A stretch of DNA of 64,000 bases from Haliotis cracherodii (Eukaryota): contig NW_027266264.1 in the NCBI RefSeq assembly GCF_022045235.1, positions 39,990,001 to 40,054,000 of the forward strand. The letters are read 5' to 3'. This document shows positions 1 to 64,000 of this stretch, one piece after another. How positions within the stretch are numbered: position 1 is the stretch's first letter; the number at the start of each line of letters is the position of its first letter. The notes beneath the pieces were generated by a model. The model worked only from the letters and a program-made list of their open reading frames with translations, was not told the origin of the DNA and searched no databases. The translations under genes and the position numbers were made by a program.

Positions 1-865
1 TTCCTACGTAGTAGGCACTATTGTCCACTAGTCCCAGGACCACGCGTTTTGGTAATTGGCCACCGATGAGGTGATCCTTGTGAAAGTCCCTACCGCCTCT
101 CGGGATGTCATGGGCAGTCACATGCACACGTGAAAGGGGATACTTGGCAGTCACCCCAGCGTTCAGACTGGACACGTGTGTTTCTCGGACAGCAGGATCG
201 ATGTTGAGTTGACGGACATAGAATTCAGCTTTGGTCAGGGCTAGTTTATAGACACCATCAGCAGCACACATGAAGAAGAACTCATCGGGACTTCGTAGCA
301 ATTCCAGTTTCATAGGGACACTGTCCAGCAGATAACGGTCTTGAAGAAACAGGTCACAGTGAAGACGGCCTGTAAGTTCCACTTCTTTGGTGGGTACGAT
401 AAGATCGCGTCGCGTTCTGACACCTGTGTTTCTTGTGTTCGCATCTGCATCAGGATTGAAGACGTCCATTTTACCAGCACTATCGGTGAACCATCCAGGA
501 CATTGAAGGTGAGATGTAAGATGAGGGTAAGTGCCCATGGAGGGTGTGATCTCCAACTGATTGTGTCCCACTTGCAGCCGCACTTCGCGAAACAGGAAAT
601 GCATCACATTGTTGACTGTCGATACGGGGGTATCCGCTAGAACGGTATCCATGCCATCATCTTTCATCACACATAGACATACTCTCAGGTAGCACTGAGA
701 ATCAATGTAAGTGTTCACGGGATTGGAAATGTTAAACTGGAGTGGTCCTGCTACAGAGGGTGGTGCCAAGGGACTATAGCGAATCCACTGACCCTCTTGC
801 ACAGAGGTGGACACAGGGGGTACAGTAAAGAGATCCAACTGGCCCCTTTGAACATTCGCAAGCAT
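1..865 (-). CDS. Polinton major capsid protein (double jelly-roll, hexon-like), 3' part outside window
   Basis: Manual translation from ATG 865 is open to the window edge, so it is absent from the ORF track: MLANVQRGQLDLFTVPPVSTSVQEGQWIRYSPL...LHCDLFLQDRYLLDSVPMKL...AKYPLSRV...GQLPKRVVLGLVDNSAY. This matches Maverick MCP motifs (LDLFxVPP, DLFxQDRYL, GQLPKR). A short in-frame deletion after 'TYP' is likely. Confidence 0.92.
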   Translation of the reverse strand, partial: MLANVQRGQLDLFTVPPVSTSVQEGQWIRYSPLAPPSVAGPLQFNISNPVNTYIDSQCYLRVCLCVMKDDGMDTVLADTPVSTVNNVMHFLFREVRLQVGHNQLEITPSMGTYPHLTSHLQCPGWFTDSAGKMDVFNPDADANTRNTGVRTRRDLIVPTKEVELTGRLHCDLFLQDRYLLDSVPMKLELLRSPDEFFFMCAADGVYKLALTKAEFYVRQLNIDPAVRETHVSSLNAGVTAKYPLSRVHVTAHDIPRGGRDFHKDHLIGGQLPKRVVLGLVDNSAYYVG

Positions 866-953
866 CTCGGCGCATCATGATGATGGATGTTTCACCCTTT
901 TCTCTGCCTTGAAGGACGTCCGGTCAGGTTGAAAGTCTGATGAGGACTGACCT

Positions 954-1320
954 TTAAACCATTTTTCTTTTCCTTTTACGCTGTTTCTGGTGGGAGATGG
1001 TGGTGGTTGGGACGACTTTACGTCTTTTAGGGGGTCTCGGCTCCTCACGTTCCTCCAAGACATCCATCAGGGCTGCTGTGCCACGATGTTTCAGACTCTC
1101 TGACCATTTGCGTTTGCCTGCAACCACATCACTCACCAACCCAGGCAGGATCTTTTTACCCATCTTGAGCACCGATGTTCCGGCAGATTTAAGGAAAGGC
1201 AACGCCATCTTCAAGGCCACTGCCACGTTGATGATATCGTCCATTGTATACTTTGATGCCACTCCCACGCTGGCCAAACTGTCCTCGATTCATATGGTGT
1301 GCCAATGCATGTCCCAACAT
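954..1320 (-). pseudogene. Polinton basic core/membrane-active protein (cupiennin-like), frameshifted near 1215
   Basis: ATG 1320 gives MLGHALAHHMNRGQFGQRGSGIKVYNGRYHQRGSGL. After a frameshift it continues KMALPFLKSAGTSVLKMGKKILPGLVSDVVAGKRKWSESLKHRG with a K/R-rich tail. QRGxG motifs, an amphipathic helix and the position between minor and major capsid genes are typical of this Polinton protein. Confidence 0.75.
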
Positions 1321-1333
1321 GTTGCTTTCTGCG

Positions 1334-2375
1334 TTAGTAGCGGCGTCTGAAGTGAAGTGTCACGATGGCTTTTCCCATTTGAAATGGCACGGGTCGCCCC
1401 GTGTCGTCCATGATTTAGAGTTTAATACCGTCAAAGGAATCATGACGCAACCCAAGGTAGTGAATGTGCTGAGGGCTTTTAATCACCACACTGTCTTGCA
1501 TCATTTTCTTTGACACAGGCACGTAGATCAGCAAGGGAGCCATCGTATTTCCCACAATTTGATCTTCGACCAGGTTGGTGTAAATGTACACAGTATCAAA
1601 TCCTGACAGACGATTCGCTTTTGTGTCACCTGTGATTTCCACATAGCCACCGGTCATGGGAGTAGCCCCCACTTGCCAATGGGCCAAGGCAGTCAAGGGA
1701 ACGGGCGTCTCTGTGTCGGTTTTATAGTCCTCCTCACCGAGGAGCGGTAGTTCAACAAATCCGAGCATTCTCGAGAGTGGACTTGATCACTTCAGTGGAA
1801 TAGAGTGGTCCACCAGTATTTCCCATGAGAGGATGATTGATTGCTACTTCTTGAGGGGCTTGGAATCGCACCTTTCCATCTTCAAGCATGTCAAATCGAA
1901 GACTATCTGCGTGATACTTGACATCAATGACAATCCGTCTCCCATCACTCTGGACGCTGTCTGAGGGCTGTTCTTTCAAGACATCCGTAATATGTTCCTG
2001 AATCAAACGGTTGACGGTTTTCACCAAATCTTCAGATGAATAGACGCCTTTCTTGATAGGAATCTTCTTGCTTTCATAATGGACGACACCATACTGTGGG
2101 TGTGGTATAGCGCTCCCCACGCTTTCATACACAAGGGTGTCTTTTTTCAGTTTGAGGTTCAGCGCAAACCAGTCAAAGGGTGGGGCGACGTTGTACCATG
2201 TCATCGGAAAGTGAACTTCGCTGACGCCCACCTCCCACTGTTGACGGTCCAGATGCAGAGGATAAGGCAACTTGATTTCATACGCATTGACAGTGTTGTT
2301 TTGATAGATGTCCATCGAGGCATCACTGGGCAGGGTCATGTAAAAGTCTTGTTTCGAAAAAAAGGTGGCAGCCAT
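1334..2375 (-). pseudogene. Polinton minor capsid protein (penton-like), frameshift near 1760 and premature TAA at 1415-1417
   Basis: N-terminus FYMTLPSDASMDIYQNNT...WEVGVSEVHFPMTWYNV. C-terminus YIYTNLVEDQIVGNTMAPLL...GIKL*IMDDTGRPVPFQMGKAIVTLHFRRRY* (TAA 1334-1336). Both ends are hallmark Maverick minor-capsid motifs. Confidence 0.9.
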
Positions 2376-2386
2376 GATGACATGAG

Positions 2387-2788
2387 CTAAGGTATAAAAC
2401 TCTGGGTGGATGAGGTATCAAGTTGAAGTCTTCTGGTGGACGGGGTCGTCGTGGGTATGCCTGGTGAGGCGGCCAAGGTGGGTGGTGAAAGTATGTATCT
2501 CAAACAACTGGAGAGCAGGGCTGTCCACAACTGTTTCTCTCCGTGATCCAAGGCCAACTGTACCATGCCCATAATGATCACGCCATATATCACAAAGATC
2601 TGAGCAAAAAACACGACTTCACTGCGGGGTAACAACATGCCAAAACAACACCAAGGTGAGTGTCGGCGCTGGTGATGACGTGGTGCAGCAGCAAGGGAGG
2701 GTTCATCGGTACCCACGGATGCTGAGAGGCTTCTCTGCAGAGGTGATGATGGTGGTGGTGGCGGTTCTGTCATCGTGTGTGTCCACAC
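2387..2788 (-). CDS. Small Polinton membrane protein (two hydrophobic segments)
   Basis: RSEVVFFAQIFVIYGVIIMGMVQLALDHGEKQLWTALLSSCLRYILSP resembles a conserved small TM ORF of invertebrate Polintons (recalled, not searched). It lies between integrase and minor capsid. Confidence 0.7.
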   Translation of the reverse strand: MWTHTMTEPPPPPSSPLQRSLSASVGTDEPSLAAAPRHHQRRHSPWCCFGMLLPRSEVVFFAQIFVIYGVIIMGMVQLALDHGEKQLWTALLSSCLRYILSPPTLAASPGIPTTTPSTRRLQLDTSSTQSFIP

Positions 2789-2818
2789 TCTGAATGAGTC
2801 TGAGAGACAGCGTGTTCC

Positions 2819-4066
2819 TTATTTTATCTGTAAATGATCTGCAGGGATCCACGAATTAAAACTGGCAGGGTAGCCAGTCCATTTCACCAAGACCTCTTCT
2901 TGACCCTGTTTCGGTCCTGGACGTCTTTTCAGCACGCGATCCATGGCATACACGTCTGTTTTCAAGATGGGTTGTATTTCTTCAGGGTAAAAAGTTCCTT
3001 GGAGGACTTCACCATGATCATCTTTGATCCGATACCCAGGAGGTGTTCTCCCTGTCACCAACAGTTCAGTGGTCCAATTGGGAAGATGACCTTTCTCAAA
3101 GGTGCCTTTGGTTTTGTTCAGACGTACACGGTTGCCCGGCAGTAAAAGAGAGGGTGATTTTGTCTTGGGGGACGACAGTCTTTGTGTTGTTATTTTCTTT
3201 TTGCGCTGAAGCCGTTGTTGTTGTTGTTTTTCCTCCATGTAGTCTAACACCCAAATTTCTGACAGGGGATCTCCTGGGAGGACGTCCACAGGTCGCTGGC
3301 CAATGGTCCGATGCACACGACGGTTGTACGACTTGATCAACTGGGGTAAGACTTTCAAATAGTGTCTGGTCCCATGCTGTGTAAAGTATCGCCACATTTT
3401 ATTAGTCCTTTGAAACCGTTCCACCACGACTGCTTTCGTTTCAGGATTTTGACTGGTGTAGAAATGAATGCCATGCTTCGTCATGAGTGCCTGGAAAGGA
3501 CGGTTGACAAATTCTCTGCCTTTGTCTGTTTGCAATTGAGCAGGGAGTCGATATTTGGCTTGTTGCATCAGCAAGGCTTGAAAACCTTCGGTCAAAGCAG
3601 AACTGCTCTTGGCCTTCAGGGGTTGCACCCATGCCATCTTTGAAAACACATCGATCACGCACAGTAGATATTTGAATCCTTCGTTGTCGTCTTGAAAGGC
3701 AATCATGTCACTCAAGTCTGCTTGCCACAGTTCATCGACCCCTCCCACACGATAGTGGTCTGTCGGAAAGGAGCGTCTGGCTGGTTTGTGCAAGGTGTAG
3801 GTACTTTTGGTTTGCAACCAACGCTTGGTTTGACTTTGCGATGGCATGGTTTTCTTCTTGCTTTTACTGGTTCTTGCATCTTGAGTGTGGATGCATGCTG
3901 CTTTCCACAAAGGTCGCCAGCTTCCAAAACTTGCAGGATGTTCAGGATGAAAGTAAGTTTTTTCCAACCAGGCCGTCCAAAGGGAAGTAGGAAATCCTTT
4001 GTTTTGATTCCCTGCAGCAGCAGCAGAGGGAAGAATGCGCTGTCGCGTCTTGGTCTGTCGCTTCAT
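2819..4066 (-). CDS. Polinton retroviral-like (rve, DDE) integrase with C-terminal chromodomain
   Basis: YTLHKPARR, WQADL, CVIDVFSK, LQTDKGREF, VVERFQRT (D-D-E triad), FEKGHLPNWT, and chromodomain EVLVKWTGYPASFNSWIP. The ORF is open, with probable small in-frame deletions. Confidence 0.95.
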   Translation of the reverse strand: MKRQTKTRQRILPSAAAAGNQNKGFPTSLWTAWLEKTYFHPEHPASFGSWRPLWKAACIHTQDARTSKSKKKTMPSQSQTKRWLQTKSTYTLHKPARRSFPTDHYRVGGVDELWQADLSDMIAFQDDNEGFKYLLCVIDVFSKMAWVQPLKAKSSSALTEGFQALLMQQAKYRLPAQLQTDKGREFVNRPFQALMTKHGIHFYTSQNPETKAVVVERFQRTNKMWRYFTQHGTRHYLKVLPQLIKSYNRRVHRTIGQRPVDVLPGDPLSEIWVLDYMEEKQQQQRLQRKKKITTQRLSSPKTKSPSLLLPGNRVRLNKTKGTFEKGHLPNWTTELLVTGRTPPGYRIKDDHGEVLQGTFYPEEIQPILKTDVYAMDRVLKRRPGPKQGQEEVLVKWTGYPASFNSWIPADHLQIK

Positions 4067-4153
4067 TTCTCTGTCGCTTCATTTCTCTCAGACTGATGCC
4101 ACTTCCCACATGAATGGGCTTTTTATAGAGAAGGGGAGAGATTTATTTTTTTC

Positions 4154-5107
4154 TTAGGTGGTGCTAAAGGGTATCCATGAACCTCGCCTGTTGATGAATC
4201 TGTCCTGTTTGGTATCAGATGGAGGTGGAGTCATCAACCATGGGGTTGACATCACATCTTTTTCTTCCTCCACTGGTGGATCCAGTTGCCACGAAGGAGG
4301 TTGGGGTGGCATCTCATCTTCTTCTTCTTCTTCCGCTTGTGGATCCACCTGCTGCCTCCTCCTTCTTCTCTCTTTGTGACTTTGCGGGGAGAACTTGGGG
4401 AGGGAGAACTGGGTTATGGGTTTTTCTGGTGTGGCATGAGGATGGTGTTGCTGCTGCTGCTGCTTCTGCATCCATTGCCATTGTTGAGGATTTCCAATTA
4501 TTTCATGAGGGACATGACTGTTGGCCAAATGGTGACTCAAAATTGTCCAACCTGCAGGCCACTCTTTGGTTTTACGGTGAAGCACTAAATCGTTGATCAA
4601 GTCCACCATGTGTGTGCCAGGGACAGGTTTCTCTTCCACGGTCAGGGTTCCCTCTGGAGTCCAACTCAAGTCTGGATTGTTTTGAATCCTTGTCATCAAA
4701 TTCATGGCTTTACTGGACATGGCTTTAGGAACACTCATGACCACTTCATCTATCACTTGTTGAGGAGGGGCAGGTCTACCTGTGGTGTCCATTGTTGATG
4801 GTGATGACGGTGGGTGTGGTGGTGTCACTTTGGGTTGTAGTGGTTTGATGGTGTTGTTGTTGCTGTTGTTGTTGTACTGTTGGCGCTGCAACTCTAGCAT
4901 GTGCTGCAACAGTTGGTTGTATTCTTGTTCCCGCATGTGAAAAGGCTGCTGTGACCTCTGCATCAACGCGTCCATCTCTTCCAAATTTTGGAGACGTTTC
5001 TTTTCCAAGAGAGAGGTATGAAGTGTCTGACGATGACGTTGTTTGGTGGCCTGTAGACTTTGCCATGTGTCTTCAGGCACCAACACCATCTTGCGTGCGT
5101 ACTTCAT
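4154..5107 (-). CDS. Conserved Polinton protein of unknown function, Q/P-rich
   Basis: Starts MKYARKMVLVP (ATG 5107). Core SVPKAMSSKAMNLMTRIQNNPDLSWTPEGTL...GTHMVDLINDLV...GWTILSHHLANSHVPHEIIGNPQQW resembles the gene commonly upstream of Polinton integrase (recalled). Confidence 0.75.
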   Translation of the reverse strand: MKYARKMVLVPEDTWQSLQATKQRHRQTLHTSLLEKKRLQNLEEMDALMQRSQQPFHMREQEYNQLLQHMLELQRQQYNNNSNNNTIKPLQPKVTPPHPPSSPSTMDTTGRPAPPQQVIDEVVMSVPKAMSSKAMNLMTRIQNNPDLSWTPEGTLTVEEKPVPGTHMVDLINDLVLHRKTKEWPAGWTILSHHLANSHVPHEIIGNPQQWQWMQKQQQQQHHPHATPEKPITQFSLPKFSPQSHKERRRRRQQVDPQAEEEEEDEMPPQPPSWQLDPPVEEEKDVMSTPWLMTPPPSDTKQDRFINRRGSWIPFSTT

Positions 5108-5156
5108 GGTGGCACACCACAAACTGACCCCAACCTTCCTGGTGTCAGACCATTTA

Positions 5157-5483
5157 TTACGTTCCTCCAAACAAAGAGGCTAAAGCAGAACCAATAAGAG
5201 GGATGAGTCCTAATAATCCTCCGCCATGTTGAAGAAGTTTACGTTTCTTGCTTAGAGGTACTTGTTTTTTCATGAGCGTGTTCAAGACTTTACCGTGTCA
5301 TTGCAAGTTTTGACGTTGAGTCGTGGTCATGGGAATATTGCCTGCATACAAGTTCACCACACATTCACAAAGGGCACGGATGAGATCGGTAGGAGCATGT
5401 TTGAGAATGGCTTTGCGCATCGCTGGAGCAGCAGCACACAAATGACACAGAGCGTGTTTCTGTTTCCTGAGGCACTGAGACAT
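5157..5483 (-). pseudogene. Polinton small basic pX-like virion protein with QxGG motif and hydrophobic C-terminus; internal TGA at 5298-5300
   Basis: Read-through translation: MSQCLRKQKHALCHL...RKAILKHAPTDLIRALCECVVNLYAGNIPMTTTQRQNLQ*HGKVLNTLMKKQVPLSKKRKLLQHGGGLLGLIPLIGSALASLFGGT*. The LCECxxNxxxGNIP and QxGG-hydrophobic tail are family signatures. Confidence 0.8.
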
Positions 5484-5543
5484 CTTCCTTGCATGGATGT
5501 GTTAGCCTGAATGAAGCACCTGATCTGCAGCTTCTCTCTTTTA

Positions 5544-6434
5544 TCAGGCAGTGGCAGGAGGGAGTTGCAACTGTTGATCTGCCTTCTTGGACTTTCTTTG
5601 GGTCCGCATGTGCACCAATCGTCTGAGAGCATCAGCTTGATATGCTTTCATGACATTTTCATGAGCCTTTACTTTTGGCTTAGTAGTCATCGTTGTTGTT
5701 GTTGTAGGTCGGTGGCGCCTGGTGTTACCCTGTTTGAGGAGTGGTGCTTGAAGATAATGTTGCCATTGCAACAGAATGCGTGTCAAGACCCCTGCAAGTG
5801 TTCCAATACCACTGCGTTGCATCAGGTAGTCAAGACGTTCATCCAGACGTGGATCGACAAGTTTAGTCAGGGTATCATTGTGTCTCTGCAACCACGTCTT
5901 ATGTTGAGCTTTCAATGGGATGTGTCCTGCTCTCAGGTTCCGCGCGACAATCACAAACCACTGCAAAAGACGATTTCTTCCTTTGACGGCAAGGGTTGTC
6001 GCATCTCTTGTCTGAAAAATAGACGGCCTCTTGTCTTTTTTCTTCTTTCATGGGGGCTCCTGCTGCTGCAGACGTTGAAAGCGTTGAAGATCTAGTGGGG
6101 GTGAGGGTGCTGATGGGGAAGGCCGTTGTTGTTCCTGACGATGCTTGTTCAAGGGTACCATCGAAGAGTAAGGCGGACCTGGGGTGGACTTCTGGTGCTG
6201 CTGCTGTTGCTGTTGCAGAGGTTGAAAGCATTGAAGATCATGTGGTGACGAGGGTGGCGAAGGTGCTGATGATGTTGAAGGACGTGGTGATGGCTGCTGC
6301 TGACGATGCATGTTCACGGGTACCATTGAGGAGGGAAACGATCCTGGTGGTGAAGGAGTCTTGTGAAATACAGAGGTCACAAGTCCCTGTAGCGATGAGG
6401 GGGAGACCATATTGTCATAGACATCATTCACCAT
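5544..6434 (-). pseudogene. Divergent second pX-like domain fused to a P/S/Q-rich duplicated N-terminus; internal TGA at 6048-6050
   Basis: ORFs 6048..6434 and 5544..5966 are in the same frame, separated by one TGA (EPP*KKKK). The C-part RNLRAGHIPLKAQHKTWLQRH...MQRSGIGTLAGVL aligns by eye with the neighbouring pX-like gene. Confidence 0.55.
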
Positions 6435-6556
6435 CTCTTTGTCTTTGTTCTTTCACTTCGTAGGATGAACCTGTTTCCGTCTTTGCCCCATGATGGATGT
6501 AGGTCAACTGAAGGAAGGTCTGAGGGTTCACCTTCTTTTTTGAAAGTCTCTTCATC

Positions 6557-7258
6557 TCATAGGATCGGCACATACACGAGGGGTAATTCGGATCTCGAAA
6601 ACAGGCGGGCGCGTACGCGATGGTCTTGCAACGTGGGCTTCAAGTCCAAGAACAGGTAAGTGTAAGGCTCTCAGGTAGCGTCTTCATAGGCTTCACGCAG
6701 AAAAGGAACTTTGCCTGGAAACACCTGGCGAGCCAGACTGTCGATCTGTGATGCATCTCTCGGATTTTTAAAGAGGACCATGTATTGAGCATTCAGACTG
6801 ATGTTGCGATGTTGTGGCGATTGAGCAAACAAGTTCTGAGTGAGATACAGCACAGATGTGTTTCGATGATGGCTTTTCTTGGTGAACCATCGCAGCACTT
6901 CAGTTTCTTCTTCTTTTGTATTGTCCCCCAGCAAATCATCGATGACCAGCCAATGTGTGGCCACCCCTTTTTCGGGCAAGGCACGATCCGCTTCTTTCAT
7001 GCTGTGGACAAACTCAAGAGCGACCCCTAAACGGTCTGCCATCTCCTCCAGTTCATGATGAAGCGGTTGCCATTCGCTGTACACCCACACGATGCGATGG
7101 GGTGACGTATCCAACACCTCGGGGCGATGCATCTGCTCCATACATGATTTCACAAAGGAACTTTTTCCTGATCCCGTGGGTCCCGCAATGAACATTGTAA
7201 AAGGATGGCGTAGGGTCAAAGGGGTGGTCATGACCTCCTCATCATCATGTGATGCCAT
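6557..7258 (-). pseudogene. Polinton DNA packaging ATPase (A32/FtsK-like); premature TGA at 6671-6673
   Basis: HPFTMFIAGPTGSGKS (Walker A), LVIDDL (Walker B), FTKKSHHRN, YLTQNLF, ISLNAQYMVLFKNPRD, LARQVFP. The conserved tail continues past the stop: EDAT*EPYTYLFLDLKP...VYVPIL*. Confidence 0.93.
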
Positions 7259-7459
7259 CCTGTGTTCTGGCTGACTGACACCAGTCAACTGATCCTTTCA
7301 AGCATGACCTTTCTCTTTTATCTGTTATTTTTTTCTTCCTATCTCTCCCATGACCCATACAATTTCTTATGAAAAAAAAGAAACACAACGGTCGGTCCAA
7401 TTTAGAAAACCGGGGCTCAGACCAAGTGTCGAAACGAACCCATCAGCACGATGCGTTTT

Positions 7460-7501
7460 CGACCAATCAGGAAGCAGGGTTTTGGTGCCTCTCCTATAAA
7501 A
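7460..7501 (+). promoter_or_regulatory. Putative Pol II promoter (CCAAT + TATA) for the divergent small ORF
   Basis: GACCAATCAG near 7461, then CCTATAAAA near 7494, about 55 bp upstream of ATG 7554, which has a good context (CAACCATG). Confidence 0.5.
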
Positions 7502-7553
7502 TGAGCAAAGCCACGCACACCGTCACAGTCGAGCACTGAAGGAGAGATCAACC

Positions 7554-7814
7554 ATGTCGTCTCGATGCAGCTGTCTGACGTGCCAGACCAACAGTCAACA
7601 ATGCCAGGGGAGGATGAAAGTCTATTCGTGGACAATAGTGGGCTACCCACGGGGTGAATCGGAGACTATCCTATCGCAGAGCCCACACTGGTTTAAGAAC
7701 AAGTCTGAGGTTATGGCAGCATTACAACAAACTATTCAACGCGGAATTGACATACCCGACTGTTGGGGTGGTCCATATTATTATCTAGTATCGAGATCAA
7801 GGAAAGTAATGTAA
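7554..7814 (+). CDS. Small Cys-rich Polinton accessory ORF (86 aa), unknown function
   Basis: Intact ORF MSSRCSCLTCQTNSQQCQGRMKVYSWTIVG...PDCWGGPYYY, preceded by CCAAT/TATA and divergent from the ATPase-capsid block. Confidence 0.5.
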   Translation: MSSRCSCLTCQTNSQQCQGRMKVYSWTIVGYPRGESETILSQSPHWFKNKSEVMAALQQTIQRGIDIPDCWGGPYYYLVSRSRKVM

Positions 7815-8074
7815 TCAAGGAGACATCCCTTGTCCAGCTTGTTTCCAGTTTGTTTTCCAACGGCCCTTTTCAAGGCCACCCATCTCACCCAAAAGACAAC
7901 TATCATCCTTTGCTTTGACGACCACCCTCTCTCCCTCCCTTCACCACCACCACCACGTCTATGTTTAGAACCACCACACCCACACCAACCATGGCGATTG
8001 TGTTCACCTTTTACAACCGCTTCCTTGGGTTTTTTTTTTTCCCCCTTCCCTCCCTCCCTCCTCCTGCTCCTCCC

Positions 8075-8315
8075 CCGGAATACGGAGGCGACGCCCTCTT
8101 GAAGGTGCGCGCACCACCGGACACGGAAGCGACGCCCTCTTGGAGGTGCGCGCGCCACCGGAAAACGGAGGCGACGCCATCTTGGAGGCGCACGACATCG
8201 GAAACGGAGGCGACGCCATCTTGGAGGTGAGCACGCCACCGGAAACGGATGAGACGCCATCTTGGAGGCGCGCGACACCGGAAATGGATGCGACGCCACC
8301 TTGGATGCGCGCGCA
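8075..8315. repeat. Subterminal tandem repeat of the Polinton end, about 6 x 40 bp, CpG-rich
   Basis: Unit approximately CCGGAAACGGAGGCGACGCCATCTTGGAGGTGCGCGCGCCA, starting near 8075, 8117, 8158, 8198, 8239 and 8278. Confidence 0.9.
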
Positions 8316-8449
8316 ACTCCCACCATGCCCTGCGCGCATGCGCAGGTCACGTGACCAAACCGAAACCGGATGTGACGTCACAGAGGTCACGTGATCCTCT
8401 CGACCAATCAGAAGCCAGGAGCGGTTCTGGACTGATGTACACAACTACT

Positions 8450-9995
8450 CATACCATGTCGAAGGCTTTGCTGAAGTCCAGAATTACTGCGGCTAGGTAT
8501 TGTCTGTTTAATTGAGCTTTTTTTTATTTCATTTTCCAGTCTTAGAATATGATCTAGACATGAGTGTCCCTTCCTGAAGCCACTTTGGTCAGGTTTTATG
8601 TGGTTGCCAGTTTCAGGGTGATGCATGAGCCTTTTATTAACCATGGCTTCCATAGCTTTGCACATGTTTGAGGTGAGTGAGATCGGTCGATAAGAGTTTG
8701 GTAGGGCTTCGTCTTTCCCTTGCTTTAGCAGCGGGATAACTGCAGCATGTTTCCATGCTTTTGGGACTTCTCCTTTGGACCATATCCTGTTATACAACTC
8801 AGTGAGTAAGCCTTTGGTTTGATCAGGTAGGTTTTTCAATATCTCGTAGCTGGTTGTGTCAAGACCAGGTGCCATGCCTTTTCTATGTTGTATCACATCA
8901 TCAAACTCTTTCACAGTAAATGGTATATTGTATACCAGATGCTTGCTTTGCCGACGTTTTGAGGTCTTAAGCATAACCATTTTTTCCTGTTTGAATTCTT
9001 CGCCGCTATTTGTGTTGCTGCTGACAGATGAGAAGTGCTCAGCTAGAATGTTGGCCTTTCCTTTGACTGTATGGACGTTGGCTAACTTTGGAATTTTGGT
9101 GGGTTTACGCTCACCCCTGATTGCGTGTATTTTGCTCCAGACTGTTTTAGCATTTGTTTTCTCATTAAGGGATTTGCAGAAGGTCTGCCATGACTCTGTT
9201 TTAGAATCGTCTATGAGTTGTCTTACTTTTGTCCTGGCTGCTCGGACTTGGGCGAAGGCTGATTTATCCCTTTTTTTACCTATTTAGGGCTTTCTTTCTC
9301 ACTCTCCTAGCTTTTGCTATTTCCCTGTTCCACCATGGTACCGGAGTTTTGGCAGTTTTGTGGTCTTTCTTGGAATTGATTTTTCAGCTGCGGCAATAAT
9401 TACTGAGGTGAGATTTTGGCAAAAAAGATCAGGATTATCCGAGACAATTTCTGAGGACTTGAATGATAAACATTCCTTCCTGAATTTAGGCCAATCAGCT
9501 TTTGCATAGTCCCATGTGGGCTGAGGATTGGGCTGTTCCTCTAATTGTGGTGGGCTACCTATGCAGTTGAGTATAGGAAGGTGATCGCTTCCCCACGTGT
9601 TGTCATGGACTTGCCATTGGCAATGTGAGGCGAGGTTTTTGGTGGCAATTGTGAGATCAATTGAACTCCACGTGTTGTGGACTTGGTCATAACGTGTGTG
9701 ACTGCCATTGTTCAGAGTTATGAGATTGTTGTCCTCAACCCATTTCTCTACCATTTTGCCGTATATGCATGAATCATTCCTGTCTTCCCAAAGAGGGCTG
9801 TGGGCTTTAAAGTCACCAAGGATTATCCAAATTTTGCCTACTATTTGAGCTAGTCTTGTTAGCTCTCCCATGTTCGTTTCATGGGTAACCCTGTGATATA
9901 TGTTAGCTATGCGTAATTCGTTGCCATTTGCCAGTTTTAGGGAGATTACTTGGGTTTCAAGGTTTCCTACGGTTGATTCGATATCTGTTTTAGGT
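8450..9995 (-). mobile_element. Degenerate non-LTR retrotransposon (APE endonuclease + RT N-half; I/Nimb/Jockey-like), cut by the Polinton
   Basis: GDFKAHSPLW, SSIDLTI, GSDHLPI, WDYAKADWPKFR; APGLD, WKHAAVIPLLKQGK, SYRPISLTS, QSGFRKGHS, LDFSKAFDMV (interrupted at 8450). Frameshifts are present. Confidence 0.9.
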
Positions 9996-10639
9996 ACAGC
10001 TGTTTTATATAAAAAACATCAATTTATTTTATAAGCTCCTTGTAAGGTCGCAACTTTTGAAGTAATGTTGTCACAAGTAATCTCCGAGCTCAACATGCCA
10101 CGTTTGACTCAAAAATATAAAACAAACATATGTTGTGTTTTCATTTTAAATCATATAAGCTTAATCTCCTCATCTTTTAACTGTAAGCCTCTTAGTTGCT
10201 ACCATCCGTTCACCCCTTAATTAGTGAAAGTAGATGCGCCCAGTGAGTAGTCATGGTTGAGTGGTAGCATATAATCGACCGATCGGGAAAAACCCAGACA
10301 CTTTTTTCTACAAATTGAAACATTTTAATTTCAGAAATTCGACGGATCGGGTGGTCACCGTCAAAGCAGACCAGCGCCAACACGGACAAGACACTTTGAT
10401 CAAAACGTCTTAGTTTTTTTAAACGGATCACTGTGGTCAAAACTGACCAGAGAAATATCGGATTGAAAATACGAATTAGTTGGGGTTTTTTATTTCATAC
10501 TTTCCTTGTAGTTACTATAGTTGTGTGTTGATATGTTATCGACTCTTCTGACATATTCCTATACTTGTTTGTATAACATGGTGGCAGTTTGTCAGAAATG
10601 GGTGGGTGGGTGGTAGGGGGTGGGTGATGTGTGTGTGTG

Positions 10640-10937
10640 TGTCAGTCAGTAAGCGTTCGATCGTCACGCCGGGGTTCGATTCAATGTACAATGTGTGAAG
10701 CCCGTTTTTAGTGTTTAGTGGTTTAGCGTAAAACCATACTCACTCACTCTTAGAAGTCTGTGAGACATGACCGATATATCAGGTGAAGTCGATACCCGTG
10801 CTCGTGGGTTTCACCGAAGTGGTAAACGTCAGAGATCTGCATCACTTCGGGCTTTCCTCCCACATTAAGCTGACACGCCATGATATGACTGGAATACTGC
10901 CAAAAGCGGCGTTAAACCCAACTCACCCACTCACTCA
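10640..10937 (+). mobile_element. Two adjacent partial tRNA-derived SINE copies
   Basis: B-box-like GGGTTCGATTC with body TACAATGTGTGAAGCCC (same family as 52497-52665). A second body ends GGAATACTGCCAAAAGCGGCGTTAAACCCAACTCAC with an (ACTC)n tail; a related copy lies at about 29320-29455. Confidence 0.7.
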
Positions 10938-11721
10938 GGTGAAGTCGCCTTTTAGAAGATTCATCATGATTTCAAACTTTGAGACGAGGGGATCGGAGAG
11001 CACTAACATATTAATTTGAATTACAGTAGCCTGACTTAGTAAGGTCAGGTCATCGACTATAAGGTATCAAATCCAATCGATTTGTAGTTATATCAAGGCG
11101 AACTCACAAAACGAAAATGTTGAAAGAATGTATGTATGGCAGTGGTACTCACGCTCAATGGTGTGTGATACAAAGTACACAAATACACACATGTTTTTAT
11201 ATAACCAGGAAGACCATTTGCATACACATTCAGAGACATTCATCCTTATGTTATCCATATACACATTATAGATATCCAACAGCGTGCTCAGAAGGTCACC
11301 CGGTAAGTGCTATCAGTTCATTAATAATAAAAAAAAGAAATGGGGAAAAAAACAACGAAGAAAAACGAGTATGTAATGTGGAAACACATTTCAAGTTGAA
11401 TACATTATTAAAACAATTGTATGTGATTGTTCTCTTATAAAGACTTAAAAATGCTATTACGCAATGATCCTGGCTTTTGGGGAGATCAAGGTCCTCAAGG
11501 CTCTTCCTAACTTGAGCGATGTGTGTACAGTGCACGAATGGAATAATCTGCCCGTGAGGGTTTGGCTACTACGCCTATAAGTCGAAAAGACGTTGCAGAC
11601 AGCGTTGTATGGCCAGTTTACCGCTTGAGACACCAGAGGCCAGCCACAGCGCTTCTGGGTGATGCTGATCTTTACGTGGTTTTCTGGCGCATGGTCTGTG
11701 AAACTTCCAGCCCTTGGCACC

Positions 11722-11882
11722 TGTGTTACAACCCTTAATGTAAAAATTACTCTTAATGTAAACATTTTTACATTAAGGGTTACGTTTTAACATTAAGAGT
11801 AACAACCCGCAACCCTTAATGTAAAGAATATTCTTTTTACATTAAGGGTTAATATCGGACATATCGCCCCTTAATGTAAAAT
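11722..11882. repeat. Cluster of short direct and inverted repeats (ACCCTTAATGTAAA / TTTACATTAAGGGT), probable transposon subterminal region
   Basis: About seven copies of a 14-bp motif in both orientations within 160 bp. Confidence 0.6.
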
Positions 11883-12241
11883 ATTCTTATAAACAAAGTT
11901 TGATTTGAAATATAGGATACGTTTTGCTATGTTCACGTTTTTTAGTGTTTTTGCTCGGTTTCTTGCATTTATTCGTAATAAGCGTAATTCGTAAAATGTC
12001 CAAGTTCGGGAGGAATACCTTTGGTAAAATGGTAAGACGTGTTATTGATTTTCGCTACAGATAACATGCTGTTACTATTCTGTTGGATAAAGGTATGTTT
12101 TGTTTCAGTAGCGCTACATTATGTGTTTTTACATATATCCAGCCGGAGAGATCGACCTGGTAATAATAACAAAGATAGACAGAATGGGGTAGAGATTTTG
12201 TTTGAGATTGAGATTTTAGCTGTTTCTATCATTGTACTTGG

Positions 12242-12512
12242 ATTTGTTTGTTTGTTTGTTTGTTTGCTGTTGTTTAACGCCGCACTCAGCAATATTTCAG
12301 CTACATGACAATGGTCTGTAAATAATCGAGTCTTGACAAGACAATCCAGTGGTCGACATCATGAGCATTGATCCACGCATTTGGGATATGAGGACATGCA
12401 TCAACCAAGTCAGCGAGTCTGACCACCCGATCCCGTTAGTCTACAAGCATAGTCGCCTTTTTGGCAAGAATGGGTTGCTGAAGACCTATCCTTCCCCGGA
12501 TCTTCACAGGTC
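12242..12512 (-). mobile_element. SINE (family with related copies at about 37855-38065, 56150-56292 and 62472-62722)
   Basis: Shared body ...GACCACCCGATCCCGTTAGTC...GGGTTGCTGAAGA... and 3' end AATATTGCTGAGTGCGGCGTTAAACAAC(AAAC)n, seen several times in the window. Confidence 0.8.
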
Positions 12513-12756
12513 CATTGTACATGAACAGTAGAACCGGTGTGACGCGGGCCTATGTGGAGAACGATGTTATTCACCATGTTGAAAGTAATAATTACTTAAG
12601 AGATGTTTTTACACAATTTGAGATGGAAAGATATTTATGTGATAATTTACTTTGGAAAAACTCTTTTGGAAATGTGTTCAATTCTGAACATACATATTGT
12701 GAATGGAAGATTTGGAACTGACTATCAAATCGGTCAGTGAACATTTATTGGGCATT

Positions 12757-13041
12757 TAGTGAGTGAGTGAGTTGGGTTTAACGCCATTTTTAACAGTATT
12801 CCATTTATATCACGGCTTAATGTCATTTTAATGTGGGAGGAAAACCTGAAGTGATGCAGGCCTCAGACGTTTACCACCTCGCTGAAAACCACGAGCACGG
12901 GTATGGTGCTGACAAACCTAGCAACATAATCGGAGCGAATCGGGATTTGAACCTACAATCATAGGTTTCTGGCGTACCCAAAGGGACGCAACTCAGCACA
13001 GCGAATCGCGGCGCCTTAGACGACTGTGCCACCCGTGCCTC
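12757..13041 (-). mobile_element. tRNA-derived SINE
   Basis: The reverse strand shows A-box GGTGGCACAGTCG, B-box GGTTCAAATCC and a 3' end GGCGTTAAACCCAACTCACTCACT, as in the other SINEs. Confidence 0.65.
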
Positions 13042-13464
13042 CTATTGGGCATTTAGGATGTAGTGTGATAGATTATGGTTTGGCATAGAGTGACATGTTC
13101 CCCGATGTTGATGAATGTCTCTGTAAAAAACATGAAAGGTGCCATTATGTAAATGCGTTCAGAAATAACTGAAGATAACTCATACCTTATTAAGTAAAAA
13201 ATTTTTTGCAATGAATACAGATAACTGTGGAATCAATGCACAATGTATAAGGAGTGACCTAGAAAAATGCAGCAGCGGTACACTCTAAAAGTTCCTGGGA
13301 CATCATAAAACGTATGTCTGGACCCAACCCTATTGTCGTAACTGCTTTCGGACGTCCAGTGCGACCCTTCTACAGTTACTAAATGTATTGCCGTTCCTGG
13401 TCATCATGGTCATTTACGCCATGAATTTGCCCCTCGTTTTGTCCGCCTCGGCTCCGTCAAGGAG

Positions 13465-13855
13465 TGATTGGTCTAACGACGCTTACTCCAAAGGTGTTAG
13501 CATCTTCAGATCCCCTGACATCAATGGGCAGTGCATTCCATAGAGTTGCACCTGCTTTTCGGAAGGTTCTGTCGCCATATGCTGTTCTGCTGGTGGAACA
13601 GCAGGCTGTAGTTTGTTTGCAGATCTCAGTGTTCGTCCAGGTTGGTAAAAGGCAGTGAGTTCCTGGAGGTATACTGGGGATAACCCATGGATCGATTTGT
13701 AGACAAACATGATCAGCTTGAACACGATCCTGAGTCTCACAGGTAGCCAGTGCAGCTCTTTCAGGACGGGTGTCATGTGTTCACGCATTGACTTCCGTGT
13801 GATGAGTCTGGCAGCAGTGTCTTGCACACGCTGTAGTCTATCCAGATGATCTTGC
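13465..13855 (-). mobile_element. L2/CR1-group LINE 3' RT fragment
   Basis: RLQRVQDTAARLITRKSMREHMTPVLKELHWLPVRLRIVFKL...YQPGRTLRS, a typical L2 ORF2 C-terminus. Confidence 0.85.
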
Positions 13856-14182
13856 TGGATAATAAATCAGCTGGCTTGACGACATCTATTGAAGCCATTG
13901 TACAAACATGGTTTGAGTGCTAAAATGGGTAAAATGTTACAATCCTTGTACAGTAATGTAAAGGCCTGTGTTCGTCCAAACAACAGAGTATCTGGTATAT
14001 TTGTTGCTTCATGGGTGTGAGTCAAGGGTGTATGCTTTTTCCCTTTTTATTTTAGTTTATTTTCATAAACGAATTGGTTACAAAATGGAACAAAACTGTC
14101 TTCTTTTTTTTAATTTTTTATTTTTTCCAATCATTTTACATTTATTTGATAAAATGTAACATTCCAGTACGTAGCTAAGTAA

Positions 14183-17100
14183 TCAGCTAAATAGATGATG
14201 GCATGTTGACCAAAATTTATAGAATAGGCCAATGTCACACTCAATAATCGCTGCACATTTAGTAAGGTTGTAGTAGTTTCTTGTTTCGTTCTGAAAGACT
14301 TGAAATGACGGGAGTCTTTTGTATAACTTACTTTTAAATATAAGGTATTTTATTATCAAAAAGATGATATTTAGAGGGTCATTGCGTTTTTCTGTAAAGC
14401 CAATCATCACATGTTTCTTTGTAATTTCGATTTGGATGTTAGCCTTTTGAAGTAGCCAAGCTTCAAGTTGACGCCAGATTTGCTGAACCATATTACAGGA
14501 CCAAAAAAGATGGATTGGGGTCTCGATATCAACTGAACAAAAACTGCAATTTCGACTTTCAACATAACCTAATTTACACAAGAAAACATTAGTCGGAAGT
14601 TTATGATGGAGTATTTTGTATTGGAGCCATTGCAGTTTAGTGTCTCTAGTACATCGAAAAGGCATTCTATTGTATTGGGATCAGTTTTCAATTGAGTTAT
14701 CCGTTAGAATATTCTTTTCCCATTTCGTACAGTGTACATTTTTTGTAGTGACTTCTGAAATTAGTAAGTTGTAGAAGCATTTCGATCCATTTACAAATAT
14801 AAGTACATTTTCGATACATGGGGGTATAATTGGATTTTGCAACTTGTTCAATTCTTCTAGTTCAACATTACTTGCCTTAAAATAGTGTTTTATGGCCACG
14901 ATAAGGCCGTTATATAGTAGGAAGTTCGTTTTTATCTCGAAAGATTTTAAAAAGTTGTCAAACGACAGAAATTTTCCATCTTTGTCAAGGAGGTCATTTA
15001 TGAAACGTACCCCCTTTTGATTCCAGGTGCTATAAAAAACGGGCTTACGCCCAATACATATATTACTGTTAAACCAAATATTATCGGCCAGTAAATGATT
15101 TGCGTTGTGTTCCAGTTGAGCGTTTAAGTCCCACCAGGCAGTCAAAATATCTTTGTAGTAATTGTTAGGGGTAATTGGTAGTAGTTTATTTCTTAAGTAG
15201 TTACAGTTATGTTCTAATATATTGCCTGCACCTACCGGTAACTTGGGAAGATTAAGATTAAATAGATAACTCCACTTGGATTTCGAAGTAAGAAAGCGTC
15301 TTATCATTGATATTTTTTTAGCCTGGATTGTTGCTTTAATGTTAGGGACATTGAACCCTCCATCCTTTTTTTCACAAATGATTTGGTTTCTTTTAATTTT
15401 GTCAGGCTTATTCTTCCAGATAAACTTAAAACAATTTCTTTGAAATGCATTAACAACATCAGTGAACTGATTTGGAGTGAACTGAATAAGTGATGTAGCT
15501 TAGGAATAATTAACGATTTTAAAATCGTGTTTCTGCCAAGGGGAGTAAGGTTGCGGGCTGACCAAATAGACATTAGCTGTTCACATATTCTAATCTTTTG
15601 TGTATAATTTGTTACTATCATATCATCAAGATCCTGGGTAAATGTAATTCCTAGAAGGTCAAAGTCACTTTGGTCCCAACTGAGATTAGGTTGGGGGCAT
15701 AATTTCATTCTTGAGCGTTTTTTGGATCCAATCCATATGAGACGCGTTTTAACTTATGTGTTAACTTATAGACCTGAAAATCTGGCAAAGACATTTAATA
15801 CATTAAACACAGCAAAGAGACATTGTTCGGAGCCGTCTAAAACACATGTTGTATCGTCCGCAAACTGATTGATTAGAAATTCTACATTGTCTATATTTAC
15901 CCCTTTGATATTTTTGTTGTTTTTGTATCATTATGGCAAGAATCTCTGCACAGAGAATAAATATGTATGGAGAGAGTGGATCACCCTGACGACATCCCCT
16001 TTGTATATCAAACATAGGCGAACCATAACCATTTACAAGTACACTGGATTCTATCCCGTTATATAATGTCATGAACCACGAACGTATTGATCGTCCAAAA
16101 TTGAAGAAGGCTAGTGTCTTATCCATGAAGGACCAGTCAACTGTATCAAATGCCTTTTCAAAGTCGATTAGTAGGAGTAGTCCAGGAATTTGGTGTGATT
16201 CTGTGTATTCCATAAGGTCATAAAGTAACCTCGTTATCTCGCCAATATACCTACCAGACATAAAGCCTTTTTGGTCGTCGCTAATTAATATATGGAGCAC
16301 AAATTTTATTCTTTTGGAGATAGCAAGTGAAGCTATTTTGTAAAAAACTGATAAAAGTGAGATAGGTCTCCAGTTTTTTAAAAACATTCTTGGTTTGTTA
16401 CCTTTTGGAATGCAAGTAATAAGTCCCCTTTTTAGAGTTATGGACAATTCACCTTTATCATATGATTGATTTATAGATCAGATTAAAAATTTGTTGATAT
16501 CTGACGAATTTTTTTTAAGAAATTCAGCAGTGAAACCATCGGAACCGGGGCTTTTATCATTTTTCAAACATTTCAGTGCTGCAAGTAGTTCTTCATAGTC
16601 AAGTTTGCCTTCTAGTGATGATGATAAATTTCTATCCAGCTTGGGCACATTACAATCCTTCAATAAATTTTCAAGATCAACATTACTAACATCATTTTTC
16701 TTATGATAGAGTTTGGAATAGAATTTTCTAATTTCTTCTTGAATTTCCTGTTGATTTGTTAAAACATCTCCATACTCGTTTTGCAGACAAGAGAAAGATA
16801 TTTATGAAATTTCTAGACTCTAACGATAAGAAATATTTGGTTGGTTTTTCCCCCTTTGCGACTGCATTTACTTTTGCCCTTATCATAAGCCCTTGCGTTT
16901 TGATCTTATTAATATATTCTAGTTTTTTATTTATCGTATCAATTTCCTTTAGTATCTTAGATTTAGCTTCAATGTCGTTAGTCGCATCCATGTCCTCGGT
17001 TAACTGATTAATCTTAGATATGAGTTCAGTTTCATCTCTTTCTCGTTGGCGCTTTTTGTAAGATGAATATCTAATAGTCTCGCCCCTTATCTGCAAGAGT

Positions 17101-17981
17101 AGAATTTCGAAAAACATCTGGTCGTCTATGGTAAACTCACTGTCAGTAGAGTCATAATTCTTGTATTGTAAAATTGTTTCCGATATTGTTTTTTGGACAA
17201 TAGCTACATAGTCTTTGTCCCTGAGAAGCGAGTTATTAAATTTCCAGAATCCTGCCCCCTGTCTATTTCAGTTAGGGTAAATGACATTGATACTGGAGAA
17301 TGGTCCGACATAAAGCTTGGCTCTATCTGAGTAGCTGTAATAGACGGGATCATATTATGGGACACAAGAAAATAATCAAGTCTAGCTTGCTTCAATGGAG
17401 ATGGTTGGCGCCAGGTGTATCTTTTTTCATTCTCTCTCGCCAAGGGTCAACTAGGTTCATTTCAGCTTTTAATTTCATTATTCTATCTCTCGCCTTTGGA
17501 TTATTATTGTGTTTATAATTCAAGGTGTCAAAGTAATAATCTTGAACAACATTCCAATCTCCACAAACAATTATATGATCGCTATTTAGTGATTTTATCG
17601 CTGTTTCAAGATCGTTGTAGAAGATAGGGTCGTCAACATTCGGACCATAAAGGTTAATGATAGCTAACTTATATTTATCGATTGTGATTTCGACTATTAA
17701 ACTATTACCATCATTATCTTTACAACATTATCAAGAGCAAAGTCTATATTTTTAGCAAATAGGATAGAAACACCTCTTGAATTACTACTATAGGAACTGT
17801 AGAAGCAGTGTTTACAGCCCCAGTCTTCCGTTACTAACTTTTCCATATCTTCAGTAAAATGAACATCTTGTAAGCAGTATATAGATGAGCGCTTCTTTTT
17901 CAAGAATCTAAACATTTCCCTCCTTTTTTTCCTATTATTCAAACCTCTACAATTTAGAGATGTTATCTTTATCTTACTCAT
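14183..17981 (-). pseudogene. Tx1/L1-clade LINE ORF2 (APE endonuclease, RT, C-terminal Zn-binding domain), multiple frameshifts
   Basis: MSKIKITSLNCRGLNN..CLQDVH..SNSRGVSILF; QARLDYFLVS..SDHSPV; KSPGSDGFTAEF; KNWRPISLL; DFEKAFDTVDW; RGCRQGDPLSPYIF; CSFCSVDIETPIHLFWSC. Confidence 0.93.
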
Positions 17982-18539
17982 GTTTTAAGATAATATGCTA
18001 GCAAGGTGCTCACAATGAATGAATGAGAATATCCCGTAGGTACAGTATGGTTAGGGAACATGGATGGATATGATCAAGAGCGGGAGTTGAGTGTAACATT
18101 GTCCAAAAGCATACATACAGCTATATCTGTAGCACATGAAAGACTCAGAAGCGTATAACAAAAAGTTGATAAAGATGAAAAATGATTGGTAACTGAGCGT
18201 TGGGTATTCATGAAGTCAAGGCTCCACGGATGATAACAATTATCATAGTTCACGTCGACAGCTTAAATTTAGTAAATGTTTCATACTCACACATTTGCAT
18301 TGTGTCCATGTAATTAATCCAGAAAGGTCCAGAGAATCCATAAAGAAAGTATGTGACACAGACAACACAACACAAGACAACAGCGTACCACAGAACAACA
18401 CCGTGGTACTGTGGCCACATGGCTCATCTCTCACTTTGCGCGGGAAGCACGTGCAGATTGTGTGCCTACAAATGTGCTTGTCTTATAACTGGTTATTGTT
18501 CAGTTGTTTTACTGTATAAAGTACATGTCTATTCCTTAA

Positions 18540-20635
18540 GGAAATATATATTTCGTTTTGTAAGATTTGCGTGATGTTATGCTAAATGGATGTACGGAAA
18601 TTTCATTTGAACACGACGCCCTAAGGCGGAGTGTTCAAATGAAGAATTTCCGTACATCCATTCAGCATAACATCACGCAAATCTTACAAAACGAAATATT
18701 TATCGACATTGTAACATGAACGTTAAATAAAATTGATATTTAGGAGGAACTAATTTACTGAGCGCATGACACAACAAGACTGTCGTTAGTAATACGTCTC
18801 CTCGTGCTCACCTTCGAAAAGATGCATGATATGGGGTGCCGCGAAACCGATCAATGGTTTCGAGGTACTCCAATAATGATGGTCCATTTTACGAAAGGGG
18901 TGGTCACATGTTCAAGCCCATTTCTCAGAAAATAAACAAACAACAGGACATATCACAAATTTAATTCTTTATCACAGTTCCTCATCCTACTTGTAATTGG
19001 TAGTTATGCGTATCTATGCAACACAAATAATCAAAATTAGAAAAGACGTACATACTGTTTGGCCCCTGTACAAGATAGTGTCAACTCGCCTGAAACTGAG
19101 GTGGTGACAAGAGACGTCAAACATGTGCGAAATTTCAGACATGCAGCTTAGCTGGGATGGAAAAAGTTGTTTACTGTTACAGTGGAAAAACATATGTGAG
19201 AAAGACCGTGGGAATTAGCAGAAGAATTAACCTGGAAATTATTCACGGGAGCAGTGGACAGTGGCAGGATATTTGTATCTTGGACAGGTACCAAATTACG
19301 TTCGTTAGCGAGCTGCTGCTGTCCTTGAAAAATGTTCGAATTATGTCGTTTTTGAGCCGAGCTCGTGTCAATGGAATACGACTTCAACGATTCATCGGTT
19401 TTGTGGCCGGTAATTTTGCAAATCTCTCGATTTTCAATACCTGCGTTTGACAGCAAAGTGACGGCAGTTTGCAGTGTGAAATTCCCGGTCTTGGATAATG
19501 TTTATGCTGCGCTGATATGCCTGTGTATGGCAGCACGCAACCCAACAAAACTCGATTTTGAGTAAAGGTCTCCCTCAGCATTTCTGACTTCGGCATAAAA
19601 GAACCTCAGTCTCTCGTTCAGTTGAAAAGCAGGAAGCTCTTCGAGCGTGGATTCAAAACCTCGGAAACCAAGCCATTCTGGAAGTGAAAAGATTGCCTTG
19701 TTCAGGGTACAAATGTGACGGTAAGTGGGAGTAAAATATTCGTTATTATTACGGTGTCGTGTTTAAATGAAATTTCCGTATATCCATTTAGTATAACATT
19801 TCTCAAATCTTACAAAACGAAATATTTAATTTATGTTAAGATTTTGGTCAATCTCGTTATATTATTGCCAATTTTTGCGATGACACATTGGTCACGCTTT
19901 ACATTGCTGTCATGGCAATGGTGTAAGGGAGGTAACTCTCGCTGATGTTGATCGATTCTGCGTAGGAAATTTTGGTATGTGTTTATGTATTCTTTTATGA
20001 TTCAATGGCTAACGTCGAAATATTTTAACTGCCTGTAGATTTGGAGAGGTTCCCATCCACGATGTCCTGTACTGCTTTTTCATCAAGGGACGCGAAGCGG
20101 TCACTGGACGCTTGAACTTTGGGCTCTACGGAAACGCTGGCTGTATTTCCTAGTTCAGGGGCCATCTCAGAACGGTTTTCAGCTTCAACAGCTGTTGTGG
20201 GTTATAATAAGAACAAAATTAGGTGGGTGTATGAAAGTCATAACTATTATAGAGTTGCAATAAATGTTTTTACTATGTTAAAAATTGATTTTGTTTTGTT
20301 TTTTCCTTTGGCCAAGCCCAAGAAAATTACATTAATTATGATTATTGTTTTGTAATTAATGGAAAAAGGTAAATTTCATTTACCTTCAAATTCTTGAATT
20401 ATCTCAGAAAATGTCTCGTCGTCCCATTCACTCAATATTTCATCGAAATCTCTGATGTGGAAGTCAGGGTAAATTTCAGTCTGTTCCTCCATGTTGATGA
20501 TTTCAAAAATAGTTCCATTAATTAATGTATACATACACGGTGATGAGACCCCAAAAATTCAGCGATGTTATGCTCATTCGACAACACTTTTTAACCAATC
20601 AGATCAGGGAACATACCTACTTTTATGTTACAATT
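18540..20635 (-). mobile_element. Crypton-type tyrosine-recombinase DNA transposon relic (internally deleted) nested between Tx1 ORF1 and ORF2; boundaries approximate
   Basis: Minus-strand fragments: acidic first exon from ATG 20492 ending at a GT donor near 20383; RFASLDEKAVQDIV near 20060-20100; ERLRFFYAEVRN and SKSSFVGLRAAIHRHI near 19510-19620; AVTLLSNAGIENREICKITGHKTDESLKSY (YR catalytic H...Y region) near 19375-19470. Confidence 0.75.
18548..18699. repeat. Long near-perfect palindrome (arms about 67 bp, 16-bp spacer)
   Basis: ATATTTCGTTTTGTAAGATTTGCGTGATGTTATGCTAAATGGATGTACGGAAATTTCATTTGAACAC / GACGCCCTAAGGCGGA / GTGTTCAAATGAAGAATTTCCGTACATCCATTCAGCATAACATCACGCAAATCTTACAAAACGAAATAT. 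A further arm copy lies at about 19757-19828. Confidence 0.92.
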
Positions 20636-20842
20636 CATAATGAAAATGAGAGGAAAAACAAATGCTAGCATAACAAAAACACAACAGTGGCACAAACCGA
20701 AATGAAAGCCAATTGGCGGGAAAACAAAAACGTTTCGTCACACACGTTCTCCGAGGACGGTGTATTAACTAGTTGTTTGAAACCATAATTTGAATAATCA
20801 AAACAACGACATATGAAATCTATGGAGTTTTTACTCGTATTT

Positions 20843-21563
20843 TCACCATGAAGACGATGGAATGTTTGGATCTCGAGTTTCCAGGATTACCTCTGTACCG
20901 ACGATTCGCACCCTTGTCCATAATTTCTCCTGCTCACGGATAGTCGCAGCTTGGCGTCCGAGAATTGCCCTTCTTTTTTTCATGAGAGCAGGTAGGTCAG
21001 TTTGTATACTGCCCGTTTTACCTTTCAGGAGTTTACGTGCTCCATAAACTGCGTCTCGGTCTAAGGATAAATGTGGCAATTATTGACGGTGGCGCGGCAG
21101 GTTTGTTCTTCCTTTGGTATTCAGACTTAGGAAGCCTGTGTACAGTTTTAAAATACATATTGTCCACATGGTCCTCGCTAAACTGGAGGGTTTCGACAAA
21201 GTAGTTCCTAAGAACTCGTTCTGTATTTTCTTGGGGCTTTTCTGGAATACCATAGAACAGTAAATTAGTTTTGCGGTCATGAATATCCTTCAATATTACC
21301 TGCTTTTCCAATTCGGCTTTTGACTTTTTCACTTCTGCCAGTTCCTTACGTAGCGAGATTAATTCCTCGTCGTGCTTTGACACCACGTGGTCGACGACCT
21401 TGACGTTTTTCCTTAATTCACATAACTCAGTTTTGAATGAGTCAATTGACGTTTGAAGCTCTGTCTGACAGTTTTTGATTAACACTGCTAATCTTTTCTC
21501 TGCGTTCTGGATAAATTCTTCCGTACTTGCCGAAGCACCTGTAGATCTGGTTGATTCGGACAT
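20843..21563 (-). pseudogene. Tx1/L1-type LINE ORF1 (coiled coil + RRM + CTD), frameshifted near 21060
   Basis: Coiled coil, then RKTNLLFYGIPE...VHRL...PPSIIATF, then IQTDLPALMKKRRAIL. It is upstream of and co-oriented with ORF2. Confidence 0.8.
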
Positions 21564-21779
21564 TCAAAATAGTCAAAATAAATGCAGCAGAAACAGCAAA
21601 ATGTTATAGATAAGTGCAGCTTACGTTGTTTAGCGTCGCTGTGTATAATTATAGTCTTTGTAGACGTGTTTCAACAGTTAGGCAACAAAATCATCCTGGA
21701 AGTGGAGAGCGCCTCAACCACGCGTCCGACCCGAACAAAACTGTCGTTTTGGTGTTAAGTTACATCCGGAATTTATTTA

Positions 21780-22800
21780 TATTTTTCTACTTCTATTAGC
21801 GGAAGACCTTACTGTGTACAAATGAAGTTGAATATCTTTCAGGATGACTGTTGTAAATGGGAAATGCCAGTCAATCTATCGAAAACAAAAATAGAGTTTT
21901 TTCTAAAATAGGGGAGGTTTAACACGTTATGAAAAAAATGTATTATGATGGAAAGGCGTATGAAGTAGTTACTGGATACAGTTATCTTGGCTTGTATTTT
22001 AGCAATAGATTACTGAGATTGATTGCTTAGATAATATTCCAATTGAGGCAAGAAAGGTGTTCATGGTCCTGTTAATTAGTATACTTTCCTTGAAACCATA
22101 CTCGCCTCACTTTAACTTAAAATGTTTTGATACAAAGATAACACCAATACTTTTATACGGGGCTGGAATTTGGGGGTTCAGTGACATAGAACCGAGTCTG
22201 GCAGATGTTCTATTCAGTCGCTCGCTGTTTTGAAATGTGTCAAATATTGGCTGTCTCTTTATAATATGCAGGAATCTCGTATACCCCAAACATGTTACAA
22301 TATGCTGCAGTTTTACGATGAACAAGGCCACGTAAATTGGGTAACGAATCTTAAATCTGTTACTTTCAGATTAGGATTTGATGATGTCTGGTACTTTCAA
22401 ACATATGGTAATTAAACCGCGTTTTTAAATATGTTACGTCAGCGGTTAAAAGATTTTTCAGGTTTGGCATGGTAAGTAAACCCCAATTGGCTTATTATGC
22501 ACAGTTTAAAACATCCATTTCATGTGAGAACTATTTGAGTTGTATAACTGTAAATAAATCAGGACTCGTTTTGGGCTCAGTTCAATATTCGTGGTGAATT
22601 TAGAAAATTTTGTAACCTAAACCATATCGAAAATGAATATTACTTTTTGTTAATTTTTCTATGTTATAGCCATCTGAGGCAAAGTTTTTACATCTTTCCA
22701 AATATTCTGAAGTTTAATACACTACTGTCATCGCAAGACTATCAATATGAATACAGAAAAGTACTTGTTTTAACGCCCAATGCTGTAAGAACACAAATAC
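21780..22800 (+). mobile_element. Highly degenerate LINE RT 3' fragment
   Basis: Remnants such as NLSKTKI, YSYLGLYFS, FDTKITPILLYGAGIWG and KCVKYWL...WVTNLKSV...LGF. Confidence 0.7.
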
Positions 22801-24293
22801 TCCAACTTTGATTATATGCAATTATGTTAAAACTGCTTTTTCAAAAATAAGATGCAAAGGAATGTGTTGTATTTTATACTGTTTGCACCTAAATTGTATT
22901 TCGTTTGTACATAAAGTCCCGTGAGTAGGAGTAAATTAATACCTCCAGCGCCTTCCGTTGAAGGTGCCCTATGAATATTCATATAACAGTCCTCGATCGC
23001 TTGATATAGCTACTCAATGAAAAGGTAGAATGTCGTCATCGAGACGAAGAGGAGAATGTACGAGTTCATTCAACATTTGTTCATCACAGTCGACTGCGAG
23101 GAAATATATATATATATATTTTGTCTTAAAAAATACAGACGTACCTTTCATTTTTGAATGGAAAAAAGCTAATTCAACCAATACCATCAATCATTTTCAT
23201 TAGAATTAATGAATAAAAAAGTATAGTTTTACAAAACATTTCTCAACTGTATTCACGCCGTGATATATTTCGTTGTAAAAAGTCAGTCTTATTCTTATTT
23301 TCAATCTTAATTTCCAACTCTGAAAGATTTCCTTCGCTCACATCGTGCCCTAAGTTTCCCATCTAAACCCTAAATCCGACCATACACGTTCCTCTTAAAT
23401 AACATCTGGTTCACATCACATATCATTCAACGAACATATGATAAATGAATGTAAGTATGTTGTAAAAGCAAGTTTGAAATTAAACATCCCAAGTTAATTA
23501 AGGATACATGAACAGTTTCAGAATATTGTTATCTCACCGATAGGGTTTTCCAAATCCTGTTGAAATTCACGAAACACATATCTTCCGTGTAGAATGTATC
23601 CCTTATTCCACACGGCTTTTAAAACGTTTACCCACCTCAACCCTATACTGTGATATACCACCGTAAATGGTCTTATAGAAATAACCGTCCCCCCCTTAAA
23701 CCCATGTTTAAGTTACAGTACCCTAGTTAAACCGTGTGTGAATTTAGGCTGCCGCTTTGGGAGACGATGTGGGTCACAACTGTCGAGCAAATGTTTTATC
23801 ATTTTGAAAATGGTATTCATTGAATGAATTGAAATATCGCTCTGAATAGTTTATCCAAAATACCAACTTTCTCTTCATGTTGAGTGGCTGAGCGAAGTGG
23901 AATGTCACTTTGAATAGTTTATCAGGAATTCTAAAGTTCTCTCTAGACTGAAGTGTTGACCAGTCGACCACGCAGACTTGTCTCGTTGGTAGCAAATGAT
24001 CGTGAAGTTAACCCTTTTTATCCAACGATATTATAATGCATTTAAATGACACGCATCAAACCTTTCAAGGGTTAAAAGAGCGCGCGAACCCATAGTATTT
24101 CACAAGAAGTTCAGCTTTAAGCGAAATGATCTCGGCTCGTGACACTTGCGCATGTGGGCACTGCTACTGACTGTTCACGACGTTTTGTAACATACCTGCT
24201 CACTCGTTTTCTTGTCCTTGATATTTACGTTTGTCTGTTTCAGCAACTAGACATTTTTGTAGGTTTCTTATGTTGTTGTTATTGCACTTCATC

Positions 24294-25365
24294 ATGTCGT
24301 CCCCTTTTACCACCCCTGTTTATACCAGTGTGTTTTGTCAAAAGGTATACAGCTCCAAACGAGCTTTAGTTAGGCATCAGTGAAATTGCGGGGCTTCGTC
24401 TCAAGCAGTTACATGTAACACCTGTTCCAAAAGTTTCAATCGTGAAGACAATTTAGATTCGCATACGAAAACGTACCATTTACATGACAGAGATAATTTG
24501 ACGTGTCAATTTTGTCATACCTTTCTTCCGAACTATCCCACCTATAGAAGTCATGTTTCTCACAATCATCATGCTTCAAACAGTACTCAATCTGTGAGTA
24601 CTAGTTCTGCTTCTACCAATTAAACGTTTAATTGTAGAACGTGTTCCAAATCTTTTCCTTCCACGAAAGCTTTCACGTCACAACCATCTGTCTTCTCAAA
24701 CTGGTCGTGGGGCAGACTCGGCAGCCAAACGCCGGAGACCCAACGAGGCTTTGCAAGGGTGCTATTCTCGACAAGCATTAGGAGGCCGGGCTAGGGAATA
24801 TGATTTCATTCCTCATGGTAGAGAAGGCCACGATCCATATTTCTATTTATTGAAAATTCAACCCATTGTTATTCAACATTTAGAATCTGAATTGGCGCAA
24901 AAACGTGCCATCAAATGGGGCTTATGCGTCAATTTTAAACTGAGTAGGACTGGACCAACAGGCGAGAAAACTTATATCATGCCTTATTTCAGAACTAGAA
25001 TGGAACCACCTACTGTAGCCGACGATTTAGACACGCAATTCTTATCATACATGAATAAAATCATGAGAGATATAGACAATTTTGAAGCAGATAGTTCCAA
25101 TTTTTAACTTTCATCAGTGTGGAATTATCCGTTGTGAAATTTCAACCTTTTCGCGGCTCTTCCAACATTCCCCTTCCCAGTCAGCTGCAATTGAAACGTT
25201 CTCTGTTGAATATTAAAAACACAGAGGACGAGAAATGTTTTCTGCATTGTCAGAGCATGTGCGAGAACAAGTGCATTGTTTCACGGCACATGCATCTTAA
25301 CTTCACGTCAAGGGCTTTAACTTTCCTATGTCGTTGAAAGATATCGGTCGTTTTGATCAAACATT
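24294..25365 (+). pseudogene. Second Polinton relic: tandem zinc fingers fused to the N-terminus of protein-primed family B DNA polymerase
   Basis: From ATG 24294: FCQKVYSSKRALVRHQ, CNTCSKSFNREDNLDSHTKTYH, CQFCHTFLPNYPTYRSHVSHNH, CRTCSKSF. Then AIKWGLCVNFKL...PYFRT, KFQPFRGSSNIPLPSQLQLKRSLLNIKNTEDEKCF and FNFPMSLKDIGRFD, which are Polinton pPolB motifs (GSSYIPLP..IINIKN.D.KCF). Stops and frameshifts are present. Confidence 0.82.
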
Positions 25366-26558
25366 TAATAAGAGCAAAATCATCTGCACTTCTTGTGTTT
25401 TTTAATTTTTACTCCGTTCTGCAAAGTGCGCCAATGGCAGTGCTACTGACTCGATATCCGTCATTTTTTAGCTAAATATAGCATCGCATAAAAGTGGTAA
25501 TGCGGAACTAAAGCGGAATACAATTTCTTCTTTTTATACAGATGGCTAATGAAACAATGCAATTCCTATAAAAATGGTCGTGTTGCTTATTACATGTATT
25601 TACTACCCATTGTCATGTTTAATTTCTAACCATGATATCACTCCCAAATGTATTATTTGATTGTCTATCATATCATAACCTTCGTGAGGTGGTGACATGT
25701 TTAATGATAGAGTAAAGTTTCTGTTAAATAGCTATCTTGGCCACTTCTGAACAGAGCGTTTTCCTATGAAATAGCAAAAGCCAAATGAAAATAGAATTAT
25801 TCTCTAATTTATATATTTTAAAGATGTTATGCCACTCATTGGTGGGGATATAAGTGTAATAATACAAGTTTCTAGGATGTTTGTGTTATGCTATTTTTCA
25901 AGATTATTTTAATTATTCTTCTCAAACACAGAAACACAGGAGGAAAATATCCAGGAGTATACACACATGACATTGTACAATAGGCGATGATGTTCACACT
26001 ATATATGCAGGAGGGTATGTACAGTAATATATTTATACTATTTTTTTGAATATTACTGAGTGTGTCATTAAACATCGAACAGAGAATATGATACACAACA
26101 GAGTTAAAAGGGGTACAATTACATTTGTACGATTCAAGGGATTTCTAAGCCCCAATACCCCACAGCCCTCTGGCAACTGATGCGTGTATTTTTGTTTGTA
26201 TTCTCAAGTTCCAAAGTCATTTTTTTTTGTAAATATCACTATAATGCAAGAATTGTTTGGTAACAATTATTCAAAATCACTCCATTTGATTATTGTGTAC
26301 ATGATGATAAAAGCAACTATTTTTTTATTAGCAGATGCGGAATGTGAGAGAGTTAACGGTGAAACTCATTGAACCATTCCCTGTAGCTTATTGACATATA
26401 TACATTGCAGCTTTCATAACCATTTTGCCAGCAAAATGTCCTCATATAAATGGAGAGACCATTAATTTTTTTATGGTCTCTGATACATATGGAATTTAAA
26501 TAATATCATTTAATATGATTGAAATAATTAGAACCAAGTTTTCATAGGAAAACACTGT

Positions 26559-27460
26559 GTTCTGTAATTACATGGTCACAAGCCGTGGACATACAGAAGG
26601 CGGTCAGGACGTTCTGTAATAACTTGGTCACAAGCCGTGCACATACAGAAGACGGTCAGGACGTTCTGTAATTACATGGTCACAAGCCGTGGACAAACAG
26701 AAGACGGTCAGGACGTTCTGTAATTACATGGTCACAAGCCGTGGACATACAGAAGACGGTCAGGACGTTCTGTAATTACACGGTCACAAGCCGTGGACAT
26801 ACAGAAGGCGGTCAGGACGTTCTGTAATAACATGGTCACAAGCCGTGGACGTATAGAAGGCGGTCAGGACGTTCTGTAATTACATGGTCACAAGCCGTGG
26901 ACAAACAGAAGACGGTCAGGACGATCTGTAATTACATGGTCACAAGCCGTGGACAAACAGAAGACGGTCAGGACGATCTGTAATTACATGGTCACACCCG
27001 TGGACATACAGAAGATGGTCAGGACGTTCTGTAATTACATAGTCACAAGCCGTGGACATACAGCAGGCGGTCAGGACTTTCTGTAAATACATGGTCACAA
27101 GCCGTGGACATACAGAAGACGGTCAGGACGATCTGTAATTACATGGTCACAAGCCGTGGACATACAGAAGACGGTCAGGACGTTCTGTAATTACATGGTC
27201 ACAAGCCGTGGACATACAGAAGACGGTCAGGACGTTCTGTAAGTACATGGTCACAAGCCGTGGACATACAGAAGGCGGTCAGGACGTTCTGTAATCACAT
27301 GGTCACAAGCCGTCGACACACAGAAGGCGGTCAGGACGTTCTGTAATTACATGGTCACAAGCCGTGGACATACAGAAGACGGTCAGGACGATCTGTAATT
27401 ACATGGTCACAAGCCGTGGACATACAGAAGGCGGTCAGGACGTTCTGTAAGTATATGGTC
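26559..27460. repeat. Minisatellite, 52-bp unit, about 17 copies
   Basis: Unit GTTCTGTAATTACATGGTCACAAGCCGTGGACATACAGAAGACGGTCAGGAC, head-to-tail with no spacers. Confidence 0.97.
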
Positions 27461-28652
27461 TGCACACATAATAATAAATGTTTGTGGGCGACTTACCCTG
27501 TTACATATTTACAATGGGAAAAGTTACATATTTACACGCACACGTTCTGATTACGTGCAACTATAATTATAGCCAATGTACAATGTAAGGTGGAAATTAA
27601 CATTTGGGATTAGCATTTTTCAAATAATGGCAGTTTAGTGAATCTGGACATATACACGACATGGCTGCATGGTAATTAGCCTTTTGGCTCAAATGTTCAT
27701 TCAGGTGAGAACAGGTCGTTATTACGCATAGAAAAAAAGACAAGCTATGAATTAGGTTTATTAAGTCATTTCTTCAAGCCTGATCATTCATTGGTATATT
27801 CATATGCCCCACTAACAAGTAACACGTGTCATTTTCATCCAACGTGGTTAGCTGGCTAGTATTGACGAAACCGTTTTAGTACAAACCAACTAACAGATAA
27901 AGAAAACCTGACAACTCGGGTGTTTCATTGCAGGACGCAAGTCCAGTCCCATGTGGTGAGGATCTGATGCAGGACGTACACTGCACATAACCAAACTATG
28001 CACCAGTATAACCACGAAAGGGGTAGTACTGATGTAGTTATGACGTAACCGTTATTTTCTTGATCAATCACAATCTGTGTAAATCTCTACGAGAAAGCTA
28101 TGAGCAAAGTTTAAAATGAGTCTGACCTATTCAGGTTTACCACTGTTTATCATTTCAAGTCTTTAAAACATGGGTGGTCTTGACCTACTCCGTTAACCAA
28201 TGCCCAACCCTCAGTTAATCTAGTTTGTAGACTGGCGGGGACCCGTCTCAGCTGATGGTGGCTGACGTGCAGGTTTGTACATGTCAAGGCGTGGGTGCAC
28301 TGGGAACGTCCAGCTGCATACTTGAAACATGTTGTTGGAGTAGTCTGTTCTTTTTTCTTCCAGGTAAGACCTTTGTACAGTCCACTCAACTAAAGTCCGG
28401 ATCAGGTGAGGTCCTTGTGTTACCACAATACACCAGAGGACCAATGGCTTATTTTGCTATGAGTTCTGCATATCTTTACTGTTGCCATTACCCCCGCCAT
28501 TACCCCCTAACGCGAAAGGGCAATGGCAAATATTAAAACATATGTTTCTTTAAGTAATTATGACGGAAATGAAATGAAGTATAATACCGTGGTGGTTTCG
28601 AATGCAACATCTATCATCTCTTGTTTAAACCAGACTCTTACACATCAGCACA

Positions 28653-31600
28653 ATGCACGTGCGTTTGGTGGGAATGGTTGCCCTAGTGAACGTGGCCTAT
28701 GGTGTGGTGGTACTGAAAGAGGCATCCTATCTGAGACTCCCCAACCGTAACGGCCAGTACGTCGTCAACAGCAGAACAGCCAGGGAGAGCGCCTATGATG
28801 ATGCTAGGAGTTACCTCTACGTTGTTGGTGAGTCCAGCATTTTGTATACCTTGCTGTTCTACTGATGCAGTTTTGGATACATTATTAAAGAATACGAGCG
28901 ACAGATGCCCCTTTTTTACATGTCAGTTTTGTTTTGTCAGGTCGTGACACGGCTATGTTGCACATCATCTCCCTCGCTGACCCCGCCAACCCGCAGGAAG
29001 TCTACACTTACAATTTCAACGTCGCCGCCGACGGCCGTCCTCTGGATGTGGAGCTGTGTCGGGCGGCAGGGGTTACACCCACACTGGCCGTCACCTTTGA
29101 CGGCCAAGATTCTGTGGCTTTTGAGGGACATCTGGTTCTTTATAATCTGTTTGAGAGCAGCTCAGATACACTTACTCCCCTCAACCCAACAGATCCCAGG
29201 ATTACCGGTCAGTTGAATATCTTGGTAACTTAATGTAGAAAGTCCCATCACCATTTTCAGAATACTATGCAGATTTACCTACGATCGTAACATATGTTTC
29301 TAGGTCCGTCAGCACCATACCCGTCCTCGTGGCTTTTAATACAAGTGGTTATCGTCTGAGACCTGCATCACTTCGGGCTTCATCCGCACATTAAGCTGAC
29401 ACACCGTGATATAATTGGAATACAATTCAAAGCGGCGTTAAACCCAACTCACTGACACCTTGGTAATCAGGTCTTCAGGTCCACAATGATAAGCTACAAT
29501 AATCATATGGGTCTCCCTCTTGTCCGAAATGCTTTTCTTCATAATAAATCAGCAGTCAATATAATAACTTTGAAGAGCTTGATATGAAAGAATATAATCC
29601 TATCGATATAGTTGTGACCTGTAATATGATCTGTTCCCGTCCAGTGGGAGCCCATCCTGACAACATGAAGTTCACTAGCGACTGCCGTCGTCTGGTCGTA
29701 TCTAACGAGGGGGAGCCCCGGGTCGTCGATGGCACCTTCTATGACCCCGAGGGGACAGTTTCTGTGGTTACATTCTCCACAACGCCTGGCTCTATACCAA
29801 CAGTCACAACCATCGACTTCAGAAAATTTGACGAACAGAGTGAACTTGTGTAATTTCAAACTGCAAAAGACATTCTACTTATATACTGTTTAAAAAAGTA
29901 GGGGAGCGTGAACTATGAATGCAAATACCAAGTGTTAGAACAGACGGTTTCGTCTGTGCAACTAAACACCAAAACACATCCTACAGTTTGCACGCACTGC
30001 ACGCAGTAGCACCACACACGTGCTTAATGTGTCATTTCTGATTTTGACAGAAAGCCAAATAATCTCTGTGGACCATTGTTTCTGTCAATTTTACTGATTC
30101 TGCTTATCATTCAGTTGTTATTTACTTGATTTCATTCATTGTTTTGTGTATGAACAAGCGAAGTTGCGTTTGCAAAGCGCGGAGCATCTTTAGGCTGCTG
30201 ACATGAACGAAACTGGCAGAAGTCAGCGTGCAATGCCCAATGCGTTCAATGTTTCATAGCCTATGATTAGCAGACTATGGAACAGGTACCAAAAAAAACA
30301 AATAGTTGGCGATCGACCCCGTTCAGGGCGTCTCAATTAAATGACAAGAGTGAAACATCGATTGATCGGAAACCAAGCTGAGCTCAAAGGGCGAATCCAA
30401 TTGCTGCAAACTTAAACTGGAATATGAGATACTGACGATTAGAAATCATCAACATGCACATTATCTCCCTGCTCGACGGCCACGTATTGTGGCATCCCTT
30501 ACAAATCGTAATTTCGCAAACAGATGTCAATGGTGAATACAACCTCGAAACTGGGGTAATCATCCCTGGTCACGTGTCATGTTTTTCACTCTACGCTTCT
30601 TTGCGTGGTAGTATCTGGGCGTCGAAATGAGCGTAAATCCAATGTCCACCTGAGAACCCACGACAGATTTGGCATTGGGCCAGTTTTGGTGTGGGGTTGC
30701 ATCACTATGACTAAACGAACCCCACTCAATATTGTGCAAGGAAACGTCACTGGACAGTGTTATCGGGACACCCTTTGTTGTCCCGTTTGCAAGCTGTGTG
30801 GGTCGACGTTTTGTCTTCCAGGGCAACTCCCATGCTCACCATGCTCGAATCATCAATGCTCACCCTCAGCAGCACAACACCCATAGAATGCCATGGCCAG
30901 CAATGAGCCAAAACCTTTTTCTCAAATCGCTTTTGGGAGACTTATATGCAGTATGCCTCGTGGAGTGAATGAATGTTTGACAAATCATTGTGGTATTACG
31001 CACTACTGAACCGAAAATGTCAACTTTGAAATTTCCCATCTAACCCCGATCATCATTCAAGATTGTTGGTGGTCATGACCTCTACTGTCATACTACATAC
31101 ACTACTGGTTGTAGTGTGTTCCAAATTCATTCATTCATACAACTCTTACTAGAAGCTAATATATCTTACAATTTGGGACATTTTAAGTTATTTCCGGGTA
31201 TCCCCTACTTTTAGAATAGTATATTAGTATGTTCTAGCCTTTCTTAGTGAATTTAACATACACTTGTATATGGTGCATTTTGAGGATTACCTCTCACTAA
31301 ATTTAAGATAACTTCTTTCAGCCCGATACTTGATAAGGGCGTCCGCTACTGGCTTCGCCGTGACCCTAATGACCCTAGCAACATCATCCAGTTCTCCCAG
31401 AACGTGGAGCCGGAATATGTGGCCATCTCACCCAGCAATGGGTTCGCTTACATTACCCTCCAGGTAAGTCAACATGTAACAACCCCATTAATCTATATAT
31501 CTGTGTCTAAACAAGTACATTTGTTTAAGTGACTGAGAGAACTTTGAAGGTGGTGGTATCATGATTGTATAATAATGGCCATATGGAAGAAACGTATTTC

Positions 31601-34600
31601 TAACATTTCAGCGTCTGCACGTTGTTTTTTTTATGCGCCCGTCACATCACATGTAGAGAATGACATCATGCCTTTGGGAGAATGCTTGTTCTAACAGACG
31701 TATCATAAAATTGCCATGTAATATTATGTTACATAGATAAGATATTATGGGAACATGAAATGATACGCAAGAAGATCATTCTAGGAAAATAATGCTATCG
31801 CGAGGATCGACCTGGAGAACTCGGTGATCACCAGCCTTTACGCAATGGGTAACAAGTCCTGGGAATTCCTCACCTTGGACGCAAGCGACAGAGACAACGG
31901 TGAGCACAATGACGTAGACTCAAATTGTGTTGGATTTCGTTTGGCTTACTCACACCAGTTCTGCTTTACGTGAAACTAAGTATACCAGAACTGTTTAACA
32001 CAAGACTACATGTAAACTTGTTTTTATTAAGTTTATTCGTCTGCTATTAGCGGAGAGATTGACAATATGGGCTGTAGTCAGGATACACATACATCCCTTG
32101 TTCCTCAACTGATTGGCTGATTCCCAACTTCCAAGAGGTGTATTTGTATCCTGACTACAACCCATATCGTCAATCTCTCTAATATACACGGGTTGGGAAT
32201 CACCCAAAGGATCTGACAGTTTATGAAATAAACGATTTACAGTCGAGAAATGTCGTAGATCGATTATCGCATACACCACCTCGGTGACTTTAATACAACA
32301 TTGGTGACACAAACTTGTCTGTTGTTGGAGTCAGTATACATACACTGATCTTGTACATGTTTGTATATGACAGTCACTCAAGGAGCAAGATTTCTGGATA
32401 TTGTACTTATAGCACGGGGATTGCAGGTATCGCGATGGCATCGAGGAAAATCCGCAGCTTGTACCAGCCCGACAAAGTCGCCTTCTTCACATGGGGGGCT
32501 GATATACCTTACCTGGTGACAACTGACGAGGGGAGACCAACCAACATCCCCGGGGTCACCTTCCAAGACTACGCTAGAGCGGCATCACTGAGTATGTACA
32601 GTCGACTTCAATAACAATATTTCCGTTGATACTCGTCAACGTAACATAAAAAAAAACATGCACCAGTATCTTATTTTAAAGACTTGTCCACAAGGTGTCT
32701 ATCTACCTCGAATATAGGTGATACTGACTGATCACCATATGCACTCACTGTCCACAAGGTGTCTATCTACTTCGAATATAGGTGATACTGACTGATCACC
32801 ATATGCGCTCACTGCCCACAAGGTGTTTATCTACCTCGAATATAGGTGATACTGACTGATCACCATATGCGCTCACTGTCCACAAGGTGTCTATCTACCT
32901 ATAATATAGGTAATACTGACTGATCACCATATGCGCTCACTGTCCACAAGGTGTCTATCTACTTCGAATATAGGTGATACTGACTGATCACCATATGCGC
33001 TCACTGTCCACAAGGTGTCTATCTTCCACGAATATAGGTGATACTGACTGATCACCATATGCGCTCACTGTCCACAAGGTGTCTATCTACTTCGAATATA
33101 GGTGATACTGACTGATCACCATATGCGCTCACTGTCCACAAGGTGTTTATCTACCTCGAATATAGGTGATACTGACTGATCACCATATGCGCTCACTGTC
33201 CACAAGGTGTCTATCTACCTATAATATAGGTGATACTGACTGATCACCATATGCGCTCACTGTCCACAAGGTGTCTATCTACCTATAATATAGGTAATAC
33301 TGACTGATCACCATATGCGCTCACTGCCCACAAGGTGTCTATCTACTTCGAATATAGGTGATACTGACTGATCACCATATGCGCTCACTGTCCACAAGGT
33401 GTCTATCTACCTATAATATAGGTAATACTGACTGATCACCATATGCGCTCACTGTCCAAAAGGTGTCTATCTACCTCGAATATAGGTGATACTGACTGAT
33501 CACCATATGCGCTCACTGTCCACAAGGTGTCTATCTTCCACGAATATAGGTGATACTGACTGATCACCATATGCGCTCACTGTCCACAAGGTGTCTATCT
33601 ACTTCGAATATAGGTGATACTGACTGATCACCATATGCGCTCACTGTCCACAAGGTGTTTATCTACCTCGAATATAGGTGATACTGACTGATCACCATAT
33701 GCGCTCACTGTCCACAAGGTGTCTATCTACCTATAATATAGGTGATACTGACTGATCACCATATGCGCTCACTGTCCACAAGGTGTCTATCTACCTATAA
33801 TATAGGTAATACTGACTGATCACCATATGCGCTCACTGCCCACAAGGTGTCTATCTACTTCGAATATAGGTGATACTGACTGATCACCATATGCGCTCAC
33901 TGTCCACAAGGTGTCTATCTACCTATAATATAGGTAATACTGACTGATCACCATATGCGCTCACTGCCCACAAGGTGTCTATCTACTTCGAATATAGGTG
34001 ATACTGACTGATCACCATATGCGCTCACTGTCCACAAGGTGTCTATCTACCTATAATATAGGTAATACTGACTGATCACCATATGCGCTCACTGCCCACA
34101 AGGTGTCTATCTACTTCGAATATAGGTGATACTGACTGATCACCATATGCGCTCACTGTCCACAAGGTGTCAATCTACCTATAATATAGGTGATACTGAC
34201 TGATCACCATATGCGCTCACTGTCCAAAAGGTGTCTATCTACCTCGAATATAGGTGATACTGACTGATCGCCATATGCGCTCACTGTCCACAAGGTGTCT
34301 ATCTACCTCGAATATAGGTGATACTGACTGATCACATATGCGCTCACTGTCCACAAGGTGTCTATCTACTTCGAATATAGGTGATACTGACTGATCACCA
34401 AATGCGCTCACTGTCCACAAGGTGTCTATCTACCTATAATATAGGTAATACTGACTGATCGCCATATGCGCTCACTGTCCACAAGGTGTCTATCTACCTC
34501 GAATATAGGTGATACTGACTGATCACCATATGCGCTCACTGTCCACAAGGTGTCTATCTTCCTCGAATATAGGTGATACTGACTGATCACATATGCGCTC

Positions 34601-48048: not shown

Positions 48049-51000
48049 ATGCACGTGTGTTTGGTGGGAATGGTTGCCCTAGTGGGCGTGGCCTATGGTG
48101 TGGTGGTACTGAAAGAGGCATCCTATCTGAGACTCCCCAACCGTAACGGCCAGTACGTCGTCAACAGCAGAACAGCCAGGGAGAGCGCCTATGATGATGC
48201 TAGGAGTTACCTCTACGTTGTTGGTGAGTCCAGCATTTCATATACCTTGCTGTTCTGCTGATGCAGTTTTGGATACATTATTAAAGAATACGAGCGACAG
48301 ATGCCCCTTTTTTACATGTCAGTTTTGTTTTGTCAGGTCGTGACACGGCTATGTTGCACATCATCTCCCTCGCTGACCCCGCCAACCCGCAGGAAGTCTA
48401 CACTTACAATTTCAACGTCGCCGCCGACGGCCGTCCTCTGGATGTGGAGCTGTGTCGGGCGGCAGGGGTTACACCCACACTGGCCGTCACCTTTGACGGC
48501 CAAGATTCTGTGGCTTTTGAGGGACATCTGGTTCTTTATAATCTGTTTGAGAGCAGCTCAGATACACTTACTCCCCTCAACCCAACAGATCCCAGGATTA
48601 CCGGTCAGTTGAATATCTTGGTAACTTCATGTAGAAAGTCCCATCACCATTTTCAGAACACAATGCAGATTTAACTACAATCGTAACTTATCAACACTGA
48701 AATGTCGCTCAATATATGCGAATATAGACTTTGCCGTAGCAAAAGGTGAATGGACAGACATGCCAACATCTGGTGCCTTAAGCGTCTCTTAGGTAATCAG
48801 ATGTCAGGTCCATATTTCACCTTCGTTTTCATCATGTCATATTATGACAGCTTTGAATAGCTAGTAAAAAGAACGTAATCGTATTGTGACCTGTAATATG
48901 ATCTCTTCCCGTCCAGTGGGAGCACATCCTGACAACATGAAGTTCACTAGCGACTGCCGTCGTCTGGTCGTATCTAACGAGGGGGAGCCCAGGGTCGTCG
49001 GTGGCACCTTCTATGACCCCGATGGGACAGTTTCTGTGGTTACATTCTCCACAACGCCTGGCGCTTTACCAACAGTCACAACCATCGACTTCAAGAAATA
49101 CGACGAACAGAGTGAACTTGTGTAAAGCACAAAGGACATTTTCCATTTTATATGAAAAAACACACTTTAAACAGCATTAAAAGATATTTATAATCGATAA
49201 CAGAAATATTTCTTTTTTATTAATGTTTATTTCAGCGGCATTTACTGGTGTTTTTCAGCACGCTTCTGAATCAAGGTGTCCGCTACTGGCTTCGCCGTGA
49301 CCCCAACGATCCCTCCACCATAATCCAGTTCTCCCAGAACGTGGAGCCGGAGTATGTGGCCATCTCACCTAGCAATGGGTTTGCATACATCACCTTGCAG
49401 GCATGTCTTATTTTCTAACTCAGAAAGCATGGACGTACACGTCAGGCTGCATACACTACACGCTACTTGCTAACAAAACTCTTATATCTGTTTAAACATA
49501 GGAAAACAATGCCATTGCAAGGATTGATCTGGAGAACTCTGTGATCACCAGCATATACCCGATGGGCAACAAGAGTTGGGAGTTTTTAAACATAGATGCC
49601 AGTGACAGAGACAATGGTGAGTTGTATGATAAATGATTAACCCTGTTGATTTTCTACGTTGTAGTGAACTTATAAGGCCAACGATAACGGCTATGAAAAT
49701 GATCTAAGATCCTTCTTTTTAAGGGCAGATTGTTTGAGTATCAAAGGGAGGTAAAAGAAAACAAGGGAATACTTCATACAACAGTGTAGATACACATAAT
49801 GATGGTTTACTGTCGCGTTGACATACATCTGACAGTTTACGCATTACTGTCGCGTTGGCATACATATAACGATTTATGCATTACTATCACATTGACATAC
49901 GTTAAAAGTTTATGCATTACTGTGGCGTTGACATACATATAACGGTAATGAATTACTGTTGTGTTGACATACATGTAACAGTTTATGCATTACTGTCGCG
50001 TTGACATATAACGGTTTACGCTTTATTGTCGAATTGACATACATATAACAGTTTATGCATTACTGTGGCGTTGACATACATATAATGGTTATGCATTACT
50101 GTTGTGTTGACATACATATGACAGTTTACGCATTACTGTGGCGTTGACATATAACAGTTTCTGCATTACTGTGGCGTTGACATACATGTATGTAATGGTT
50201 ATGCAGTACTGTGGCGTTGACATACATGTGTGTAATGGTTATGCAGTACTGTTGTGTTGACATACATGTGTGTAATGGTTATGCATTACTGTGGCGTTGA
50301 CATACATGTATGTAATGGTTATGCATTACTGTGGCGTTGACATACATGTATGTAATGGTTATGCATTACTGTGGCGTTGACATACATGTATGTAATGGTT
50401 ATACATAACTGTGGCGTTGACATACATGTAAGTAATGGTTATGCATTACTGAGGCGTTGACATACATGTGTGTAATGGTTATGCATTACTGTGGCGTTGA
50501 CATACATGTATGTAATGGTTATGCATTACTGTGGCGTTGACATACATGTGTGTAATGGTTATGCATTACTGTGGCGTTGACATACATGTATGTAATGGTT
50601 ATGCATTACTGTGGCGTTGACGTACATGTATGTAATGGTTATGCATTACTGTGGCGTTGACATACATGTAAGTAATGGTTATGCATTACTGTGGCGTTGA
50701 CATACATGTATGTAATGGTTATGCATTACTGTGGCGTTGACATACATGTATGTAATGGTTATGCATTACTGTGGCGTTGACATACATGTATGTAATGGTT
50801 ATGCAGTACTGTGGCGTTGACATACATGTGTGTAATGGTTATGCATTACTGTGGCGTTGACATACATGTATGTAATGGTTATGCGGTACTGTTGTGTTGA
50901 CATACATATGACAGTTTACGCATTACTGTGGCGTTGACATACATATAGCGGCGTACGCATTACTATCGCGTTTACATACATGCAAGAGTTTATGCATTAC

Positions 51001-53586
51001 TGTCGCGTTGACAAACATATAAGTGTTTACGCATTACTGGCGCGTTGACGTACATACAACGGTTTACGCATAACTGTCGCGTTGACATACATATAATGGT
51101 TACGCATTACTGTCGTGTTGACATACAGTTTACACANNNNNNNNNNNNNNNNNNNNNNNNNNNNNNNNNNNNNNNNNNNNNNNNNNNNNNNNNNNNNNNN
51201 NNNNNNNNNNNNNNNNNNNNNNNNNNNNNNNNNNNNNNNNNNNNNNNNNNNNNNNNNNNNNNNNNNNNNNNNNNNNNNNNNNNNNNNATCGCGATGGCAT
51301 CGAGGAAAATCCGCAGCTTGTACCAGCCCGACAAAGTCGCCTTCTTCACATGGGGGGCTGATATACCTTACCTGGTGACAACTGACGAGGGGAGACCAAC
51401 CAACATCCCCGGGGTCACCTTCCAAGACTACGCTAGAGCGGCATCACTGAGTATGTACATTTCGGCAACTAGGTCAGTGTGAAAGGTGGGTTCGGGGTGG
51501 TGTTGGGGGTGGAGGTGGGGTGGGGTGGTTGGGGGTTGCATAAATTGATGCATAAATTGTGAGATGCTCATAATTCCCCAAGGATGAAAATATAATTCAG
51601 GAAGCAAAGTGAAATACCTATATTCCCACACAAGGTATATTTTCATGCTCTTCGTGAAAAATGATAGTTTGCCCCCGGCGCATGTCGGTAATCGGGGAAA
51701 GCTCGTTCTAATGAGACGAGACATGAAGACCAATTCAAATCATTGTCTAACGTATGCTCCTGCCAGGTTACGTTTTACTGAAGCGAATATGAATATACTC
51801 CTCACCAAGCGTTTAAATGTTCATTATGAATCTCTAACAGATATTGTATTCTATACGGTTCTATTCTGTTTTCAGCATGGAATGTAAATGATCCTGAACT
51901 GAACTCTCAACTGAAATCAAACGCCGAACTTGGTAATTAAATATAACAATACGTGTTTTGCATGTGGTACACATAGCCATGCCTACAGTAGCACTGCTTG
52001 GCATACGAGATACACAAACTATCTGGTTGATATTCTAACTGCTGTAACAGTATGCCGACAGAACCAGTGAAACCTCTTTCCAAACTTTCAAAATGGGCGG
52101 TGCTGCATTTTCCTTTACTTTCAACCAGACGCACCAATTTTCTTTAGTTCCAGTAGGTGGTCGCAGGTGATATCCAATACTGTTGACATTGATTGTGTCG
52201 TGCAGGTCGCCTGTACGTCTCTAATGTTGACGGGTTTGATGACACGCCGAACGTTCCCTATGCTTTCGGTGGACGTGGGTTCTCAATCTGGAACACACAG
52301 TCGATGGAGCGAACCTGGGAGAGCGGTGACGAGCTGGAGAGGTACAGTCGCCAGTACTTCCCTAATACATTCAATGGTAACTGCGCCACCTTCTCGCAAA
52401 CCCCCGCGCAAGAGATGGACGCCAGATCCACGTGGATGGTGAGTTGTTTCCCGCTCCACAGACAGTCAGGAGATGCACCTGTGACTAAACCTCATCATAC
52501 TGACTGACTGAGTATGGTTTTACGCCGCTTTTAGCAATATTCCAGCAATATCACGGCGGGGGACACCAGAAATGGGCTTCACACATTGTACCCATGTCGG
52601 GAATCGAACCCGGGTCTTCGGCGTGACGAGCGAATGCTTTAACCACTAGGCTACCCGACCGCCCCAAACCTCATCGTAAGCTAAATAAAACAAATCTGGA
52701 AGGTTACGCTGCTTATTTTTGAAGATATTGATAAATATGGTTTTGTAATATTAAAATTGTTCACCTAGGGTCCAGAAGTAAACTCTGTAGCCATTGGAGA
52801 TTTCGGAGGGCGTTCAGTGATGGTTCTTGGGAGCGGCAGGAACGGCCTACTCTACGTATATAGCTTACAGCCAACCATCAGTAACCCCACCCCAGAGTTC
52901 CAGAGTGTGCACAGAGCCGGGGAAATAGATGCAACCTGGACAAATCTGTACGCCAGGGAGGACATGGGAGATGCCATTATATCTGACATCAAGTAAGTCT
53001 CACCACTCAGAGGTGAGGTGAGGTGAAATAGGTTTTAACTTNNNNNNNNNNNNNNNNNNNNNNNNNNNNNNNNNNNNNNNNNNNNNNNNNNNNNNNNNNN
53101 NNNNNNNNNNNNNNNNNNNNNNNNNNNNNNNNNNNNNNNNNNNNNNNNNNNNNNNNNNNNNNNNNNNNNNCTGATTGCACTAGTTTTAAAGTGCAAGCCC
53201 CCTGAGACACCATTTCAAAGTTTATCATGAATACCCCACTCAGATACAGTAGATGGACTCCAAGTCGGTCACTGCTTGTCTTATGCTCCTAATGCCGACT
53301 GCCAAGGTCGGTAACAATTTTAGCGTCTTTTAACGCTTGACACAGCCGGGGATCGCATCTACGCGGTCACCAATCAGACATAGTGATCACTCTATGATGA
53401 TTTCAGTACAGTGTACGAATCTAAAACCTGACAAGTTAAGTGTGTTTGTCATCACTGTGTTTCAGAATTTCGTCAGTGGGAACCCCTATCGTAATCGTGA
53501 CTTCTGAGGCCAGTGGAAGCATATCAGTGTACACGCTTGCTGACGAGACATGGCCTGCACGGACACTGGACGATTCTCAGGAATAA
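48049..53586 (+). CDS. msp130: msp130-like secreted protein, copy B, 10 coding exons, about 567 aa
   Basis: Exons 48049-48223, 48337-48603, 48917-49121, 49259-49400 (GC donor), 49502-49616, about 51286-51450 (acceptor hidden in N gap), 51876-51932, 52206-52438, 52769-52992, 53466-53586. Exon sizes 1-9 equal those of copy A. AATAAA at 53633. Confidence 0.88.
49805..51136. repeat. Minisatellite, 40-bp homogeneous core with shorter diverged flanking units, in intron 5 of copy B
   Basis: Unit ATGCATTACTGTGGCGTTGACATACATGTATGTAATGGTT. Confidence 0.96.
52497..52665 (-). mobile_element. Full-length young tRNA-derived SINE with 10-bp target-site duplication, in intron 8 of copy B
   Basis: Reverse strand: GGGGCGGTCGGGTAGCCTAGTGGTTAAAGCATTCGCTCGTCACGCCGAAGACCCGGGTTCGATTCCC (A/B boxes), body, then (CAGT)n tail. 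Flanked by AAACCTCATC at 52487-52496 and 52666-52675. Confidence 0.92.
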
Positions 53587-53779
53587 TCCACACTGGCCAT
53601 CAGATGAAAATGTAGCCTTAGCAATGATGTTTAATAAACGTTTTGAAACATATCGCAGTTAATCATTTGAACGTTGGTTTGTGTGGATTATTTTCACCTT
53701 GGATATTAAATGTTATGTACGACCGTTTTGAGGACAGTTCTCTTTGCACATAAAAAAAACAACATTCTGACCAAGTAGA

Positions 53780-55605
53780 ATACTGCGCGAGTGGAACTGG
53801 TGTATGTACCATGGTAACAACGGGGAGATACAAAGTAGGTCGTACACTACACGAGTGGAACTGGTGTATGTGTCATGGTACAGACGGGGAGATACAAAGT
53901 AGGTCGTGCACTACTCGAGTAGAACTGGCGTATGTACCATGGTAACAACTGGGAGATACAAAGTAGGTCGTACAATAAACGAGTGGAACTGGTGTATGTA
54001 CCATGGTAACAACGGGGAGATACGAAGTAGGTCGCACACTACACGAGTGGAACTGGTGAATGTTCCATGTTTCCATCGGGGAGATACAAAGTAGGTCGAA
54101 AACTACTCGAGTGGAACTGGTGTATGTACCATGGTAACAACGGGGAGATACAAAGTAGGCCGCACACTACACGAGTGGAACTGGTGAATGTTCCATGTTT
54201 CCAACGGGGAGATACAAAGTAGGTCGTACAATTAACGAGTGGAACTGGTGTATGTACCATGGTACAAACGGGGAGATACAAAGTAGGTCGCACACTACAC
54301 GAGTGGAACTGGTGTATGTACCATGGTAACAACGGGGAGATACGAAGTAGGTCGTACACCACTCGAGTGGAATTGGTGTATGTACCATGGTACAAACGGG
54401 GAGATACGAAGTAGGTCGTACACTACTCGAGTAGAACTGGTGTATGTACCATGGTAACAACGGGGAGATACGAAGTAGGTCGAAAACGTCTCGAGTGGAA
54501 CTGGTGTATGTACCATGGTACAAACGGGGAGATAGAAAAGTAGGTCGCACACTACACGAGTGGAACTGGTGAATGTTCCATGTTTCCATCGGGGAGATAC
54601 AAAGTAGGTCGAAAACTACTCGAGTGGAACTGGTGTATGTACCATGGTAACAACGGGGAGATACAAAGTAGGCCGCACACTACACGAGTGGAACTGGTGA
54701 ATGTTCCATGTTTCCAACGGGGAGATACAAAGTAGGTCGTACAATAAACGAGTGGAACTGGTGTATGTACCATGGTACAAACGGGGAGATACAAAGTAGG
54801 TCGCACACTACACGAGTGGAACTGGTGTATGTACCATGGTAACAACGGGGAGATACGAAGTAGGTCGTACACCACTCGAGTGGAATTGGTGTATGTACCA
54901 TGGTACAAACGGGGAGATACGAAGTAGGTCGTACACTACTCGAGTAGAACTGGTGTATGTACCATGGTAACAACGGGGAGATACGAAGTAGGTCGAAAAC
55001 GTCTCGAGTGGAACTGGTGTATGTACCATGGTACAAACGGGGAGATAGAAAAGTAGGTCGCACACTACACGAGTGGAACTGGTGAATGTTCCATGTTTCC
55101 AACGGGGAGATACAAAGTAGGTCGTACACTACTCGAGTGGAACTGGTGTATGTACCATGGTACAAACGGGTGGATACGAAGTAGGTCGTACACTACAAGA
55201 CTGGAACTGGTGTATGTACCATGGTTACAACTGGGAGATACAAAGTAGGTCGTACACTACACGAGTGGAACTGGTGTATGTACTATGGTAACAACGGGGA
55301 GATACAAAGTAGGTCGAAAACTACTCGAGTAGAACTGGTGTATGTACCATGGTACAAACGGGTGGATACAAAGTAGGTCGCACACTACACGAGTGGAACT
55401 GGTGCGTGTACTATGGTAACAACGGGGAGATACAAAGTAGGTCGAAAACTACTCGAGTGGAACTGGTGTATGTACCATGGTACAAACGGGTGGATACAAA
55501 GTAGGTCGCACACTACACGAGTGGAACTTGTGCATGTACCATGGTAACAACGGGGAGATACAAAGTAGGTCGTACACTAACCGATTGGACCTGGCGTATG
55601 TACTA
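53780..55605. repeat. Minisatellite, about 64-bp unit, about 28 copies, with 513-bp higher-order periodicity
   Basis: Unit CGAGTGGAACTGGTGTATGTACCATGGTAACAACGGGGAGATACAAAGTAGGTCGTACACTACA. Near-identical spurious ORFs recur at a 513-bp offset (54039/54552, 54295/54808). Confidence 0.96.
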
Positions 55606-58374
55606 CCCTGGTGGGAATGGGGGATAATTTAAACAGCTTCGTGACGTCAGCCCATTATGACGTAACTACTTTAATAAAGTACAGTCGGCGCCTTTGATCT
55701 TTTACCGAAGCATCTTAGAAACGGACGGACAGACAGACAGACAGACAGGTTTGTGTCATGTGCGCTGAATTAGGACCACGTGCCACCACTAGTGTCTTAG
55801 TGTCTAGTGTCTAGTGTCTTAAGGTTAAGAATATAAACCACTTTCCTTTGAACTTATCATTGTCTTAAAATAGAATATGTATTCTGAAAGCCCTACCCAG
55901 TGCTTAAGGATGAGTTAAAGTTAACGCCACTGGGGCTTTGTCTGTGAATGCCCTCTAAATATTACCGAAAGCTTTCTAAACGTGTACAGTATTAAGTCGG
56001 TCTGGGATTTTATCTATTTCTCATTTCAAAATAATTGTTTTTTCCCAAATTGTTTTCCCCAATGAAAAGATTCTTGAATAAGCCAGTTTGGGTTTCACTA
56101 ATTTTATCGGGGAGGACTTGTAAGTTATCGGAGATGTGCTTTATGATAAGTTTGTTTATTTGTTTGTTTGGGTTTTTTTATTTAACGCCGTAACCGGCAA
56201 TATTCCAGCTATATGACGGCGGTCTGTAAAAATCGAGTATGACCAGACAATCAGTGATTGACATCATGAGCATCGATCTACACAATTAGGAAACGAGTAG
56301 ATTTATAGGATGCTAAATCTGCAAGACAAAAGTGTCGATCGCGATCTTCTTTAGGAGTACACGTTATAATATACTTTGTCTTTAGAAGTTTAACTTGTTG
56401 ATCACTTCGTGTTTATTTTTAATGCATCTCCATACAAGGAGCCAATATCTCTCCAGATGAACCATAAACAAATAGGCTGAAAAACATGAAACCCTGGACT
56501 TTTTTGTCTAATTATTCATTTTATGTAATGTTGGCGCACATTCATCTGCATTATTATCAAAGTGTATTTACCTACTTCATCGCTAATATATAATTTATTG
56601 TGTAACGACAATGTTTCATCTAGTATATCCGACATACTTATAAACTGTCCATTTTACAATTAATTATTTCTCTCAGAAGTTCTTATTGACATGATTTCGT
56701 TTTTCCAAATTCAGAAACGACTCCATAATATTTTCAGCTTCTTCATATCATTTTGGTTTTACTCCTCAACGTTTCCCTTTATTCTTACTATTTCACATTG
56801 TTTCTAATTGTGGCATCTTCAAATGTAGGTTTGTTTTATCACCTGTGAGTCTGTCATAGATAGACTTGAACTTGCCAATCTTGAACTCCAGCATATTCTC
56901 CGCTTTATCAACATCTATTTTTACATTGTACAAAAATGTAATTGTTTCAGGCCTTGTTATCATCTTCAATAAATCAAACAGGAATTGACCATTGGCATCA
57001 ATTAAATTATCTATGTCCCTTGATACACGATAATCATACATCGTACCTTGCTACAAGAATACAAGAAACATAAATGAGTGATAACTTTTGTGGCTTATTC
57101 CCACAGAAGGATATATCAGGTGACAGAATGTCTCCTGAAACAAGAAGCTACCCAAAACTACTTCGTTTGATGAGGTTACTTTGCCTTCGTGTATGTGTCT
57201 CGATTAAACATTCTTCAATTTCAGTAAGTTGGTATTTTGTTGTGTATAATTATAGTTGTCCTTTAAAAGATCCTGAACAACATTCATATCTCCTCCTGGG
57301 AATTGCTTTCATTCTAATTGAAGATAGTTGATAATCGACAAGCTTCAATAATAAAAACTAGGATTAAAATGAGGCCCTGACGATCGACATTTATGTCGTG
57401 CCTTTGATATTCAAATCCATTCCTCATAACGATTTTGACTCATGCACAATGTGCGCTACCATAACAAAATCACACTACATGTCTCCTTGCAGCTGCCCCG
57501 GTATTTATATTATGTAAGCTACAATGACTTTGATACAGTAATCTATACCACATGACTGTTGTCGTCCTAGCCAAACACCACGACTGTCCATGTTCACAAG
57601 TTTCTATATGGAAACACATGCCACAAGTCAAGGTTAGCATGTAGTGACCACATCGGTCACCAGCATTGCCACGTGTTTTACTGGTATCACTTGTTGTCAC
57701 TCAAGGAGCGACACAGACACACAAAGTGATTATCTGTGGAAGGCATGGCGTGGGATCGGTGGCACCTACCTGTCTGTGAGTCGAGATAACCCCAGCAGGC
57801 GGAACAGGTGATCCTATTCCCAACTAATCTCTGTCTCCGGGTTTCTAACAACGGTATTATCAAAGGTCATTCCAGTGTCAACCTGTAAACTTCTAGGGAA
57901 TAAAAATCATACAGGTCACTCTTGCTTAAAATTGCTATCATTTTTTATTTCAATTGGTAAGTTGAGGTCCTTCAAATGTTATTAAAAATTGCAAAACATT
58001 GGTAACATGTAATATGTGGTAAACCTTTTTTTAACTTTCTTAGAAATAGCGTAAGCCAAATAAGTGTACTTTATCAACAAAACAGGTTACAAAACATGTA
58101 CATACTACATCTCCAGTGGTAAGAATGTGCTCGGATCTGAGCAGAGATTGTGGAGTTTCAAGTTACAAAAAGACATTCCACAAACAGGCCCAGTTACTGC
58201 AGAGGGGCCTGGGGATTGCTTCTCTTGGAGACATGTAACGGAGATCATATTACCAAGCAAAAACCACTGTGTAACAAAATAAACACACTAACTACGTATG
58301 TAAAGAGGCTACAGGTGTAGTGTGAGGCAACATATGGCTGGTTATATATATCACGAAACAAGCGGTATATGTCA

Positions 58375-58605
58375 CGTTACATGAGCCATATAGGTCACGA
58401 AACGTGAACCATATATACCATGAAACATGAACCATATATATCACGTAACATAAACCATATATACCATGAAACATGAACCATATATACCATGAAACATGAA
58501 CCATATATATCACGTAACATGAACCATATATACCATGAAACATGAACCATATATATCACGTAACATAAACCATATATACCATGAAACATGAAGCATATAT
58601 ATCAC
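58375..58605. repeat. Short AT-rich tandem repeat (about 21-23 bp)
   Basis: CATGAAACATGAACCATATATAC and CACGTAACATGAACCATATATA variants. Confidence 0.85.
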
Positions 58606-59499
58606 GGTGTTTTGCTGTATGGTTACATGCATTTCGTTACTTCCAACGATACTGCAACTGAAGCATAAAGTGGCAAAAGTGACGTCACAATAGAGAGGAA
58701 TGGTTTGATGGAAGTAAATTGTGAATTCTTGACGATTCACACTTTTGTATGGTAGCACTTGTCATTCACTTGTAAAACCAATACACTGTTGTTGCTATTA
58801 TGGTTTGAGACGCAGATTTACTGTTTGATGTTTACTAAAAAATATAAACATACATTTTATCCTATAAACGATTAGTGCTGATGTCAGAAAATAAGTTTGA
58901 TATTCATTGATAACACGTATTTGGATTTCAGATATCAGTGAAACAGAATATGAGAAATCAACGACATGTGTATACATCTTAAACAGAATTCATTTTTTGT
59001 TAATATAATATCGAAGATATTATGAATTCCAAAAGGTATTCAAGAACAATTATATACCTTTTGTCAAGGATTATTTTTCAAAGTGAAAGCTGTTTTGAAC
59101 ATCTCAAACACATCTGTAACGGAATACTTAAACACAATCACTGGAGTAAGGCAAGTAAGTCTCTTGAGTCCATTGTTATTTTCACCGTTTATTGTAGAAC
59201 TAATAGTGATGCTTTAAGAATCAGTGCTGAGAGAACTTTATCAGTATTTTCTAGAAATTATATCTCTTTAATGGGGATTAAATGGAATTTAGATTAGATG
59301 CGTGTATTACTTTTCAGGAAAATGGTGGTATCGTTAAGGGACACCAGGGGACATGGAAATATGACGACATGGACAAGAAGACTTCAACTAACTACATGTT
59401 TTTTGGTGTGCTTTTAAATTAAATTAAGAAAGTGTATAACGCATTTTCCAATTAACAACTGCTCATATGTACTTAGACCATGATTCTTCTAGTTGAAGG

Positions 59500-59905
59500 C
59501 TCTATTGAAGAGACAGGTTTTGCGTGTCTTTTTAAAGTATGTCAATTTTTCTGATTTCTTGTGGCAGATTGTTCCAGAGCAAGCATGTTAAAATTACCTA
59601 TAGCCTTGTGTTTTGGTACGTGACTTTGGCACCACCAGCAGATGTTGATCTTTTGATCGGAGAGTACGTGCTGGCTTGTATGGTACTATCGGTGAGTAGT
59701 TTAAGTCTCTATTGGAGGGAAGCGTTCTCCCTCAGGTGTTCTTGTCGCCTCGACGATGACATATCTCTCCTGATTTGTCCGAGGTCGTAAATATGGTAAT
59801 ATGGTTATCATATGATTATCCAAGCGGTGGATCGGATCCATAACGACGCCCAGGTTTCTTGCACTATGGCTGGGCGTGATTACACTCTCTCCAATGCTGG
59901 ACATA
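59500..59905 (-). mobile_element. L2-type LINE RT fragment
   Basis: SIGESVITPSHSARNLGVVMD, plus a downstream LWNNLP..IRK...FKK remnant. Confidence 0.65.
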
Positions 59906-60679
59906 CTCTCTCAAACTCTCATCAAGTTTCATGATGGAACAAAGCTGACAACATATTAACACCAAAGGACACCAAAACACTCTTCAGTATTGACGGTCGA
60001 CAGAAGAACATACACCAGATATACTGTTTAAAATATTTGACACACAAATGGGATCTATTTTGTTATATGGATCTGATAAATGTGTACTGACAGAAAATCG
60101 ATCATTGAACGTTTTCAGTCAACATTTTGTAAATGTGTAGGATCTCATAGAAGCCATGTTTAACATGTTCTTTGAGAATCTGAATGTCTGACTTCGCCTG
60201 ACAGATATTCTAAAAAGTATAATAGCTAATGAATCTAGACAATCAAAACCAAAGAAGAAGTTGTTTACAAGAGCTCGTATTTGTATACGATTGTGCCCGT
60301 TTTATAACATTCTAAGAATCAAAAGTCTTCCACTTTGTTATCGCTTACAGTCCCGAAATATTTGAATTTGTTTATCATGAGTAATATTCAATCGTGTAGA
60401 GAAATTGTGCCAACTTGCTTAAAGTAAGGTAAAATTGATTGCGGAATGAATTCATACAATTAACTTTATGTATTAGACAATTTTGAATTCTGGGTATCAC
60501 TGGATGAATTATCTATATTTTAAAACGCACACTAAAAATAACAGGGCGTATCATTGAGGTTTTGAAATTGCTTTGATATGTAAAATAATGTTGCAAATAC
60601 ACATTATCCTTGCGACGAGTGTCCACCTTGACATGTTAGCTGCAATAGCGAAACTTCTCTGGCCCCAGTAACGTAGCAC

Positions 60680-60813
60680 ATATATATAAACCGACTGATA
60701 CATTTATCTGCCATTATCTTATCTGAGACGACGGTCCGTGAATCTGCCTAACTACTGAAGGCAGAGGGCTTCTGAAACCTTCTTTCAACAGACCGCTCAT
60801 TTTTATAGTACAG
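60680..60813 (+). promoter_or_regulatory. Candidate TATA box and non-coding first exon of msp130-like copy C
   Basis: TATATATAAA at 60681-60690, then about 120 bp later a strong donor CAG|GTAAGA at 60813, about 1.5 kb upstream of ATG 62284. Confidence 0.35.
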
Positions 60814-62283
60814 GTAAGATGAAAAAACACATACTACTTAATGTTCAAGGGGTATGATTGAGTAGGTCACGTCACGTGGTTATGAAATGCTGAAGCTACC
60901 TGGCAGGTGACGTCTTCTGAAGAGGTGAACAGACTGTTTCAAATATTCAGTTTTGTACTCATAAGGTGGTCATTTTACAAACACTAAGATGATAGATTCA
61001 TATTCGATCGTGCTCCACGCCAGGAGAAAAAATCACCATCTGCTTTGACGCTAGGCCTCGCTGACGTAGCTTCATTCACGTGGATGAGTAGTAGCCAAAT
61101 ACTCATTCAGTTCACCTCGGTGGAGCAAGCATTATTGTTTTGTATTTTGGAAATATACCTACTGTACATTTGGTGCCTATAAATGTTACAATTACGGGGT
61201 TTGACAAAACCTCTAAATCGAAAAAATTTGGTTTATCATCATTCTTAAAGAAAAAAATGAGAAAATAATCGCGAAGTCTTTGGTAATAGCAGACGTGACG
61301 AGTAAAATTGATTGCTTTCATGCAATGACGCCATCTAGCGCAGATAACCTCGGAAAATAGTTATCACTATCCGCTAAAGAATCTCTATGATTATCATACG
61401 AATTCTTGGAAAACACATACAAGTCGGCCTGAACGAACATCTTGACGTCATTATGTTACGTCACCTGCTACTTACACAAGTGACTCTGTTCCCTCGTTGA
61501 GTTACCACACTAAATGTTCGTAGTAGCAAGAGGGATCTTATTTGGCACACACAAATATTTCACCAAAACTACGTCTCTGTAACTTGTAATGATATTTTTA
61601 CCTTCGTCAAAACCCATTCAGCCAGTAAAATTCCCGACACACCGTTAGTGACACATGTTACTCCATGTACACTCCATGTACACTCCATGTACACTCCATG
61701 TACACTCTATTATTATGACATCCTAACGTTGCACAGACAAGATGTTCAATCTTTATGACGTACCAGGCGTGACGTCACAGTACCTGACAGACCTAGGGCA
61801 CGTTGCAAGCCACGAATCGCTTAGAGAAGGCAAATTAATCGCTCATCTCAGGGTCTGCAACGCAACCCTAGAGAAGAGCCATATGCTGAGTTTGAATTTT
61901 AGAAAATGGCAACCGGTCCAATTTTAGAAAAAAAGTTCCGAAGAAAATATTTCCTCTGACGGTGATGCGGTCATATGGAAAAATGTGGCTTAACGTAGGT
62001 TAGATACTTAATGGACCTTTCAAGTCAGGATTGTAAGATGTCCTAGTAGAATGCGTTTTTATACAGGTGACAAATTCATACTTTATGCGGTACAACAAAC
62101 ACATTCGTGGAAACTCATTCATTTCAAACGTCTCTCTGCTTATTGAAGCAACTATTTGATTATATACACGTCGACGAACCGTACATATATTTCCTTTCCC
62201 TGTCATGTTACTTTTTGCTTACTCACAAAGAGTATCAACATTCTACCCCAGTGCGCCCGACCCGTGCCGACCCACGAGTAGCC

Positions 62284-63803
62284 ATGTCCTATGCTTTTGT
62301 TGTGTTGCTGTGTGCGACGCTGTGTGGAGCTGTGCCCGTGCTCAAATTTCAAAGCTGGCTCCCTATTCCTGACGCCTCCAACCGCCTTCTTCCTTTCCTG
62401 GGAACCGCAGACAAGGTGGCCTGGGACGACCAGGAGAACTACCTCTATGTAATAGGTAATGTACATTATTGGTGTGTTTGTTTGTTGTTTAACGCCACGC
62501 TCAGCAATATTACAGCTATATGACGGCGTTCTGTAAGTAATCGAGTCTCGACCAGACAATCCAGTGATTGATATCATGAGCATCCATCTACGCAATTGGG
62601 ATCCGAAGACATGCATCAACCAAATCAGCAAGCCTGACCACCCGATCCCGTTAGTCGCCTCTTAGAACAGGCATAGTGGCCTTTTACGGGAAGCATGGGT
62701 TGCTGAAGATGTATTCCAACCCGTTATTGGCTACACAAGGCTGGTCATTTTACGAAATACATAATTCTGATGGTTATTTGAAATGGCGTCCCACATATCA
62801 TTATCTTCAATCATTTAATATTTGCAGAACTTCCACTAAGCCCCACTATTAAATATTATTCCGAGCTTGTAGTGTCACTTCATTTCATACATTGTGTTTC
62901 AGGGGCCCAATCTGAGACTCTACATATTGTGGATCTGGTGAATCACAGCGATCCCCATATTGTGTTCACTCGTGTATTCAGCGAGATCACAGATGGTATC
63001 CCAAAGGCTATTGCATTCTGTCGTAGCCCCCAGCGTGAAGAATTGGTCGTAGCGTTCTCCGCCAAGGAAAGGCTGAATGAGGGCCATGTTGAGGTCTTCA
63101 AGCCGTTTCTCCGATTCGACCAGACACTTACACTTCTCGGGCGTGTATCAAGTACAGTAACGTCAACTATCACAAATTCGAACATTACGAAGTAACAGCT
63201 ATTGCGAACAAGAAATTATAAGTTTGTAATAATCAGATAGCCTATCACATCATACATGTGTCATGTTTATGCCTGTTCTACACTATCTACTATGCAACAA
63301 CATGTGTCTATTATTATACAGTCCGAGGGTCTTGATTTAGCATATTTGGCATTTACTTTAAAGTTTTAAAAACGTCATTTGTTTAATTACATTTACTTAA
63401 CCGAGAATCGTGAAAAGTTCGTACCAGGCGCCATCTTGTTTTCTAACAGACCAGTCAATATTCATCACGTTAGAGGTCAATACTGATTATGTGACGAGTA
63501 AATATTCAAGGTCAGTGTCATTCACATGATTTCGGGGTCTGCATTGGAATGTATCGTTTCGTCACGTGGTACGGATTAACCAATGGAATTGCAAAGTTTG
63601 TAATAGAGGCATAACAACTTCTTATATTTGTCAGCTGAATCGGACCCATCTGCTGTAAAGTTTGACAGTACCTGCTTTCATTTTGTCGTGGCCTGCGAGG
63701 GTCTGCCTGGCAAGAGAAACAACGCGTTTGAGGATCCTTTGGGTCACGTGGACGTGTTTGAACCCCAAGTGAATGGCTGGACCAAACTCACCATCAATTT
63801 CCA
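62284..63803 (+). CDS. msp130: Divergent msp130-like paralog, copy C; first three coding exons, continues beyond window
   Basis: Exons 62284-62455 (signal peptide..AWDDQENYLYVIG), 62903-63151 (TLHIVDL..DGIPKAIAFCR..EGHV) and 63635-63803 (DPSAVKFDSTCFHFVVACEGLPG..FEDPLGHVDV..TINF). Intron phases 1,1,2 are the same as in copies A and B. Confidence 0.85.
62472..62722 (-). mobile_element. SINE in intron 1 of copy C (same family as 12242-12512)
   Basis: Colinear with 12242-12512 over about 250 bp, including the (TTTG)n tail. Confidence 0.8.
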
Positions 63804-64000
63804 GTGAGAAAAAGGCTACAATAAACTATTACAATACACAAGCAGGTTGAAATTTTAAAAACTTTTTAAAGTTGACATTCTTCTTTATCATCTCTTGTGT
63901 TAAAACCACGTGTCTTCGTTTAAACAATATAAAACTTGCAGATTAAATCATTCCCATGTAAACCGTATAGGATTTCCCTATCTGACACTGACGATGCACT

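Follow-up and report, generated by a model that had tools for sequence, protein, structure and literature searches.

The window, a stretch of 64,000 nucleotides of Haliotis cracherodii DNA, begins with nine co-oriented genes, all on the minus strand and in the order given by the original prediction, followed by a small open reading frame on the plus strand. Positions 1..880 hold the 5' two thirds of the gene for a double-jelly-roll major capsid protein (MCP; RefSeq label F54H12.2-like), which is interrupted by a frameshift near 843 and, as anticipated, runs off the window, extending about 410 bp further left. It adjoins the genes for a small basic/amphipathic protein (954..1320, frameshift near 1212), 127 aa long in 6 of 15 copies and presumably cupiennin-like, and for the minor capsid protein or penton (1334..2375, frameshift near 1784, stop near 1417). 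Three intact frames encode a 130-aa protein with a hydrophobic stretch (2387..2773), a retrovirus-like integrase with a C-terminal chromodomain (2819..4066) and a conserved hypothetical protein (4154..5107), whose shared changes gave a pN/pS of 0.31. The remaining minus-strand genes specify a 109-aa basic protein (5157..5483, stop near 5300), presumably of the pX/GasderminX type, a 320-aa protein (5544..6491, stops near 6455 and 6050), which we take to be pX-like, and an A32-like packaging ATPase (6557..7258, stop near 6673). A non-coding unit with visible CCAAT and TATAAA motifs (7339..7500) lies ahead of the divergent genes and is likely a promoter. The 86-aa plus-strand frame (7554..7814) is typical of segment A, as the family of this element is called below, and of small elements consisting of terminal inverted repeats (TIRs) only; it gave no purifying signal in the substitution test.

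Database and structural comparisons supported the predicted Polinton/adintovirus-type virion module through matches of the capsid, penton, ATPase and integrase. The integrase matched rve (E 1e-12) and chromo (E 3e-7) with three catalytic-region motifs present, and the ATPase matched Pox_A32 above the cut-off (E 1e-6). Structure models of capsid and penton were built from the frames of sibling copies: the MCP model (pLDDT 94) retrieved the Sputnik MCP in Foldseek (E 6.5e-15), such models matching virophage and PBCV-1 double-jelly-roll capsids, and the penton model matched the mavirus penton (E 2.2e-9) and adenovirus penton bases. Searches of Pfam and NCBIfam assigned the pX-like, cupiennin-like and 130-aa products to no family. 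The putative protease expected upstream of position 1 follows the MCP to the left of the window, a position that fits an adenain-like protease; its match to Peptidase_C5 was below the cut-off (E 0.037), and the match to ASFV S273R (E 0.57) aligned the His and Cys motifs. Lesions are few, as predicted, the count in the window being slightly higher than the four stops and two frameshifts first reported (five and three); the protease gene is also broken. The best named matches are Haliotis proteins (Haliotis asinina for the integrase, 62%), in agreement with a young molluscan copy.

The right TIR (7841..8449) contains 41-bp tandem units, belongs to the same family as the segment B termini described below and ends with ACTACT exactly at 8449, confirming the intact terminus that had been proposed. 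It is followed by CATACC (8450..8455), the right copy of a 6-bp target site duplication (TSD) whose left copy, CATTCC, was located 3107-3113 bp left of the window (5 of 6 bases matching). Beyond it lies a host LINE with endonuclease and reverse transcriptase matches (8456..10018, minus strand), which is external to the element and was split by its insertion, the reverse transcriptase frame being picked up again past the left terminus. The left TIR was found as predicted, 3.1 kb beyond the left edge of the window, and the whole is a complete element of 11,556 bp closed by two AGTAGT termini. It contains the putative protease and lacks the protein-primed polymerase (pPolB) that had been expected to the left of position 1, so that the element is not the arm of a 20-kb Polinton. 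The absence of pPolB is one of the outcomes that the original prediction had named in advance as refuting it. That this copy is cut off by the window, or has undergone a simple internal deletion, was ruled out, since sibling copies have the same layout. The polymerase was found on a separate family with the same ends, a more unusual outcome than the one forecast.

Genome searches, in which 40 candidates were scored each time (out of 62-172 for the gene queries), covered one assembly, and many of the older loci were fetched from one side only. They returned two kinds of element between which the essential genes are divided without overlap. Segment A (about 10.3 kb) carries ATPase, integrase, penton, capsid and protease, and segment B (about 11.5 kb) carries pPolB (PF03175, E 3e-35), two IAP/BIR genes and small frames, with no integrase, ATPase or capsid. 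The segment B polymerase contains the motif FLGCFWHGC, which we take to be the VSR insert of mollusc pPolB2, that of Haliotis rufescens included. About 16 young copies of segment A, the window copy included, were counted among the matches listed; three copies on C6 share their flanks and are host duplicates, leaving about 14 independent insertions. Segment B is represented by at least 53 young polymerase loci, and the ratio among young copies is about three B to one A. When 105 locus clusters among the matches listed were classified, 47 held A genes only, 26 polymerase only, 7 polymerase and ATPase, and 13 both modules, the last being three TIR-separated neighbours and ten old relics. At C23:51.5M, C78:60.2M and C12:2.92M a TIR separates the modules, which rules out full-length elements in tandem. 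For two of the 53 young polymerase loci there is an A gene no more than 50 kb away, and both loci are bounded by TIRs and a TSD of their own. Neither the window copy nor any of the 16 best integrase loci contains pPolB inside its TIR pair, and no young copy with both modules was found among the matches listed from this assembly; a full-length copy may nevertheless have gone unscored or unassembled, or reside in other individuals or in a free virus. Among the contigs listed, none bridges the segment B junction, and the raw reads (X18), 97-98% of which run on into unlike sequence, were uninformative.

Both segments are bounded by AGTAGT termini and 6-bp duplications. Segment B, though devoid of an integrase, showed a perfect TSD in 19 of 25 cases, and segment A in 10 further loci of 17 besides the window copy; as the script took the best-matching pair among motif-defined ends, these counts are slightly biased towards matches. 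In the TIR tree, computed from left ends after four rows from two mis-paired loci had been dropped, A and B termini were interleaved with 8-9 label changes, and neither class was monophyletic in 200 bootstrap trees. The closest A-B pair of termini differs at 2 of 330 bases, terminal indel variants pair across the two classes, and TIR pairs with no mismatch in 300 bases occur in both. The non-coding unit at 7339..7500 also recurs in segment B copies (69-75%, blastn).

In ATPase, integrase, capsid, penton and polymerase the pN/pS of shared changes was 0.17-0.39; private changes gave about 0.9, or 0.61 in the polymerase. The young A copies alone gave 0.30 for shared and 0.85 for private changes (p 1e-4), while the young polymerase was borderline (0.40 against 0.60, p 0.06) and BIR1, BIR2, X1 and X2 were not significant in the young layer. 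Purifying selection is evident in the substitutions that copies share in the capsid, integrase and polymerase genes.

Segment A has capsid and integrase, segment B has the polymerase between the same ends, and among the loci classified the two modules occur together only in old decayed copies, which suggests that A and B likely work together as a DNA virus of two segments. The element in the window is thus probably the integrase-and-virion half of a Polinton lineage whose polymerase resides on segment B, the two complementing each other. The protein-primed polymerase of B would copy both linear DNAs from their shared terminal origins, the integrase of A would insert both segments, and the ATPase and capsid of A would package both into the virus particles that we infer; replication in the same nucleus would allow termini and genes to be exchanged between A and B.

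In the main rival, which we regard as unlikely, both A and B are defective derivatives that have been successful, and each owes its mobility to a full-length member of the family acting as helper, be it exogenous, polymorphic or unassembled. Full-length relics do exist in this genome, small TIR-only elements are mobilised in it too, and, in the available text on Pieris mannii, polB-less polintons stayed active beside complete relatives (10.1101/2025.02.07.637071). However, a helper should also insert, and none was found among the young copies listed in this assembly; genes for which a helper stands in should decay, whereas changes in the A capsid and integrase are purified in the young layer; and the gene loss is exactly complementary between A and B, including the once-duplicated ATPase gone from B. 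It is improbable, in turn, that A and B form a transposon of two components that has no virion stage, complementing each other in the germline and inherited jointly, with capsid genes hitch-hiking or serving an intracellular role. The virion stage is predicted here from genes, and co-infection would be unnecessary with both segments always in the host genome; against this, purifying selection on capsid, penton and ATPase is the argument made for virion formation in vertebrate Mavericks in the accessible part of PMC8097293. That A and B are functionally unrelated, share ends by ancestry only and borrow from the other Polinton families of this genome, which have open capsid frames (capsids 26-46% identical), is very improbable, as their terminal variants change in step, A/B chimeras exist, and the single other-family locus fetched did not match the A/B termini.

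Polintons, adenoviruses and virophages are regarded as one-piece genomes, and the origin of segmented and multipartite viruses is an open question. A standing idea is that segmented viruses arise by complementation between defective genomes, for which evidence is scarce because the intermediates vanish. According to the portions of PMC8502044 and PMC8097293 available, Polintons/Mavericks and Beta-type adintoviruses have in common with the abalone elements the hexon, penton, packaging ATPase, rve integrase, pPolB and IAP accessory genes, as well as (AGT)2 termini, a 6-bp TSD and intronless core genes, and their adenain-like protease probably has its counterpart in the abalone protease; unlike them, the abalone set is divided over two separately integrating elements, adenain-bearing contigs in those portions nearly all combining PolB, integrase and ATPase. 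Beta adintoviruses are further characterised by a divergent OTU-PolB and by GasderminX and cupiennin accessory genes, the names used presumptively above for small proteins of the abalone element being in part those of PMC8502044. Mollusc pPolB2 Polintons, in the text available from Jeong et al. (10.1101/2023.08.22.554363), resemble segment B, whose polymerase has exonuclease and polymerase motifs, and presumably share its FLGCFWHGC; that text describes no split genome. The Pieris elements (Pannagram, 10.1101/2025.02.07.637071), TIR-bounded and still amplified after loss of polB, resemble segment A; in the accessible text, however, complete relatives persist and a reciprocal polymerase-only partner is not described. 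Bidnaviruses and Drosophila Vesanto virus (PMC8502044, PMC8363768, as far as their available text goes) are segmented, replicated by pPolB and provided with terminal repeats common to the segments, but have ssDNA and a parvovirus-type capsid, in contrast to the dsDNA, double jelly roll, integrase and separate integration of each segment in abalone. Transpovirons and linear pPolB plasmids (PMC11071308, accessible part) are, like segment B, capsid-less linear replicons derived from the same virus group; these live as parasites of giant viruses or as plasmids, whereas the partner of B would be the other, mutually dependent half of its own ancestor. No bipartite Polinton was found in the literature searched; one may be recorded in Repbase, in Dfam, in a subscription paper or in the maps supplementing PMC8502044 and 10.1101/2024.03.25.586562. 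Surveys that require pPolB and integrase on a single element would overlook such systems.

As the intermediates are integrated here and can be ordered by decay, gene-loss order, copy ratio and terminus exchange become measurable. On balance we lean towards a bipartite double-jelly-roll dsDNA animal virus derived from two complementing Polinton deletion mutants, of which the host genome would keep a datable series from one-piece through partly redundant to fully dependent forms. The one-piece ancestor would have carried POL, X, ATPase, pX, integrase, penton, capsid, protease and BIR; A would have lost its polymerase arm, B the block between ATPase and BIR and later the ATPase too, after which the one-piece form would have vanished from the record. 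The ten relics with both modules have polymerases 75-80% identical to young B, their one-piece status resting on gene order and strand, as none was recovered with both termini and TSD. An intermediate layer holds only pPolB and ATPase, and in young B the two flanks of the ATPase adjoin each other. In the polymerase trees (two rows dropped from each, out of 40 and 28; L162 and L175 called one-piece by subfamily only; L136 and L174 being one element) the relics were basal and ATPase-less B formed a single clade (100/100). In the ATPase tree 8 of 49 rows were dropped as short. One ATPase-bearing B copy branched off deepest, and B+Bt as one clade was rejected, an outcome that two nested H. rufescens proteins confound; the split was accordingly not one clean event. 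The oldest copies of A and of B show about the same degree of decay as the relics, and the forms therefore coexisted.

The first 8449 bases of the window contained nine minus-strand genes and one small ORF on the plus strand, and closed at 8449 with the ACTACT of a terminal repeat; the gene order, divergent small ORF and intact terminus of the original prediction were all present. Pfam searches confirmed the A32-like ATPase and returned an rve domain with a chromodomain for the integrase. AlphaFold models of natural sibling frames matched the double-jelly-roll capsids of Sputnik, PBCV-1 and mavirus (pLDDT 94, E 6.5e-15) and the pentons of mavirus and adenovirus (pLDDT 87, E 2.2e-9). The copy showed about 97% identity to one young sibling, in agreement with the youth attributed to it, and its lesions in the window were few as expected, although five stops and three frameshifts were counted instead of four and two.

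Leftward of the window the capsid gene came to its end and was followed by a broken candidate protease gene, then by about 2 kb lacking any long ORF, and finally by another AGTAGT terminus, as anticipated for the truncated capsid gene, the protease and the matching end. The pPolB polymerase also predicted left of position 1 was absent: the left terminus was reached and no polymerase occurred between the two ends of the 11,556-bp element. The element bears the duplication CATTCC/CATACC and is flanked on both sides by LINE halves, indicating insertion inside a LINE, and is complete and polymerase-less.

A terminus search returned end pairs with interiors unlike that of the window copy, coding for pPolB, BIR (IAP-type) domains and a zinc knuckle. 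The analysis covered 195 stretches fetched around ATPase, capsid, integrase and polymerase matches, with 40 candidates scored per search and many old loci covered on one side only. Class A, which includes the window copy, mostly measured 10.2-10.6 kb and carried a small ORF, ATPase, two basic proteins, a hypothetical protein, integrase, a hydrophobic protein, penton, a small basic protein, capsid and a putative protease. Class B, mostly 11.1-11.9 kb long, carried BIR, two unknown ORFs, pPolB and BIR, with no integrase, ATPase or capsid. Both ends with a target site duplication (TSD) of at least 5/6 bases were found at 11 of 17 A loci; for class B, 19 of 25 loci had a perfect TSD. Two A and four B copies had no mismatches over 300 terminal bases. 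Open frames were frequent in both classes: among 15 A copies, the 234-aa ATPase was intact in 10, an integrase of at least 415 aa occurred in 10, and the 348-aa penton and 192-aa protease in 6 each, and the polymerase frame of about 1415 aa was found in 9 of 21 B copies. The A stretch was present in public sequencing runs under four organism labels, and a 706-bp contig of organism label C crossed the junction specific to A, between the ATPase start and the small ORF; the A layout therefore also occurs outside the H. cracherodii assembly. The start of a zinc-knuckle ORF of B (L086 5064-5663) resembles that of the small ORF of A. The left arm of the window copy (7050-8620 of its fetched stretch, L001) exceeds the usual length by about 1.1 kb and shows a direct duplication of 340 bp and sequence common to B and TIR-only copies.

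In a tree of left termini, from 11 A copies and 21 B copies, the two classes interleaved with 8 and 9 label changes, and none of 200 bootstrap trees separated them. The nearest A-B pair differed at 2/330 bases, and terminal indel variants were paired across A and B. Among split-form copies, pN/pS for changes shared by at least three loci was 0.17 for ATPase, 0.19 for integrase, 0.24 for capsid, 0.39 for penton and 0.33 for polymerase, against 0.88-0.97 (polymerase 0.61) for private changes; the difference was not significant for pX1, the hydrophobic protein, the protease and the small ORF. Young A copies alone gave pooled values of 0.30 shared versus 0.85 private (p 1e-4) and young polymerases 0.40 versus 0.60 (p 0.06), with no significant difference for the B accessory genes. 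Terminal bases 7-25 varied strongly between copies, yet the two ends of a single copy nearly always agreed, as panhandle repair would give.

The complementary gene content, the common and co-varying ends, the TSDs on integrase-less B and the selection on capsid genes in polymerase-less A suggest that A and B probably constitute an obligate two-segment system. The B polymerase would copy both DNAs, the A integrase would insert both and the A proteins would package both. Polinton pPolB is reported to include the terminal protein used in its protein-primed replication (PMC11071308). Mobilisation of both classes by an unseen full-length helper is an unlikely alternative: among the matches scored (40 per search, one assembly) no young copy carried both modules. 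The best 16 integrase matches (94-100%) were all class A, and of at least 53 places where the polymerase matched at 94% or above, two had an ATPase, capsid or integrase match within 50 kb, both being B elements bounded by their own termini and TSD. A virion-free two-part transposon, to be set beside the selection on capsid genes, appears quite improbable, and service by other Polinton families, to be set beside the co-varying ends, hardly credible.

With 40 candidates scored per search, the loci grouped into 105 clusters, comprising 47 with A genes only, 26 with polymerase (POL) only, 7 with POL and ATPase, 7 with ATPase and B accessory genes, 13 with both modules, 4 TIR-only and 1 of another family. 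Three of the 13 were neighbouring elements with a TIR between them, and the other ten were decayed relics with no TIR between modules, in which polymerase shared a strand with virion or integrase genes and, in most cases, with ATPase; none of the ten was recovered with both termini. Their polymerase DNA was 75-80% identical to young B over the aligned parts. From the arrangement of genes in the relics, and from BIR lying downstream of the protease in some old copies, we infer the ancestral order POL, X, ATPase, pX, hypothetical, integrase, penton, capsid, protease, BIR. In an intermediate layer the order was POL, X, ATPase, BIR, and in young B both flanks of the lost ATPase remained, separated by about 150 bp.

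In a midpoint-rooted polymerase DNA tree the relics formed a ladder, followed by ATPase-bearing B and then by the 22 ATPase-less B copies as a single clade (100/100). This order was reproduced in a protein tree with five distant polymerases as the root, where H. rufescens proteins fell within the B group, but one ATPase-bearing copy was the deepest branch; a single B clade was rejected on the protein tree, partly since two H. rufescens proteins were excluded from the tested group. As the ATPase tree intermixed old A and ATPase-bearing B copies, and the relics showed about the same degree of decay as the oldest split copies, one-piece and split forms coexisted, and the split probably had more than one origin. 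Among the matches scored, the young layer contained split forms only.

Taken together, A and B hold the same gene parts as Polintons and Beta-type adintoviruses, as outlined in PMC8502044, whereas the single window element lacks the defining Polinton trait of pPolB inside the same termini. Polintons lacking polB are reported to occur alongside complete relatives (10.1101/2025.02.07.637071); the segmented pPolB viruses described in PMC8502044 and PMC8363768 are ssDNA and bidna-like. No bipartite Polinton was found in the literature, searched mostly at the level of abstracts. As read from the sequences, the abalone case would be a variant of the Polinton or Beta-type adintovirus with a split genome and preserved intermediates. 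The proposed molluscan lineage agreed with the named homologues, all abalone proteins: Haliotis cracherodii entries matched capsid (99%) and polymerase (96-98%), H. rufescens proteins capsid/polymerase (79-91%) and H. asinina proteins integrase and capsid (62-72%).

Several further insertions accompanied the two classes. L004-L005, L012-L013, L015 and L016 are non-autonomous parasites of the A/B system, small or cargo-filled, with the same termini, small ORF and 6-bp TSDs and no core gene. The older A copies L099 (6805-7198), L132, L180, L182 and L189 have an inverted copy of the protease 3' end within their right arm, a pattern that regeneration of the right end by copying the left would give. 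L097, L102 and L045 are chimeric, with A genes (penton, small basic protein, ATPase) linked to the BIR gene of B. A second young Polinton family, with a 437-aa capsid frame (26% identity, five equal matches), integrase, ATPase and BIR gene, occurred in L194-L195 and four other places; A/B queries detected no polymerase or terminus in 20 kb of L194-L195. The TSD GACATG was common to three different insertions (L019-L020, L014 and L058-L059), hinting at a target preference. Finally, long tandem arrays occupied window positions 26559-27460 (52-bp units), 32685-35437 (64-bp), 40271-41693 (31-bp), 50053-51127 (40-bp) and 53788-55603 (64-bp).

What the first reader, a model, noticed from the sequence alone, without database searches (positions are those of the whole stretch)
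28653..63803. Tandem cluster of three msp130-like genes, a bacterial-derived family linked to biomineralization
Seen: three same-strand genes with signal peptides, shared intron phases and choice-of-anchor-I motifs. A and B are complete; C is much more divergent. Established: msp130 proteins are skeletal matrix/cell-surface proteins in sea urchins, are patchily distributed in animals including molluscs, resemble bacterial alkaline-phosphatase-related proteins, and have been proposed to be horizontally acquired. Inference: a lineage-specific expansion, fully intronized, possibly serving shell formation. This is the main host-gene system in the window and is invisible as whole ORFs in the track.
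Basis: partly seen in the sequence, partly recalled or inferred. Interest (0 to 1): 0.7.

Follow-up and report, generated by a model that had tools for sequence, protein, structure and literature searches.

The report
Abalone cluster of unanchored MSP130 genes
This is a real, spliced cluster of four abalone msp130-family genes from a mollusc branch that lacks the membrane-anchor tail and several conserved acidic residues of its microbial phosphatase relatives, so the proteins are likely secreted binding proteins rather than working enzymes, and a role in shell building is untested and was not supported by two shell proteomes.

Summary
Observation confirmed and extended. A (562 aa) and B (567 aa) are complete ten-exon genes. 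C continues past the window and a fourth gene, D, follows. [quoted passage not shown] All hit choice-of-anchor I; A folds as a seven-bladed propeller. The interpretation needs three corrections. (1) The cluster is not purely an abalone expansion: A/B and C/D split before abalones and limpets did (AU p=9e-6). (2) It lies in a mollusc-only clade (100/100) where 0 of 30 rows have a GPI-type tail and 0 of 26 complete rows keep three acidic residues found in 16 of 17 other animal and 10 of 10 prokaryote rows. The family shares the published motifs of atypical alkaline phosphatase PhoAaty. (3) A/B-type peptides were not found in an abalone shell proteome, nor two limpet relatives in a limpet one. 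Also: A and B show exon-wise gene conversion, and RefSeq's B–C fusion is likely an artefact. Known family, modestly new variant.

The parts
28653..40123 (+). Gene A, 10 coding exons (28653-28827, 28941-29207, 29645-29849, 31322-31463, 31785-31899, 32427-32591, 37778-37834, 38273-38505, 38591-38814, 40018-40123); 562-aa MSP130/choice-of-anchor I propeller without GPI-type tail
   Evidence: identical to P0009; PF22494 137.5 bits; model pLDDT 92.9
48049..53586 (+). Gene B, 10 coding exons (48049-48223, 48337-48603, 48917-49121, 49259-49400, 49502-49616, about 51286-51450, 51876-51932, 52206-52438, 52769-52992, 53466-53586); 567 aa, about 91% identical to A; GC-AG intron 4
   Evidence: exon 9-10 junction and read-through of its own stop to 53650 in one contig with no mismatches
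60742..60813 (+). Non-coding first exon of gene C, spliced GT-AG to about 62252
   Evidence: joint 60810-62249 (cut +3) in runs X1 and X3
62284..63803 (+). Gene C, first three coding exons (62284-62455, 62903-63151, 63635-63803); continues to about 72824 in window-continued numbering
   Evidence: junctions
28640..29295 (+). A-side tract homogenised with B (48036-48691): exon 1, intron 1, exon 2 and start of intron 2; 98% over 656 bp
   Evidence: blastn
32429..32600 (+). A exon 6 tract, 100% identical to B (51288-51459) over 172 bp
   Evidence: blastn
38268..38510 (+). A exon 8 tract, 98% identical to B (52201-52443) over 243 bp
   Evidence: blastn
59318..59405 (+). Stretch that RefSeq model XP_071093374.1 uses as a linker exon to fuse B to C (end approximate); likely not a real exon
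   Evidence: B ends at its own stop and C has its own first exon

Best explanation
The locus is a tandem array of four spliced MSP130/choice-of-anchor I genes in an abalone, encoding predicted secreted seven-bladed beta-propellers of a mollusc-only branch that lacks the GPI-type tail and has lost part (A, B) or most (C, D) of the acidic ring that likely forms the metal site of the microbial PhoAaty phosphatases, so they likely work as soluble, catalytically weak or dead calcium- or phosphoester-binding proteins of secreted fluids rather than as anchored or shell-embedded matrix proteins. Steps. Shown: gene structure, family and four-gene array. Shown by tree: A/B and C/D diverged early in gastropod history or before, and each then duplicated in the abalone line. 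Shown: A and B keep exchanging sequence in their longer exons. Shown by alignment: loss of tail and of E44, R340, E458, E476 and E525 (A numbering). Inferred from strand positions in the model: these residues line one face of the propeller around its axis. Inferred: this ring is the catalytic metal site. Inferred, untested: loss of catalysis and a binding role outside the shell matrix.
For: Gene models and identity to P0009; C and D beyond the window. Model pLDDT 92.9, pTM 0.92; best solved match 2z2n_A, Z 31.5, rmsd 2.3 over 291 residues, tied with many WD40-type propellers. Tree: 30-row mollusc-only clade at 100/100 holding A-D, apart from echinoderm, hemichordate, amphioxus, annelid, brachiopod and GPI-tailed mollusc rows; AU p=9e-6 against one abalone clade. 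Of 21 near-invariant polar positions, A and B keep 14, C 8 and D 9. Medians among complete rows: 12.5 in the clade (26 of 30 rows), 16 in other animals (17 of 18), 21 in prokaryotes (10 of 12). Acidic residues at all of 458/476/525: 0 of 26, 16 of 17 and 10 of 10. Hydrophobic tail: 0 of 30 against 9 of 18 other animal rows. Family-phosphatase link: the four PhoAaty motifs of Lin et al. 2015 are the same motifs; recombinant dinoflagellate PhoAaty is a Ca/Mg/Mn-activated phosphatase (PMC6723241); 11 of 27 long homologues I picked carry phytase, phytase-like, 5'-nucleotidase or PhoX domains; Pho-box-like repeats precede 14 of 58 usable bacterial loci (of 80) against 0.5 expected (consensus recalled). 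No A/B-type motif in the H. laevigata shell files while perlucin rings in 24 files; Lottia 227977 and 152377 absent with a positive control present. Conversion: four-fold sites differ at 2 of 177 in exons 1,2,3,6,8 and 35 of 76 in exons 4,5,7,9,10, whereas A against the unlinked C56b copy differs at 9 of 159 and 0 of 90.
Against: No member of the family has a solved structure, so the active-site assignment rests on conservation and strand position, not on measured geometry. A and B keep the four published PhoAaty motifs almost intact (only N335D and D338R in the fourth) and gain D94, so they may still be active. The 21 positions were picked by eye from the prokaryote columns, so the prokaryote score is partly by construction, although independent rows mostly score 20-21 too. 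The clade is fast-evolving and the tree used LG+G4 without a mixture model, so long-branch attraction could inflate it; animal rows came from searches seeded with an abalone protein. Shell-proteome blanks depend on the search databases of those studies and on motif conservation: 8 of 11 motifs occur in the H. asinina relative and touch 6 of 22 predicted peptides, and C-type was probed with one motif only. MSP130-like proteins do occur in other mollusc shells (Cepaea, 0.53 in its abundance column; Euhadra), clade undetermined. GPI and signal peptides were judged by hydropathy only.
Confidence: 0.55

Rival explanations
1. Shell-formation genes: A-D are secreted by the mantle and chaperone calcium to, or become part of, the shell, as proposed for sea-urchin MSP130.
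For: Family tracks biocalcifying bilaterians and is expressed in mineralising cells elsewhere (PMC11878542); MSP130-like proteins in land-snail shells; proteins are acidic, pI about 4.5. A role in extrapallial fluid would not need to leave peptides in the shell.
Against: No A/B-type motif in abalone shell files and no hit for two limpet clade members; no GPI-type tail; the abalone genes that resemble the echinoderm type sit elsewhere, on contig C2; the family also occurs in non-mineralising animals.
Confidence: 0.27
2. A and B are still active secreted phosphatases with a remodelled site and shifted substrate, for example for removing phosphoesters that poison carbonate growth or for digestion; only C and D are pseudo-enzymes.
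For: A/B keep 14 of 21 positions and the four published PhoAaty motifs nearly intact; the substitutions at 458/476/525 are the same in every abalone A-like row, and N458 and G476 are also in the four limpet and Gigantopelta rows, which suggests constraint.
Against: Three glutamates that are acidic in 10 of 10 complete prokaryote rows and 16 of 17 other animal rows are all non-acidic in A/B, and E44 and R340 are lost too.
Confidence: 0.15
3. The A/B similarity reflects a very recent duplication or an assembly collapse, not gene conversion.
For: Two exons are 100% identical between A and B, which read mis-mapping during polishing could cause.
Against: Other exons differ at 35 of 76 four-fold sites and most introns do not align. 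The same exon-by-exon mosaic is in the H. rufescens orthologues. Contigs carry A-type alleles in exon 8.
Confidence: 0.05
4. B and C form one two-barrel protein, as RefSeq XP_071093374.1 (1175 aa) models.
For: The RefSeq model exists; two-barrel MSP130 models are reported in oyster and sea stars; bacterial homologues with several domains are common.
Against: The join would need an intron starting at B's stop codon, not GT. A contig runs through B's stop to 53650. C has its own 5' exon and signal peptide. H. rufescens B and C are separate RefSeq proteins.
Confidence: 0.05

Closest known systems
Sea-urchin MSP130 and bilaterian MSP130 family (Chess, Foley and Ettensohn 2025, PMC11878542)
   Same: Signal peptide, choice-of-anchor I domain, seven-bladed propeller, nine coding introns (the paper reports nine conserved junctions), tandem duplication.
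   Different: No GPI-type tail; separate mollusc-only clade; E458, E476 and E525 non-acidic. The paper sampled two bivalves, lists several without GPI, and never mentions gastropods, abalone, phosphatase or gene conversion.
Atypical alkaline phosphatase PhoAaty / choice-of-anchor I proteins (PF22494, NF038117; Lin et al. 2015, PMC4548154)
   Same: Same four motifs in A and B; about 30% identity to bacterial members over most of the length.
   Different: Seven of 21 near-invariant polar residues changed in A/B, 13 in C and 12 in D; intron-rich animal genes; activity untested.
[quoted passage not shown]
   Same: A is identical to the first; B and C are contained in the second.
   Different: The second fuses B and C, which the contig evidence contradicts; 'cell surface' is not supported by the C-termini.
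PhoX and Psip1 propeller phosphatases; Sphingobium phosphotriesterase 5HRM
   Same: Propeller enzymes; PhoX and Psip1 hold metals with acidic residues; 5HRM appears among the Foldseek matches of both models.
   Different: PhoX and Psip1 have six blades; 5HRM does not stand above generic WD40 propellers (TM 0.45-0.50, 11% identity), so it is only an analogy.

Membership tests
MSP130 (bilaterian) | Choice-of-anchor I domain | tested here: met
   PF22494 137.5, 135.4 and 87.7 bits against cut-off 32; NF038117 E 6e-78 to 3e-59 but under its cut-off of 300
MSP130 (bilaterian) | N-terminal signal peptide | tested here: met
   Hydrophobic N-terminal window 2.4-3.0 in A and in the B and C orthologues; hydropathy only
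MSP130 (bilaterian) | Seven-bladed beta-propeller | tested here: met
   Model of A, pLDDT 92.9; Z 31.5, rmsd 2.3, 291 aligned to 2z2n_A
MSP130 (bilaterian) | Groups with animal MSP130 proteins | tested here: met
   All 48 animal rows form one side of a 100/100 branch against 12 prokaryote rows
MSP130 (bilaterian) | Conserved bilaterian intron positions | tested here: inconclusive
   Nine coding introns; 8 of 9 map within one residue between A, C and two unlinked abalone paralogues, one from the other clade (exon ends from tblastn). Echinoderm genes were not compared directly.
Sea-urchin-type cell-surface MSP130 | C-terminal GPI-anchor signal | tested here: not met
   A ends 11, B 16, C 7 and D 7 residues after the last strand with no hydrophobic tail; 0 of 30 clade rows have one
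Sea-urchin-type cell-surface MSP130 | Expression in mineralising cells or presence in the biomineral | tested here: inconclusive
   Not found in H. laevigata shell files; tissue of the coded runs not given
PhoAaty atypical alkaline phosphatase | Four published motifs (PD..NEG, EPEY, QENN, NEGD) | tested here: met
   Met in A and B with N-to-D and D-to-R changes in the fourth; degenerate in C and D
PhoAaty atypical alkaline phosphatase | Full set of near-invariant acidic and polar residues of prokaryote members | tested here: not met
   A/B 14, C 8, D 9 of 21; none acidic at 458, 476 or 525. The set was defined here, not taken from print.
PhoAaty atypical alkaline phosphatase | Metal-activated phosphomonoesterase activity | not testable with these tools
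   Needs recombinant protein

The most novel reading that the evidence does not exclude
MSP130 is a horizontally acquired calcium-dependent phosphatase (PhoAaty) that is still catalytic in its GPI-anchored form in skeleton-forming cells, and molluscs evolved a second, secreted pseudo-enzyme branch from it, to which this cluster belongs, with a graded loss of the metal ring from A/B to C/D in one locus. That would make the open question of what MSP130 does biochemically directly testable with one set of abalone paralogues, and would decouple part of the family's expansion from biomineralisation.
Probability: 0.35. Interest if true: 0.68.

Novelty: new variant of a known kind. Interest (0 to 1): 0.42.

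Why it matters
MSP130 is a leading case of an ancient bacteria-to-animal gene transfer tied to skeletons, yet its biochemical function is untested (PMC11878542). This genome holds at least 12 family genes that span near-complete (contig C2), partly eroded (A, B) and largely eroded (C, D) versions of a predicted metal site, which gives a natural series for an enzyme assay. It also cautions that counting msp130 genes as shell genes, or trusting two-barrel RefSeq models, can mislead. The genes themselves are already annotated, so the gain is in interpretation.

Tried and rejected
PDB sequence searches with A and with a prokaryote profile found no family member, only generic propellers. Fold searches of A and of a bacterial homologue gave only generic propellers; PhoX and phytase were not among the listed rows, which does not exclude kinship. 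No RNA holder was on record for the searched stretch; runs are coded and 'RNA' is a guess. The RefSeq linker exon had no cover in 4 of 4 runs, which alone proves nothing. Two runs with the same species label as X1 held almost none of A's words (0.00, 0.04) and little or no C junction (depth 4.4 and 0 against 3186): at most a weak hint of restricted expression, since contig depth cannot rank expression. A first genome search ran in the wrong frame and was repeated. An ER-retention reading of A's C-terminal -TEL was dropped because B and several relatives end otherwise. Name searches for msp130 or mesenchyme in the H. laevigata text and 12 of 27 files, and in the Lottia papers, were blank. Which Lottia protein Shimizu et al. 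count as shell MSP130 could not be found (file cut, figure not text). The scan's earlier findings returned nothing in three look-ups. Gene D's exon borders were only roughly placed. The gene at C2:4.76 Mb was recovered only in part (438 of 579 query residues).
Full report
Observation. I read 28000-63999 and built exon models by coordinates. A has ten coding exons, 28653-40123, giving 562 aa. B has ten, 48049-53586, giving 567 aa; its intron 4 starts GC and the acceptor of exon 6 lies under an N stretch. C shows three coding exons, 62284-63803. Phases agree: 1,1,2,0,1,1,1,0,2. Four of 9 single exons of A hit PF22494 in order, each below the cut-off. Whole proteins pass it widely: 137.5 bits for A, 135.4 and 87.7 for the H. 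rufescens orthologues of B and C. Model A is identical to P0009, RefSeq XP_071116429.1 of Haliotis cracherodii, so the window is abalone and the gene is already annotated.

Extent. The window is G000:C1:39990001-40054000. In 200 kb downstream, C continues for seven more exons to about 72824 in window-continued numbering, a fourth gene D spans about 81422-100005, and no further copy appears. Genome searches and local tblastn on fetched stretches give at least 12 family genes: A-D, two A-like copies on C56, single genes at C1:33.5 Mb, C1:6.0 Mb and C2:4.76 Mb (partly recovered), and three complete genes plus first-exon fragments at C2:51.6 Mb. This is a lower bound.

Transcription. Contigs from runs guessed to be RNA bridge B exon 9 to 10 (GT-AG, no mismatches) and continue through B's stop to 53650. 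A-type ends appear at the junctions of exons 7-8, 8-9 and 9-10, though these could come from C56-type paralogues or from other species. C has a non-coding first exon at about 60742-60813, and junctions 1-2, 2-3 and 3-next are bridged in X1 and X3. RefSeq fuses B and C into a 1175-aa protein (P0010). That join needs an intron starting at B's stop codon, and H. rufescens has separate B and C proteins, so I judge the fusion an artefact. Tissue is not given.

History. A 60-row tree (IQ-TREE, LG+G4) puts A-D in a 30-row clade of gastropod and bivalve proteins at 100/100. That clade is apart from sea urchin, hemichordate, amphioxus, annelid and brachiopod rows and from a second mollusc clade (98/98) that holds GPI-tailed Mytilus, Crassostrea and Patella proteins and the abalone C2 genes. 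A/B group with limpet and Gigantopelta proteins (99/99); C/D group with Patella vulgata and Littorina proteins (100/99). Forcing the 13 abalone A/B/C/D-like rows together is rejected (p-AU 9e-6); that group was named after the tree had been seen. The split between A/B and C/D is therefore older than abalones. Rows came from 120 of 506 hits and 150 of 3333, of which I named 20 by look-up; unnamed animal-like rows were left out of the tree. Chess et al. 2025 already note at least two ancestral mollusc MSP130s. Eight of nine intron positions map within one residue between A, C and paralogues of both clades; echinoderm introns were not compared directly.

Gene conversion. A and B differ at 2 of 177 four-fold sites in exons 1, 2, 3, 6 and 8, but at 35 of 76 in exons 4, 5, 7, 9 and 10. 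A and the unlinked C56b copy differ at 9 of 159 and 0 of 90 in the same two sets. The longest identical run is 411 nt, reached by 0 of 10,000 permutations. The shared tracts end within a few bases of exon edges, except one 656-bp block. H. rufescens shows the same mosaic at protein level. The four shortest exons (57-142 nt) and the first half of exon 9 escape. Tract-length limits explain most of this (inference); selection is not excluded.

Protein. The model of A (pLDDT 92.9, pTM 0.92) is a seven-bladed propeller; its best matches are generic (Z 31.5, rmsd 2.3, 291 aligned). No family member is solved. In 55 non-animal homologues a set of polar columns is nearly invariant, and I picked 21 by eye. 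By DSSP, seven of them sit at the start of the first strand of each blade and most others just after the second strand, so they likely line one face (inference). A and B keep 14, C 8 and D 9. None of 26 complete clade rows is acidic at all of 458/476/525, against 16 of 17 other animal and 10 of 10 prokaryote rows. None of 30 clade rows has a hydrophobic tail, against 9 of 18 other animal rows; the tails of the abalone C2 rows were not resolved.

What the family works like. The four PhoAaty motifs in the supplement of Lin et al. 2015, which includes sea urchin, limpet, oyster, amphioxus and acorn-worm rows, are these same motifs. Recombinant Amphidinium PhoAaty is activated by Ca, Mg and Mn. 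Eleven of 27 long homologues that I selected carry other phosphate-scavenging domains. Pho-box-like repeats precede 14 of 58 usable bacterial genes (80 fetched) against 0.5 by shuffling (consensus recalled). The microbial ancestor was thus likely a phosphate-starvation phosphatase and the ring likely its metal site. The recent msp130 paper proposes calcium binding and never mentions phosphatase. I recall that Ettensohn 2014 noted the likeness to bacterial alkaline phosphatases; I did not read it.

Shell role. In the H. laevigata shell study, six motifs gave no hit in 24 of 27 files and five more gave none in 27 of 27, while perlucin rang in 24 files. Eight of the 11 motifs occur in the H. asinina relative, touching 6 of 22 predicted peptides, and C-type was probed by one motif. 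Lottia 227977 (A lineage) and 152377 are absent from five supplement files in which a control protein is present. Against this, MSP130-like proteins are in land-snail shells, clade unknown, and a role in extrapallial fluid would escape shell proteomics. The shell inference is open but unsupported.

Verdict. A real cluster of a known family, in a form that lacks the anchor and part of the predicted metal site. Gene structure is near certain, the clade and the conversion are well supported, and the pseudo-enzyme binding role is a moderate inference (0.55). Interest 0.42.

Literature seen. PMC11878542: text parts 1-4 of 7, a term search, supplement part 1 of 5. PMC4548154: passages, section 19, supplementary figure 2 text. 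PMC6723241, PMC11098088, PMC4897951, PMC6368272, PMC4023409, PMC3374290, PMC8194122, PMC6003135, 10.1101/2025.04.09.648040 and 10.1101/2022.09.07.507049: passages. Supplement searches: PMC6003135, PMC4094399, PMC6368272 (file cut). Ettensohn 2014 and Szabo and Ferrier 2015: seen only as citations. Ten searches listed no paper whose title or abstract start describes abalone msp130 genes, loss of these residues or conversion. I saw 40 of 135 listings and 30 of 34; subscription journals and bioRxiv supplements are outside the library, so this is not proof of absence from print.

Noticed in passing
window 1-7300, minus strand: Polinton/Maverick-like element, GC about 48%: integrase with chromodomain (2822-4078; rve E 1e-12), A32-type packaging ATPase (6674-7297; E 1e-6), and ORFs at 2-874 and 1418-2417 that resemble capsid genes (recalled likeness, no Pfam hit). 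Observed only.
   Followed up: partly
window 8411-10018 and about 13500-18000, minus strand: Two LINE fragments: endonuclease plus reverse transcriptase (E 7e-18, 3e-10), and a broken second copy with weak endonuclease hits.
   Followed up: partly
window 49400-49401 (gene B intron 4): GC-AG intron where the same intron of A is GT-AG.
   Followed up: no
window 26559-27460, 32685-35437, 40271-41693, 50053-51127, 53788-55603: Minisatellite arrays with 52-, 64-, 31-, 40- and 64-bp units inside introns and between the genes, plus a long GT-rich tract at about 42560-45520.
   Followed up: no
G000:C2:51574000-51652000 (L025-L032, L040): A second tandem msp130 cluster: three complete genes keeping 15-17 of the 21 positions, two lone first-exon matches and a duplicated exon-4 fragment on the opposite strand.
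   Followed up: partly
G000:C56:57592000-57637000 (L042-L046): Two intron-containing A-like copies on another chromosome-scale contig; 0 of 90 four-fold differences from A in the unconverted exons of one copy, so a recent DNA-level duplication.
   Followed up: partly
window-continued 65057-65142 and 85484-85569 (L001, L003): Exon 5 of C and D is 91% identical over 86 bp while the other aligned exon stretches are 68-85%; possibly an older conversion tract.
   Followed up: no
window 52500-52665 and 62470-62680: High-copy interspersed repeats inside introns of B and C that draw thousands of contigs; SINE-like by recalled likeness.
   Followed up: no
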